Assembly (NCBI RefSeq): GCF_964213995.1
Contig: NW_027590164.1
Span: 248,001-312,000, forward strand
Source: Mustelus asterias
Taxonomy: Eukaryota
Length of the DNA stretch: 64,000 nucleotides
Direction of reading: 5' to 3'
The translations under genes were made by a program, and so were the position numbers. Below, piece after piece: positions 1 to 64,000 of the stretch (its first letter is position 1; each line of letters begins with the position of its first letter). The notes beneath the pieces are model-generated. The model did not search any database and was not told the DNA's origin. It saw only the letters and a program-made list of their open reading frames with translations.

Positions 1-194
1 CTCCTATTCAGAGTTGCTCGTAAACGACAGAAACTACTATAAAGAGGGATTTTACATACACTGACAGACATTCAGCACAAAGAACCTGATCATTCGGTTT
101 AATTGGTTTTAATGAGATGATTTTGTTTCTATTAACTGTTCACAATCCAGCTCAGAGATCGGATTCAGTGAGAGGAGGTGAGAATGCCTTTGCT

Positions 195-233
195 GGTTTT
201 TGTACGGACTAACTGTGTCTCTGTAACTGCGGT
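195..233 (-). other. Damaged 23-RSS of V1
   Basis: Perfect nonamer ACAAAAACC (203-195). The heptamer slot 233-227 reads ACCGCAG instead of CACAGTG. Confidence 0.85.
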
Positions 234-671
234 TCAGCGCACACTGTTACAGATACACGGCAGAGTCAGAGACACGGACCCCGGTGATATTTAATGAAGC
301 TGTTTTCTTGTCTCTGTCCAAATTAGCAGAAAACTGGTCCGAAAAATCAGGAGACTTATCCCCCTTCCCCTGGCCGTAACTTTTCAATAAATATCTCGGA
401 GCTTCTCCGGGATACAGGATGTACCAGAATAGAGTTTGGTCAACGTACTTAGCTTTATAACTGCAGTTCAAAATTACCGTCTGTACTTCCTGAACCGTTA
501 ATTCAGGCGGCTCCTGGGAAACTGAAGTTTGGCCATTGGTTCCTGTAACAACATATAGACTGTGTGAGAAATCTGTGAGTGAATATAACCCATTGAACAC
601 ACACTGAGGATTTGAGCTCAGACTCACGGGGCAGCATGTCCATTATCATCAGTAGAACACGCAGGGAACAT
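195..671 (-). pseudogene. TCR alpha/delta-type V segment 1 (leader 671-628, intron 627-543, V exon from 542), pseudogene
   Basis: V-set Ig domain: LNCSY...LFWY..PGEAP..LL...LNITGVRVSDSAVY. GTGAGT donor at 627-622, CAG acceptor at 545-543. Three lesions: the leader from ATG 671 is 44 nt (out of phase with the V exon), TAA at 249-247 precedes the second Cys, and the RSS heptamer is disrupted. Confidence 0.9.
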
Positions 672-825
672 GTGGTTCCTGAATGGACAGTAAACAGCGA
701 CACTGTTTAAAATATGTTGTTGCTTCTAGTCTTATATCACGGAGTAAACTCAGATCAGAGGCAGCTTCAATCATTGGCAAATTGGGGGGTTTTCCCAGTG
801 TTGCAAATGGCTGGTCGCCTTGAGA

Positions 826-833
826 TGACGTCA
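826..833. promoter_or_regulatory. CRE palindrome in V1 promoter
   Basis: TGACGTCA about 155 bp upstream of the leader ATG. A near-match TGACGTCC lies upstream of V2 (2176-2183). CRE-type motifs are established in TCR V promoters. Confidence 0.6.
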
Positions 834-1569
834 GCTGTGGACCAAACACTGTTAGTGGTGGACTAAACACAGCTGGCTCCCTCCAAACACATTCCATCCC
901 GGGCTGTGTGTGTTTTTCTCACTCTCTTTCTCTCTCCATGAAAGGTGAATAACGTTATCAGTTACACTGTCTCTTTCTCGGTTAACCCTCTTTCGTTCGA
1001 ACTCAATATCCCCCTTTTTATAGATAGATTTTTCTTTCTAAATAAAGTTAAAAATGAAATAAATAATTTACCCTCATTTACTCTGTGGGTATTAATGAGT
1101 GCATCCACTGCATGAACATAATAGTAGTCACTGCTTTATTTATACCGGGGATAAGTATTCACCCAAGTCCACATTGACTTGCGTTTCCACTGGGATTACT
1201 CTTATACTGGGAAAGTACTGATTCAATCAGTCATTATTTCTGTCCAGAAACTTCAAAATGTGACAACTCTCAGTGTGCCTTTAATATTGGATCACATTTA
1301 ACAGGTTCCCCTGACAGATAGGCATCTGATGCAGAAAGATTAGAAGTATTGATTTATTAAGTTATTCACCCGAGACATCTGTGGGTTTTGTGATTGGATT
1401 TATCCAGGAGTAATCTGAGCGCCAAATGTCACATTTTCCCAACTGTGACAATCACTGACGTTAGGGAGGGAAAGCCACTCAGATGAGGCTGCATTGTCAG
1501 GTTCATTTTCTCTGAAATTCAACGCAATGTGTTTTGCGGACAAGGAACCATTGATTGTGGACCTGCGCC

Positions 1570-1608
1570 AGTTTTTGTACGAGGTCCGCGGGAGCCTCAT
1601 TTACTGTG
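1570..1608 (-). other. Intact 23-RSS of V2
   Basis: CACAGTA (1608-1602), 23-nt spacer, ACAAAAACT (1578-1570). Confidence 0.93.
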
Positions 1609-2095
1609 GGTCTGAGTGCACAGTAATACACGGTGTTGTCTAACATCTTCAAATCTTTCATGGACAAGTGAAAAGTGTTTTGTGTCTGGCTGAGATTCCC
1701 GCTGAAATGTTTAAGGCCGGGAGCCGTATCGGTAAATCCATAACTATCGGCTCTGAGCAGATACTGAGGAGCTCGGTGTGGATACTGGCGATGCCAGAAC
1801 AGGACATAGACTGCATCTGAACTCGGTACCGAGTAACTGCAGGGTATTGCTGAATCTTCACCCTCTGCTGCTTCAACTCCTGGTTCTGACTGGGACACTG
1901 AGTCACCGTTACTCATCTCTGAAAATAGACAACAGACACGCAGCGGGTTAGAAGGAGTAACAACAACGGAATAATCGCCGAGAAATGGAAATGGGCAATT
2001 AATATGGTGATTGGTGGATTTCAGTCAAAGGTTCAAAATGACCGACCTGTGATCAGGAAAATAACCAGAGACAGACAGAGCTGTCATAGCTCCAT
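1609..2095 (-). pseudogene. TCR alpha/delta-type V segment 2 (leader 2095-2047, V exon 1918-1609) with a nonsense codon in the leader
   Basis: Open V exon ...IPCSY...LFWHRQYP..APQYLL...VYYCALRP. The 49-nt phase-1 leader reads MEL*QLCLSLVIFLIT with TGA at 2086-2084. GT/AG intron 2046-1919. Confidence 0.9.
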
Positions 2096-2355
2096 AGTTC
2101 CAGTCTGAACACCAGAGACAGACTGTCTGCATAAGACCTGGAAATTGAGAAGTTGAAACAGTCAGTGGACTGTAATGACGTCCAATGTGACTCCGTCTCT
2201 CCGCCCATTTTTAATCTTCCAACAATCGCTCCCTCCTGAAGGGAATCGTGATTTTTCATAAGTTATCAGAGAGCGCCCTCCCGTGGACAGCACTGCTGCA
2301 TATTGGAAACAGACACACGCACGGCAACCTGCAAAGACTGACACATATCTAGATA

Positions 2356-2580
2356 ATAGAATCATAGAATCATAGAATTTGTACGGTATGAGGTTTGTAC
2401 GGTATGAGGTTACGGGAATAGGGCCTATCCAGGCCCTATTCCCGTAACCTCATACATTAACCCCGCTAATCTCCCTGACACTGGGGTCAATTTAGCATGG
2501 CCAATCAAACTAACCTGCACATCTTTGGACCGTGGGAGGAAACCGGAGCACCCGAGGAAACCCACGCAGAGACGGAGAGA
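2356..2580 (-). mobile_element. HE1/V-SINE fragment
   Basis: V-SINE core (gggtttcctcgggtgctccggtttcctccc) and (ATTCTATG)n tail. Confidence 0.8.
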
Positions 2581-3190
2581 GCAGATACACACACGGCCAC
2601 GTGCAAAGACCAACACGTGTGAGGATATATAACCATATAGATATATGCCCAGACACTGACATCAATTCTAACGTCCCTCGTTATAAATCCAGAATTATTC
2701 TGTAGATTTCTGACACATTAGTCTGAGTTGCTAACTATGAAAATACATGAATAACTCCAACTCCGTGTTCACTGGAAGCCTCGTGAACCGCACAGAATCA
2801 ACAAAAGCATAGACACAGGGACAAGTAAACACAGTGATCGATTCTCAAACTGATCGACTCAAACATAGACACACAGACAATCACTGAGGAAGATAAACAA
2901 TCAGATTAACACAGCCACTGACACACTCAAGAGAAGTGCACTCATTGACTATCCCGAAAGCGTACTAGCTCCAGAGTAACTTTCTGAACTGGAATTCCCT
3001 AGAGTCATGTCAGTGCGGCAATATCGTGTTAGATATTCATTGCGATGGAACTGTCCATTTTAACAACAGGAACAGCCAGAAATCTATTTCTCATCAATGG
3101 TGATCATTAATTGATGACTCAACAGTGGACACTTTTGGAGAATAAGCAATAATGGATGTACTTATTTTAACAGCCAAACACATATCTTGT

Positions 3191-3482
3191 TTAAAGTTTA
3201 TTTATTAATGTCACAAGTAGGATTACATTAATACTGCAATGAAGTTACTGTGAAAATCCCCTAGTCGCCATACTCCGCCACCTGTTCGGGTACACTAAGG
3301 GAGAAATGTAGCATAGCAATGCACCTAACCAGCACGTGTTTCAGATTGTAGGAGGAAACTGGAGCAAATCCACACAGAAACAGGAAGAACGTGCAAACTC
3401 CACTCAGACCCAAGCCAGGAATCAAACCCGAGTCCCTGGCGCTGTGAGGCAGCAGCGTGCCACTGTGCTACCGTGCCACCCC
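3191..3482 (-). mobile_element. HE1/V-SINE-type element
   Basis: tRNA-like head, V core, aataaactttaa tail variant. Confidence 0.8.
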
Positions 3483-4074
3483 GTATGAGGTCGGTGTAGG
3501 TAAGACAGATTCCCCACCATTCTCGAGGTTGCCAGATCGGATGTTCGGGACACAGGAGGACAACACAAGGAGACTGCTTCAGGTATAGGTGATTCATTCT
3601 CCTCTGTTATATTCCACACTCTGTGGAAAGTTGCGGAGTTAATATTATATATAATTCAGAAATAATGAGGAGATGCTTTATCCGATTAAACTCGTTTTGT
3701 AAATTCGATTTGAAATCAATTGCATAAATAAATATATGTTTACATTGAAAACTATATTGGGAAGCTATATCCAATACTTTATGCCATTGGGTCAGCGAAA
3801 CGTTGTTACTTAAAGCAAACTGTACATGGATTCCACAGAAACTCCTTCTTCAAATGGGGATTGGACAATGACTTGAAAGGGAGAAAAATCAACTTCATGG
3901 AATGAGAGGAGGAAATTGAAATGAGAACAAAGAACAGTGCAGCACAGGAACAGGCCCTTCGGCCCACCAAGCCCGCACCGACACGTCAGTTTGGTAGCTC
4001 GTCATAAAATAGCTGGCATAGGCATGGTGGGTTGAAGGGACTCTTATTGTTCTTTGCCATTGCCAACCATTTTC

Positions 4075-5528
4075 AATCATTACAACAATCTGAGGTCCCT
4101 GTCTGCTTCAAGAAGACGACCATCATCCCGGTACCTAAGAAAAATCAAGCAGCGTGTCTTAATAACTATCGGCCGGTGGCTCTGACATCCATCATTATGA
4201 AGCGCTTTGAAAGGTTTGTCATGGCACGAATCAATTCCAGCCTCCCGGACCACCTGGATCCACAACAGTTGCCTATCGCCGCAACAGGTCCACAGCAGAC
4301 GGCATTTCCCTGGCCTTGCACTCAACCCTGGATCACCTAGATAACAAGGACACACTCCTATTTATTGACCACAGCTCAGTCTTCAAAACTATTATTCCCA
4401 CGAAACTCATCTCCAAACTCCGTGGCCTGGGCCTCTGCACCACCTCTGTGACTGGATCCTGAACTTCCTAACTCACAGACCACAATCAGTAAGGATAGGC
4501 AACAACACCTCCTCCACAATCATCCTCAACACCAGTACCCAACAAGGCTGTTTTCTCAGCCCCCGACTATACTCCTTATACACCTATGACTGTGTGACCA
4601 AATTCCCCTCCAATTCGATTTTCAAGTTTGCTGACGACACCACTATAGTGGGTCGGGTCTCAAACAATGATGAGACAGAGTACAGGAATGAGGTAGAGAA
4701 TCTGGTGAATTGGTGCAGCAACAATAATCTCTCCCGCCATGCCAACAAAACGAAGGAGATTGTCATCGACTTCAGGAAGCGTAAAGGAGAACATGCCCCT
4801 GTCTACATCAACGGGGACGAAGTAGAAAGGGTCGAGAGCTTCAAGTTTTTAGGTGTCCAGACCACCAACTATCTGTCCTGGTTCCTCCCCCCCCCCCCCA
4901 CCCCCCCCCCCCCACCCCCCCCCCACCCCCCCTCCACCCCTTCCCCAATGCCGACACTATAGTTAAGAAACCCACCAACGCCTCTACTTGCTCAGAAGAC
5001 TAAGGAAATTTGGCATGTCAACTACGACTCTCACCAACTTTTACAGATGTACCATAGAAAGCATTCTTTCTGGCTGTGTCACAGCTTGGCATTGCTCCTG
5101 CTCTGCTCAAGACTGCAAGGAACTACAAAAGGTCGTGAATGTGCCCAATACATCACACAAACCAGCCTCCCATCCATTGAATCTGTCTACACTTCCGCTG
5201 CCTCGGCAAAGCGGCCAGCATAATTAAGGACTCCATGTCCCCGGGCATTCTCTCTTTCACCTTCTTCCTTCGGGAAAAAGATACAAAAGTCTGAGGTCAC
5301 ATACCAACCGGCTCAAGAATAGCTTCTTCCCTGCTGCTGTCAGACGTTTGAATGGACTTACCTTGCATTAAGCTGATCTTTCTCTGCACCCTAGCTATGA
5401 CTGTAACACTGCATTCTGCACACTCTCATTTCCTTCTCTATGAACGGTATGTTTTGCCTGTATAGCGCGCAAGAAACAATACTTTTCACTGTATGTTAAT
5501 ACATGTGACAATAATAAATCAAATCAAA
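4075..5528 (+). mobile_element. Rex1/Babar-clade non-LTR retrotransposon, 5'-truncated and frameshifted
   Basis: [57 protein letters not shown]; aataaatcaaatcaaa tail. Confidence 0.88.
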
Positions 5529-5616
5529 GTCATTCTTGGATCAATATGTCTACAGCAGTCCCAATGAATGTTGCAACATTTCAAGAGAGTTCCATTGTGT
5601 CCTACGGACGCCAGCA

Positions 5617-5688
5617 GTTTCTGTAGTGTAATGGTGGTTGCATTTAACTCAGACACAAAAGTCCCTAGTTCAAAACCATGCCGAAATA
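5617..5688 (+). pseudogene. Heavily decayed tRNA-Val copy
   Basis: gtttctgtagtgtaatgg...gtccctagttcaaaacc aligns to the tRNA at 6719 and heads the same duplicated unit. Confidence 0.7.
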
Positions 5689-6718
5689 TTATTAACATTT
5701 GTTCATTAAGAGTGAGGGAAGTTTACAAGATTGAAATTTGTTGCTCAACATTATCCGAAACTCAATATTAAAGCCATGTTATCTTTGCTCTGTCCTCGGC
5801 CTCAAAATCTTTCAGCAAAATCAGAGATCTTGTATTTTTATGACTTAATGAGAGGAAATAAATGTTGCTGTTTTGACACCGTGGACATATCAGCAACTCA
5901 TTCAGTCCACAACAGAATTTAATGGCTTTGTTGATGCAGACTAACAAAGTGAATCATCATCTGAACCATGTCTAATAGTATTGTGTGCTCAAAAAGGCAG
6001 ACACAAGTGAAACTGTAACTGAACTAGAGGAATTGGCGCACATTGCGCGGAACCATTATTTTAACATCGTTCTTCAGAGTAAACAAAGAGGGAAAACGAC
6101 TCAGACGGTTGAGGAAATCGAGAATCAGTGCGGATGTACTGGACTTTCCTACAGCTGAATGGGATTTAGACGTCTGAGTGTTTCATACAGAGAATAAAGA
6201 GGGGTCAGGTATAACTAACAAATCATTCTTAAATCTATTCCCTTTAAAGATATTTGATTTTGTTCAAAAGCTGATTGTGGTCAATCTCAATGAAGCACCG
6301 TGACATGTGTATTACCCAGTGATTCGATTCCTTTCGTTGGTCAGCCATGTTTGAAATTCAATGTTGTCTATTTCGGAGATATGTCATTCAGAATGAGGAG
6401 ATATGTAATTAATAAAAATATATTAATATTAAACATTGAACAACGAACAAATACTGGGTAGAATTGGTTGAAATTATTCGAAGGAAGATGAGAATGATGC
6501 ATTAATGATTGAGCAGAAATCATTGCTTCCTTCGATATTTGCCCGACGACCGCTTTTAAAGGTTGAAGTTCAAGATAACTTGAGAAATCAGGTTGAAAGA
6601 AACGATTTTTGTCTTGTATTCAGTGACATGGGCTCTCAGTATAACCATTCGAACCTGCAGCAACACAGTAGAGTTGAACATTGTGGCCAGGCCAATTGGC
6701 GGCGCTATGCAATCAGTT

Positions 6719-6791
6719 GTTTCTGTTGTGTAGTGGTTATCACGTTCACCCCACACGCGAAAGGTCCCCGGTTCGAAACTGGGCAGAAACA
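6719..6791 (+). tRNA. tRNA-Val(CAC), probably pseudogene or weak variant
   Basis: 73 nt matching the vertebrate Val-CAC body with A/B boxes. Has U33->C and an anticodon-stem mismatch. Confidence 0.85.
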
Positions 6792-7559
6792 TTCACTTTA
6801 TTTAGTGTGAGGGAAGTTTTGCATGGTAGTTGTTGCTGAACATTATCCGATTCTCCATGTTGCAGCCGTGTTATCTTTGCTCGGAACTCGGCCACAAATG
6901 CTTTCAGCAAAATCAGAAATGCTGTATTTTAAGACGCAATGAGGAAATAAAAGTTTGTACTTTTAACACCGTGCGCATATTAGCAACTTGTTCAGTCCAT
7001 AACAGAATTTAAAGGATGTATAAATGCAGACTAACATAGTTAATCACCATCTGAAACATGTGTAATAGTAGTGTGTGCTCATAAAGACAGACACAAGTGA
7101 AAGTGTAACTGAACTAGAGGAAATGGCGCACATTTCCCGGCAGCATATTTTTAAAATTGTTCTTCATAATAAAGAAATGGAAAAAAAATCACTGAGGCAG
7201 ATGAGTAAATCGAAACTCAGCGTAGATCTGCTGGACTTTCCTATAGATGAACGGGATTTAGGCGCCAGAATGTTTCACATGCAGAATAAAGAGGGATCAA
7301 GTATAACTAGCAAATCATTATTAAATCTTTTCCCTTTAAAGATATTTGATATTGTTTAAAAGCTGACTGTCTCAAATAGGCACCATGGGATGTGTATTAC
7401 CCAGTGACTCGATTTCTTTTATTGGTCAGTCAAGTTTGCAATTCAATGTTGCATATTCCCGAGATATTCAATTCAGAATGAAGACGTATGTATTAAATAC
7501 ATGTATTAATATTTAATATCGAATAACAAAACAAATATTGAGTAACTAGCCAACAATAC

Positions 7560-8915
7560 AAGTCTGGATGGCCCTTCGTCAGAGCTAAGAGCAAAGAAAA
7601 GCAGAAAAGATTTAAATTATGAGGGTGGAAGGCGGGTGCTGTAAGTGGACAAAGGGAATCCAAATTAGGATAAAGACGGCTGAGAGAGATGCTAAAAATG
7701 TCCATTAAGCAATCAGAATGGCAGAGCAGAGGTAAATGTGGTTAAGGCAGTTGCCCTGAAAGAGGAGTGTTGGGGGGGGGGGGGGGGGGGGGCGGGGGGT
7801 GCGTGGGAGGGAGGCAAGAAGGAGAGCAGGAATCAAGAAATAGAAAAATGGAAGCGAGAAAGAAGTATGATAAAAATGGGTGAATGAGATGAAAAGAAGA
7901 AACAGAATGAAATGAAATAAATGGAAAGGGGATAAACGTGCAGGGGAGAGTTCATGCTCTGAAGTTGTTGAACTCAATGTTTAGTCCGGAAGGCTGTAAA
8001 GTGTTCAATCAAAAGATGAGGTGCTGTCCCTCCAGTTTGCGTTGGGGTTCACTAGAACATTGCAAAGTGCCAAGGACGGACATGTGGACAGGAGAGCAGG
8101 GTGCTGTGTTGAAGTGGCAAGAACTGGAAGTTCTGGGTCCTGCTTGCAGACGGACTGAAGGTGTTCAGCAAAGCGATCACTCAGTTTGTGTTTGGTCTCT
8201 CCAATGTAGGAGAGTAGACTTCATGGGGAGGAGCGAATGCAATAGACTAGACTGAAGGAGATGCATGTGAATCGCTGCTTCACCTGAAAAGGGTGTTCAG
8301 GACTTGGGATGGTGAGCAGGGAGGAGGTAAAGGGACAGGTGTTGCACCCTCTACCATTGCATGGGAAGATGCTGTGGGCAGAGGATGGGATGTTGGGTGG
8401 GATGGAGGCGTGGACCAGGCTGTCCCAGAGACAACCTTCCGCGTGAAATGCTGTTGGGTGTGAGGGGTGAGGTGAAGATGTGTTGAGGAGTGGCTTCATG
8501 CTGGAATTGGCAGCAATGGCGGAGGATGATACTTTGAACACAGAGGCTGGTCTCTGGTCTGGTAAAACGTGAGGACGTGGGAACCCTGTCCTCTTTCTAG
8601 GAGGGAGGGGAGGGGGTGCGAGCAGTGGCCTGGGGCATGAGTTGGACACAGTCAAGAGCCCTGTCAACCACAGTGGGTGGACTCCGCACAGTCACCCAAG
8701 GCAAGAATCAAATCCAGATCCCAAGCACTGTAAATGCTAACCACTGTTCCACCCGGAAGGATCAGCCTGGTGGTAGCTTTACTCATGATATCCAGTTGCA
8801 CTGGAGGTAGAATGGGAAGGAAATAAAAGTAAAATACTGCGGATGTTGGAATTGGGAAATTTAAACTGAAAATACTGGATAAACTCAGCAGACCTGGCGG
8901 CATCTGTGGAGAAAC
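7560..8915 (-). mobile_element. Penelope-like element remnant (GIY-YIG endonuclease and pLTR pieces)
   Basis: QVKQRFTC..LVYCIR...LYIGETKHKLSDRFAEH on the minus strand; CTGACGA hammerhead remnant near 7575; pLTR-type sequence 8820-8915. Confidence 0.85.
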
Positions 8916-9099
8916 CTATTAACAATGGATTCTTATAATTTTGGTTGCTGAATGAGGAGACAAGGTCCTTTCGGTTTTATTGACGTTTTATGCGGCGTTA
9001 CGGTTGAAGCGATAAAAGCAATATTTTAAATATCTCTGAAATTAAGTGATGTCCATCTTTGTGTGGGGCAGACGTCCTCCGTTTGGACAGAAGATGAAG

Positions 9100-9292
9100 A
9101 ACCAATGTGCCCTCAACAAAGATGGCGGCGACGTGGGGGCGGGGCAATGGGCGGTGTACGCAGAACGCTGAGGAGGTTGGGATCGCACATGCGCATTGCA
9201 GCGGAGTGTTTTGTTGACGGAAGCGCGCGGGTTCTTCTCCGGATCGGAATCAGATTTGAAAGGGGGAACGGTTAACGGTGGCAGGCGTTGCC
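9100..9292 (+). promoter_or_regulatory. CpG-rich housekeeping-type promoter of the EMC4 copy
   Basis: YY1-like AAGATGGCGGC, GC box GGGGCGGGG, NRF1-like CATGCGCA and ETS-like CGGAAG upstream of ATG 9293. Confidence 0.7.
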
Positions 9293-10484
9293 ATGGCGGC
9301 AGGGGCGGGGCTCGCCAACAGCACGCGCTGGCACACGTGGACCCTCGAGCTCAACCTGAGCGACAGTGGCAGCAGGTGCGGAGGCCGCGCGGGGAGCCGG
9401 GGGCTCGAGTAGGATGCAAGCCGGGTCAGCTCGCCTCTCCAGCGGAGGCGACCTGGGGATGTGACACCAACCCAAAACTTCTCAACTTCGGGTTATTCAC
9501 GTCTCTTTTACCCCTCACCGAGCTCCTCAGCACAAAGCAGCCCCTCAAATCCCCCACAAACCACTCAGACCCCACTTGGCATCTTTTCCCCAGGTCATAA
9601 CCCTGAGATGCCCTTTTGGTTTCAGCCCTCCACCTGGTCAGGTGCCAACTGCGGTGGTGGTTGGAGGAACGATTGGTCGTTTCCAGGGCCGGGCGCTGAA
9701 CTGGATCTCTCTCAATATCCCTCAGTTTGTTTTCAAGATACAATTTGGTACATCTGGTGATTTGTCACTTTGTCCCTAAATGGAGGGCAAGCGGATTGGC
9801 ACCCTGATTATCAATTCACACTAAATCCACTTCTGCATCCCTCCATTACCCTGGCAGTTTGGTACACGCAATGGCAGTGTGTGTCTGAGGTTTGCCCAAG
9901 CTTTAATTCGTGCTGTCACTATTGCCACCACGTTGGGGTCCTCAACAGAGAGACTCCCTCTTGAGAAAAGGTCTTGAAAGGGTGACCAATTTGTGTTTTC
10001 TGTTTCTCATAGGAGCCGTGATCAACAGTGTGGCCAGAGAGACTCCACGTGCCCAGTCGCATGTTCGGACAAACAGCTACCGGACATCTGCGTCCAAGAA
10101 ACAGACCGGATCCTGGTCGAGAAAGTAAGTTGGATTTGAATGTGTCTTTAGTGTGTGACTGACAACGCCCCTGGTTTGTCCACGGTGGTGAAGTACCTTG
10201 GTGAACCACAGCAGCCTGTGTGATAAAGGGTTAATCATCATCCTTACTTCCAGGCCTGGGTATAAGATCAGCATATGGCCTCCCCTAACCGGCCCCCTTT
10301 ACTGATACACTGCTCACTTTCTGTTTTCAGTCCTGCTGGGACATCGCCTTGGACCCACTGAAACAGTTGCCCATGAATCTGTTCATCATGTACATGGCTG
10401 CCAACACCATCTCCATCCTCCCTATCATGATGGTGTGCATGATGGCCTGGAGACCCATACAGGCCTTGATGTCCATGTCTGCAA
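9293..10484 (+). pseudogene. EMC4: ER membrane protein complex subunit 4, exons 1-3 only (9293-9375, 10013-10124, 10331-10484)
   Basis: Splices in frame through GT/AG introns to MAAGAGLAN...[19 protein letters not shown]|[51 protein letters not shown], recognisable as EMC4. I found no downstream exons in the window. Confidence 0.9.
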
Positions 10485-10877
10485 GTGAGTATTGTATTGA
10501 ATCTACAGCTCAGAAACAGCTCTGAACCGGCATCACTTGAGTGCAGCTTAGAATAGAGTTCTGGGAGTTGGGTAATTAAGGGAGTTAGGGAAGGAAGGGA
10601 AAGGGGTGCCCTTTTGCTTTCCAACTTTCTCAGCCTTTGGGAAGTGATCTTACTCTTCTACAGGAGAAGAAGCCAGATTTTTGGTGAGTATCTGCGAAGT
10701 AACTAAGATTTATTCTGTTCCTAAGGATCAAAATAGTATAGCAACAGGTGGTAAGGTTAATAAAATACTTAAAAACAAAAATAAATTATCATTGGATAAA
10801 AGAAATAGTTTATTAGTACACATTCAAGCTGCAGCATTTGGGAGTTCCTGGGTGTCAGTTTGATCCATGGCAAACAG

Positions 10878-11626
10878 GCATAGAGGTTTACAGCATGGAA
10901 ACAGACCCTTCGGCCCAACTTGTCCATGCCACCCTTTTTTTGAAACCCCTGAGCTCGTCCCAATTGTCCGCATTTCGCCCATATCCCTCTATACCCATTT
11001 TACCCATGTAACTGTCTCAATGCTTTTTAAAATGCAAAACTGTACCCCCTCTACTACTACCTCTGGCAGCTTGTTCCAGACACTCACCACCCTCTGTGCG
11101 AAACAATTGCCCCTTTGGACATTTTTCTATCTTCCCCTCTCACCTTAAACCTATGCCCCCCAGTTTTAGACTCCCCTACCTTTGGGAAAAGATATTGACT
11201 ATCTAGCTGATCTATGCCCCTCATTATTTTATAGGCCTCTATAACATCACCCTCAGCCTCCTCAGCCCAAGAGAAAAAAGTCCCAGTCTATCCAGCCTCT
11301 CCTTCTAACTCAAACCATCAAGTCTGGGAGCATTCTAGTAAATCTCTTCTGCACTCTTTCTAGTTTAATAATATCCTTTCTATAATAGGGTGACCAGAAC
11401 TGTACATAGTATTCCAAGTGTGGCCTTACCAATGTCTTGTACAACTTCAACAAGATGTCCCAACTCCTGTATTCAATGTTCTGACCAATGAAACCAAGCA
11501 TGCCGAATGCCTTCTTCACCACTCTGTCCACCTGTGACTCCACTTTCAAGGAGCTATGAACATGTACCCTTAGATCTCTCTGTTCTGTAACACTCCCCAA
11601 CACATACCATTAACTGAGTAAGTCAT
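10878..11626 (-). mobile_element. CR1 LINE 3' fragment
   Basis: LYKTLVRPHLEY.VQFWSP..KDIIKLERVQKRFTRMLP plus CR1 3' UTR. Confidence 0.92.
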
Positions 11627-14117
11627 ACATCGAACATAGAACAGGCCCTTCGGCCCACGATGCTGTGCTGAGCTTTATCTGAAACCAAGATCAAGCTATC
11701 CCACTCCCTATCATCCTGGTGTGCTCCATGTGCCTATCCAATAACCGCTTATATGTTCCTAAAGTGTCTGACTCCACTATCACTGCAGGCAGTACATTCC
11801 ACACCCCAACCACTCTCTGCGTAAAGAACCTACCTCTGATATCCTTCCTATATCTCCCACCATGACCCCTATAGTTGTGACCCCTTGTCATACCTCCATC
11901 CACCCGAGGAAATAGTCTTTGAACGGTCACTCTATCTATCCCCTTCATCATTTTATAAACCTCTATTAAGTCTCCCCTCAGCCTCCTCCGCTCCAGAGAG
12001 AACAGCCCGAGCTCCCTCAACCTTTTCTCATAAGACTTACCCTCCAAACCAGGCAGCATCCTGGTAAATCTCCTTTGCACTCTTTCCAGCGCTTCCACAT
12101 CCTTCTTATAGTGAGGTGACCAGAACTGCACACAATATTCCAAATTTGGTCTCAGCAAGGTCCTGTACAGTTGCAGCATAACCCCACGGCTCTTAAACTC
12201 CAACCCCCTGTTAATAAAAGCTGACACACTATTGGCCTTCTTCACAGCTCTATCCATTTGAGTGGCAACCTTCAGAGATCTGTGGATATGGACCCCAAGA
12301 TCTCTCTGTTCCTCCACAGTCTTCAGAACCCCACCTTTGACCCTGTAATCCACACTTAAATTTGTCGTACCAAAATGAAAAACCTCACATTTATCAGGGT
12401 TAAACTCCATCTGCCATTTTTCAGCCCAGCTTTGCATCCTATCTATGTCTCTTTACAGTCTATAACAGCCCTCCACCTCATCCACTACTCCACCAATCTT
12501 GGTGTCATCAGCAAATTTACTGATCCACCCTTCAGCCACCTCCTCTCGGTCATTAATAAAAATCACAAATAGCAGAGGACCAAGCACTGATTCCTGTGGC
12601 ACTCCGCTAGCAACCTGCCTCCAGTCCGAAAATTTTCCATTCACCACCACCCTCTGTCTTTGATCAGACAGCCAGTTACCTATCTAATCAGCCAACTTTC
12701 CCTCTATCCCAACCTCCTTACTTTCATCATAAGCTGACCATGGGGGACCTCATCAAACGCCTTACTAAAATCCATGTTTCTGACATCAACTGCCCTACCT
12801 TCGTCAACACACTTAGTTACCTCCTCAAAAAATTCTATCAAATTTGTGAGGCACGACTTGCCCTTCACGAATCCGTGCTGACTATCCCGGATTAATCCGC
12901 ATCTTTCTAAATGGTCGTAAATCCCATCCCTAAGGACCTTTTCCATCAACTTACCAACCACCGAAGTAAGACTAACCGGCCTATAATTACCAGGGTCATT
13001 TCTATTCCCTTTCTTAAAGAGAGGAACAACATTCGCCACTCTCCAGTCCTCTGGCACCATCCCCATGGACAGTGAGGACCCAAAGATCAAAGCCAAAGGC
13101 TCTGCAATCTCATCCCTTGCCTCCCAAAGAATCCGAGGATATATTTCATCAGGCCCGGGGGACTTCTCGACCTTCAGTTTATTCAAAACTGCGAGTACAC
13201 CCTCCTGCCGAACATCTACTTCCTCCAGCCGATTAGCCTGTAACACCTTCTCTTCCTCAAAAACATGACCCCTCTCCTTGGTGAACACTGAAGAAAAGTA
13301 TTCTTTCATCACCTCTCCTATCTCTACTGACTCCATACACAAGTTCCCACTACTGTCCTTAATCGTCCCTAACCTCACCCTGGTCATTCTTTTATTCCTC
13401 ACATAAGAGTAAAAAGCCTTGGGATTTTCCTTGATCCGACCCGCCAAGGACTTCTCATGCCCCCTCCTAGCTCTCCTAAGCCCCTTTTTCAGCTCATTCC
13501 TTGCTAACCTGTAACCCTCAATCGAGCCATCTGAACCTTGTTTCCTCATAAGCTTCCCTCTTCCTTTTTGCAAGACATTCCACCTCTTTTGTGAACCATG
13601 GTTCCCTCACTCGGCCATTTCCTCCCTGCCTGACAGGGACATACCTATCAAGGACACACAGTATTTGTTCCTTGAAAAAGTTCCACTTTTCATTAGTGCC
13701 TTTCCCCGACAGTTTCTGTTCCCATTTTATGCCCCCTAATTCTTGCCTAATCGCATCATAATGACCTCTCCCTCAATTATAAACCTTGCCCTGCCGTAAG
13801 GCCCTATCCCTCTCCATTGCAATAACAAAAGACACCGAATTGTGGTCACTATCTCCAAAGTGCTCTCCCACAACCAAATCTAACACTTGGCCCGGTTCAT
13901 TTCCCAGTACCAAATCCAATGTGGCCCCACCTCTTGTCGGCCTATCCACATATTGTGTCAGGAAACCCTCCTGCACACACTGCACAAAAACTGCCCCATC
14001 CAAACTGTTCGACCTACATAGGTTCCAATCAATATTTGGAAAGTTAAAGTCCCCCATGACAACTACCCTGTGACCCCCACACCTATCCATAATCTGCTTA
14101 GCAATTTCTTCCTCCAC
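11627..14117 (-). mobile_element. CR1 LINE (endonuclease C-terminus to 3' end), disrupted
   Basis: GDFNFPNIDW, SDHN, NYRPVSLTSVVGK, SGVPQ, KFADD motifs split over several ORFs. Confidence 0.95.
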
Positions 14118-14198
14118 CCGGTTTCAGCAGCAGGTGAGCTGAGGCCAGGACAAAGTGGGGCGGTGTCACTGAGGTGGAAATAGGTAGTGTAGGTGGTG

Positions 14199-14996
14199 AT
14201 GTGGCAAATAGAGTTAAATACAGATCAGTGTGAGGTGTTGCATCATGGAAAGTCAAACCAAGGTAGAACTTTCACGGTGAATGGGAGGACCTCAGGGAGT
14301 ATCGTGGAACAGAGGGACCTTGGAGTTCAGGTACACGGTTCTCTTAAGTTGGAGTCACACGTAGATAGGGCAGTGAAGAAGGCTTTTGGCATGCTGGCCT
14401 TTATCAGTCAGGGCATTGAGTATAGGAGTTGGGAAGTTATGTTGCAGTTGTACAGGACTTTGGTGAGGCTGCACCTGGAATATTGTGTTCAGTTTTGGTC
14501 ACCTTGATTTGGAAAGATGTTATTAAACTGGAGAGAGTGCAGAAGAGATTTACAAGGATGTTGCCAGGACTCAAGTTACAGGGAGAGATTGGACGGGCTA
14601 GGACTTTTTTCTTTGGAGCGTCGGAGACTGAGGGGTGATCTTATAGAGGTGTGTAAGATCATGAGAGGCATGGATAGGTTGAATGCACTCAGTCTTTTTC
14701 GCAGGGTTGGGGAATTAAGAATTAGAGGGCATAAGTTTAAGTTAAGAGGAGAAAGAATGAATGGGAACCTGAGGAGCAGCTTTTTTACACAGAGGGTGGT
14801 ACGTATGTGGAATGAGCTGCCGGAGGAAGTGGTTGAGGCAGGGCCATTGTCAACATTTAAAAGGCATTTGGACAGATACATGGATAGGAAAGGTTTAGAG
14901 GGATATGGGCCAAATGGAGTTAGCTCACATGGGCATTTTTGGTGAGCGTGGACCAGTTTGGGCCGAAGGGCCTGTCTCCGTGCTGTAGATTCTATG
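14199..14996 (+). mobile_element. CR1 LINE 3' fragment
   Basis: EYCVQFWSP, LERRRLRGDLIEV, FFTQRVV; attctatg tail. Confidence 0.92.
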
Positions 14997-15394
14997 AGGA
15001 TATGTTTGGAAGCTCAGTTTGAAGTGAAACATGTCACTGAGGTTGTGAATATTCCGGTTCAGCCTCAGACAGTCGCAATGGGGACAGATGGAGTCAGTGG
15101 TTAGGAAGTGGGATTTGTTGCAGGGCTGATGATGACAGCCTTCATCTTCCAATATTTAACAAAGGCAATTACTGCTCATCCAGTCCTGGATGTCAGACAA
15201 GGGAGGATGGTGTGTAAAATTGGAGGGAATTTGGAGATGATGGTGTTCACATACACCTCTTACCCTGATCCTTCTCGGTGTGCAGGTTAACGGTTTTAAG
15301 GTTCAAACCACTGGTTGAGTTGTAGATACATAAAGTCCCTCCTTTGCCCCCACCTCTCTCTCCATCCATTGAGGCCAGAGCCTTGTGGAGTCCC

Positions 15395-15480
15395 AGACTG
15401 GATGGCAGATTCCCTTCCCTGAAAGGCATTAGTGAATCAGTTGGGTTTTTGTGACAATCCAGCAGTTTCCATGGTCACTT
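15395..15480 (+). mobile_element. Probable DeuSINE (SacSINE1/AmnSINE-like) core fragment
   Basis: ggcagattcccttccctgaaaggcattagtgaatcagttgggtttttgtgacaatc resembles the Deu domain as I recall it; second remnant near 17330-17390. Confidence 0.45.
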
Positions 15481-15598
15481 TTTTCTGGTGCCGGCCCCAC
15501 AAATGACCAGATTCATTCAGCTCAATTTCACAACCTGCCTTTGTGTTTTTGTGGGATCTCTCTCACTCCCTTTTCACTGTTTTAAATCAATTTCACAG

Positions 15599-16466
15599 GG
15601 TTTTAGAAGTGGAGGATTTGCAGTCAGGAAACTCAAACCAAACATCACATCAGGATCTGACTGAGTCGCCCAACTTATTGTAACCTGAATATAACTGAAC
15701 CTTGAGCATGGAAGGAAAAACCACGGTTCACAATGGGGTGAAACTGTACATGTGTTCTGTGTGTGGACAAGGATTCAGACAATCATCTGGCCTGTCAAGA
15801 CACAAGTGCAGTCACACTGAGGAGAAACCATGGAAATGTGGGGAAGGATTCAGAGACCTGTCTGAGCTGGAAATTCACCAATACAGTAACACTGGGGAGA
15901 GGCTGTTCACCTGCTCTGAGTGTGGGAGAGGATTCACTCAGTCATCCACCCTGCTGACACACCAGAGACCGTTCAGGTGCTCTCACTGCGGGACTGGGTT
16001 CAGGTGGTCATCTCAACTCACTGAACACCAGTGAATTCACACTGGGGAGCGGCCGTTCACCTGCACCGACTGTGGGAAGGGATTCACTCGGACATCACAC
16101 TTCATGGCACATCAGCAAGTTCACACCGATGAGAGACCATTCAAATGTCCAGATTGTGGGAAGTGCTGTAAAAGTTCCAGCAATCTAGTGTCCCATCAAC
16201 GTGTTCACAGTGAGGAGAGACCTTTTAAATGTCCAGACTGCGGGAAATGCTATAAAAGCTCCAGTGATCTGATGTCTCATCAACGTGGTCACACTGATGA
16301 GAGACCGTTCAAGTGCACTCACTGCGGGACTGGGTTCAGGCGACCATCCCAACTCACTGTCCACCAGCGAATTCACACTGGGGAGAGGCCGTTCACCTGC
16401 TCCAAATGTGGAAAGGGATTCACTCAGAAATACAACCTGTTGAGCCATCAGCGAGTTGACAAGTGA
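15599..16466 (+). pseudogene. C2H2 ZNF gene 1, pseudogene
   Basis: Acceptor at 15598, ATG 15708, TGERP linkers. In-frame TGA at 16032-16034 and several fingers with deletions. Confidence 0.85.
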
Positions 16467-16629
16467 CTGCTGGAGTTTGATTCTGCTGTTTATCACAAAT
16501 CACAAACATGTTGATTGTGGTCATTCGCCTCTGATGTAAATAAATTTGAGCCCGCAAATAAATACTAATGTCCTGGATGAAAGTCAAATAAATCTGCTTT
16601 TATGTTAAACAATCTGTTGAAACTTTTTT

Positions 16630-17100
16630 TATCTCTGACTCAAGTCCATTCCTTTCGAATGGCTCTCCCTCTCCCCTGTCTCCTCCATCCTGACCCCCAA
16701 CAAAAAGTGTGATGAAGTCATGGAGCTTCTTTGTCACTCGGATTGAGCCAACCCAATCAGCTGCCCCTGCTGCTTCCCTCTCTTCCACCCTCCCACTGAG
16801 CCAAACTAATGTACCTAAAGCCTCTCCCTGTCTGAGCCTTGAACCTGCATCTTTCAACAGTTTCTTTCCTGTCTTGGCCCTGACTCTATTTTCATTAAAT
16901 TGCTGACCACCCAACTTCCCCATATTGGCTGATATTGTTAATGATTCTCTCCCTCTCTTCTGGTTTTGTTCCTCTCACTTTTAACTACACAAACATCACC
17001 CTTTCTGAAAAAAAACCCTTTGATCCCACTTTGCTTGCAAATTATGGCCCCATCTCCAGCCTCCCTTTCCAAAGTCTTTGAACTTGGTGTCTCCCAAGGA
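16630..17100 (+). mobile_element. Old L2-like LINE fragment
   Basis: Pyrimidine-rich decayed ORF2-like sequence; family assignment is tentative. Confidence 0.4.
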
Positions 17101-17844
17101 TATATACTTTTGGTCTCCTATTTGGGCAGCAAGGTGGCATGGTGGTTCGCACTCACAGATCCAGACACCTGAGTACAATTTCAACCTGTGTGGAGCAAGC
17201 ACATTCTTTCTGTGTCTGTGTGGATTTCCTCCGTGTGCTCCGGTTTCTTCCACACTCCAAAGATGTGCAGGCTAGCTGGAATGGCCATGGTAAAATGTAT
17301 GGGATTACGGGTATAGGGTGGGGAGAGGGACAGCAGATTTCCTTACCCAGAGGATGTTAGTGAGCAATCAGCAATGGTTTCATAGTCAGAGCATTGCCCT
17401 GGGTCTCTGGGTTACTGCTCCAGTGACAATATCACTATGCCACTGCCTCTTCAATGTACACACATAGTGAAAAGGCCATTCACCTGCTCCGTGTGGGAAA
17501 GAATTTGTGCATCCAATTTGAAGGGCTGTGATCACAATAACCTGTCTTCCGGACTGTTGTGGTTGTGGTGGATATTTAGTAAGGATACTACAACTGTTGT
17601 GGAGAATCAAAGACACAGCTCCAGTCTGATACAGACCTTGTACATAAAACCAAGACCTGATCGCATAAACCCCAGTGCAATCTGACAGTGATTTGTCTTT
17701 CACAGGTCTATTGGACACGACCTCTCACCTGACAAGTACATGGGATTCTTTCAGACTGAAACATCCCAGACAAGTGATAATTATGAAAATTCAGGATATG
17801 AATGCCTTTTCTTTGTAATTCCAACATTCATCTACTCTTAACCA

Positions 17845-18158
17845 TAAGACCATGAGACATAGGAGCAGAATTAGGCCACTCGGCCCATCGAGTCTGCTCC
17901 GCCATTTAATCATGGCTGATATTTTTCTCATCCCCATTCTCCTGCCTTTTCCACATAACCCCTGATCCCCTTATTAATCAAGAACCTATCTATCTCTGTC
18001 TTAAAGACACTCAATGACCTGGCCTCAACAGCCTTCTGTGGCAAAGAGTTCCACAGATTCACCAATCTCTGGCTGAAGAAATTCCTCCTAATCTCTGTTT
18101 GAAAGGATCATCCCTTTAGCCTGAGGTTGTGCCCTCTTTAGCCTGAGGTTGTGCCCTG
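17845..18158 (-). mobile_element. CR1 3' end
   Basis: RRNFFSQR.VNLWNSLPQ-coding sequence and ccataag-type tail. Confidence 0.85.
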
Positions 18159-18228
18159 GAGTATTCTGGTTAACACACTGGAATACTCCCTTTGGCCCTT
18201 TAGGATAATGTCACTGCAGTATGACATA

Positions 18229-18566
18229 GGGCGGTACGGTGGCACAGTGGTTAGCACTGCTGCTTCACAGCTCCAGGGTCCCGGGTTCGATTCCCGGCTC
18301 GGGTCACTGTCTGTGTGGAGTTTGCACATTCTCCTCGTGTCTGCGTACGTTTCCTCCGGGTGCTCCGGTTTCCTCCCACAATCCAAAGATGTGCGCGTTA
18401 GGCTGATTGGCCAGGTTAAAAATTGCCCCTTAGAGTCCTGAGATGCGTAGGTTTGAGGGATTAGTGGGTAAATATGTGGGGGTAGGGCCTGGGTGGGATT
18501 GTGGTCGGTGCAGACTCGATGGGCCGAATGGCCTCCTTCTGCACTGTAGGGTTTCTATGATTCTAT
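18229..18566 (+). mobile_element. Full-length HE1/V-SINE
   Basis: tRNA-like head, V core, CR1-derived tail ending ttctatgattctat. Confidence 0.9.
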
Positions 18567-19089
18567 AGTATATGAGATCTGCAGAAACATTCAACTAAAT
18601 TCTACCAGGCACCTGATATGCTTAACTGTGGAAACCCTTTTCCATTAAGGTCTCAGATTACTACAACAGATATGCATTGTTCTGACTCGACCAGCTGGGC
18701 TGTGGAATTAATTGGATGGATCTTCCAGAGAGCCAGCAGAGTCATAATGGGCCAAATGGTTTCTATTTATGCTGTATCATTCTCTAAAAGAGTGAATAGT
18801 CAGTATCAGGGACAGAGAGAAGAACCAGTGACTGTGCGATTGAACCCAGCCAGGATCAGCACCATAAAGGGAGGAGTGAGAGGGGCACGGTATAAAAGCT
18901 TTGAAACTATTGCATGGTCTTGCAGCAGAACTTTGAGAAATGGAGCACAGCAGATCACCAATTCTCAATATTTCATTAACTTACCTCATGCTGACAATGT
19001 TATTTTGAACTAACTATATGAAGTTTCAATGGCGTTTATTACCCAGCATTCGCTGCGGGTGTGAAAGTGCCCTATTCACTCCACAGGAG

Positions 19090-19510
19090 CCCAGTACGCA
19101 GACGCAGCGTTGTATCTGGGGCATGCGCAGTGTCACTTTGCTCGGAGCCCTGCGAGTGTGGAGATGCTTATTTCAAGGGGTGAGAGTCGGTGGGGCGGAG
19201 GGAGGAATGGAGCCGGGAGTTGGGGTGGGGAGGGAGCAGAGGCTTCATAAACATCTGCTGTAGGCCGCAAGGCCTGAATAAGAGCCTTCCGGTCCCGGGT
19301 TTGCAGCTGCGGGGATTTTATCCGGGATCAGGCCCAGTGCCGCGGCCGCCATCTTTGTTTAGCGGGGAGCAGAGCGCATGCGCGGCCACTGGGCGGAGCT
19401 TCAGGATTTGGGTGACCAGGAGAGACAATGTTTGAGTCATTGACTGACAGGCCGGGTTCATGGATGCTGCCTTTCACCTTCTCAATTTGCAGCGGCGGCT
19501 CGCCGTCTTT
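19090..19510. promoter_or_regulatory. CpG-island-like promoter with no assignable gene
   Basis: NRF1-like GCATGCGCA and GCGCATGCGC, YY1-like GCCGCCATCTT, GC boxes GGGCGGAG. Confidence 0.55.
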
Positions 19511-20099
19511 TATACACTTTAATCATACAGACATTAGCGGTTACTTCGTCGTTAGCTTTGGGTGATTACATGTATTTAGCCAATTGGGCTCCCCGAGCAA
19601 CAATTGACCTCCAATCACATTCCTTCAAAAACAACCATTAACAAAAACCCACAAGTTTCGGTTCCGCTTTATCTGAAGCTAAACGGACCATCTGGACCTA
19701 TCGGTCTGGTTTTTTTTGTCTGTTCTGTATTTTTTATTCAATAACAGGATGTAGCTCAAAGGTTAGTTCGTTATTTATTAGCAACAGAATGATCTTTGTT
19801 AACCACAGGATACGTGCTGGGCGCAGCCGGTCCTGTAGTCACGTACGCATTAACTTTCAAAGGTCACAGTCTTAATTTCATTCCAACAATCACTTCTCAT
19901 TTAGCTAAAATCCAATGAGCATAGATGCACCCTGCCTAACCTTTCCTCATAAAACAGACCCCTTCATGTCCGAAATCAGCTCGTGAACCTTGTCTGAATT
20001 GCTTCCACTGTAAGTATATTCCATCTTAAGTAATCTTATGCTAGAAAACAGGAGGAAAGAATGTTATGGATTTATATTCAGGACTGACAAATGACTGTT

Positions 20100-20432
20100 G
20101 GGGGTGACACAGTGGTTAGCACTTCTGTCTCAAAGCGCCAGAGACCCGGTTCAATTCCAGCCTCGGGTGATTGTATGGAGTTTGCACATTCTCCCTCTGT
20201 CTGTGTGGGTTTCCTCTGCATGCTCTGGTTTCCTCCCACACTCCAAAGAGTGGGTTGATCGACCATGCTAAATTGTCCCTTTGTGTCTCAAGATGAGGGG
20301 GAAGGAAAGGATTAGTGATGTACGTACATCAGGTTACAGGGATAGGGCCTGAGTAAAGGTGCTCTGTTAGAAACCTGGTGCAGACTCGATGGGCTAAAAG
20401 GCCTCCTTCTGCACTGCAGAGATTCTGTGATT
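20100..20432 (+). mobile_element. HE1/V-SINE
   Basis: Head, V core and tail as in the other copies. Confidence 0.85.
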
Positions 20433-20569
20433 TTGGAATCTCCTTTTACAGATGGTTAGAAGAAGAGGATTTTTACAGCAATCTCAAACCCCAAAAAATG
20501 TGTATTTCTTAATTTCAAGCCACAATTGACACATGACTCTTGTAATCTCCTTTTGCAGGGAGTTAGAAT

Positions 20570-22826
20570 ATTTGCACTTGACGGTCCGTGAGGGGGGCGT
20601 GGTCATTCACTTGCTGAACGTCTACACCCCAACCGCCGGACCGCAGCAAATGACTTTCTATGAGAAAGTGTCCGCTCATCTCGACACCATTGCGGGGGGT
20701 GAATGCATTATCCTCGGGGGAGATTTCAACTGTACCCTCGAGGCACGGGACCGCACCGGCCCCTCGCTGCGCACCCCGGTGATGGTGAAGTTGCGGGACC
20801 TGCTCGGGTCCCACGACTTGGTGGACATTTGGAGACATCTCCATCCTGGCTCCAGAGCTTTCAGTTACGTGAGGCCTGGAGTCGGAGCGTCCAGGCTCGA
20901 CCGCCTTTACATTTCGAGGGCGAACGTGTCCGGCGTGTCTTCGGCTCCATGCGGCTGGTGTCGTGCACGGACCACAACCTGATGTGGGCGGACTTTGTGC
21001 CGTCTCGTGTCCGGCGGGGGTCCGCGTACTGGCACTTTAACAACAAGCTGCTGGAGGACGAGCGCTTCCTGGACTTGTTCCGTCGATTCTGGGCCGGCTG
21101 GAGAAGGAAGCGGGGAGGCTTCCTCTCCTTGAGGCTCTGGTGGGATGTGGGCAAGACTCACGTCCGTACCTTCTGTCAGGAGTACGCAAGGGGGTCGACA
21201 AAGGGACGGAAATCCAGGCTCGAGGAGTTGGAGAAGGAGGCACGTCTCAGTCAGCCCGACGCGGACCCGGCCCTGTGTTCGGAGTACAGGGAAAAGAAGG
21301 TGGTGAGGTCGCGGCTCCAGTTCCAGGTGGACCTGGACCGCGGCTCCCCCTTCTTCTACTCGCTGGAAAGAGGGCGGGCTAACCGTCAGCAGCTCCTTAC
21401 GCTGCTGGCCGACGACGGTTCCCCCGTCTCGGATCCCGAGGGCATCCGGGCCATTGCCCGGGATGATTACACCTCCCTCTTCTCTCCGGATCCGTCCAGC
21501 GAGGATTCCCGCAGACCTCTGTGGGAGGACCTGCCGCAGGTCAGCCCGGAGGGCGTCGGCAGGCTTGAAGCCCCCACCACCATGGCCGAGCTGACCGGCG
21601 CCCTCAATGGCCTCAGTCGGGGCAAGGCCCCGGGGCTGGACGGGCTGACAGTAGAGTTCTCCTGGGGAGCGACTACGCGGGGGTCCTGGGGGAGAGCGTC
21701 GCTACCGGGGAGATGCCCCTTTTGTGGCGCAGGGCCATCATTGCCCTGCTGCCCAACAAGTGGGATCTATGCCTCCTAAAAAACTGGCGCTCGGCCTCCT
21801 TCCTCAGCACGGATTATACAATCTTTGCCAAGGCTATTGCTTCATGCCTTGGATCCGTGCTGGACCACATGATCCACCCTGACCAGTCCTACACGGTCCC
21901 GGGCCGTTGTATACACGATAACCTCCAACTGGTCCGGGACCTAATCGGGGACGTGCTCGATGGCGGAGGGGCGGGCTGGATGAGTCCCCGCGTGCTGGCT
22001 GAGCGCGTGGGGACGACCGTCCGGCGCGCGGCCAAAGCCATCCTAGACCTTAGGACGGTCGTGCTCGGCCCCGAAAATATAAACTCGAGGCGGCGCAGGC
22101 GTGCGGTGGGATCCCGCCCGAGCGTTCCCCTGTTCGGGCGGAATTCCACAGTGGCCCAAATCCTCAACCCCCCTCCCTGGGTGAGGTGCCCCACAGCCTG
22201 AGCCGCCTCGCGGAAATGCCCTCCGTGCCTTTTTCTCCCGCGCGGATGCGTTTCCTGTGCGGGCTGCTGCTGCACACCCTCCACTACCGCCTCCTCGCCT
22301 GTCGCCCGGATACACCTTGGCGGGCCTTGTTGCCACCGGGCGGCGGAGGTCCCTGCTGGAGGTCCCTCTATGGAGGGATCTCCCCCAATTACGTCGGGGA
22401 CCTGGGGTGGAGGGTGATGCATGCAGCAGTTCCGCACAACCGTAGGATTCACTGGTTCACGGGCTCCGAAGACTGCCCTTTCTGTGGCCTTGCAGAGTCC
22501 GTGGACCATGTCTATGTTGTGTGTCTTAGGCTGCACTCCCTTTTTGTTTCCCTAAAGAACCTTTTAATGATGTTTTGTTTGCACTTCAGTCCCACGCTCC
22601 TGATCTACAGACACCCGGTGCGGATATAACGCACCCCAACCCCTGGGCATTGCAGGGGTTGGGGTGTGTTATTGACCCTGATAATCACATTTTAATTTGA
22701 TGTTTTAAGTTTCCTTTGTACTTTGATTTCTGTTCGGGCTGTTCCCCCTCCTTTTGGGGAGCTGCCCCTTTTACTTTGTCCTGACTTAATTTGAGTTTGT
22801 TTAATTGGTTTGACCTAAAAAGGGGT
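20570..22826 (+). mobile_element. Tx1-clade non-LTR retrotransposon, 5'-truncated with internal deletions
   Basis: APE motifs LNVY, GGDFNC, SRLDRLY, TDH; WHFNNKLL and LRLWWDVGK; RT start GKAPGLDGL, HPDQSYTVPGR; C-terminal CPFCG..ESVDH..C; ORF2 ends IDPDNHILI* at about 22700; short 3' UTR with a GC stem-loop. Confidence 0.92.
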
Positions 22827-22985
22827 CCAACATCTTTGAGTAAAACACTTTCTTTTCAACCCCTTTTCCATTTCTTTTCTCATTCTGGGGGAAATTGGGG
22901 ACTTGCAGCAACTGGAGGGAAAGGAAGTGAATCCAGGGAGGGTGCAGACTCTGGAAAGGTTGGTCCAGGTTTCTCTCTCTCTTAA
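22827..22985 (+). other. ZNF-family exon-1 donor and intron-1 start (donor mutated to TTGAGT)
   Basis: Collinear with the 46587-46430 (-), 59320-59212 (-) and 61231-61310 (+) copies. Confidence 0.85.
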
Positions 22986-22994
22986 ACCAGAAAA

Positions 22995-24085
22995 TGATCC
23001 ATTTCTGCCCACTGTTTGCTGTTAGCCAATCTTCTATCCACGCCAATATGTTATCCCTGCAGCATGAATTTTTATTTGCTGCAATAACCTTTGATGTGGC
23101 ACCTCATCAAATGTCTTCTGGAAATCTGAGTACAGCGCATGCACCAGTTTCCCTTTATCCAATTCCCGATGGGGAATTTTAGAAAATTGAACAACACATC
23201 AACTATCTCACTCTGTTAAGACCCGAGAATGAAGCCCAGCAGGACCCGAGGACTCATCAGCCCACAGCTCCAACAGTTTGCTGAGGACCACTTCCCTGGG
23301 AATTGTGCTTTTTCAGAGTTCATCCCACACTTCTGTTTTCTGATTTCCAGCTGTTTCTGAGTTTTAACTGTATCCTCTATTGTGAACACCGAGGCAAAAT
23401 ACTTGTTCAATTCATCTCCCAGCTCCTTATTTTTCATTATCAATTCCTGGACTCACTTTCTATTAGACAGTTAAGAAATGAGGTGGAGCAAGTGACTGAA
23501 GTGTCAGTCAGGGAGCACTATTGGGAGCACCAATAGTTTCAAAATAGTTCTGGAAAAAGATGGGACAGGTCCACAGGTCAAGGCCCTAAACTGGAGCAGG
23601 GCCACTTTTGTGGGCATTAGGCAGGATCGAGCAGATGTCGATTAGGTGAGTTTGTTTGAAGGGAAAGGAATGACTGGCAATTGGGAGGTTTTAAAAGTGT
23701 GATATCAAGAATCCAGGGGCAGTATATTCCTGTTAAGATGAAGGGAAAGAATGGTAAATTTAGGGATCTCTGGCAGACAAGGGACATTGAGGCTCTGGTC
23801 GGGTAAAAGAAGGAAGCATACATTGGGTTTAAAGATTAAAGAAAATTCCAAGAGGTTCTATAGCTATATTAAGAGTAAAAGGGTGGCTCGAGAGGGAATA
23901 GATCCCCTTAAAAATCAGTATGGCCATCTGTGTGTGGAGCCACAGGAGATGGGTGAGATTTTTAATGAATACTTCTCCTCTGTGTTTACTGCGGAGAGCA
24001 CCATGGGTGCTAAAGAAATAAGGGAAACAAGTGGTGATGTCTTGGGCACACGCACGTTACTTGGGAGGACGTATCTGCAGCCTTA
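22995..24085. mobile_element. Two decayed CR1 fragments (22995-23463 minus, 23475-24085 plus)
   Basis: ELNKYFASVFT (-); KENSKRFYSYIKSK and NEYFSSVFT (+). Confidence 0.8.
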
Positions 24086-24087
24086 TA

Positions 24088-24272
24088 AAAGCAAATTACT
24101 GCGGATGCTGGAATCTGAAACCAAGAGAGAAAATGCTGGAAAATCTCAGCAGGTCTGGCAGCCTCTGTAAGGAGAGAAAAGAGCTGATGTTTCTTGTCTA
24201 GATGACCCTTTGTCAAAGCTCTGAAACATCAGTTCTTTTCTCTCCATACAGATGCTGCCAGACCTGCTGAGA
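24088..24272. mobile_element. Penelope pLTR-type inverted remnant
   Basis: ctcagcaggtctggcagc...gctgccagacctgctgag inverted arms; related pieces at 42693-42848, 52195-52320 and 56780-56855. Confidence 0.65.
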
Positions 24273-24757
24273 ATGGGGAGAGAGTGTGTGGGATGGAGAT
24301 TTACAGCTTTTGGGGAATGAGAGAGGAAAGAATGTTCCGTAGAAATTGTCTGTTCTGAATTTCTATCCTGTACTGACACTGATGACTTTTGGAAACTCAT
24401 TTTACAGGATACTGAAAGAGGAATCACAGGCCGAAATCTCAAACGTCACGTCCTGACGTGACAGAATCGTGTTCCTTGGGACCTCAATATCATCGGACTT
24501 TGAATCCGGAAGGAGAAATGATTGTCCAGTCTGTCGATTTGAAGAGATTTGAAATGTCAGTGTGAGTGAAAAAGCATCAACACACTGCCACACTCGAGTG
24601 AGAGCGTTCCAATGCACTGACTAAAGAGCTTAAACCAGTTACACAGTCTGAGTAAATATCACACCATTCACAGCGGGTAGAGACTGTAATCTTGTTCTGT
24701 GTGTGGACGAAATTCAACTAATTGTCCACCCAAGACAGAGGTAAGGACACCTGCACC

Positions 24758-25768
24758 ATGGAGAGACCATGGAAATGTGTGGACTGTGGGAAGGGATACA
24801 GAACCCCATCAGAGCTGGAAGCTCATCGGCGCAGTCACACTGGGGAGAGGCCGTTCATCTGCTCTCAGTGTGAGAAGGGGTTTAATCAGTTATCCAGCTT
24901 ACGGGCACACCAACGAGTTCACACTGGGGAGAGACCATTCACCTGCTCTCAGTGTGGGAAAGGATTCACTCAGTCATCCAACCTGCGGACACACGAACGG
25001 GTTCACACAGGGGAGAGGCCGTTCACTTGCTCTCAATGTGGGAAGGGATTCACTCGATTATCCGACCTGCAGATACACCAGCGAGTTCACACTGGGGAGA
25101 AACCATTCACCTGCTCTCAATGTGGGAAGGGATTCATTCAGTTATCAGACTTGCAGAGACACCAGCGAGTTCACACTGGAGAGAGGCCGTTCACCTGTTC
25201 TCAGTGTAGGAAGGGATTCGCTCGATTATCCGAACTGCGGACACACCAGCGAGTTCACACTGGGGAGAAACCATTCACGTGCTCTCAGTGTGGGAAGGGA
25301 TTCACTGTGTCATCCGACCTGCAGAGACACCAACGAGTTCACACAGGGGAGAAGCCGTTCATTTGCTCTCAGTGTGGGAAGGGATTCACTCAGTTATCCA
25401 ACCTGCAGACACACTAGCGAGTTCACACTGGGGAGAAACCATTCACCTGCTCTCAGTGTGGGAAGGGATTCAGTCGGTCAACCCACCTGCGGACACACCA
25501 GCGAGTTCACACTGGGGAGAGGCCCTTCACCTGCTCTCAGTGTGGGAAGGGTTTCAGCGTTTCATCCCAGCTGCTGAGACACCAGCGAGCTCACACTGGG
25601 GAGAAACCATTCACCTGCTCTCAGTGTGGAAAAGGATTCACTCAGTTATCCAACCTGCGGACACACCAGAGAGTTCACACTGGGGAGAGGCCGTTCACCT
25701 GCTCTCAGTGTGGGAAGGGATTCACTCGGTTAACCCACCTGCGGATACACCAGCAAGTTCACGAGTGA
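24758..25768 (+). pseudogene. C2H2 ZNF gene 2: 12 fingers with a premature TAG in finger 8
   Basis: Acceptor 24407, ATG 24758 (MERPWKC), CAG->TAG at 25415-25417, frame continues to TGA 25768. Could still encode a 7-finger protein. Confidence 0.88.
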
Positions 25769-25996
25769 TGACAGTGGTTGGATTCTGCTGTTATTGTTTC
25801 TGCTCTCAGTTGCATCCAGGACTGCATTTTGTTCATTCTCACAGTTGGTCAATGGGAAGGGTCAGAGGGTTTCTTTGTGCTGGACTGGCTGGTCTCAGCC
25901 TCCAGTGGCTTTTTGTGAATACCTGGTTTCAAATGTCACAAGGATCACAGAGTGACAGGGTGTTAGGAAGTTTCGAGATATTTAGTCAGAAGAAAA

Positions 25997-27045
25997 CAGA
26001 GGTTGGCAGTGCAAAGGTACATTTCTGAATGGAGGGCTGTGACAAATGACGTTCCTCAGGGATCAGTGCTGGGACTTTTGCTGTTTGTAATATATATAAA
26101 TGATTTGGAGGAAAATGTAACTGGTTTGATTGGTAAGTTTGTGGACGACACAAAGGTTGGTGGAATTGCGGATAGCGATGGGGACCGGCAGAGGATACAG
26201 CAGGATATAGATCAGTTGGAGACTTGGGCGGAGAGATGGCAGATGAAGTTTAATCCGGACAAATGTGAGGTAATGCATTTTGGAAGGTCTAATACAGATG
26301 GGAAATATACAGTAAATGGCAGAACCCTTAAGAGTATTCATAGGCAGAGGGATCGAGGTGTACAGGTACACAGGTCATTGAAAGTGGCAATGCAGGTGGA
26401 GAAGATAATCAAGAAGGCATACGGCATGCTTGCCTTCATCGGCCGGGGCATTGAGTTTAAAAATTGGCAAGTCATGTTGCAGCTTTATTGAACCTTTGTT
26501 GGACCGCACTTGGAATCAATTCTGGTCACCACACTACCAGAAGAATGTGGAGGCTTTGGAGAGGGTACGGAAAATATTTATTTGGATGTTGCCTGGTGTG
26601 GAGGGCATTAGCTATGAGGAGAGGTTGGAGAAACTTGGTTTGTTCTCACTGGAACGACGGAGGTTGAGGGGGGCGACCTGATAGAAGTCTACAAGATTAT
26701 GAGGGGCATGGACAGAGTGGATAATCTGAAGCTTTTTCCCAGGGTGGAAGAGTCAATTACTGGGGGCATAGGTTTAAGGTGCGAGGGGCAAGGTTTAAAG
26801 GAGATGTACAAGGCAGGTTTTTTACACAGAGGGTGGTGGGTGCCAGGAACCCGTTGCTGGGGAAGGTAGTGGAAGCAGATAAGATAGTGACTTTTGAGAT
26901 GTGTCTTGACAAATATATGAATAGCATAGGAATAGAGGGATATGGTCCCCGGAAGGGTAGGGGGTTTTAGTTCAGACGGGCAGCATGGTTGCTGCAGGCT
27001 TGGAGGGCCAAAGGGCTTGTTTCTGTGCTGTAATTTTCTTTGTTC
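25997..27045 (+). mobile_element. CR1 3' fragment inserted in copy A only
   Basis: VPQGSVLG, KFVDD, FFTQRVV. Absent at the equivalent site gatatttagtcagcatttctg at 30138 and 51742. Confidence 0.9.
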
Positions 27046-27699
27046 TTCGTTCTGTTTGGAACATCCCAAATGCCCATCCAATTTCCTTTTTAATTGTTTA
27101 TTGTCTCCACTTCCTCCTCCCTCGTAGGCAGCGAGTTCCAGGTCATTACCATTCGCTGCATCAGAATATTCTTCCTAACATCTCAACCCCCCACTGCCCC
27201 CCTTGCACCTCTGACCCAAAATAAGAAATCTGTGTCTCCCCTCGTCCTTGTCCCTTCAGCTAATGGGAACAGCTTTTCTTTGTCCACCTTATCTAAACCT
27301 GTCAGAATCTTGTCCACCTCTATCAAATCTCCCCTCAACCTCCTTTGCTCCAAGGGGAACAACCCCAGCCTGACATCGACAATAAAGAACAAACTAACAG
27401 AATATGTTACTGTCTGAAATCAAATGGGATTGTTTAATTTCTGTTTTAAAGATATTGTGAAGATATTGTCCTGGACAATAAAGGAATTGGAATAACTCAC
27501 CTTGGGAGTGGTTGAATGGAATATATCAATCTGATATCCACGTACAGTCTCGTGAAAGTCTGGAATATGCAGCTGGAAGTCCCTTCCTAACAGCACTGTG
27601 GGTGGACATATACCTCAGGCATTGCAGCAGTTCAAGAAGGGGTTGGGGTTGACCATGGCCAAGGCAGCTACATACAGCCACATATTCTGTTATAATTGA

Positions 27700-28050
27700 A
27701 GGGGCGGCACGGTAGCACAGTGGTGGGGTGGCATGGTAGCTCAGTGGTTAGCACTGCTGCTTCACAGCTCCAGGGACCTGGGTTCAATTCCCGGCTTGGG
27801 TCACTGTCTGTGTGGAGTTTGCACATTTTCCTCGTGTCTGGCTGCTCCGGTTTCCTCCCACAGTCCAAAAATGTGTGGGTTAGGCTGATTGGCTATGCTA
27901 AAATTGCCCCTTAGTGTCCTGGGATGCATAGATTAGAGGGATTCGCAGGTAAAATATGTAGGGATATGGGGGTAGGGCCTGGGTGAGATTGTGGTCGGTG
28001 CAGACTCGATGGGCCGAATGGCCTCTTTCTGTACTGTAGGGTTTCTATGA
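27700..28050 (+). mobile_element. HE1/V-SINE
   Basis: Full length; the empty site is visible in the inverted copy near 43675. Confidence 0.9.
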
Positions 28051-29508
28051 CTGCAGATTGAATGTGAGGCATTGTGGGACTGGACTATCTTGACCATATT
28101 CCTGTGACTGCCCGGAAACTCATGTCTATTTTAGTTTATAATTGAGGTTTTCTGGGAATAAGTTAAATGCGGAAATATTAAGCATCGCCTGGAGGGATTT
28201 GGAATAACTGAGAATTTTATCCCCAGATAAAGAACAAAGATTTTGCTGGTGTTTGGGTGTAACGTGTTTGGGATTTTAAATCAACAAAGATGTTGCCTCT
28301 AAAATCAGTCCTTGTAAGTTGGCTTAAAAAAGGTTGTTATAATGAAGGATCTTGGATCTTATTTTAATCAAGGAGTTGTGAGTTTGTAGCGCTCTGTCGC
28401 TTTAAGAAGCTATAGCTGTGAGAGAGAATGCTGAGGATTCATTGTTTGAAATTGACGAGCTGTGAGAATCTGTGTGTTTTGTTTGTTTTATGTGGATGTT
28501 TGTAGGTATGTTTTATCATTGTTTTGGGCTACATTTGTTAAGGTTTATCTTTCTGGCGGATTAACCTGATCTTGAATCTTTAATTAAAGGCATTTTTGGA
28601 AGTTTAAAAACAGGATCACAAGAACGCTTAAGTAATTAATTTTGGTTATTGTTGTTGTAAAGCACATGCTAAGTTTCTCTGTTTGTGTATGGATGATATT
28701 TGTGGGTTGAACGCTTCAAGCTTTGAGGTTTTCTGTCTGTGATTTAAATCAAACAGATTTCTAAAAAAGGAAGTGTGATTAATAAAACTTTTTTTGTTCA
28801 GAAGTTATGAACCTGGAGCCATATTTACTGGCCAGAGACAGGATTCCAGGATATTTTACTAAACATGTGGGAATTTTAATCCGGATACAATTCACACATG
28901 TGAGAATGAGAGTTTTAATTTGTAATGGTTATTTAAAATTTGACACATGTGAAATGATTCTGACCAATCCTGTGTTGGATTGATCTTGGGTTAAACTTCC
29001 TGTCAGGTCCAAAGATTTATTCCTGACGCAAGTAACATAAAGAAAAGTAAATTCTGGAATTGGATACTGAAGAAAAGAGTTTAAAAAGAGAGATTATTAA
29101 ATAGAAATGTTGCCAGACCATGTGGTCATTAGATTAAAACAAGGGAAGGGTGCTGACGTCCATTTGAGAACTTTTAATCCACCCCATTTCTAACTAAGGG
29201 AGTCTATGTACAAAGAAAGCCCAAGAAAGACCCCCCCCAAGGGGGGTCTGGAAAGCATCATGATGGGGGAACCTGTCCATGAGATGATCACAAAGCTCCA
29301 TAATGCCCAGATACTAATTTTATTGAGCCTATAATGTATGTAATCTATCACCATTCTGATTGGATTGTGTCCAGCCGGGATGGGCTGAGTAACTGGATAA
29401 GAATTGATGATATTCTGTGTTGGGTGGAGTTACACATGGTCAGCCCCTGTGGCTTCTCCCCGCTGGCGTAACTCAATAAACTGTCTGTCGATTGAATCAG
29501 GCACAACA

Positions 29509-29905
29509 CACTGGGAAGAGATACAAAGTGCCCTCTCCACTGGAAGCTCATCGGCGCAGCCACACTGGGGAGAGGCCGTTCACCTGCTGGGTGTGTGGAA
29601 AGGGATTCACTGATTCATCCACTCTGCAGAGACACCAGCAAGTTCACACTGGTGAGAGTGCATTCACCTGCTGTCAGTGTGGGAAGGGATTTACTCAGGT
29701 ATCAAGCCTGCAGACACGCCAGCGAGATCACACTGGGGAGAGACCATACAGCTGCTTTCAGTGTGGGAAGAGATTCACTCGGTCATCCCACCTGCAGAGA
29801 CACCAGCAAGTTCACACTGGGGAGAGGCCATTCACCTGTTCTCAGTGTGGGAAGGGACTTTGTCATTCATCCACCCTGCTGAGACACCAGCGAGTTCACA
29901 AGTGA
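29509..29905 (+). pseudogene. C2H2 ZNF gene 3, 5'-truncated fragment (4 complete fingers)
   Basis: Begins mid finger 1 with no ATG or acceptor; followed by the family 3' UTR. Confidence 0.85.
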
Positions 29906-30269
29906 ATATGGGAATGAGAGTCTGCTGTTATTGTTTCTGCTCTCAATTACATCCGGGACTGCATTTTGTTCAGTCTCACAGTTGGTCAATGGGGAGGGTC
30001 GGGGGGTTTCTTTCTGCTGGACTGGCCGGTCTCACAACTTTGCCTCCAGTGGGCTGATGCTCTTTGAGTCTTGTTGCAAATACCTGGTTTCAAATTTCAC
30101 AAGAATGACAGAGTGACCGGGTGTGAGGAAGTTCAGAGATATTTAGTCAGCATTTCTGTTTGAAATGCCCCAAACGCCCATCCAATTTCCTTTGTAATTG
30201 TTTATTGTCTCCACTTCCTCCACCCTCGTAGGCAGCGAGTTCCAGGTCATTACCATTCGCTGCATCAAA

Positions 30270-31100
30270 ATAATCGCATCATAATTACACCTCCCCCAAT
30301 TATAAACCTTGCCCTGCCGTACGGCCCTATCCCTCTCCATTGCAATAACGAAAGACACCGAATTGTGGTCACTATCTCCAAAGTGCTCTCCCACAAACAA
30401 ACCGAACACTTGGTACTGGGTAATGAAATGGGCCAAGTCCAATGTGGCCCCACCTCTTGTCGGCCTATCCACATATTGTGTCAGGAAACCCTCCTGTACA
30501 CACTGCACAAAAACTGCCCCATCTGAACAATTTGACCTATAAAGGTTCCAATCAATATTTGGAAAGTTAAAGTCACCCATGACAACTACCTTGTGACCTC
30601 CACACCTATCCATAATCTACTTTGCAATTTCTTCCTCCACATCTCTATTACTATTTGGGGGCCTATAGAAAACTCCTCACAACGTGACCGCTCCTTTCCT
30701 ATTTCTAACTTCAGCCCATATTACCTCAGTGGGCAGATCCCCCTCGAACTACCTTTCTGCAGCCGTTAAAGTATCCTTGATTAACAATGCTACTCCTCCA
30801 CCTCTTTTACCACCTTCCCTACTCTTACTGAAACATCTATACCCCAGAACTTCCAACAACCATTCCTGTCCCTGTTCTCACCATGTCTCCGTAATGGCCA
30901 CAACATCGTAGTCCCAAGTACCAATCCACGCTCCAAGTTCATTTGCCTTATTCCGGATGCTCCTTGCATTGAAGTAGACACACTTCAACCCACCTTCCTG
31001 TCTGCCCGTACACTCCTGCGACCTTGATACCCTCCTCAGTACCTCACAACACTCAACACTGGCTTCTGGACGACAGCTCGTTTTCCCATTCCCATTTGAA
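30270..31100 (-). mobile_element. CR1 endonuclease-region fragment
   Basis: GDFNFPNIDW and SDHN motifs; same subfamily as 11627-14117. Confidence 0.9.
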
Positions 31101-31784
31101 AGTTTATTTTTAGAAAGGTAAAATTATGAATAACACTGATGACTTTCACTAACTCCATTGGGTGACCACCCCAAGTAGAAATGTGAATCTTCCTCGGGGT
31201 CCTGAACCAAAGGGGATTTCCCAAAATCCTGCCCCAGGGGCACTCAGTACCTCCACAACTAGAGTCCAACCTGCAAAGCCCAAGATCACTCACAAATCCC
31301 ACTGAGCATTTTAACACAGCTCTCAGCTACAATACAGGTATAAATGTTATACTGTTAGTCAGAACACAGAACATTGTTCAAAAATTCCTATCTTGCCTAT
31401 GTAGGTTTATTATTAAAACTTCACCCAAAGACTTGTCTGTAATCCAGAAACTGTTTGTTCCTCAAACAAGTAAACAACCTTGCTGATATTAGAACCTTGA
31501 TGTGGAGCATTTGATTAACATGTGATTTTACTCTAACGCAGGGTGTTACATCTATCACCCCTTTTACTCAATCTATTCATTCACTCTGGCATTTTCCCCC
31601 TTTTCCTCATTGGCTTAGCACAAGGTAGTTAACTTCCATCCCCCTTACAATCCCCTTCTCACAACTAGTTTTTAGATATAATTGAAGCAGTATAATTGGA
31701 TATAAAAGCAGTGATAACATATAATTGCTGTATAAATTGCATAGATTCAAAAAATTCTCAAGCTGTCCCTTAATGGAGAAATCA

Positions 31785-34700
31785 AAGAGAAATGTAGTAG
31801 TAATTGGGGATAGTGTAGTTAAGGGCATAGACACTGTTCTCTGTGACCAGGATAAGGAATACCATAGGTTGTGTTGCCTGCCTGGTGCTCGGGTCCAGGA
31901 TGTTTCATCTGGGCTGCAGAGGAATTTGGAGTGGGAGAGTGAAAATCCAGTTGTCGTGATCCATGTAGGTGCCAATGACATAGACAAAACAGGAACTAAG
32001 GATCTACAGAGGGAGTATGAAGAGCTCGGGGACAAATTAAAAAGCAGAACCAACAAGGTGGTAATCTCTGGATTACTACCTGAGCCACGTGCGAATTGGC
32101 ACAGGGTTAATAGGATTAAGGAGACGAATGCGTGGCTCAAGGATGGGTGAGGGAGGAATGGGTTCGAATTCATGGGGCATTGGCACCCGTATTTGGGCAG
32201 ATGGGACCTGTATAGATGGGATGGTCTCCGTTTGAACCTTGCTGGGACCAGAGTCATGGAGAATCATATCACTAGGGCTGTAGATCGGGCTTTAAACTAA
32301 TTTATGGGGGGGGGAGGGTGCAGAGGTAAGAGGAATTACGAAATCAATGGTAGAGGAGAGGGAGCGAGTGCAAGTGAATGAGGGCATTCAAGTAGTTAAA
32401 GGAGTAGAGGGCGAGGGAGAGGTTGATAGTGTTTCATCAAATCGGGTCCAGATAAAAGCTGGAATAAAGACAGTTTGCCTGAATGCACGAAACAGTCGGA
32501 ACAAAGTTAATGAGTTGATGGTGCAAATCAGCACAAATGGGTATGATCTAGTGGCCATTACAGAAACGTGGCTGCAGGGAGACCAGGACTGGGAGATGGA
32601 TATCCAGGGGTATCAGGCATTTAGGAAGAATAGACAGGAAGGAAAAGGTGGTGGGGTGGCTTAATATCAGGGTAGTAGTGAGGGATGACATAGGCTCTGA
32701 GGAACAAAATGTGGAATCATTATGGGTAGAGATAAGGAATAGTAGGGGGAGAAAGACACTAGTAGGCGTGGTCTATAGGCCCCCAAATAATAATGTTGAG
32801 GTGGGGCGGGCTATAAACAAGCAAATAATGGATGCGTGCAAAAACGGAACGGCAATAATGATGGGGGACTTCAAACTGCATATTGATTGGCAGACTCAAG
32901 TTGGAAGGAGTGGGATGGAGGAAGAGTTCTTAGAATGCTGTCGGGATAGTTACCTTGAACAGTATGTTACAGAACCGATGAGGGAACGAGTTATCTTAGA
33001 TCTGGTAATGTGTAACGAGGTAGGTAGAATTAAGGATGTTCTTGTGAAGGACTCTCTTGGGTCAAGTGATCACAATGTGGTTGAATTTCTGATACAAATG
33101 GAAGAGGAGAAAGTAGGGTCCCATAACACTGTCCTCTGTTTGAACAGAGAGAAGTACAATAGGATGAGGGCTGAATTGGCTAAGGTGGACTGGGAGAGCA
33201 GACTGGTAGGTAGGACAGCTGAGGAACAGTGGAGCATTTTTAAGGAGATCCTTTTCAGTTCTCAGCAACAATATATTCCGGTGATAAAGAAGGACTGTAA
33301 GAAAAGGGATAACCAGCCATGGATAACGAAGGAAATTAAGGAGAGTATTAAATTAAAGACCGATGCGTACAGAGTGGCCAAAAATAGTGGAGAATCGGAA
33401 GATTGGGAAAACTTTAAGAAACAACAAAGAACGACTAAGAAAGCGATAAAGAAAGGAAAGATAGGTTATGAAGTTAGGCTAGCCCTAAATATAAAAAATG
33501 ATAGTAAAAGCTTTTACAAATATAGAAAAAGGAATAGAGTGGCAAGAGTGAATGTTGGAGCCTTGGAGGACGAGAGGGGGGGATTTAATAGTGGGAAATG
33601 AGGAAATGGCTGAAACTTTAAATAAGTTTTTTGTGTCGGTCTTCACGGTGGAAGACACAAATAGTTTACCGAATATTAACGATAGAGGGTTGGTAGGAGG
33701 AGAGGTACTCAATACAATTAATGTTACCAGGGAGGCAGTGCTTGGTAGACTAACGGGACTGAAGGTGGACAAGTCCCCGGGCCCGGATGGAATGCATCCC
33801 AGGGTACTGAAAGAAATGTCAGAGGTAATAGCGGATGCGTTAGTGATTATTTATCAAAATGCGTTAGATTCTGGGGTAGTGCCGGCGGATTGGAAAACGG
33901 CTAATGTTATGCCGCTGTTTAAAAAAGGAAATAGACAAAAGGCGGGTAACTACAGGCCGGTTAGCTTAACGTCTGTAGTTGGGAAAATGCTGGAATCCAT
34001 CATTAAAGAAGAAATAGCAGGCCATCTGGATAAGAATGGTTCAATTAAGCAGACGCAGCATGGATTCATGAGGGGAAAGTCGTGCTTGACAAACTTGTTG
34101 GATTTTTATGAAGATGTGACTAGTGCGGTTGACGGAGGGGAACCAGTGGAGGCGGTGTTTTTGGATTTCCAAAAGGCGTTTGATAAGGTGCCTCACAAAA
34201 GGTTGCTGAAGAAGATTGGGTCACACGAGTTGGGGGTAGGGTGTTAGCGTGGATTGGGGATTGGCTATCTGACAGGAAGCAGAGAGTCGGAATAAATGGG
34301 TGCTTTTCTGGTTGGCGGATGGTAACTTGTGGCGTGCCGCAGGGATCGGTACTGGGGCCTCAACTATTTACCATTTATATAGACGATCTGGAGGAGGGGA
34401 CTGAGTGTAGGGGAACAAAGTTTGCAGACGACACAAAGATAAGTGGAAAAGTGAATCGTGTGGAGGGCGTAGAAGGTCTGCAGAGTGATTTGGACAGGCT
34501 GAGTGAGTGGGCGAGGATCTGGCAGATGGAGTATAACGTTAACAAATGCGAGGTTATTCACTTTGGAGGAAATAAGAGCAAATTGGATTATTATCTAAAT
34601 GGAAAAAAATTACAACATGCTACTGTGCAAAGGGACCTGGGGGTCCTTGTGCATGAGAAGCAAAAACCCAGTCTGCAGGTGCAACAGGTGATCAAGAAGG

Positions 34701-35363
34701 CAAATGGGATGTTGGCCTATATCGCAAGGGGGATAGAATATAAAAGCAGAGATGTCTTGCTGCATCTGTACAGGGCATTGGTGAGGCTGCAGCTGGAATA
34801 CTGTGTTCAGTATTGGTCCCCTTATTTGCGGAAGGATATATTGGCCTTGGAGGGAGTGCAGAGAAGGTTCACCAGGTTGATACCAGAGATGAGGGGTGTT
34901 GATTATGAGGAGAGACAGAGCAGATTGGGTTTGTACTTGTTGGAATTTAGAAGGCTGAGGGGGGATCTTATAGAGACCTATAAGATAATGAAGGGGCTGG
35001 ATAGGGTAGAGATGGAGAGATTCTTTCCACTTAGAAAGGAAACTAGAACTAGAGGGCACAGCCTCAAAATAAAGGGGGGTCAGTTTAGGACAGAGTTGAG
35101 GAGGAACTTCTTCTCTCAGAGGGTGGTGAATCTCTGGAATTCTCTGCCCACTGAAGTGGTGGAGGCTACCTCGTTGAATATGTTTAAATCACGGAGAGAT
35201 GGATTCCTGATCGGTAAGGGAATTAGGGGTTATAGGGATCAGGCGGGTAAGTGGAACTGATCCACTTCAGATCAGCCATGATCTTATTGAATGGCGGGGC
35301 AGGCTCGAGGGGCTAGATGGCCTACTCCTGCTCCTATTTCTTATGTTCTTCTGTTCTTATGTT
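31785..35363 (+). mobile_element. Near full-length CR1 LINE: SGNH-esterase ORF1 (partial) and APE-RT ORF2, inactivated
   Basis: VIGDS...VIHVGAND (ORF1); LNAR, AITETW, VYRPP, GDF, SDH, QGSVLGP, FADD (ORF2). Stop at 32150, frameshifts near 32660, 33585 and 34240; ttcttatg tail. Confidence 0.96.
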
Positions 35364-35582
35364 AACCTGCTTCATCTTGTAATAATTCTTATTCAGTATT
35401 ATTTCTCCCCCGCCTTTATTTGTCCCAATCCAATATTCCATTGACTTTAATTTGTTCTTCCAGTCAGTTTCTCTGGAGTCTGTGTCAGTGCCTTGATCAT
35501 TTCAAAATGATTTCTTACTCTTCAGGTCATATTAACCATTTCATGTCACGCTGTTAGTCAAGCAGCTGAGAAAGTCCCATTT

Positions 35583-35906
35583 GAATCATAGAATCATTAC
35601 AGTGCAGAAGGAGGCCATTTGGCCCATCGTGTCTGCACTGACCACAATCCCATCCAGGCCCTATCCCCAAAACCCCATTTATTTACCCTGCTAGTCCGCC
35701 TGACGCTATGAAGCAATTTACTATGGCCAATCAACCTAACCTGCATATCTTTGGAGTGTGGGAGGAAACTGGAGCACCTGGAGGAAACCCATACAGATAC
35801 GGAGAGATTGTGCAAACTTCACACAGACAGTCACCCGAGGCCAGAATTGAACCCGGGTCCTTGGCGCTGTGACGAAGCACTGCTAACCATTGTGCCACCG
35901 TGCCAC
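35583..35906 (-). mobile_element. HE1/V-SINE
   Basis: Head, core and tail present. Confidence 0.88.
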
Positions 35907-36425
35907 ACTTCACTCTTCAGTACAGCTGCACTGTGCACTCTCGGATGTTAGTTCATTCACAACTTACAAACCAATTCTGCAATCTCACATCAGTGTTCCA
36001 ATTCCTTCTTTAATTCTCTGTTGGAGTCTCACACTCAGAAGCCATCTTCACACATTTCCCTACATGTTAAATGTTGTCTCTCATGTTGTTGTTATGAACC
36101 AGACATGTACTTTGTCTTGCTTGTTGTTATCTCTCTGTCCTCTCCCACAAATCCTTGTTGTGTATTTGTGAAAGGTTTATCAGGTCTAAAGCGATGGTGC
36201 TGGGTATTTTACCAATCATCATCCTGAATTCCACTCTCTTTCAAAGGATGCACCATCCAATAATTCTGCTGGAAACTTCAAAAGAAAGTCAAAAGCCGGG
36301 GTCAAAGGGGTTTTCCATCTCGACATATTTGCTTATTTCCCCCTGGACAATCCCAATGTCTCAGATGGTGGCCAGATTATAAAATTCAGTTCTCTCAAAT
36401 AGTTCATGGACAAAGAAACAAACAA

Positions 36426-36693
36426 GGGGTGGCACGGTGGCTCGCACTGCTGCCTCACAGCACCAGGGATCTGGGTTTGATTCCCGGCTTGGGTCACTGT
36501 CTGTGTGGAGTTTGCACATTCTCCCCGTGTCTGCGTCGGTTTCCTCCGGGTACTCCGGTTTCCCCCCAAAGACTGAAAGACGTGCTGGTTAGGAGCATTG
36601 TCCCAAACAGGCGCCGGAATGTGGTGACTGGGGGAATTTCACAGTAACGTCATTGCAGTAAGCCTTACTTGTGACACTGATAAATAAACTTTA
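36426..36693 (+). mobile_element. HE1/V-SINE-type element
   Basis: Head, core, aataaactttaaa tail. Confidence 0.85.
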
Positions 36694-36956
36694 AATATCT
36701 CCAAGAAAAAGCTGTCACCTCATTTACCTCGTCTATACTTCCCCTTTACCAGAATGTTCCGTACCCGAATGTATGCATTCCTTTAAACTACACTTTCTGG
36801 AGTGTAGTTCTGGAGAATCTTTTAAAACATGAAACATACTCGTAATATCTTTAAAAAGAAACCAAACATTTCACAGTAACTTCATTGCAGTGTTAATGTA
36901 AGTCTCGTTGTGACGCTAATAAATAAACTTTAAAAACTTTAAGAATATTTGAAGTC

Positions 36957-37313
36957 AAAGTTTATTCATTAATGATAAGTAGGCTTACATTCACACTGCA
37001 ATGAAGTTACTGCGAAAATCCCTTAGTCGCCACACTCCGGCGCCTGCTCTGGCACACTGCGGGAGAATTTAGCATGGCCAATGCACCTAACCAACACGTC
37101 TTTTCGACTGGGAGGAAACTGGAGCACCCGGAGTAAATCCACGCAGACACAGGGAGAACGTGCAGACTCCACCCAGACAGTGACCCAAGTCGGGAATTGA
37201 ACCGGGTCCCTGGCCTATTTGCTACCAAATAAACCTGTTGGACTTTAACCTGGTGTTGTGAGACTTCTTACTGTGAGGCAACAGTGCGAACCATTGTGCC
37301 ACCATGCTGCCCC
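36957..37313 (-). mobile_element. HE1/V-SINE-type element interrupted by a Penelope pLTR end (37217-37274)
   Basis: SINE head is split by ccaaataaacctgttggactttaacctggtgttgtgagacttcttactgtg. Confidence 0.8.
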
Positions 37314-39176
37314 AAATTTGTGAATGATTCCAGGCATTTTCAACTTTGTTCTTTCCCTTAAACAACAGGTGATTTCCATTTTCAATGCTTAAAATAGCAA
37401 CTCACGTCAGATGTTTATCAATTCCAATATCCTAAGCAGGCTTGGTGGTTTTCTGAAAAGTAAACTCTCTTATTCTCTGCTTTAATTCTCAAAACTGTTG
37501 ACTTCACTCAGAGCTGGAAAACATCGTCACCTCTTTAAAAAACACAAACAATCCATCTGGCTCTGGCCAAGATCCCAGTGAGTTAATATGTCCAATCACA
37601 GGTTACATTAAAAAACAAAGGCTGTGTGGAGATTTATAAAAATCGACTGTCTGCTGAAAGGGTTAACTTCTCTGTGGAACCGAGAGAGGCGGGGAGTGGG
37701 CAGAGGAAACTTGGCAATTGTGTCAATTTATATAATTTAAAAAACTTCTCTCATGTTATTTTGTTCAATTTTGTTCAAACTTCATCTCTTTTATCTGTCT
37801 TTTTTGAACACCAATTTCAATTTACAATATTTGCTGCTTCATCAAAGTTGAAAGAAATACTTTGTGAAATGTGTTGTTAACAGAATCTCAACAATTTTAA
37901 CTCCGATGTTTTGGAAAGTTGGAACTGGTTTGCTGCCAAACTGCAGCCTTATCTTTGTGTTTTGGGAGCAAATTGGCCTTCACAATTCTAACCTTGAACA
38001 ACTTAATTTCAAACCCAAATACATTCCTTTCACATTTTAGTACAGTCTGAATTTATTTCAAACAGAAACACACGGCAGTTCAAATTAAATTAATTTTTAT
38101 TCCCTTTCCAAACGAATTCTTCGAATCTCTGATGCTTTCAAACAACACCCTGCTTCAATAATTATGACTCAAATGTATAGTATTCCTTCAACTGAGCAAA
38201 CCAACTTGGAGTAAGGGTTGTGGATCATGATGGTGCAGAAGTCATGGCTAACCTCACACACCTGCATTCCCTTATCACACAGGAGAGGCAGAGGAGAGGG
38301 GGGAGTGCTTTCAGTGATTCTTTTTTTTGGAGAAAACAACTACATCTGCTCGCTGGTGACTGATTTGTGTCTCAGGTTGTTTGATGTTAGCTAAACACAG
38401 GGAGTGTTCTGTCTCAGGGAGGTGTCACTTTGTGGCTGAGTTAACTTTCTCAATGTCCCCATGGCATTTTCTAACTCTTCACTTGATCTGATATTTTCTG
38501 ACTGTAAATCAATATCTTGTTCCAGAGTTTGGCCGAACAGCAGTAGATTTTTCTGAGCTCCACTCACCCTATCATCTGCCCCCTGTTCCCAATGTAACTG
38601 ATTGTCCAGGTCAGACGTGCTCTCCTGCCAGCAATCAGCTCCATTCTGCAGCTTATCCACCAGTTCCCTCAACTCTTTATATTTTGTACTCAGCTGTGAG
38701 GCAACAGGTTTCCAATGTAACTGGAAATTAATTTATTCTGGACTTTTTCCAACTCACTATTTCCTTTCTGAATCTCTTTAGAAAACCTATCAAGGACCCG
38801 CTCGTAATCTCCGTCACATTCTTCTCCACCTCCCAGTGGATCAGTTGCTCCTGATGCCCTTGGCTCCGTTGTCAAACTGTCAGTCACATTGTAGCAGATG
38901 CCAAAGCCATTGTTGTATTTGCTTTTTTGAGGCAGCAGTGCGAACCACTGTGCCACTGGATGGAATGCTGGCACAGTGGAGAGAAACATAGAAACTAGAA
39001 GCAGGAGTAGGCCATTCGGCCCTTTGAGCCTGCTCCACCATTCATCTTGGTCATGGCTGATCATCGAATTCAATATCCTCATTCCCCAATTCCTTCCATA
39101 TCCCTTGATCCCTTTAGTCCCAAGAGCTATATTTCATATCTTCTTGAAATCAGATAATGTTTTGGCCTCAACTATA

Positions 39177-39538
39177 GGGTGGCATGGTGGCACAGTGGTC
39201 AGCGCAGCTGCCTCACAGCGCCAGGGACCCGGGCTTAATTCCAGCCTTGGGTGAGTGTCCATGTGGACTTTCCATGTTCTCCCCATGTTTGCGTGGGTTT
39301 CCTCGGGGTGCTCCGGTTTCCTCCAACAGACCAAAGATGTGCGGGTTAGGTGGATTTGCAATGCTAATTTCCCTCTTAGTGTCCCAAGATGTGCAGATTT
39401 GATAGGTTAGCCATGGTAACTGTGTAAGTTACAGGGATAGGATGGGGGAGAGGGCCTGGGTAAGGTGCTCTGTTAGAGACTCGGTGCAGACTTGATGGGC
39501 CGAATGGTCCCTTCTGCACTGGAGGGATTCTATGATTC
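39177..39538 (+). mobile_element. HE1/V-SINE
   Basis: Head, core and tail present. Confidence 0.88.
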
Positions 39539-40132
39539 AATGAACACAGGAATGGTCAGAATTATTTCACATGTCCCAAATTTTAAATAACCATTACAAT
39601 TAAAACTCTCTCATTCTCACATGTGTGAGTTTGAATCCGGATTAAAATTCTCACAAGTTTAGCACAGTATCCTGGAATCATGTCTCTGGCCAGTGAATGT
39701 GGTTCTAGGTTCACAACTTTTGTGAAAAAAAGCTTCATTAATTACACGTCCTTTATTTAAATCTGTTTGATTTAAATCACAGACAGAAAACCTCAAAGCT
39801 TGAAGCATTCAACCCACAAATATCATCCACACAAACAGAGAAACTTAGCATGTGCTTTACAACAATAACTGAAATTAATTCCTTAAGCGTTCTTGTGGTT
39901 CTGTTTCTAAACTTCCAGAAATGCCTTTAATTAAAGACTCAAGAGAAGGTTAATTCTCCAGAAAGATAAACCGTAACAAATGTAGCCCAAAACAATGATA
40001 AAACACATCTGCAAACATCCACATAAAACAAACAAAACACACAGATTCTCACAGCTCGTAAATTTCAAACAATGAATCCTCAGCATTCTCTCTCGCAGCG
40101 ATAGCTTCTTAAAGCGACAGAGCACCACAAAC

Positions 40133-41112
40133 GTTTCACAATATACATTAATGATTTGGAAGATGGAACTGAAGGCACTGTTGCTAAGTTTGCAGATGAT
40201 ACAAAGATATGTAGAGGGACAGGTAGTATTGAGGGAGCAGGGGGGCTGCAGAAGGACTTTGATGGGCTAGGAGAGTGGGCAAAGAAGTGACAGATGGAGT
40301 ACAATGTGGAAAAGTGTGAGATTATGCACTTGGGTAGGAGGAATGGAGGCATAGACTATTTCCTAAATGGGGAAATGCTTTGGAAATCAGAAGCACAAAG
40401 GGACTTGGGAGTCATTGTTCAAGATTCTCTTAAGGCTAATGTGCAGGTTTAGTTGGCAGTTAGGAAGGCAAATGCAATGTTATCATTCATGTCAAGAGGG
40501 CTAGAATACAACAGCAGGGATGTACTCCTGAGACAGTATGAGGCTCTGGTCAGACACATTTGGAGTATTCGGAGCAGTTTTGGGCCGCACATCTAAGGAA
40601 GGATATTCTGGTCTTAGAAAGGGTCCGGAGAAGGTTCACAAGAATGATCCCTGGAATGAAGAGCTGGTCGTATGAGGAACGGTTGAGGGCTCTGGGCCTG
40701 TACTCATTGGAGTTTAGAAGGATGAGGGGGTACCTTATTAAAACTTACAGGATACTGCGAGGCCTGGATAGAGTGGACGTGGAGAGGATGTTTCCACTGG
40801 TAGGAAAAACTAGAACCAGAGGGTACAACCTCAGGCTAAAGGGATGATCCTTTAAAACAGAGATGAGGAGGAATTTCTTCAGCCAGAGAGTGGTGAATCT
40901 GTGGAACTCTTTGCCGCAGAAGGCTGTGAAGGTCAGTTCATTGAGTGTCTGTAAGACAGAGATAGATAGGTTCTTGATTATTAAGGGGATTATTCAGGGG
41001 TTATGGGGAAAAGGCAGGAGAATGGGGATGAGAAAAATATCAGCCATGATTGAATAGCGGAGAAGACTCGATGGGCCGAGTGGCCTATTTCTGCTCCGAT
41101 GTCTTATGGTCT
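40133..41112 (+). mobile_element. CR1 3' fragment inserted in copy C
   Basis: KFADD, RRFTRMIPG, RRNFFSQRVV; flanks rejoin to the sequence at about 28370-28400. Confidence 0.92.
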
Positions 41113-43196
41113 AAACTCACAACTCCTTGATTAAAATAAGATACAAGAGCCTTCATTCCCCTTCATTATAACTTAAACTTTTTTTTAGCCAACTTCCAAG
41201 GCCTGATTTTATCGGAAACATCAAGTCTTTGTTGATTTAAAATCCCAAACATGTTGCCAGCTGCAAAATCTTTGTTCTTTATCTGGGGTTGAGGTGACAA
41301 CACGATAAAATCCTCACAGTTCTTCCAAATTCCTCCAGGCTCCGCTTAAAATTTCCACATTTAACTGGTTCCCATAAATCCTCAATCAAAAACTAAAATA
41401 GACACATGAGTTTCCAGGTGATTTACAAACAAATGAACTGACTGCTGAAAGGGTTAACTTTTCTACAGAACCTAGAGAGGTGGGGAGTGAGCAGAAAAAA
41501 CTTGGCCCACAATTACTTCACTTTACATATGATGGGGGTTTTTCTCGGAGGCTAAGTATTGAGCTGAACCCAGTTAATACAATGATTTGCAAAAGACAGT
41601 ATACTGGTTAAAGGCATTACTTATTGAGAAAGGCAGCTGAGCAGTCCAACTCCTTTCTAAAGTTACAATACATTGGCCGTGTAGTTATACTATTTTGAAA
41701 ATTCATTTCACCCGCCCACTCTGTCATCCTAACTGGATGCTCCAATCGTGTTCGTGTACAATATTTACCTTGGCCAATAACATCCTATCTTCTGGAAGAA
41801 TGGAAATTCATTGGTCTGTAGAATCTGAAAGTTCCTGCCCACTGTTACTTTGCAACTTTCACTTACATGGGTCCATAGGGTTCAAAGGTTGCTTTCTAAC
41901 TGACTCTCAGCAACTTCTATTACATAGGTTATAGGGTTCAAAAGTTCCTTTCCACTGTCTGCTGAGCCATCCCTTATCAGTAAAAAATGAATAATTCTAT
42001 TCATTCTAGTGTCTGGGAAGCGTTTACTTTTATAACTCATACTGATAAAAACTGTGCTCTGTGGCTTCACTCTTCTGACAGAATGTGGCCTGTCTCACTC
42101 AGCTTTTATCCCATTATGCTTCAGGGCAGTCTGCAGTTTGGCCAAGGTATACATTTTAGTACAAAAAGTACATATTTAAATTTGAAATACATGTTTAAAT
42201 TCTCTACCAGTGGTTATATGTGTCTCCATGCAGACAGTACCTTTGTATAATATAAATAAGGCATGTTGTGGTCCTTATTCTACGTTAGTCTAAGTCAGTC
42301 CACCCTGTTTCAATCACCTATTCTGAACCCCTCGAACAAAATAACTTTAAAAAACTTAAAGTTTATTAATAGTCTCAAGTAAGTTTACATTGACACTGCA
42401 ATGAAGTTACTGTGAAAAATCCCCTCTCTAACAACAAAAGAAACTTGATTTTAAACTTCATCTATTAATTTTTTTGTCATGTTCTCAACCTATTTTAATT
42501 TGATCAGTTTTTGTGAGGGATGGGTAATTTCTATTCTTTATAAACTGGTTCACTCATTTTGTTAATCCAACATGGGCTCGGAGAATCAGAACCCAGACTC
42601 TATCATCCATATCCTTATTCTCCTTTTGCCACCACTTTCTCTCTGTTTTGCAGGAGGGTCGTGGGGATTCCAATCAGACTAATCATTCATTATAAAAGTA
42701 AAACAAAAACAGAAAATGCTGGAAAATCCCAGCAGATCTGACAGCATCTGTAGAGAGAGAATAGAGCCAACGTTTCGAGTCTGGATGACCCTTCATGAGA
42801 GCTCCTATGAAGTGTCATCTCGACTCAAAATGTTGGCTCTATTCTCAAATCATTTTATCGATAAGTTTCTTGTTCTTAGTTTCCAAAAGACAGGTAAGAA
42901 ATCTGTCTGGTGCTCACTCGAGCTCTGGATTTTTCACTGGCCATGCTTGGGTTGGATTATAACCATTAGAATCCACTCTTAGAGATCCACTTTTCAGTCC
43001 AGTGCTACTTGGAGTGTACCGTCACTTCACCGACTACGGGTCACAAGACCTTCACAGTTCTTATCACAAATGTATGATAAAATAATTTAAGCAATGCCTG
43101 AGAATGCTTTTTAATCTACTTACCACCGTTTGTTGATTGGTCAGACCCCCTTTTTACAGATTCGGATATCTCAGCCACTGAATATCAGCTGGTTAT

Positions 43197-43503
43197 TCAT
43201 AGATTCATAGAATCCTATTGTGCAGAAGGAGGCCATTTGGCCCATCGAGTCTGCACCGACCACATTCACACACAGGCCCTATCCCCCATGCATTTGTCCT
43301 AGCTAGTCCCCCTGACTCCCGAGGCCAATCCACCTAACCCGCACATCTTTGGACTTTGGGAGGAAACCGGGGCACCCGGAGGAAACGGGGACACGGGGAG
43401 AATGTGCAAACTCCACACAGACAGTGACCCAAGCCAGGAATCGAACCCGGGTCCCTGGCGCTGTGAGGCAGCAGTGCTAACCACTGTGCTACCATGCTGC
43501 CCA
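43197..43503 (-). mobile_element. HE1/V-SINE
   Basis: Head, core and tail present. Confidence 0.88.
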
Positions 43504-44316
43504 AACTTATGGAATAAGTTTAATCCTCACTCATTCTGTGTAAATATTCTCACAAGGTCCTCTTTCGGAGTTTTGCTAAGCAGCTTTAATGGTCCGTGAT
43601 TGCAGAAATTGAGCAGTCACAGGAATGTGGTCAAGATAGTCCAGTCCCATAATGCCTCACATTCAATCTGCAGTCCTTCAATTATAACAGAATATGTGGC
43701 TGTATGTAGCTGCCTCGGCCATGGTCAACCCCAACACTGCCTTCCTGAACTGTTACAATGCCTGAGGTGTAGGTACACCCACAGTGCTGTGAGGGAGGGA
43801 TTTCCGGCTACACATTCCTGACAAGATTCTGATAGGTTTAGATAAGGTGGACAAAGAAAAGCTGTTCCCATTGGCTGATGGGACAAGGACGAGGGGAGCA
43901 CAGATTTAAAGTTTTGAGTCAGAGATACAGGGGGGGATGTGAGGAAGAATAATTTGATGCAGTGAATGGTGATGACCTGGAACTCGCTGCCGACGAGGGT
44001 GGTGGAAGTAGAGATAATAAACAATTACAAAGGAAATTGGATGGGCATCTGGGGGGTTCCAAACAGAAATCCTTACTAATTATCTCTGAACTTCCTAACA
44101 CCCTGTCACTCGGTGATCCTTGTGAAATCTGAAACCATGTATTTGCAACAAGACTCAAAGAGCATCAGCCCACTGGAGGCAAAGTCATGAGACCGGCCAG
44201 TCCAGCAGAAACAAACCCTCCGACCCTCCCCATTGACCAACTGTGAGAATGAACAAAATGCAGTCCTGGATGTAATTGAGAGCAGAAACAATAACAGCAT
44301 AATCCAACCCCTGGAA

Positions 44317-45075
44317 TCACTCATGAACTTGGTGGTGTCTCAGCAGCTGGGATGAAACTATGAATCCCTTCCCACACTGAGAGCAGGTGAATGGCCTCTC
44401 CCCAGTGTGAACTCGCTGGTGCTTCCGCAGGTTGGACAACTGACTGAATCCCTTCCCACACTGAGAGCAGGTGAATGGTCTCTCCCCAGTGTGAACTCGC
44501 TGGTGTGTCTGCAGGGTGGACAACTGACTGAATCCCTTCCCACACTGAGAGCATGTTAAAGGCTTCTCCCCAGTGTGAACTCGCTCATGTGTCCGCAGGT
44601 GGGATAATTGAGTGAATCCCTTCCCACACTGAGAGCAGGTGAATGGTCTCTCCCCAGTGTGAACTCGCTGGTGTCTCCTCATGCGGGAAGATTCACTGAA
44701 TCCCTTCCCACACTGAGAGCAGGTGAACGGCCTCTCCCCAGTGTGAACTCGCTGGTGTGCCCACAGGTTGGATGAATGAGTGAATCCCTTCCCACACTGA
44801 GAGCAGGTGAATGGTCTCTCCCCAGTGTGAACTCGCTGGTGTGCCCGCAGGTTGGATGAATGAGTGAATCCCTTCCCACACTGAGAGCAGGTGAACGGCC
44901 TCTCCCCAGTGTGAACTCGCTGGTGTGTCCGCAGCTCGGATAACTGACTGAATCCCTTCCCACATTGAGAGCAGGTGAATGGCCTCTCTCCAGTGTGACT
45001 GCGCCAATGAACTTCCAGTTCTGATGGGTATCTGTATCTCTTCCCACAGGCCCCACATTTCCATGGTTTCTCCAT
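44317..45075 (-). CDS. C2H2 ZNF gene 4, 9 tandem fingers, intact (252 aa)
   Basis: ATG 45075 (MEKPWKC) to TGA 44317; acceptor at 45411-45409; exon-1 donor GTGAGT at 46578-46573; no KRAB or SCAN-like domain. Confidence 0.9.
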
Positions 45076-46572
45076 GGTGCAGTGTCCTTGCCTCTCTCTT
45101 TGGTGGACAATCAGTTGAAGCCTCGTTAACACACACACAACACGAGTGCAGTCTCTCCCCACTGTTAATAGTGTGATCTGTATTCAGCTCTTTAGTCAAT
45201 GCACTTGAACACTCTCATTTGATTGTGGCAGTGTGTTGGTCCTTTTCCAGTCAAACTGACATTTAAAATCCTTTCAAATCGACAGACCAGACAATCATTT
45301 CTCCTTCTAGATTCAAAAGCTGATGATATTCAGGTCCCAAGGAATATGACTCTGTCAGATCTAGATGTGACGATTGAGATTTCTGCATGTGATTCCTCTT
45401 TCAATATCCTGTAAAACAAGTTTGCAAACGTCATCACTGTCAGTACAGGATAGAAATTCAGAACAGACAGTTCTAGTTTCTATGGAACATTCTTTCCTCT
45501 CTCATTCCCCAAAAGCTGTAAATCTCCATCCCACACAATCTCCCTCCATTCTCACTCTGCTGTATCTAATATTCACCCTCCCAATTCTCCTGAAGGTGCT
45601 GATTGAGGCTGATTGGCAGATCCATGCTCACTGCTTCCTGTCCTGGACACAGAGACCATAACAAATAGGAGCTGCAGTCGGCCACTTGGCCTATCATGCC
45701 TTTTAAACCATTCCGGGAGATCGTTGGCTCATCTACCTCAGCATCATTCTCCCCACACTAAACCCATCTCCCTTGATTTCTTCAATATCTAGAAACCAAT
45801 CTCTCTCTCCTGAAAATTCTTGATGACTGAGGCTCCACAGGCCGCCAGGCTAGAGAATTCCAAAGCTTCACCACATCCTTGAATCAGGAAATCCCTCGTC
45901 ATCTTAGCTTTCTCTCCATTTCCCCATATGTTCCCCATAAGCCTTGACAGTCTTGTCAGTCAAAAATCAGTCTAACTCATCCTGGAATATATTTAATGAT
46001 TCTCAACCTGCAATGATCCCTGTGGAAAGGAAATTCAAGAATAACAATTGCCTGTGAAGATGACTGGAAATATATAACGTAGCTACGTTTCTATATTACA
46101 AGACTATAAATAATAATAAATGTATATTATTTCAGAGTCATAAATAATATATCTAATCTATATCATATAACAACACTCGACATGTCTCTATCCTATATTA
46201 ATTTACTGTCCCCTTAAATGTCAGTAAGAAGTCTCACAACACCAGGTTAAAGTCCAACAGGTTTATTTGGCAGCAAAAGCCACACAAGCTTTCGGAGCGC
46301 TGCTCCTTCGTAATGTCAGCCATCGCCTGGGGAAACAAACCCTTTAATTGTGAACATTAGGAAAGAGACCATCCTTTTAGCCAGACAAATAAATGTCTCA
46401 AGCTGAGGGAGCAAAGGATGTCAATGTCTTTAAGAGAGAGAGAGACCTGGGCCAACCTGTCTAGAGTCTGCAGCCTCCCTGGATTCACTTCCTTTCCCTT
46501 CAGTTGCTGCAAGTCCCCTATTTCCCCCAGAATGAGAAAAGAAATGGAAAGGGGGAGAAAAGAAAGTGTTTT

Positions 46573-46587
46573 ACTCACAGATGGTAG
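46573..46587 (-). other. Unoccupied ZNF exon-1 donor site (CTACCATCT|GTGAGT)
   Basis: Exon sequence cagactgaaacttcctcctgtct runs directly into intron gtgagtaaaacactttc. Confidence 0.85.
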
Positions 46588-46619
46588 AGACAGGAGGAAG
46601 TTTCAGTCTGTCTGAAGCT

Positions 46620-47100
46620 CAATCTGCATTAACATAAAGCCTGCGCTCTGATTGGCTGGAGGACCAGCGTCGTTCCGGTCCTCCAACTCTTCCCATTGGC
46701 CAATACCTTAGAGTGAAGGTCAGGGGGTGGGATCTCCGCCGCGCGGACCCGGGAGCCCCGCCCCCACCCATTGTTCCCCCTCCCCCTGCACCTCCTCGAG
46801 CCAAGGTTTCCAGGCAACCGGCTGATGGCTCCGGCCAGAGCGAGAAGCCACTCGGTGATCGCCCCCTCCCCCTCCCCCCCCGGCCCGGGATTGCGCATGT
46901 CCAAGGGAGAGGGGACGCTGCGCATGTGCGGGGGAACCCATCCCCTGACCGGCATACTGAGGTATTGACCAATGGAAAAGAGTGGAGGACCGGACGTTCT
47001 CTGGTCCTCCAGCCAATCACGTTTCCTCCATTGTGTGAATGCGGAAGTTGGCCGATGAGCTTCAGACCAAAACCCCCTTCTCCGTCCAACATCTGGGAGG
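46620..47100. promoter_or_regulatory. Palindromic bidirectional promoter between ZNF4 (-) and ZNF5 (+)
   Basis: Arms at about 46645-46730 and 46935-47020 are inverted copies, each with two CCAAT boxes and TGGAGGACC-N11-GGTCCTCCA; central TGCGCATG (NRF1-like) sites; GCGGAAG. Confidence 0.8.
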
Positions 47101-49460
47101 AAATCCAAAGGTGTTCTTTCATCATGTGAAGGGCAGGAGGTGACCAGGGAAAGAATAGGGTCCATTCGGGAGCAATGTGGTAATTTGTACATGGAGCTGG
47201 GAGATATTGGTGGGGTTTTAAATTAATACTTTGCATCTGTATTCACTGTGGGGGTGGGTGATGTAGGTATAGAAAGCACAGTAAGAAGTCTCACAACACC
47301 AGGTTAAAGTCCAACAGGTTTATTTGGAATCACGAGCTTTTGGCTGCTTGTTTGAGACTGCACCTTCATCAGGTGAGTCGTATAGAGTATAGATACCAGG
47401 GAGCAGCTTTGTGATTCACTTCAACAACTTCACATCGAGAGGGAGGAGGTATTAATGGTTTGAACTGGGCCTAAAATTATATAAATCCCCAGCTCCAGAT
47501 GAGGTGTGTCACAGACTGCTGTGGGAGGCAAGAGAGGAGATTGCAGCCACTCTGACAATAATTTTCAAATCTTCTTTGGCCACAGGAAAGGTCGTACAAC
47601 ACCAGGTGAAAGTCCAACCGGTTTATTTGGGAACACAAGCCATTCGCTTTCAGAGCACTGCCCCTTCAGCAGACGAGTGGGAGTTCATCAGGGTGAGTTG
47701 TGAGACTTCTTACTATGTTTACCCCAGTCCAATGCCGGCATCTCCACATCACAGGAGAGGTGCCACAGGAGTGGAGGACAGCTGATGTGGTACCATTAGT
47801 CAAGAAGGGACATAGGGAAAAAACCAGCAAATTACAGGCCAGTGAGTCCAACTTCAGCAGTAGGGAAACTATTGGAAAAACTTCTGAGGGACAGATTACT
47901 TTCCACTTGGGGAGGTAAGGATTAATCAAGGATAGTCAACATGATTTTGGCAAAGGGAGATCAAGTATTACAAATTTGGTTGAACTTTCGAGATGAGGAG
48001 GTGTGTAGATGAGGGGAGTGCAGTTGATGTAGTGGACATGAACTTCAGTAAGGCTTTTGACAAGGTTCCGCATGGGAGGCTGATGAAGAAGATAAGAGCC
48101 CACGGGATCCAGTGTAATTTGCCAAACTGGATCCAAAAGTGGCACGAGTCAGAGGGGGATGGTCGAATGCTGTTTTTCTGATGAGCTGTCTGTGTCCAGT
48201 GGTGTTCCGCAGGGATTAGTGCTGGGTCCCTTGTTTTTAGTGTAAGTTAATGATCTGGATGAGAATGTAGGAGGTATGATCAGTAGGTTTGCAGATGGCA
48301 CAAAATTGGTGATGTGGTAAATATCAAAGGGCAAAGCCTTAGATTAGAGGATGATATCGACGGGGTGGCACTGCTGCATCACACAACCAGAGACCTGGGT
48401 TTGATTCCCGGTTTGGGTCACTCTCTCTCTCTTTCTTCCCATGTCTGCTTGGTTTCCTCTGGATTCTCCGGTTTCCTCCCACAATCCGAAAGACGTGCTT
48501 TAGGTTTGGTGCATTGGCTATGCTAAATTCTCCCTCAGTGTTCCCGAACAGGTGCAACTAGGGGAATTTTCACAGTGACTTCATTGCAGTGTTAATGTTA
48601 GCCTACTTGTGACACTAATAAATAAACTTTAAAACTTTGGTGAGAAGGGCACAACAGTGGCAAAAGGAATTCAGACCTGAAAAGTTTGAGGTAATGCATT
48701 TTGGGAAGACTAACAAGGTAATGCACAATAAATGGTCAGATCCGAGGAAGTACAGAGGATCAGAGGGACCTTGGTGTGCATGTCATAGATCTCTGAAGAC
48801 AGCAGGACAGGGACACAATGTGGTTGAGAAGGCACATGGGATACTTGCCTTTATTAACCGAGGCATTGAATATAAGGGCAGGGAGGTTATGATGGAGCTG
48901 TATAAAACACTGGATAGGCCACAGCTGGAGTACTGTGTGCAGTTCTGGTCACCACACTATAGGAAGGATGTAATTGCACTGGAGAAGGTGCAGAGGAGAT
49001 TCCCCAGGGTGTTGGCTGGGCTGGAGTGTTACAGTTATCAAGAGAGACTGGATAAGCTGGCATTGTTTTTCTTGGAGCAGAGAACGATGAAGGGGGCCTT
49101 ATTGAGGTGTATAAAATTCTGAGGGGCACAGATAGGGGGGATAGGAAGGAACTTTTTCCTTCAGCAGAGGGGTCAATAACCAGGGGCATGGATTAAAGCT
49201 CAGGGGCAGGAGGATTATAGGAGATGTGAGGGAAAATGTTTTCACCCAGAGGGCGGTGGGAATCTGGAACTCAGTGCCTGAAAGGGTGGTAGAGGTGGGA
49301 ATCATCATAACATTTAAGAAGAATTTAGATAAGCTCTTGAAATGCCATAGCATACAAGGTTACGCACCAAGTGTGGAAAGGGATGAGAATAGAATGGTGC
49401 TTGATGGCTGGCACAAACACGATGGGCTGAAGGGCCTCTTTCCATGCTGTAAAACTCTAT
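47100..49460 (+). mobile_element. Decayed CR1 LINE with nested Penelope pLTR pieces (47277-47380, 47590-47750) and a SINE (48362-48633)
   Basis: FSKAFDKVPH, EYCVQFWSP and FTQRAV motifs, interrupted by the nested repeats. Confidence 0.88.
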
Positions 49461-49589
49461 GATCACCCACCTTGGCAGCAAGTTCAATATCAGCATCAGT
49501 CACAACCCCCCTGTATCTTCACTCACAAACAATCCATTTAAAACATTTTTAGTTGAGGAACATAGTGATATTTCTGTTAGGCTGGCATT

Positions 49590-50016
49590 CTGCATGGAGG
49601 CCTTCACGACACACGACAACGCAGAGTCGCTGAGCAGAGACTGATAGCCAAGTTCCGCACACATGAGGATGGCCTCAACCGGGATCTTGGGTTCATGTCA
49701 CACTATCTGCAATCCCCACGACTTGCCTGGGCTTGCAAAATCTCACTAACTGTCCTGGCTGGAGACAATACACCTCTCTTTAACCTGTGCTTAACGCTCT
49801 CTCTGCTCACTTTGTCTGTACCTTTAAGACTTGATTACCTGTAAAGACTCGCATTCCAACCATTATTTTGTAAATTGAGTTTGTGTCTTTATATGCCCTG
49901 TTTGTGAACAGAACTCCCAGTCACCTGATGAAGGAGCAGCACTCCGAAAGCTAGTGGCTTTTGCTACCAAATAAACCTGTTGGACTTTAACCTGGTGTTG
50001 TGAGACTTCTTACTGT
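49590..50016 (+). mobile_element. Penelope-like element 3' end with pLTR
   Basis: QRRVAEQRLIAKFRTHEDGLNRD (GIY-YIG C-terminus), then a pLTR ending gagacttcttactgtg. Confidence 0.85.
49919..49959 (+). ncRNA. Minimal type I hammerhead ribozyme
   Basis: AGTCAC-CTGATGA-A-GGAG(cagca)CTCC-GAAA-GC-TA-GTGGCT: core boxes intact, stem I AGTCAC/GTGGCT, palindromic AGCT stem III. Confidence 0.8.
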
Positions 50017-53000
50017 GTCCAGGACAGGAAGCAGAGAGCATGAATCTGTCAGTCAGCCTCAATCAGCACCTTCAGGAGAATTGGGAGGGTGTTTATTAGA
50101 TACAGCAGAGTGAGAATGGAGGGAGAGTGTGTGGGATGGAGATTCACAGCTTTTGGGGAATGAGAGAGGAAAGAATGTTCCATAGGAACTTGAATTATCT
50201 GTTCTGAATTTCTATCCTGTACTGACACTGATGACTTTTTCAAACTCATTTACAGGTTATCAGAAGGTGAGGATTTACAGAATGAAATTTTGAAACAAAC
50301 GTCACATTAACATCTGACAGTCACTCAATTGATCGGGACCTCAATATCATCGATCTTTGAATCTAGAAGGAGAAATGTTTCTCTGCTCTGCCTGCTTTCG
50401 AAGACTTTAAACATCAGTGTGACTGGAAATGCACCGACACACACACACCTGAGTGAGAGTGTTCCTGTGCACTGAGTGTGGAAAGAGCTTTAACCGGTGA
50501 CATTCACAGCGGGGCGAGACTGTACCCGTGTTCTGTGTGAGATTTAACTGACTGTTTAACCTGGACACTCCCAAGGACACCCGCACCATGGAGAAACCGT
50601 GGAAATGTGGGGACTGTGAGAAGCAATTCAAAGCTCCATCTGATTTGGAAATTCATTGGCGCAGTCACACTGGGGAGAGACCGTTCACCTGCTCTGTGTG
50701 TGGGAAGGGATTCAGTTATCCAACCTGCTGAATCACAAAGTGACTCATACCAAGAAGAGCCCCTTTAAGTGCTCTGATTGTGGGAGTGGATTCAAAAGCT
50801 CTGGAGAACTGGTGTCCCACCAACGCATTCACACTGAGGAGAGACCGTTCAGCTGCTCTCACTGCACAAAGAGATTTCAATGGTCATCCAACCTGAGGTC
50901 ACACCAGCGGGTTCACACTGGGGAGAGGCCATTCACCTGCTCTCAGTGTGGGAAAGGATTCAGTCATTCATCCACCCTGCAGACACACCAGCGAGTTCAC
51001 ACTGGGAAGAGGCCGTTCACCTGCTCTGCATGTGGGAAGGGTTTCACTCGGTTATCATACTTGCAGTCACATCAGCGAGTTCACACTGGGGAGAGGCCAT
51101 TCACCTGCTCTCAGTGTGAGAAGGGATTCATTGCATTATCCAGCCTGCAGAGACACCAGCGACTTCACAGTGGGGAGAAACCGTTCATCTGCTCTGAGTG
51201 TGGGGAGGGATTTACTCAGTTATCCAACCTACAGACACACCAGCGAGTTCACACTGGGGAGAAACCATTCACCTGCTCTCAGTGTGGGAAGGGATTCACT
51301 CAATTGTCCAGCCTGCAAACACACCAGCGAGTTCACACTGGGGAGAGGCCGTTCATTTGCTCTCAGTGTGAGAAAGGATTCACTGACTCATCCGGCCTGC
51401 AGAGACACCAGCGCATTCACACTGGGGAAAGGCCATTCACCTGCTCCCAGTGTGGGAAAGGATTTAGAGTTTCATCCCAGCTGCTGAAACACCAACAAGT
51501 TCACGAGTGATTCCAGGGGTTGGATTCTGCTGTTATTGTTTCTGCTCTCAATTACATCCAGGACTGCATTTTATTCATTCTCACAGTTGGTCAATGGGGA
51601 GGGTCGGAGGGTTTCTTTCTGCTGGACTGGCCGGTCTCACAACTTTGTCTCCAGTGGGCTGATGCTCTTTGAGTCTTGTTTCGAATACCTGGTTTCAAAT
51701 TTCACACGGATCACAGAGTGACAGGGTGTGAGGAAGTTCAGAGATATTTAGTCAGCATTTCTGTTTGAAACTCCCCCAGATGCCCATCCAATTTCCTTTG
51801 CAATTGTTTATTGTCTCCATTTCTTCCACCCTTGTAGGCAGCGAGTTCCAGGTCATTACCATTCGCTGCATCAAAATATTCTCCCTCACATCCTCTCCTG
51901 CATCTCTGACCCAAAACCTTAAATCTGTGTCCCCCCTCGTCCTTGTCCTATCAGCTAATGGGAACAGCTTTTCTTTGTCCACCTTATCTAAACCTGTCAG
52001 AATCTTGTCCACCTCTATCAAATCTACCCTCAACCTCCTTTGCTCCAAGGGAACAACTCCAGCCTGACATCGACAATAAAGAACAAAGTAACAGAATATG
52101 TTAATACCTGAAATCAAATGTTTAATTTCTGTTTTAAAGATATTGAGAATATATTGTCCTGGACAATAAAGGAATTGGGATAACTCCGGTAAATGAACAC
52201 AAAAAGATGCTGGAATCTGAAACAAAAACAGAAAATGGTGGAAAATCTCGGCAGATCTGACAGCATCTGTGGAGAGAGAATCGAGCTAACATTTCGAGTT
52301 TTCTCGACTGCTGAGATTTTATGCATCTATTTTATTTTATAATTGAGGATTTATAGGAACCAGTTAAATGTGGAAATTTTAAGCCTGGACGCATTTGGAA
52401 TAACTGAGAATTTTATCGTGTTGTCACCTCAACTCCAGATAAAGAACAAAGATTTTGCAGGTGGTAACGTGTTTGGTATTTTAAAGCAACAAAGACTAGA
52501 TGTTGCCTATAAAATCAGGCCCAGGAAGTTGGCTTAAAAAAGGTTGTTAGAATGAAGGATCTTGTATCTTATTTCAATCAAGGAGTTGTGAGCTTGTAGT
52601 GCTCTGCCACTTTAAGAAGCTATAGCTCTGAGAGAGAATGCTGAGGATTCATTGTTTGAAATTTACGAGCTGTGAGAATCTGTGTGTTTTGTTTGTTTTG
52701 TGTGGATGTTTGTAGATGTGTTTTATCATTGTTTTGGGCTACATTTGTTAAGGTTCATCTTTCTGGGGAATTAACCTCACCTTGTGTCTTTAATTAAAGG
52801 CATTTCTGGAAGTTTAAAAACAGAACCACAAAAATGCTTGATGCTTCTGGTTATTGTTGTTGTAAAGAACATGCTAAGTTTCTCTGCTTGTGTATGTATG
52901 ATATTTGTGAATTGCTTCAAGCTTTGAGGTTTTCTGTCTGTGATTTAATTCAAACAGATTTTTTTTTAAACTGTAATTAATAAAGCTTTTTTTTCACATT

Positions 53001-53675
53001 ATATTTACTGGCCAGAGATAGGATTCCAGGATATTTTACTAAACATGCAGGAATTTTAATCCGGATACAATTCACCCATGTGAGAATGAGGGTTTTAATT
53101 TGTCATGGTTATTTAAAATTTGACACGTGAAATGATTCTGACCAATCCTGTGTTGGACTGACCTTGGGTTAAACTTCCTGTCAGGTCCAAAGATTTATTC
53201 CTGATGCAATTGACACAATGAAAAGGAAAATTCTAGGATTGAATACTGAAGGAAAAAGTTTAAAATGTGGGATTATTAAATAGAAATGATTCCCAGACCA
53301 TGTGGTCATTAGATTAAAACAAAGGAAGATGCTGATGTCCATTTGAGAACTTTTAATCCACCCCTTTTCAAACCAAGGGAGTCTATGTACAAAGAAAGCC
53401 CAGGGATGGTAGATAAGGGGGTCTGTAAAACATCATGATGGGGGCACCTATCTGTTCATGAGATGATCACAAAACCCCATAATGCTCAGATACTAATTTC
53501 ATTGGACCAATATATAATTGATGTAATCTATCACCATTCTGATTGGATTGTGTCCAGCTGGGATGGGCTGAGTAACTGGATAAGAATTGATGATATTCTG
53601 TGTTGGGTGGAGTTGCACATGGTCAGCCCCTGTGGCTTCTCCCCGCAATATACTGTTCATTGATCGAATCAGGAT
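50017..53675 (+). repeat. ZNF duplication unit copy B
   Basis: Collinear with copy A through to gaatcagg. Confidence 0.88.
50588..51510 (+). pseudogene. C2H2 ZNF gene 5, 11 fingers, frameshifted in finger 2
   Basis: ATG 50588 (MEKPWKC). ggattcagttatcc at about 50709 lacks 4 nt versus family ggattcactcagttatcc; no downstream in-frame ATG. Confidence 0.85.
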
Positions 53676-53699
53676 TGAGTGTTGAATGATTCTTCTGAG

Positions 53700-54909
53700 T
53701 TTATTCCCCCCAACACACTGGGTACATTACCACTTCATCCTTGGGAGTGGTCTGATAGGCCGTGGTCCAGACTACATATGGACTTTGGAGGACCTTTCAT
53801 GAATCACGTGTTTGGTTGTTGTAAATGCACATTTGCAATGATTGGAAGCACAGATCATGAGTAATATTCCAGCTCCTGTAGCAATAGAGAAGCTCTGTCA
53901 AATTTTCACAAGCCCTGGGTTACCAGATTGGCTTGTTTCAGATAACGACACTCTGTTTACAAGTGAGGTGTTTCAGGAATTCCTGTAAAGGAATGGTCTA
54001 CGCCATGTGTGTACTGCATCGTTTCATCTGGCTACAAATGGTCTTCATGATGTGGAGATGCTGGCGTTGGGACTGGGGTAAACACAGTAAGAGTTTAACA
54101 ACACCAGGTTAAATGCGAGTGGCATTTGCTAACAAATAAACCTGTTAGACTTTAACCTGGTGTTGTTAAAACTCTTACTGTACAAATGGTTTGGCAGAAA
54201 GAGCTGTTTAAACTCTGAAGGAGGGATTGAAAAGAATGGCAGGCGATACTTTAAGAACAAGCTCTCAAGATTTTTGTTCCAGTTTCGCATCACACCACAA
54301 TCCACAACCGGACTCTCTCCTGTGGAATTTTTAGGTAGAAGGTTGAAGTCTCATTCGGATCTGCTTCATCCAGATCTCAGAGCAAAAATGAGCAGGAGAC
54401 AAGAGAAGCAAAAGGAGGGACACGACTACCACTCCAAAGAGAGGCAGTTCAAACCGGGTGATCAGGTTTACATCAGAAACTTTGGGAGTAATCAAATTTT
54501 AAACCAAAGTGGTCCAGTATCTTGGGTGGTGAGACTGTAAAACGGAAGAGTTGTTCGCAGACACCAAGACCATATTCGCTTGCGGTGTGACCCCGAGTCA
54601 GGAACAGTTTCAGAGTCAGCAACCATTGCTGAGAACATGGCAGAGGGTCATGCTGCTGTGGATGTTCACCAGGAAATGGTTCCAGCTTTGCCAGTTGACT
54701 CTGCTGTGGGAGTGGAAGAGGAATGTTCATGTACAGATTCTCAAACTACCTCTTCACCTCCCATTCCAGAAACACCATTACAAGATTTACCAGTGGTATT
54801 GTACAGGTCGCAATGCAACCACAAAGCTCCTGACAGACTTCCGTATTGTTAAAGACATTACTTTGTTGTATTTCTGTCCTGATGGGGGATTTAAAGTTAA
54901 GGGGAGAAG
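53700..54909 (+). mobile_element. Gypsy/Ty3 LTR retrotransposon integrase remnant with polypurine tract
   Basis: LHPWEW..RPWSRLHMDFGGP, LVSDN, TNGLAERAV, FRITPQSTTGLSP; PPT aaggggagaag at 54899-54909. Confidence 0.9.
54043..54180. mobile_element. Short inverted Penelope pLTR insertion with a 10-bp TSD
   Basis: TACAAATGGT at 54033-54042 and 54181-54190; internal arms cagtaagagtttaacaacaccaggttaaa / tttaacctggtgttgttaaaactcttactg. Confidence 0.8.
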
Positions 54910-55117
54910 TGTTACAGAGTGTTCTTCTCAACCTTTCTCCCTTCTGAGCACGTGTGGCTTTGGGCGGGGTTTCAGTCTGCAAGTCCAGGCTGGTTCCAAT
55001 GCTCCTGTTTCCTTTTGTTTGCCAATGATTTTTAAACTTTGTTATTTATTTACATAAAGAACATCCTGCTTTTAACAATGCATTCGACTACCTTATTTGT
55101 GGACTGAAATTCGCACA
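54910..55117 (+). mobile_element. Putative 3' LTR of the Gypsy element
   Basis: Starts TGT directly after the PPT; candidate ACA end at 55117 (end uncertain). Confidence 0.55.
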
Positions 55118-55337
55118 ATTGTGAAGCAGGAGATTAGTTAAATAGACAGCCTGAATTGAGAGACAATTAAAGAATAAATGATTCATTAATACAGATGTTA
55201 GGATGGAAATGTAAATTTGAACACAAAAGTTTTTAACTGTTAGAATTATAAACATAAGAATGGTTAAAATGCTGTGGGAATTATAAGATATTGCCTTCTG
55301 ATGCCAACAGAATAGACAAAACATGACAAGACTTGTT

Positions 55338-55798
55338 AGGGTGGCACGGTGGCACACTGGATAGCACTGCTGCCTCACAGCGCCAGAGACCTGGGTTTGA
55401 TTCCCGGCTTGGGTGACTCTGTGGACTTTGCACGTTGTTCCTGTGTCTGCCTGGTTTTCTTCCGGGTGCTCTGGTTTCCTCCCACAGTCCGAAAGATGTG
55501 CTGGTTCGGTGCATTGACCATGCTAAATTCTCCCTCAGTCTACCCGAACAGATGCCAGAGTGCGGTGACTCGGGGATTTTCCCAGGAACTTCATTTATTA
55601 GTGTCACAAGTCGGCTTACATTAACACTGCAATGAAGTTACTCTGAAAACCAGCATGTCTTTCGGACTGTGGGAGGAAACCGGAGCACCTGAAGGAAACC
55701 CACGCAGACATGGGGAGAATGTGCATACTGTGACCCAAAGCCGGGAGTCGAACCCAGGCCCTAGCGCTGTGAGGCAGCAGTGCAAACCACTGTGCCCT
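55338..55798. mobile_element. Two SINEs tail-to-tail (55338-55610 plus, 55592-55798 minus)
   Basis: V-SINE cores in opposite orientation. Confidence 0.8.
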
Positions 55799-56387
55799 AC
55801 AGAGAGGTGTTGGGAGCTGTTGATTTTACAAGTTATCCATGTTTTTGGAGCCATCACTTCATGTCCTGGTCTGAAAAGGATAGAGAGAAATCTGTTCATA
55901 AGATCTTGGAGCAGAATTAGGCCATTCGGCCCATCGAATCTGCTCCATCATTCGATCATGGCTGATGTGCTCCTCATCTCCATGTTCCTGCCTTCTCCCC
56001 ATTACGTTACATCAGTTCATACATTCAATTGTTAAAGCTGAGCTTTCTCCTTTTACTGTTAATCGATACTTTCCTTTTTTATCTTTCTGACTTGTTACAT
56101 TTCTAATGGTTAATAAACTTCCTGAATTCACCATTTAAAGTATTCTTTCGAGCCACATGGTTAAGTCACTGGAACCTGGTGTGATTGACAGTTATGGAGT
56201 TATTGTAAACAAGAGAACTCCATAAGTCTTAGTTCAAATAAATCACCATTCTCACAAATGGAATGCTATCCTTTATTACGAGAGAAATTGAACACAGAAG
56301 TAGATATTCTGCTTCAGTTATACAGGGCGTTACTGAGACTGCATCTTGAACACCGGGTGCAGCTTTGTCTCCAATTAAACAAAGGAT

Positions 56388-56708
56388 CGTAGGATCCCTG
56401 CAGTACAGACGGAGGCCGTTCTGCCCATCGAGTCTGTACCAAACAGCATCCCACCCAGGCCCTATTCCCATAACCCCACACATTTACCCTGCTAATCCCC
56501 CCCGACACAAGGGTCAATTTAACATGGCCAATCCACCTAACCCGCACATCTTTGGACTGTGGGAGGAAACCGGAGCACCCGGATGAAACCCACACAGACA
56601 TGGAAGAACATGCAAACTCCACACAGACAGTGACCCAGGCTGGAATTGAACCTGGGTCCCTGGCGCTGTGAGGCAGCTGCACTAACCACTGTGCCACCGT
56701 GCTGCCCC
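56388..56708 (-). mobile_element. HE1/V-SINE
   Basis: Head, core and tail present. Confidence 0.88.
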
Positions 56709-57117
56709 ATTTTATAAATACCATGGAAACAGTTCAGAGGAGATTTACTAGATTGATTCCCAATCCAGTAGTGTGAAATGTTAACTCTGTTTCTCTCTCC
56801 ACAGATGCTGCCAGACCTGCTGCGTTTTTCCAGTCCTTCCTGTATTTATTTTAGATCTACCTGTAGTGGGGGGAAAAACACTATTTACTATCCAGGATAA
56901 AATAAATGTCCTTCATCAGCTTTTGTGGATCATTTCAGTGGCAATGTGCTCTCCCAGGCTCAAAGAGCATTAGCCCCACTGGAAGCAAAGTCGTGCGATC
57001 GGCCAGTCCAGCAGAAAGAATCTCTCCTACCCTTCCACTTCACCAACTATAAGAATAAACATGGTTCAGTCCTGGATGTGATTAATGGCAGGAATAACAG
57101 CAGAATCCAACCCGTCA

Positions 57118-58128
57118 TCACTTGTGAACTTGCTGGTGTGTCCGCAGGCTAGATGACTGAGTGAATCCCTTCCCACACACACAGCAAGTGAACGGTCTCT
57201 CCCCAGTGTGAACTCGCTGGTGTATCCGCAGGTGGGATGACGTTCTAAATCTCTTTGTGCAGTGAGAGCAGCTGAACGGTCTGTCCTCAGTGTGAATGCG
57301 CTGGTGAATCATCAGTTCCCGAGAGCTTTTGAAATCACTTCCACAGTCAGAACATTTAAATGGTCTCTCATTGGTGTGAGTGAGATTGTGGTTCTGCAGG
57401 CTGGATGACTGAGTGAATCCCTTCCCACACACAGAGCAGGTGAACGGTCTTTCCCCAGTGTGAACTCGCTGGTGTATCCGCAGGTGGGATGGCGTTCTAA
57501 ATTTCTTTGCGCAGTGAGAGCAGCTGAACGGTCTCTCCCCAGTGTGAATGCGCTGGTGGATAATCAGTTCCCGAGAGCTTTTGAAACCACTCCCACAGTC
57601 AGAGCATTTAAAGGGTCTCTCATTGCTATGAGTGACTTTGTGTTTTGACAGGTTGGATAACTGCGTAAATCCTTTTCCACACACCAAGCAGGTGAACGGT
57701 CTCTCCCCAGTGTGAATGCGCTGGTGAATCATCAGTTCCCGAGAGGTTTTGAAATCACGCCCACAGTCAGAGCATTTAAAGGGTTTCTCATTGCTGTGAG
57801 TGACTTTGTGTTTCGACAGGTTGGATAACTGCATAAATCCTTTCCCACACACCAAGCAGGTGAATGGTCTCTCTCCAGTGTGAACACGCTGGTGTTTCTG
57901 CAGATCGGGTAAATGAGCGAATCCGTTCCCACACTCAAAGCAGATGAACGCTCTTTCTCCAGTATGAACCAGCTGATGACGCTGCAGATTATATAACCGA
58001 GTGAATCTCTGCCCACACACAGAGCAGGTGAATGGCCTCTCCCCGGTGTGACTGCGTCGATGAATTTCCAGTTTACAGGGAGCTCTGTATCTCTTCCCAC
58101 AGTCCCCACATTTCCACCGTTTCTCCAT
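57118..58128 (-). CDS. C2H2 ZNF gene 6, 12 fingers, intact (336 aa)
   Basis: ATG 58128 (MEKRWKC) to TGA 57118; acceptor 58488-58486; candidate donors at 59311-59306 and 60773-60768. Confidence 0.9.
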   Translation of the reverse strand: MEKRWKCGDCGKRYRAPCKLEIHRRSHTGERPFTCSVCGQRFTRLYNLQRHQLVHTGERAFICFECGNGFAHLPDLQKHQRVHTGERPFTCLVCGKGFMQLSNLSKHKVTHSNEKPFKCSDCGRDFKTSRELMIHQRIHTGERPFTCLVCGKGFTQLSNLSKHKVTHSNERPFKCSDCGSGFKSSRELIIHQRIHTGERPFSCSHCAKKFRTPSHLRIHQRVHTGERPFTCSVCGKGFTQSSSLQNHNLTHTNERPFKCSDCGSDFKSSRELMIHQRIHTEDRPFSCSHCTKRFRTSSHLRIHQRVHTGERPFTCCVCGKGFTQSSSLRTHQQVHK

Positions 58129-58778
58129 GGTGCGGGTGTCCTTGTGACTCTCCAGGTTAAACAATCAGTTAAATCTCACACAGAACACGGGTACAGTCTC
58201 TCCCGCTGTGAATGCTGCGATGTATTTTCAGGCTGTGTAACTGGTTAAAGCTCTTTCCACACTCAGTGCACTGGAACACTCTCACTCGGGTGTATCTGTG
58301 CCTTGGTGCTTTTCCAGTCACATTGATATTAAAGGCCCGTTGATGCAGACAGAACAGAGAAACATTTCTCCTTCCAGATTCAAAGGCTGATAATATTCAG
58401 GTCCGATGAATTGAGTGAGGGTGTCGGATGCTGATGTGATGTTTGTTTCAAGATTTTGGTCTGTCAATCCTCACCTTCTCATATCCTGTAAACGAGTTTG
58501 AAAAATTCATCAATGTCAGCACAGGATAGAAATTCAGAACAGACAATTCTAGTTTCTATGGAACATTCTTCCTCTCTCATTCCCCAAAAGCTGTATATCT
58601 CCATCCCAAACACTCTCCCTCCATTCTCACTCTGCTGTATCTAATATTCACCCTCCCAATTCTCCTGAAGGTGCTGATTGACAGATCCATGCTCACTGCT
58701 TCCTGTCCTGGACACAGAGAGCTGGAAATCTCCATGCTGGCTGCCAGACAGATATATGTCTGTCTGACTGGACTAACA

Positions 58779-59120
58779 AACATAGAAACCCTACAGTGCA
58801 GAAAGAGGCCATTTGGCCCATCGAGTCTGCACCAATCACAATCCCACCCAGGCCATACCCCGATATCTCTACATATTTCCCTGTTAATCCCTCTAACCTA
58901 CACATCTCAGGACACTAAGGGGCATTTTTTAGCATGGCCAATCAACCTAACCCGCACATCTTTGGACTGTGGGAGGAAACCAGAGCACCCGGAGGAAACC
59001 CACACAGACACGAGGAGAATGTGCAAACTCCACACAGACAGTGACCCAAGCCGGGAATCGAACCCAGGTCCCTGGAGCTGTGAAGCAGCAGTGCTAACCA
59101 CTGTGCTACCGTGCCGCCCC
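58779..59120 (-). mobile_element. HE1/V-SINE starting 5 nt after the tRNA-Val 3' end
   Basis: Full-length copy. Confidence 0.9.
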
Positions 59121-59125
59121 ATAAA

Positions 59126-59198
59126 TGTTTCTGCCCGGTTTCGAACCAGGGACCTTTCGCGTGTGAGGCGAACTTGATAACCACTACACTACAATGTG
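59126..59198 (-). pseudogene. tRNA-Val(CAC) pseudogene
   Basis: Val-CAC body, but the 5' acceptor strand is CACATTG instead of GTTTCYG. Confidence 0.85.
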
Positions 59199-59347
59199 TG
59201 GAATGTACAGACTGGATTCACTTCCTTTCCCTTCAGTTGCTGCAAGTTCCCAATTTCCCCCAGAATGAGAAAAGAAATGGAAAGGGGGAGAAAAGAAAGT
59301 GTTTTACTCACAGATGTGGGCCTCTTTTAAGGTAAAAGAAGCGGCTT

Positions 59348-59418
59348 TGCATTGCCCAGGAATCGAACCCATGCCTCCCGCATGACAGGCAAGAATTCTA
59401 CCACTGAACCACCAATGC
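59348..59418 (-). pseudogene. tRNA-Gly(GCC)-derived pseudogene, anticodon now GTC
   Basis: GCATTGGTGGTTCAGTGGTAGAATTC...CTGTCAT...GGTTCGATTCC...CAATGCA; mismatches in the T and acceptor stems. Confidence 0.88.
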
Positions 59419-59533
59419 ACAGGGCAGAGAAAACTGCTCAGTTCTTTCAACCAGTGCTTTCACATGCAAAGAAATGTGATGATTTGCAGCAGCAAATTCA
59501 ATGCTACTAACACACACACAACAACACTGTTGG

Positions 59534-60767
59534 TTTCTTTTTGTTTATTACAAATACGTTAATACAAAACAATTACAAATACACAAAAAACAAATGTGAA
59601 AAAATACATTACCAATGGCTAACGCCATCCATTTATCAGTTACTACCTTCCATTTCGGAAGGGTTCATCGTCAATTACAGTTTTCCAGGGCATTGCCCTC
59701 AAAATACACCTTCATTTACAAATCATAATCTACAAATCTACAAACATTAACACAACACTACAACTGTACACAACAAAAAATAAACACTGAAGCATAAGGG
59801 CACCGTCCCCTGGGTTTGTCCACCTGCCGGGGGATGCAACCCTCCAGTGGTACTCATATCCGGGGGTTACACCTTACGGATGTTCAGCCGGAGGGGGGAA
59901 ATGGGGGAAACCACCCCGCCTACTCAATCCGGAATCCCTTCCGGAATTTCAGCCGGGGCGGTGGGAGAGTCTCTCCAGGGTACTCAGTTCGGGCCTGCCT
60001 TCCCAATTTTTCTCCCGGAGAATAAAATCCCTCTGGTGTTACTATGTCCGGGGCTTCACCACCCAGAACTTTCCCCAAGTGGATGTCACACCCCCCGGGG
60101 GTGACTCCATCCAGGGGGGGATGCCCCCCAGGCCACAATAACGCAAGAAAATAGACGGGGGCCGGAACCACCAACTATCATAACAGGAAAACCACATATT
60201 ACAATAACAAACAATCCATGAACAACCATACAATTGTGAAACATTTCGGAGGCATCGCCTTCCAGAGCTTCGCCCATCAACATTCCACCGTCCGAAGTCG
60301 ACAACGCTCAACTACAGTCCTCCAAAGTCCACCACTCCGGGCCAGAACTTCCAAAATCACACCCATAGGGGCTGCACCGTCTGGGGTCACACCTTCCGCG
60401 GCTGAACCTTCCGAAACCATAGTTCCCAAATGGCTCCTCCCTGGCTTGGGTCTTCCGAGATTGCATCTACCTGGGCCACGCCTTTCAAGGCACAGGAATC
60501 CCAGCGAGAGCAGCATTCAACAAGCCCCAGCCGAAACAAAAAGTTCTTACACAAGTCACGAACCCAAGCACTTGAAACAGAAACTTCACGCCGACCAAGG
60601 CGTTCCTCCCAGCGGCCACATTTCCAAAAGCTCACCGCAAGGCGCGCATTAAGCCCGCCTTGAACTCCTTATCCTCTGCCCGCCCCCTGCCTGGAGCACA
60701 CCATACTGGCCAACACGCAAAGCGAACGGCCAATATGGTGGACTGGCTGGACAATCCAATCTTTCCC
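59534..60767 (-). mobile_element. Probable L1/Tx1-clade 3' fragment (decayed ORF2 end, GT-rich UTR, AATAAACAAAAAGAAA tail)
   Basis: Tail and base composition are seen directly; protein similarity (YGVL..., KCGRWEER..RREVSV) is weak. Confidence 0.5.
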
Positions 60768-60784
60768 ACTCACAGATGTTGGAG

Positions 60785-61105
60785 AGAGGAGGAAGATTGA
60801 ATCTGTCCACTCCCCCAAGGCCCGGGGCTGCGCATGTCCAAGGGAGAGGGGAAGCTGCGCATGTGCGGGGGAGTGCCCATCCACTGACCTTCATTCTGAG
60901 GTGTTGACCAATGGGAACTCTGGAGGACCGGAAGGACTTTGGTCCTCCAGCCAATCAGAGCTCCCCATTGTCTGAATGCGGAAGTTAGACAATGAGCTTG
61001 TTCAGCTGCTCATTCCTGCCCAGCAAAGCTGCTGCTGCTTCTCTCTGAATGGAGATTGAACTTCAGACAGACTCAACCTTCCTCCTGTCTCTAATATCTG
61101 GGAGA
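60785..61105. promoter_or_regulatory. Second copy of the ZNF promoter between ZNF6 (-) and ZNF7 (+); left CCAAT arm missing
   Basis: 60820-61000 aligns to 46883-47062: two TGCGCATG sites, CCAAT at 60908 and 60951, TGGAGGACC-N11-GGTCCTCCA, GCGGAAG. Confidence 0.8.
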
Positions 61106-61109
61106 GTGT

Positions 61110-61182
61110 GGGTCAGTGGCGCAATGGATAACGCGTCTGACTATGGATCAGAAGATTCCAGGTTCGACTCCTGGCTGGCTCG
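61110..61182 (+). tRNA. tRNA-Arg(ACG)-derived copy with anticodon ATG
   Basis: Matches the vertebrate Arg-ACG sequence as I recall it except C4->T and C35->T (ATG at 61143-61145); TTTT at 61214-61217. Confidence 0.9.
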
Positions 61183-62018
61183 ATGTCAATTTGAAAAATA
61201 GTTTGTGAACTCCTTTTGACCTAAAAGAGGCCAACATCTGTGAATAAAACACTTGCTTTGTTCCCCTTTTGCGTTTCTTTTGCATTCTGGGGGAAATTGG
61301 GGACTTGTTGAATTTTTAACTTCCAGGTCACCACTCGCTGCCTAAATAAAAATCCTCCTCACATTCTTCATGTATCTGTAACCAGGTAATACAGTGCATT
61401 ACACACATCATCAGTCTGCTCATTTATGGCCAAATGTAAAACTTTAACGTGGCTGTCAGCTTGAAGATTAATCATGGATCATTTGCACTTCCACAACCCT
61501 CTGAGGCAGCGGGTTCCAGGTAATGACCTTTCTGCACCAAAATAAAATTCTTCCCCACATCCTTCCCTTTCTCCCAATCCAGTTATCCGGTCCCACATAT
61601 GGCACAGATTTTAATTTCTAGTGTGTAGGCCGGTCGTTACACATAGATTTTCAGATCTCTGTGTCCAATATAGAAAGTGGTCAGCATGGATCCATTAATC
61701 AGCCTGAATCAGCACCTTCAATAGACTTGGGAGGTTGTATACTCAGGAGAGCGCAGTGAGAATTGAGGGAGAGTGTGTGGGATGGAGATTGACAGATTTT
61801 GGAGAATGAGAGAGGAAAGAATGTTCCATAGAAACTAGAATTGTCTGTTCTGAATTTCTATCCTGTACTGACAATGATGTCTATTGTAAATTCCTTTCAT
61901 AGATATCAGGAGGTGAGGATTTATAGACAGAAATTTCAAACTAAACATCACATCAAGATTTGACAGTCATTCGATTTATTGGGACCTGAATATCATCGAC
62001 CTTTGAATCTAGAAAAGC

Positions 62019-62560
62019 AATGTTGGAGTACTGTGTGCAGTTCTGGTCCCCACATTACAGGAAGGATGTGGAGGCTTTGGAGAGGGTGCAGAGGAGGTTT
62101 ACCAGGATGTTGCCTGGTATGGAGGGGAGATCCTATGAGGAGAGGCTGAGGGATTTGGGATTGTTTTCGCTGGAAAGGCGGCGGCTAAGAGGGGATCTTA
62201 TTGAAACATATAAGATGATTAGAGGTTTAGATAGGGTGGATAGTGATAGCCTTTTTCCTCTGATGGAGAAATCCAGCACGAGGGGGCATGGCTTTAAATT
62301 GAGGGGGGGTAGTTATAGAACCGATGTCAGGGGTAGGTTCTTTACCCAGAGGGTGGTGAGGGATTGGAATGCCCTGCCAGCATCAGTAGTAAATGCGCCT
62401 AGTTTGGGGGCGTTTAAGAGATCCGTAGATAGGTTCATGGACGAAAAGAAATTGGTTTAGGTTGGAGGGTCACAGTTTTTTTTTTTTTTAACTGGTCGGT
62501 GCAACATCGTGGGCCGAAGGGCCTGTTCTGCGCTGTAATGTTCTATGTTCTATGTTCTAT
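62019..62560 (+). mobile_element. Young CR1 3' fragment inside the 5' part of the ZNF7 main exon
   Basis: Uninterrupted 146-aa ORF2 C-terminus and (ttctatg)n tail; absent from the paralogous exon at about 50370. Confidence 0.92.
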
Positions 62561-62784
62561 GTTTGTCTGATCTGTTTGCTTCAGGAGATTTTAAACATCA
62601 GTGTGACTGGAACACACCCGAGTGAGAGTGTTCCAGTCCACTGATAGTGGAAAGAGCTTTAACCAGTTACACAGGCTGAAACAACATTGCACCGTTTACA
62701 GTGAAGAGAGACCGTACACGTGTTCTGTGTGGACAAGGATTCAACTGATCATCAAACCTGGAGAGTCACAAGGACACCCGCATC

Positions 62785-64000
62785 ATGGAGAAACTGTGGA
62801 AGTGTGACGATTGTGGACAAGGATTCATGTTGCCCTGTGATTTGGAAATTCATCAACGCAGTCACACTCGGGAGAGACCCTTCACTTGCTCAGTGTGTGG
62901 GAAGGGATACATTAAGTTCTCCCACCTGCTGAGTCACAATCTCACTCACACCAATGAGAGACCTTTTAAATGCTCTGACTGTGGGAGCGGATTCAAAAGC
63001 TCTGGAGAACTGGTGTCCCACCAGCGCATTCACAGTGAGGAGAGACCATTCAGCTGCTCTCACTGCACAATGAAATTTAAATGGTCATCCACACTGCGGA
63101 GACATCAGCGAGTTCACACTGGGGAGAGACCGTTCAGCTGCTCCATGTGTGGGAAGGGATTCTCTCGGTCCTCCGAACTGCGGGCACACCAACGAATTCA
63201 CACTGGGGAGAGACCGTTCACCTGCAATGTGTGTGGGAAGGGATTCTTTCGGTCATCCGCCCTGCTGACGCACAAAGTCACTCACACCAATGAGAGACCC
63301 TTTAAATGCTCTGACTGTGAGAGTTGCTTCAAAAGTTCTCGGGATCTGATGTCCCACCAGCGCATTCACACTGAGGACAGACCTTTCAGCTGCTCTCTCT
63401 GCACAATGAGATTTAGATCATCATCAAACCTGCGGAACCACCAGCGAGTTCACTCCGGGGAGAGACCATTCACTTGCTCTGACTGTGGGAAGGGATTCAC
63501 GCAGTTATCCACCCTGCTGACACACCAGCGACTTCACACCGGAGAGAGGCCATTCACCTGCTCTGTGTGTGGGAAGGGATTCACTAATTTACCCAACCTG
63601 CTGAGTCATAAAGTCACTCACACCAGTGAGAGGCCCTTTAAATGCTCGGACTGTGGGAGTGAATTCAAAATTTCTGGGGAACTGGTGTCCCACCAGCGCA
63701 TTCACACTGAGGAGAGACCGTTCAGCTGCTCTCTCTGCACAAAGAGGTTTAAGAGGTCATCCACACTGCAGAGACACCAGCGAGTTCACACCGGGGAGAG
63801 ACCGTTCATCTGCTCTGTGTGTGGGAAGGGATTCAGTCAGTCATTCACCCTGCTGACACACCAGCGTCTTCACACCGAGGAGAGACCATTTACCTGCACC
63901 GAGTGTGGGAAGGGATTCACTCAGTCATCCACCCTGCTGACTCACCAGCAAGTTCACAGCGGGGAGAGACCGTTCACCTGCTCCGAGTGTGGGAACAGAT
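62785..64000 (+). CDS. C2H2 ZNF gene 7, at least 14 fingers, runs off the window
   Basis: ATG 62785 (MEKLWKC), open frame to the window end (missing from the ORF track because no stop is reached); acceptor at 61902. Confidence 0.88.
   Translation, partial: MEKLWKCDDCGQGFMLPCDLEIHQRSHTRERPFTCSVCGKGYIKFSHLLSHNLTHTNERPFKCSDCGSGFKSSGELVSHQRIHSEERPFSCSHCTMKFKWSSTLRRHQRVHTGERPFSCSMCGKGFSRSSELRAHQRIHTGERPFTCNVCGKGFFRSSALLTHKVTHTNERPFKCSDCESCFKSSRDLMSHQRIHTEDRPFSCSLCTMRFRSSSNLRNHQRVHSGERPFTCSDCGKGFTQLSTLLTHQRLHTGERPFTCSVCGKGFTNLPNLLSHKVTHTSERPFKCSDCGSEFKISGELVSHQRIHTEERPFSCSLCTKRFKRSSTLQRHQRVHTGERPFICSVCGKGFSQSFTLLTHQRLHTEERPFTCTECGKGFTQSSTLLTHQQVHSGERPFTCSECGNR

Follow-up and report, generated by a model that had tools for sequence, protein, structure and literature searches.

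Probable separate insertions of a tRNA-Gly/LINE-tail chimera and a non-coding retroposon at the end of a likely zinc-finger first exon

The known targets of sequence-specific non-LTR elements are rRNA, snRNA, microsatellite and transposon sequences. In the SINEU/Tx1-Mar system of crocodilians, as far as the available part of PMC4494074 describes it, a non-autonomous element without a known promoter has a target in common with Tx1-clade LINEs and adjoins them there, features that resemble those of the element described here (element A). The same text proposes that SINEU is transcribed from flanking sequence and reports that two crocodilian Tx1 families favour LTR retrotransposons. For R2, the available text of PMC3774820 describes annealing of upstream 28S sequence on the RNA or cDNA, which is the closest described mechanism to that considered below for the leader of element A, while degenerate R2 copies can multiply by unequal recombination alone in the portion available of PMC4370867. 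Chimeras of U6 with LINEs and of tRNA with LINE-1 have a Pol III RNA 5' of a LINE 3' end through template switching, similar to the chimera at this locus, and their tripartite forms are put down to double switching or two events (PMC4476161 and 10.1101/2025.02.02.635956, in the parts available); the primate tRNA/L1 chimeras in the latter are mostly antisense tRNA halves. SVA carrying a MAST2 exon, as summarised in the available part of PMC4494074, is non-autonomous, transcribed from a host promoter and carries part of a host gene, as element A appears to do. No paper on zinc-finger first exons as a target of Tx1 or of non-autonomous elements came up in the literature searched, outside Repbase, most subscription journals and supplements.

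The stretch of DNA analysed (the window, 64,000 nt) contains a C2H2 zinc-finger (ZNF) cluster and belongs to a genome of 3.68 Gb that is probably shark-like, to judge by its repeats and immune genes. All of the pieces listed in the initial annotation are present on the minus strand where it placed them. A likely bidirectional ZNF promoter with CCAAT-like boxes lies, together with the two putative non-coding first exons, at 60783..61090 with no strand assigned and is colinear in the paralogues. It is followed on the minus strand by the 15-mer CCAACATCTGTGAGT (60782-60768), an upstream copy of the ZNF exon-1 end with its likely splice donor, CCAACATCT joined to GTGAGT. Element A, a 1234-bp non-coding retroposon (59534..60767, minus strand), has a fixed 5' end, a GT-rich 3' part and an A-rich terminus with AATAAA, and ends AATAAACAAAAAGAAA. 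Directly 3' of it, from 59533, is CCAACAGTGTTGT, which begins with the 6-nt target remnant CCAACA (59528..59533). Next in the same orientation are a 109-nt spacer (59419..59527), a decayed tRNA-Gly copy (59348..59418; Rfam 39.6 bits, also found by ARAGORN), a pre-tRNA 3' trailer with terminal TTTT (59334..59347, from the comparison with its source), the 13-nt 3' terminus of a second family, family B (ACCTTAAAAGAGG, 59321..59333), and the 3' target copy CCCACATCTGTGAGT (59306..59320), after which comes the ZNF intron-1-like start AAAACACTTT. A C2H2 zinc-finger coding exon lies downstream of the insertion site (57118..58164, minus strand). When up to 3 mismatches are allowed, the window has 11 occurrences of the target 15-mer where 2.96 would be expected, and none of 100 shuffles gave as many as 11. 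In addition, CCAACATCT joined to GTGAGT and then AAAACACTTT recurs at further ZNF genes within the window. The consensus, and the intron-like flank conserved in paralogues, would make this junction a likely splice donor, and the insertion site is likely the end of a probably non-coding ZNF first exon.

The 114-nt spacer, searched against the genome, had 40 matches among 159 candidates, and 30 loci were fetched, all 30 of which have spacer, tRNA and B-type tail (the tRNA-Gly module) at the ZNF target. Element A is present at 11 of the 30 and absent from 19. The empty paralogue L186 is colinear with the window at 96.9% identity over 62024-60941, 100% over 60873-60777 and 98.2% over 59533-57500 (2048 nt compared downstream), and the two halves overlap by CCAACA only (L186 3290-3295); L187 and L188 have the same pattern. 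Compared with the empty paralogue, the window has 1243 extra bases, which are TCTGTGAGT plus the 1234-bp element. The existence of paralogues that have the chimera and no element A means that element A likely arrived second. Because the overlap is CCAACA only, 9 of the 15 bases of the upstream "duplication" are foreign to the site, and by this comparison the upstream 15-mer is not a true target-site duplication: CCAACA at 60782-60777 is local and is the only sequence duplicated here by insertion of element A, while TCTGTGAGT (60776-60768), missing from the empty paralogue, likely arrived with the element.

The serial insertion at one site by two different families that was put forward in the initial annotation is borne out by the empty paralogues, by the tail, which is from another family, and by a source locus that lacks element A. 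The accompanying idea that the target-site duplication regenerates the target is not supported in that form, as the reused site had a 6-nt remnant only and the full upstream 15-mer is missing from the empty site. The alternative raised there, a single read-through or 3' transduction that copied tRNA, tail and spacer along with element A, is scarcely credible. It would account for element A directly upstream at 11 of the 30 module loci, with varied promoters, but as an origin it is contradicted by the 19 of 30 module loci without the element and by the source tRNA locus, where the 1.2-kb element is missing. Filled and empty loci moreover belong to common intron lineages, and the filled ones are scattered among the empties on the module tree, where presence of element A takes 6 changes, at least 3 of them forced by starred branches. 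Among the loci fetched and in the pattern search, no copies of element A with the module were seen in unrelated introns or off the cluster. A non-ZNF source with element A and then spacer and tRNA-Gly was also looked for, and the source array has no element A.

This source came to light through the spacer, for which the initial annotation had proposed a search for a tRNA-Gly locus using 59419-59520. Such a locus exists: a 33-nt spacer pattern also matches a 1.8-kb tandem array on C1 and C2058, in which the spacer sits between two tRNA-Gly(GCC) genes. Spacer, tRNA and trailer in the window are 87–91% identical to the source over about 194 nt, and the similarity stops at the T-run terminator after the second tRNA-Gly gene; the anticodon of the window copy is now GTC (Asp by ARAGORN), while those of the source genes are Gly-GCC. 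The spacer is 143 nt at the source, where its longest T run is 3, and is 5'-truncated in the window. By this match the "leader" of about 100 nt is the spacer between tandem tRNA-Gly genes, and its length would be explained by a read-through dicistronic Pol III transcript, the likely origin. Human tRNA genes without a nearby terminator are described in the available part of PMC3141230. What had been put forward as a possible third, degenerate copy of the target consists of CCAACA, 6 nt that do come from the target, and then of sequence that belongs to the tRNA spacer; in the empty paralogues CCAACA is likewise the only target sequence 5' of the spacer.

The chimera is a sense small-RNA copy that ends at the U-tract and is directly joined to a LINE 3' end. 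A sense pre-tRNA with this structure fits template switching of the kind described in the available text of PMC4476161. In contrast to the primate tRNA/L1 chimeras in the accessible part of 10.1101/2025.02.02.635956, this is an unprocessed sense precursor with spacer and trailer, with a 13-nt LINE tail and at a preferred site. The module copies have one common pair of junctions and one intron lineage, which indicates a single origin and then spread by segmental duplication. Outside the source array, none was seen off the cluster in the spacer pattern search and the loci fetched, and amplification of the module by retrotransposition as a SINE was rejected on these grounds. Two further tRNA-Gly pairs with the flanks of the array are found inside ZNF-cluster contigs (L184 on C112 and L185 on C138), with several variants in common with the chimera, and these may be more nearly related than the C1 array to the locus from which it was copied.

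The 13-nt tail in the window is one substitution off the common 13-nt tail ACCTAAAAAGAGG and one base off the 5-A tail. There are 159 exact genome matches to ACCTAAAAGAGG plus the target; in the first 30 of these the B tail is preceded by LINE body in 13, by a tRNA-Arg copy with trailer in 12 and by nothing recognisable in 5. A broken family-B LINE copy is present in the window itself (20530..22841 including the target, plus strand), with the ZNF target at the end of its B tail (22827-22841). Its 20530-22629 segment has Pfam matches to PF03372, PF00078 and PF13966 in order (E 6e-5, 9e-4 and 5e-3, all under the curated cut-offs), which are remnants of endonuclease, RT and zf-RVT in the L1/Tx1 order. 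From its ORF2 C-terminus, family B is putatively Tx1-like. All 64 matches to the 4-A tail stand at the ZNF target. The 5-A tail has 1155 matches, and most of the 100 listed are dispersed and show a preference for the short motif (G/C/A)CAA. The idea that family B is strictly ZNF-specific, which holds for the 4-A tail and fails for the 5-A tail, was therefore rejected: the family favours the ZNF site and is not confined to it.

Other tRNA sequences are seen at or near the same target. At the donor of the opposite gene there is a second chimera (61091..61245, plus strand) made up of target remnant, tRNA copy, trailer, tail and target. It contains a tRNA-Arg(ACG)-derived copy (61110-61182), a trailer with terminal TTTT, a family-B tail (61219-61230) and the target (61231-61245). 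The trailer has 59 matches, at loci that include L034 and L036, and no source gene for it was found within 2 mismatches. One copy of the tRNA-Arg chimera with its tail is off the cluster, before CCAAC (L282, G000:C10:92419700-92421100), and is 115/119 identical to the cluster copies L036 and L056; this would suggest a re-mobilised chimera, a proto-SINE, although a convincing duplication was looked for there and not found. At L281 (G000:C7:66210300-66211700) a tRNA-Arg copy with the same trailer is joined to other sequence after TTTTGA, presumably of a CR1-type LINE, and may be a second type of chimera. Some arrays of element A (L107, L128, L020) are followed by CCAACATCAGAGAGG and then by a stretch that resembles tRNA-Val; the intron in the window also has a tRNA-Val copy, truncated and beside a SINE (59124-59193, minus strand). 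On these matches tRNA-Val is a third tRNA type at or near the target. Another zf-RVT LINE family has at least 15 copies about 8035 bp apart at G000:C24:44.82-44.93 Mb, a spacing that marks them as a tandem array of near full-length units.

A probe for element A gave 116 matches among 23 scored of 370 candidates, and three of its motifs have 172, 168 and 160 exact genome matches. It is a young non-coding family. Its 5' end, searched with a pattern that excluded T two bases upstream, follows GT in 100 of 100 among the matches listed (168 matches), and all 78 units at ZNF loci are preceded by the 15-mer or a variant of it. Units are about 1240, 1290, 1860 and 2480 bp long and form head-to-tail arrays of up to six, nearly always with 15-nt linkers; the same doublet of 1240 and 1290 recurs at several loci. 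Over 31 loci the median identity is 98.5% for the units and 82.8% for the host exon ends, so element A would have spread after the ZNF paralogues diverged. Dispersed copies are 96–99% identical to it. Of 20 that are 5'-truncated, 13 have a duplication of at least 9 nt (10 of 12–17 nt, two long and one marginal), and in the other 7 none was found. The variable 5' truncation, fixed 3' end and duplications are the signature of target-primed reverse transcription. By hand count among the matches listed, 55 of 100 3' ends abut the ZNF 15-mer or a close variant, a figure inflated by arrays and segmental duplication, and 6 of 100 abut the tRNA module. The collected 3' flanks show a ZNF preference and not strict site specificity: element A prefers a multicopy target, and its second preferred site is an LTR-like repeat. 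An inverted B tail beside a fragment of element A on C3 was considered as twin priming and rejected, as it is inside a 145-nt duplication and was therefore pre-existing.

The 1.23-kb element had been described as an L1/Tx1-like fragment, for which no homology to L1/Tx1 proteins could be demonstrated. It has no ORF and no Pfam match in three frames, and no protein homologues were found, including by HMMER with a 93-aa stop-free frame against 1.84 billion representatives. Neither family B (by tblastn) nor 30 of 150 zf-RVT loci have similarity to it, and no autonomous partner was found in the 7 kb upstream of dispersed 3' ends. A resemblance to a Tx1 C-terminus was dismissed when the local alignment failed a shuffle test. 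With no coding origin or autonomous partner found, element A is not classed as a Tx1 element. Nothing inside it scores above threshold as a tRNA or as an Rfam family, and a SINE with an internal Pol III promoter in a small-RNA head was therefore rejected; at the 5' end there is no Rfam ribozyme match up to E 5.

At five non-ZNF loci, on C3, C13, C16, C19 and C26, element A lies in a short repeat with CCAAT, TATA and AATAAA motifs, for which "LTR-like" is used here as a putative label, and in all five it still has ZNF exon-end sequence at its 5' end. In the C13 and C16 copies the exon end is kept up to GTCAAC, beside an internal deletion. At the four of these loci that were aligned, the upstream repeat copy and its local downstream counterpart agree across CCAAT and TATA, with 0–1 mismatches in the first 66–249 nt (1 in 249 nt on C3, a locus-specific insert included) and 12–21 in the last 85–94 nt; past the matching part the upstream copies switch to donor-type sequence that is common to the loci. 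This is what would be left by a cDNA that began near the host start and annealed to the homologous transcribed part of the target, and each such insertion in the LTR-like repeat would duplicate the local promoter ahead of the new copy. On C19 (L091/L092, G000:C19:82811500-82830500) at least 7 units lie in the LTR-like repeat, and behind each of them the 3' end of element A is repeated in extra copies of 168 nt. In the ZNF arrays, two linkers have an A-run and then exon-1 sequence, and in one of these the 78-nt exon is unlike the local exon. The carried exon sequence makes it likely that element A is co-transcribed with its target gene.

In 31 complete insertions the 5' and 3' 15-mers are identical in 9, differ once in 7 and have at least two differences in 15, one of which is a 1-nt shift artefact. 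It could be argued from the first two classes, from the 15-nt linkers and from the duplications of about 15 nt at dispersed copies that the target is restored at every insertion by a genuine 15-nt duplication, with element A having its own promoter at the fixed 5' end, where the junction RNA folds better than shuffles (z -2.83). This is very improbable, given that 9 of 15 nt are missing from the empty site, which contradicts it at this locus, that a 5' copy of the local CCAACAGTGTTGTTG was seen at no filled module locus, and that the off-cluster copies have ZNF exon sequence upstream of the 15-mer.

What the locus probably records, on the genomic comparisons above, is two separate insertions, of the tRNA-Gly/B-tail chimera and then, likely later, of an element A that is likely transcribed from host promoters with a ZNF exon-1 leader. 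In the first step, of which the source of the chimera and the end point are seen, the family-B RT would have used the ZNF exon-1 end as its primer, reverse-transcribed 13 nt of the family's RNA and then switched template to the U-rich end of a read-through transcript of two tRNA-Gly genes; copying would have halted within the inter-gene spacer, with the upstream target copy trimmed to CCAACA. Segmental duplication, the second step, carried the chimera to dozens of ZNF paralogues. In the third, for which the order comes from the empty paralogues and the chemistry is conjectural, element A would have entered the CCAACA remnant by target-primed reverse transcription, with a LINE protein in trans. 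Its cDNA, ending in host exon-1 sequence, would have annealed to the matching upstream exon, rewriting a full donor in front of element A. Such annealing would explain the fixed 5' end and a copy behind the host promoter in intron 1, and the rewritten donor would be a new target for the next round and so give rise to arrays.

A wider proposal, possible but short of probable, is that element A, with neither promoter nor protein of its own, programs both ends of its integration by host-derived RNA. Bases read through at the 3' end would pick the site and the captured 5' leader would anneal downstream of the host promoter, so that each insertion gains a promoter and a fresh target. Element A would have made one host switch, from ZNF first exons to the LTR-like repeat, and the ZNF landing pad would also gather chimeras of pre-tRNA and LINE tail, at least one of them re-mobilised as a proto-SINE. 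Against the mechanism set out in the preceding paragraph, the loci with element A and the module have several promoter types, while all 19 empties have one promoter family. This difference shows that recombination or conversion through element A shuffles loci, and the 5' junction in the window could be a recombinant. The window promoter type is found with element A also at L016 and L097. At L189 (C89), L190 (C784), L067, L069 and L072, which have element A and the tRNA-Gly module, the promoters differ and the downstream ZNF segments are related, which would suggest promoter swaps among ZNF paralogues by recombination within the element. A poorly resolved tree of 78 units of element A did not tie variants of the 5' 15-mer to unit lineages: they take 16 changes on it, and those of the 3' 15-mer take 17.

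In the arrays, some units (L095, L126) show no difference across the 540 nt compared, as unequal crossing-over would give, and the arrays probably grow by both routes, insertion and unequal recombination. It is unlikely, though less so than a regenerating duplication, that element A is a dead 5'-truncated copy spread mainly at the DNA level, through gene conversion, ectopic recombination and unequal crossing-over, and that the window junction is a recombinant between an element A at an intact donor and one before the tRNA module. The promoter swaps at filled module loci, the identical units inside arrays and the recurrent 1240 and 1290 doublet would all be expected of such spread, for which the degenerate R2 of stick insects, as the portion available of PMC4370867 presents it, is a precedent. 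DNA-level spread does not account for dispersed copies that are 96–99% identical with duplications of 12–17 nt, which require recent reverse transcription, nor for ZNF exon sequence carried to non-ZNF chromosomes, and a single empty paralogue is colinear with both flanks of the insertion in the window.

The 3' flank of LTR-hosted donors is TCC(C/T)TGATT and that of ZNF-hosted donors is CCAAC. A two-marker haplotype in the 3' part of element A, read by eye because automatic scoring was blurred by indel placement, is present in 9 of the 11 LTR-hosted tails that could be scored and in none of 56 that are ZNF-hosted. Among the dispersed copies, of which 12 of 20 were scorable, all 7 with a TCC(C/T) flank carry it and none of the other 5 does (Fisher p 0.0013, in a small, post hoc test; three of the seven TCC-flanked sites may be the LTR-like repeat itself in diverged form). 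Dispersed copies thus tend to land at sites like the 3' flank of their donor. In a fourth step of the mechanism, a few bases read past the 3' end of element A would pair with the nicked DNA, and it is likely that such pairing of read-through bases with the primer biases the site. A role for 3' read-through is reported for R1Bm and SART1.

In comparison with SINEU, as the available part of PMC4494074 presents it, element A targets the ends of first exons in a family of protein-coding genes and has no snRNA head; its junctions show a carried host exon, promoter duplication and a target switch linked to the flank. Unlike R2 in the accessible text of PMC3774820, where the host unit is rDNA, element A would have a Pol II gene family as its host unit, and it is weak in site preference, non-coding and without an Rfam ribozyme match at its 5' end. 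SVA with the MAST2 exon (the available summary in PMC4494074) differs in that element A re-enters paralogues of the exon that it carries, and the leader would serve both integration and access to a promoter. Element A appears to live on the first exons of a protein-coding family, inside intron 1, where little harm would be expected. Its junctions would be natural evidence on two debated steps in vertebrates, second-strand priming by a host leader and site choice by 3' read-through, both of them relevant to RNA-guided retrotransposon insertion tools. In the tRNA chimeras a SINE is seen partway to its birth, and the source locus can be traced. Zinc-finger paralogues may also exchange promoters by recombination through element A.

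Two open frames on the minus strand (247-2024), at the start of the window and beside the ZNF cluster, resemble T-cell-receptor V segments in a motif.

What the first reader, a model, noticed from the sequence alone, without database searches (positions are those of the whole stretch)
59306..61245. Candidate site-specific retrotransposon system targeting the exon-1 splice donor of a ZNF gene family
Seen: four copies of the motif CCAACATCT|GTGAGT followed by the same intron start occur in the window. One is empty (46573-46587). The other three are each directly preceded by nearly the same tail: TTTGACCTAAAAAGGGGT at the 3' end of the Tx1 element (22809-22826), TTTTACCTTAAAAGAGG (59337-59321, minus) and TTTTGACCTAAAAGAGG (61214-61230). 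At ZNF6 the insert is bracketed by a 14/15 direct repeat (60768-60782 and 59306-59320), and removing it restores the empty-site exon/intron layout. At ZNF7 the bracket is more decayed (61091-61105 vs 61231-61245, 10/15). Established: Tx1-clade families (Keno, Dewa, Kibi, Koshi, Mutsu) are sequence-specific for multicopy targets such as U2, tRNA-array spacers, microsatellites and 5S rDNA. Inference: here the multicopy target is a protein-coding gene family, which I do not know to be described. Caveats: the Tx1 copy has no visible left TSD, and the GGGAG variant at 61091 is shared with 47086-47100, so it predates promoter duplication.
Basis: partly seen in the sequence, partly recalled or inferred. 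Interest (0 to 1): 0.92.

Follow-up and report, generated by a model that had tools for sequence, protein, structure and literature searches.

The report
LINE homing to ZNF first-exon junction
Three zinc-finger genes in this shark-like gene cluster each carry a different retro-inserted sequence at exactly the same nucleotide of their first exon-intron boundary, all ending in the same short tail of a Tx1-like jumping gene, which points to a jumping gene that aims at this gene family.

Summary
The 15-mer CCAACATCTGTGAGT occurs 6 times at up to 2 mismatches (0.27 expected). Four copies are followed by the same intron start. Three of these are directly preceded by the tail TTT(T)(G)ACCT(T)AAAAGAGG, and one is empty.

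The three inserts differ:
- a 5'-truncated, internally deleted Tx1-like LINE (20560-22826);
- a 1447-bp composite ending in a decayed tRNA plus a T4 run plus a 13-nt tail, flanked by a 14/15 target-site duplication (TSD);
- a 125-bp full pre-tRNA-like copy plus trailer plus T4 plus a 13-nt tail.

Different cargo with the same junction nucleotide argues for at least three independent events by one LINE machinery, not one duplicated insertion. The two tRNA inserts look like template-switch chimeras, not a SINE.

Public shark-run contigs add one contig bridging tail to target, and one diverged tail joined at the same nucleotide. They also show tails next to other sequence.

First readers of this scan noted the same pattern on at least eight other pieces of this genome. 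I did not check those notes.

Verdict: a new target class for a known kind of element (target-specific Tx1 LINEs).

The parts
20560..22826 (+). Tx1-like LINE copy. It is 5'-truncated inside the endonuclease domain, most of the RT core is deleted, and about 75 C-terminal ORF2 codons are replaced. ORF2 ends near 22699, followed by a 3' UTR of about 127 nt.
   Evidence: Frame-by-frame translation. Exo_endo_phos C-terminal half, E 7.2e-05. RVT_1 N-terminus, E 5.3e-04. A CPFCG..H..C knuckle is visible. Relatives P0001 and P0003 carry the missing C-terminus. Loose ends at 22624 and 22682.
22809..22826 (+). LINE 3' terminal tail TTTGACCTAAAAAGGGGT.
22827..22841 (+). Target 15-mer copy (CCAACATCTTTGAGT) directly after the LINE. 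The shared intron start follows, to about 22990.
46573..46587 (-). Empty target site: exon-1-like sequence, then the 15-mer (CTACCATCTGTGAGT), then the intron start.
46588..47085 (.). Bidirectional, partly palindromic ZNF promoter with inverted arms 46649-46737 and 46931-47019. GC 0.61, CpG o/e 0.63.
47086..47100 (+). Variant 15-mer (CCAACATCTGGGAGG) on the other promoter arm. It has no tail and a different downstream sequence.
60768..60782 (-). Left copy of the ZNF6 TSD, an exact 15-mer. It keeps the exon-1 end plus GTGAGT.
59321..60767 (-). ZNF6 insert, 1447 bp, composite. About 1.23 kb is non-coding and ends in AATAAA plus an A-rich stretch. Then come CCAACA, about 100 nt ending in TTTT, an 11-nt leader, a tRNA-like sequence, a trailer ending in TTTT, and the 13-nt tail.
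   Evidence: No other copy in the window.
59347..59419 (-). Decayed tRNA. ARAGORN calls it Asp(gtc). I read it, from recall, as tRNA-Gly-GCC with CpG decay.
   Evidence: Rfam tRNA 39.6 bits.
59321..59337 (-). TTTT plus ACCTTAAAAGAGG: a T-run followed by the LINE tail.
59306..59320 (-). Right copy of the ZNF6 TSD (CCCACATCTGTGAGT), followed by the intron start.
60783..61090 (.). Second ZNF promoter, between ZNF6 and ZNF7. It is shorter and CpG-depleted (o/e 0.26).
61091..61105 (+). Decayed left repeat at ZNF7 (CTAATATCTGGGAGA), 10/15 against 61231-61245.
61106..61230 (+). ZNF7 insert, 125 bp. A 4-nt leader GTGT, a full tRNA-like sequence (61110-61182), a 31-nt trailer, TTTT (61214-61217), and GACCTAAAAGAGG (61218-61230).
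   Evidence: ARAGORN His(atg). Rfam tRNA 58.7 bits. The trailer is not significantly LINE-like: 297 of 2000 shuffles scored as well.
61231..61245 (+). Right copy of the 15-mer at ZNF7 (CCAACATCTGTGAAT), followed by the intron start.

Best explanation
A Tx1-like (L1-superfamily) LINE family uses target-primed reverse transcription at one preferred sequence: the end of the non-coding first exon of a multicopy C2H2-ZNF gene family.

Reading the junctions, the first nick is on the antisense strand. On the gene strand it lies between ...CTCT and CCAACATCT, nine bases upstream of the GT donor. cDNA synthesis starts on the 3' end of the LINE RNA (...TTTGACCTAAAAGAGG). The second nick lies 15 nt downstream, after GTGAGT. 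The 15-bp TSD therefore rebuilds the exon end plus donor to the left of the insert. The insert ends up in intron 1 at +6, always in the sense orientation, and could be co-transcribed from the ZNF promoter.

In two of the three events here, the reverse transcriptase left the LINE RNA after only 13 nt, at its U-run. It continued on a primary RNA polymerase III transcript: a pre-tRNA with a short leader and a trailer ending in U4. This produced pre-tRNA/LINE-tail chimeras. At ZNF6 further sequence lies upstream, from either a second jump or a second, stacked insertion.

Shown: the same junction nucleotide three times, the shared tail, one 15-bp TSD, an empty paralogue, different cargo, and the sense orientation.

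Inferred: the nick positions, the U-run microhomology at the switch, co-transcription, exon status, and family-wide specificity.
For: - Motif and tail statistics and their adjacency.
- The ZNF6 TSD is 14/15 and not extendable, and the empty paralogue is 103/108 identical over the 15-mer plus intron start.
- The cargo differs at the three sites: a LINE with EN, RT and knuckle remnants; a tRNA-like sequence at 39.6 bits in the ZNF6 insert; and one at 58.7 bits in the ZNF7 insert. One ancestral insert is therefore not a simple source.
- Both tRNA parts are followed by a trailer ending in TTTT, immediately before the 13-nt tail. Sequence upstream of the tail is not LINE-like.
- All 3 of 3 tail-bearing sites in the window lie at the target. 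The window holds only one copy of this LINE family.
- Outside data. The LINE 3' region and the intron start are both multicopy in three organisms' runs: 7116, 1439 and 5631 contigs were laid. X1 record 8 (117 nt) spans 22767-22889 with 0 other letters and 6 gaps. One X7 contig carries a diverged tail...TTTGGTTTGACTGTAAGAGG, joined exactly at 22827.
- P0181, from another sample, reads through an empty site.
- The LINE piece scores 137 bits against a medaka protein whose cluster carries NCBI's TX1 name. It scores 28-29 bits against human L1 ORF2p chains.
- Tx1-clade target preference, TSD-sandwiched tandem copies and template-switch additions of small-RNA heads are described in PMC4494074 (passages read).
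Against: - The LINE copy has no left TSD, exon 1 or promoter upstream.
- The ZNF7 repeat is only 10/15.
- At ZNF6 the left flank is 36/49 identical to the empty paralogue's exon 1, while the right flank is 103/108. The two flanks therefore have different histories, and the 15-bp repeat could stem from two events joined by recombination.
- One search also shows one X16 contig whose match stops at 22827 and continues for 255 nt of other sequence.
- One search shows two X1 joints in which the tail (to 22822) is followed by 17 nt that are not the 15-mer and then by LINE position 22350, at depths 56.9 and 31.
- In X1, summed depth at the tail position 22804 exceeds that at target position 22836 (129272 versus 38743). 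The tool warns that depth cannot be ranked.
- 1324 loose ends and 14478 pieces were not shown.
- There is no RNA evidence that the target is an exon.
- No tree was built for clade placement.
- No further loci could be fetched.
Confidence: 0.65

Rival explanations
1. The LINE has no real sequence specificity. The exon-1 junction is only a local hot spot, for example open promoter-proximal chromatin or a fortuitously good endonuclease motif. Most copies of the family lie elsewhere, and the window over-represents the site because it is a ZNF cluster.
For: One search shows an X16 contig with a different flank after 22827. It shows X1 joints in which the tail is followed by non-target sequence, at depths 56.9 and 31. 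It also shows tail depth above target depth in X1 and X16. Only one LINE copy of this family is in the window.
Against: A chromatin hot spot does not give the same nucleotide three times. A diverged tail variant in another organism joins at the identical nucleotide. Earlier first-reader notes on other pieces of this genome report the same junction. Those notes are unchecked leads, not evidence.
Confidence: 0.17
2. One ancient insertion left the tail next to the 15-mer. Segmental duplication and gene conversion in the ZNF cluster spread that junction. Later deletions, insertions and recombination replaced the sequence upstream of the tail in each paralogue.
For: ZNF clusters evolve by tandem duplication. 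The intron starts are 81-95% alike. The left and right flank histories at ZNF6 disagree (36/49 versus 103/108), which shows recombination or conversion at this very place. On presence or absence alone, one gain plus one loss is more parsimonious than three gains.
Against: Two different tRNA-like sequences, each with its own trailer, stop at a T4 run exactly at the 5' edge of the 13-nt tail. Random replacement would not do that twice. The ZNF6 site has a clean 15-bp TSD, and its closest paralogue is empty. The tails differ from each other. The variant tail seen in X7 shows more than one LINE subfamily at the junction.
Confidence: 0.08
3. The tRNA-like sequences are resident genomic tRNA genes or pseudogenes of a mixed tRNA/ZNF cluster. 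On this reading the 'tail' is a conserved tRNA-gene downstream flank or a ZNF exon-1 variant, not a retroelement end.
For: The window holds two further tRNA-Val-like sequences (6718-6792 and 59124-59193). The T4 runs after both tRNAs look like ordinary Pol III terminators.
Against: The same tail ends a LINE 3' UTR that has no tRNA. The tRNA-Val at 6718 has no such tail downstream. The ZNF6 insert is TSD-flanked. The empty paralogue lacks both the tRNA and the tail. Both tRNAs lie sense to the ZNF gene at the same nucleotide.
Confidence: 0.05
4. The short inserts are members of a true tRNA-headed SINE family that shares its tail with the LINE. On this reading they are not one-off chimeras.
For: An earlier first-reader note (s1-893493) reports a 'tRNA-His head + Tx1 tail' of 104 letters at the same kind of site on another piece. 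ARAGORN also calls the ZNF7 tRNA 'His'.
Against: The window has two different tRNA heads and one copy of each. A T4 terminator lies between head and tail. From general knowledge, that would stop Pol III before the tail is transcribed.
Confidence: 0.05

Closest known systems
Target-specific Tx1-clade LINEs: Xenopus Tx1 in Tx1D, Keno in U2 snRNA genes, Kibi and Koshi in microsatellites, and crocodilian Tx1-Mar in Mariner-N4_AMi. Source: PMC4494074, passages read.
   Same: An APE-type LINE of the L1/Tx1 kind with no poly(A) tail at the 3' end. The junction nucleotide recurs, and the TSD is about 15-16 bp (the paper gives a 16-nt TSD for SINEU-3). Insertions are in one orientation. Small-RNA-derived sequences are delivered to the same target. 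The paper describes tandem copies sandwiching a TSD, which may parallel the ZNF6 composite.
   Different: The target here is the first exon/intron junction of an RNA polymerase II protein-coding gene family, not an snRNA or rRNA gene, microsatellite or transposon. Because the TSD spans the splice donor, the donor is rebuilt. The small-RNA cargo is one-off pre-tRNA chimeras, not a SINE family.
U6/L1 and other small-RNA/LINE-1 chimeric retrocopies of mammals. Sources: PMC4476161, seen in a search listing only; PMC6789731, start of the abstract only; bioRxiv 10.1101/2025.02.02.635956, passages read.
   Same: A Pol III transcript at the 5' side is fused to a LINE 3' part within one TSD-flanked insertion. 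The fusion is explained by a template switch or by RNA ligation before reverse transcription.
   Different: In the preprint, the tRNA/L1 chimeras (21 loci) are mostly half tRNAs and antisense. Here the tRNAs are full length, sense, and carry a leader and a U-run trailer. The LINE part is only 13 nt, and delivery is to one specific site.
R1/R2-type rDNA-specific LINEs. PMC1919474 was seen only as the start of its abstract in search listings. The R2 passage is in PMC4494074.
   Same: A multicopy host gene serves as a safe target. The element may depend on the target's promoter for transcription.
   Different: The host gene is of a different class, and R2 has a different endonuclease type. No co-transcription is shown here.

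Membership tests
Tx1 clade of non-LTR retrotransposons (L1 superfamily) | ORF2 with an N-terminal APE-type endonuclease, an RT domain and a C-terminal zinc knuckle. | tested here: met
   The copy is a remnant, but all three parts are recognisable. Exo_endo_phos C-terminal half: E 7.2e-05, 23.1 bits, just under the 24.5 cut-off. RVT_1 N-terminus: E 5.3e-04, under the cut-off. CPFCG..H..C is visible. Full-length relatives P0019 and P0164 have Exo_endo_phos plus RVT_1 plus zf-RVT.
Tx1 clade of non-LTR retrotransposons (L1 superfamily) | Placement of the RT/ORF2 inside the Tx1 clade in a phylogeny (for example RTclass1). | tested here: inconclusive
   No tree was built because no labelled reference set was available. 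As a proxy, the LINE piece scores 137 bits (E 2e-39) against P0164, whose cluster holds an NCBI protein named 'transposon TX1 uncharacterized 149 kDa protein'. It scores 28-29 bits against human L1 ORF2p chains. 19 of the 20 hit clusters looked up carried no informative name.
Target-specific LINE, by the criterion in PMC4494074: more than 20% of flanks are of one sequence type | A large share of all family copies abut the same target sequence. | not testable with these tools
   In the window, 1 of 1 LINE copy and 3 of 3 tail-bearing inserts lie at the 15-mer. The outside data are mixed: one bridging contig and one variant-tail junction, against one other-flank contig and two non-target joints among the rows shown. 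The genome itself could not be searched.
Target-specific LINE | Independent insertions at the same nucleotide, with TSDs and empty sites. | tested here: met
   Three junctions at the same nucleotide carry different cargo. One TSD is 14/15. One empty paralogue is in the window, and P0181 adds one more empty site. Caveats: the ZNF7 repeat is 10/15, and the LINE has no left TSD.
Template-switch (or ligation) chimeric retrocopy of the U6/L1 type | A full small Pol III RNA at the 5' side is joined at its own 3' end to a LINE 3' part, in the same orientation, within one TSD. | tested here: met
   The ZNF7 insert is a 4-nt leader, a 73-nt tRNA-like sequence, a trailer ending in TTTT, and a 13-nt tail. 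The ZNF6 insert has a tRNA-like sequence, a 14-nt trailer ending in TTTT, and a 13-nt tail inside a 15-bp TSD. The mechanism itself is inferred.
tRNA-derived SINE with a LINE-matching tail | A family of copies sharing one head, body and tail, transcribed as a unit from the internal promoter. | tested here: not met
   There are two different tRNA heads with one copy each in the window. A T4 run lies between head and tail. Copy number in the genome was not testable.
Spliced first exon of a C2H2-ZNF gene (the claimed target) | A transcribed exon with a used GT donor that splices to the downstream ZNF exon. | not testable with these tools
   The layout fits. A CCAAT/GC-rich bidirectional promoter lies upstream. 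A GTGAGT donor motif is present. There is a conserved intron 3' part ending in TTTACAG, about 0.7 to 3 kb downstream across the five genes. ZNF ORFs follow. No holder of the stretch is on record as RNA.

The most novel reading that the evidence does not exclude
A shark Tx1 lineage has specialised on the genes of the C2H2 zinc-finger family. In other vertebrates, from general knowledge, this gene class supplies transposon repressors. The element cuts nine bases before the first splice donor. Its 15-bp duplication rebuilds the donor, so every insert becomes a sense-oriented passenger of intron 1. The insert is harmless to the coding exons and is transcribed from the host promoter. The same enzyme often jumps onto nascent Pol III transcripts at a U-run, so the site also collects new pre-tRNA/LINE-tail fusions. 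These are the raw material from which SINEs are born.
Probability: 0.4. Interest if true: 0.75.

Novelty: new variant of a known kind. Interest (0 to 1): 0.6.

Why it matters
Target-specific LINEs are known for multicopy RNA genes, microsatellites and other transposons. A family that homes to the 5' exon-intron junction of a protein-coding gene family would add a new class of safe haven. It would also supply a natural example of an APE-type endonuclease with a long, defined recognition site in Pol II genes.

The donor-rebuilding TSD suggests how such a target can be tolerated. The pre-tRNA chimeras give dated, site-anchored examples of how reverse transcriptases pick up Pol III transcripts.

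Three full-text searches found no paper describing a ZNF gene target for Tx1 elements. Repbase, paper supplements and subscription journals were not searchable.

Tried and rejected
- **Fetching more copies of the LINE and the junction.** A protein-guided scan of metagenome contigs with the ORF2 C-terminus gave 245 pattern matches, none confirmed. A 21-nt target/intron pattern gave 0 matches in metagenome contigs and 0 in viral contigs.
- **Protein searches.** The C-terminus gave 3 hits, the 358-aa piece gave 6, and an antisense ORF across the junction gave 1, an empty site. The DNA behind them could not be read.
- **Clade naming through cluster names.** Of the 20 clusters looked up, 1 had a TX1-named member, 4 had uninformative names, 1 was named after an unrelated gene, and 14 had no name.
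No long ORF. No significant tblastn hit from 180 fetched LINE proteins (lowest E 0.006). No Rfam family: the best was snoZ6 at 19.6 bits against a cut-off of 35. No tandem array. No second copy in the window. Rejected as unsupported; its origin stays unknown.
- **The ZNF7 trailer as a longer LINE 3' UTR piece.** The local alignment was no better than 297 of 2000 shuffles. Rejected.
- **A hidden left TSD or promoter upstream of the LINE.** None was found at up to 3 mismatches, nor by BLAST.
- **Earlier findings by sequence.** Both look-ups were blank.
- **Dewa and Mutsu targets.** Not found in the two papers I searched for them. They remain recalled.
- **Paper supplements were closed.** The supplementary figures S3-S5 of PMC4494074 on Tx1 targets were not seen, and they may list further target types.


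Full report
**Setting.** The window is a cluster of C2H2 zinc-finger (ZNF) genes full of retroelements. ZNF open reading frames lie at 24722-25417 (+), 44317-45162 (-), 50656-51510 (+) and 57118-58164 (-). ZNF homology also runs from about 62.5 kb to the window's end (+). A conserved intron 3' part ending in TTTACAG precedes five of the genes. Only two ZNF promoters are present, at 46588-47085 and 60783-61090. Both are bidirectional, and the first has inverted arms. The best named relative of the LINE protein comes from the horn shark Heterodontus francisci, and earlier notes of this scan call the genome a shark.

**The observation.** It is correct in every coordinate I checked.
- The 15-mer has 6 matches at up to 2 mismatches against 0.27 expected.
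- At 22827, 46573, 59306 and 61231 it is followed by the same intron start. Identities are 101/108 to 103/108 among the first three, and 69/85 to 71/85 for the 61231 copy.
- At 22827, 59306 and 61231 it is directly preceded by the tail TTT(T)(G)ACCT(T)AAAAGAGG.
- At 46573 exon-1-like sequence runs straight into it.
- The ZNF6 insert (59321-60767, minus strand) is flanked by a 14/15 direct repeat of exactly 15 bp that cannot be extended.
- The ZNF7 repeat is 10/15.
- The LINE has no left repeat, exon 1 or promoter upstream.

**What the three inserts are.**

(a) 20560-22826 is a remnant of an L1-superfamily LINE. It has the C-terminal half of an APE-type endonuclease, a linker, the first RT motifs, then a deletion, then the C-terminal CPFCG..H..C knuckle. 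Relatives P0001 and P0003 show that about 75 further codons of ORF2 are missing. In this copy they are replaced by a 20-bp perfect hairpin. ORF2 ends near 22699, and the 3' UTR is about 127 nt.

The 358-aa piece finds 2631 proteins at E up to 0.001 in the representative library. It scores 137 bits against a medaka protein whose cluster carries NCBI's TX1 name, but only 28-29 bits against human L1 ORF2p. I therefore call it Tx1-like. No tree was built.

(b) The ZNF7 insert (61106-61230) has four parts:
- a 4-nt leader;
- a complete tRNA-like sequence (Rfam 58.7 bits; ARAGORN 'His atg');
- a 31-nt trailer and TTTT;
- GACCTAAAAGAGG.

(c) The ZNF6 insert ends in the same way: a tRNA-like sequence (39.6 bits; ARAGORN 'Asp gtc'), a 14-nt trailer ending in TTTT, and then ACCTTAAAAGAGG. 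From recall, the two tRNAs look like tRNA-Arg-ACG and tRNA-Gly-GCC with CpG-to-TpG decay in the anticodon. This was not tested.

The 5' 1.23 kb of the ZNF6 insert has no long ORF, no LINE protein similarity, no Rfam family and no other copy in the window. It ends in AATAAA plus an A-rich stretch. CCAACA follows, then about 100 nt ending in TTTT, and then an 11-nt leader before the tRNA. This fits either of two readings. One is a second, stacked insertion into the regenerated target with a 6-nt TSD. The other is a single read-through RNA. I cannot decide between them.

**Independent events or one?** The junction nucleotide is the same in all three, yet the cargo differs. In two cases a different tRNA with its own trailer stops at a T4 run exactly at the 5' edge of the 13-nt tail. 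Sequence upstream of the tail is not LINE-like: for the ZNF7 trailer, 297 of 2000 shuffles scored as well.

ZNF6 and the gene with the empty site are close paralogues. They are 183/193 identical in the intron 3' part and 103/108 over the 15-mer plus intron start. ZNF7 is about 81-84% identical to all the others. One ancient insertion followed by replacement of everything upstream of the tail is therefore far less likely than at least three events.

One complication remains. The ZNF6 left flank is only 36/49 identical to the empty paralogue's exon 1, so a conversion or crossover break lies at the insert. If two filled sites recombined, the 15-bp repeat would stem from two events. That would still mean repeated use of the site.

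**Outside the window.** Runs of at least three organisms hold about a third to a half of the sampled words of window:20500-26500. All are Logan contigs, and none is on record as RNA.

I laid 21900-23200 on four runs at 85% likeness. 7116, 1439, 5631 and 169 contigs were laid, so both the LINE 3' region and the intron start are multicopy.

For the reading:
- X1 record 8 (117 nt) lies on 22767-22889 across the junction, with 0 other letters and 6 gaps.
- One X7 contig carries a diverged LINE end, ...TTTGGTTTGACTGTAAGAGG, joined exactly at 22827.

Against strict specificity:
- One X16 contig stops matching at 22827 and runs on for 255 other letters.
- Two X1 joints put 17 letters that are not the 15-mer between the tail and LINE position 22350, at depths 56.9 and 31.
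- Summed depth at the tail exceeds that at the target in X1 and X16. The tool warns against reading depth.
- 1324 loose ends and 14478 pieces were not shown.

One protein from another sample (P0181) reads antisense through an empty site. No further DNA could be fetched.

**Mechanism.** The junctions fit target-primed reverse transcription.
- The first nick is on the antisense strand at the left edge of the 15-mer, nine bases before the GT donor.
- Priming occurs on the LINE RNA's 3' end.
- The second nick is 15 nt downstream.

The TSD therefore rebuilds the exon end plus GTGAGT on the left, and the insert lies in intron 1 at +6. All three inserts are sense to the ZNF gene, so they could be transcribed from the ZNF promoter.

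The LINE has TTT just before GACC. Both chimeras have the Pol III-type U-run at that very place. A switch by microhomology between the nascent cDNA's A-run and the U-tail of a primary Pol III transcript is therefore my inference. RNA ligation before reverse transcription is the known alternative (PMC6789731, start of the abstract seen).

The last 60 nt or so of this LINE copy can close into a stem that pairs the tail with CCCCUUUU upstream. I give this no weight. It comes from one copy, and the z-score is driven by the hairpin at the deletion.

**Comparison with what is known.** Passages of PMC4494074 state that many Tx1-clade elements show target preference. The named targets are U2 genes, (TC)n and (TTC)n microsatellites, the transposons Tx1D and Mariner-N4_AMi, and LTR elements, with U5, 5S and satellites in a figure legend. 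The passages also state that SINEU-3 has a 16-nt TSD with tandem copies sandwiching a TSD, and that template switching added snRNA heads.

The present case matches that pattern in its anatomy. What differs is the target, the first exon/intron junction of a protein-coding gene family, together with the donor-rebuilding TSD.

Mammalian tRNA/L1 chimeras are described as rare (21 loci) and mostly half-length and antisense (preprint 10.1101/2025.02.02.635956, passages read). Here the tRNAs are full length, sense, and carry a leader and trailer.

Three full-text searches found no paper on a ZNF target for Tx1 elements. Repbase, supplements and subscription journals were out of reach.

**Earlier notes of this scan.** First readers noted Tx1 ends at ZNF exon 1 on at least eight other pieces of this genome, and noted tRNA/LINE or tRNA/SINE chimeras elsewhere. 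None was followed up, and I could not read those stretches. I treat them as leads only. They raised my prior for genome-wide specificity a little, but they are not counted as evidence.

**Verdict.** Recurrent, independent, same-nucleotide delivery by a Tx1-like LINE machinery is well supported in the window. Family-wide specificity, exon status and clade membership remain open. I class it as a new variant of a known kind.

Noticed in passing
window 58800-59193 (-): A tRNA-Val-like sequence (59124-59193; Rfam 36.8 bits; 91% identical to the tRNA-Val at 6718-6792) is followed after TTTAT by a full SINE (58800-59122). The SINE has more than ten copies in the window. The earlier notes and my recall call it HE1. 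The whole unit sits in the ZNF6 intron just after the shared intron start. It looks like another pre-tRNA/retroelement chimera.
   Followed up: partly
window 60783-61090 versus 46588-47085: The promoter whose two exon-1 sites are both filled is CpG-depleted (o/e 0.26, GC 0.55). The promoter with an empty site is not (o/e 0.63, GC 0.61). This may reflect germline methylation or silencing of the filled promoter. It rests on two promoters only.
   Followed up: no
window 60783-60830 versus 59212-59320: The left and right flanks of the ZNF6 insert have discordant similarity to the closest paralogue, 36/49 versus 103/108. A conversion or crossover break lies at the insert.
   Followed up: partly
window 22624-22682: In this LINE copy a 20-bp perfect hairpin (22627-22672) replaces about 75 ORF2 C-terminal codons that relatives P0001 and P0003 and most run contigs carry.
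   Followed up: partly
window 22822 and 22350 (contigs of run X1): High-depth contigs join the LINE tail, 17 other letters, and LINE position 22350, at depths 56.9 and 31. This looks like an amplified arrangement of LINE ends that is not the ZNF junction.
   Followed up: no
window 11691-13573 (-), 26003-26491 (+), 32648-35260 (+): Three further RT- or EN-bearing LINE remnants of other families lie in the window. tblastn with the Tx1-like pieces found no match to them.
   Followed up: no
window 47086-47300: The GGGAGG-type exon-1 arm is followed by a different sequence and then a SINE. Four contigs of run X16 put a similar GGAAGG variant directly before position 22860 of the intron start. This suggests a second version of the exon-1/intron junction in the family.
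   Followed up: no
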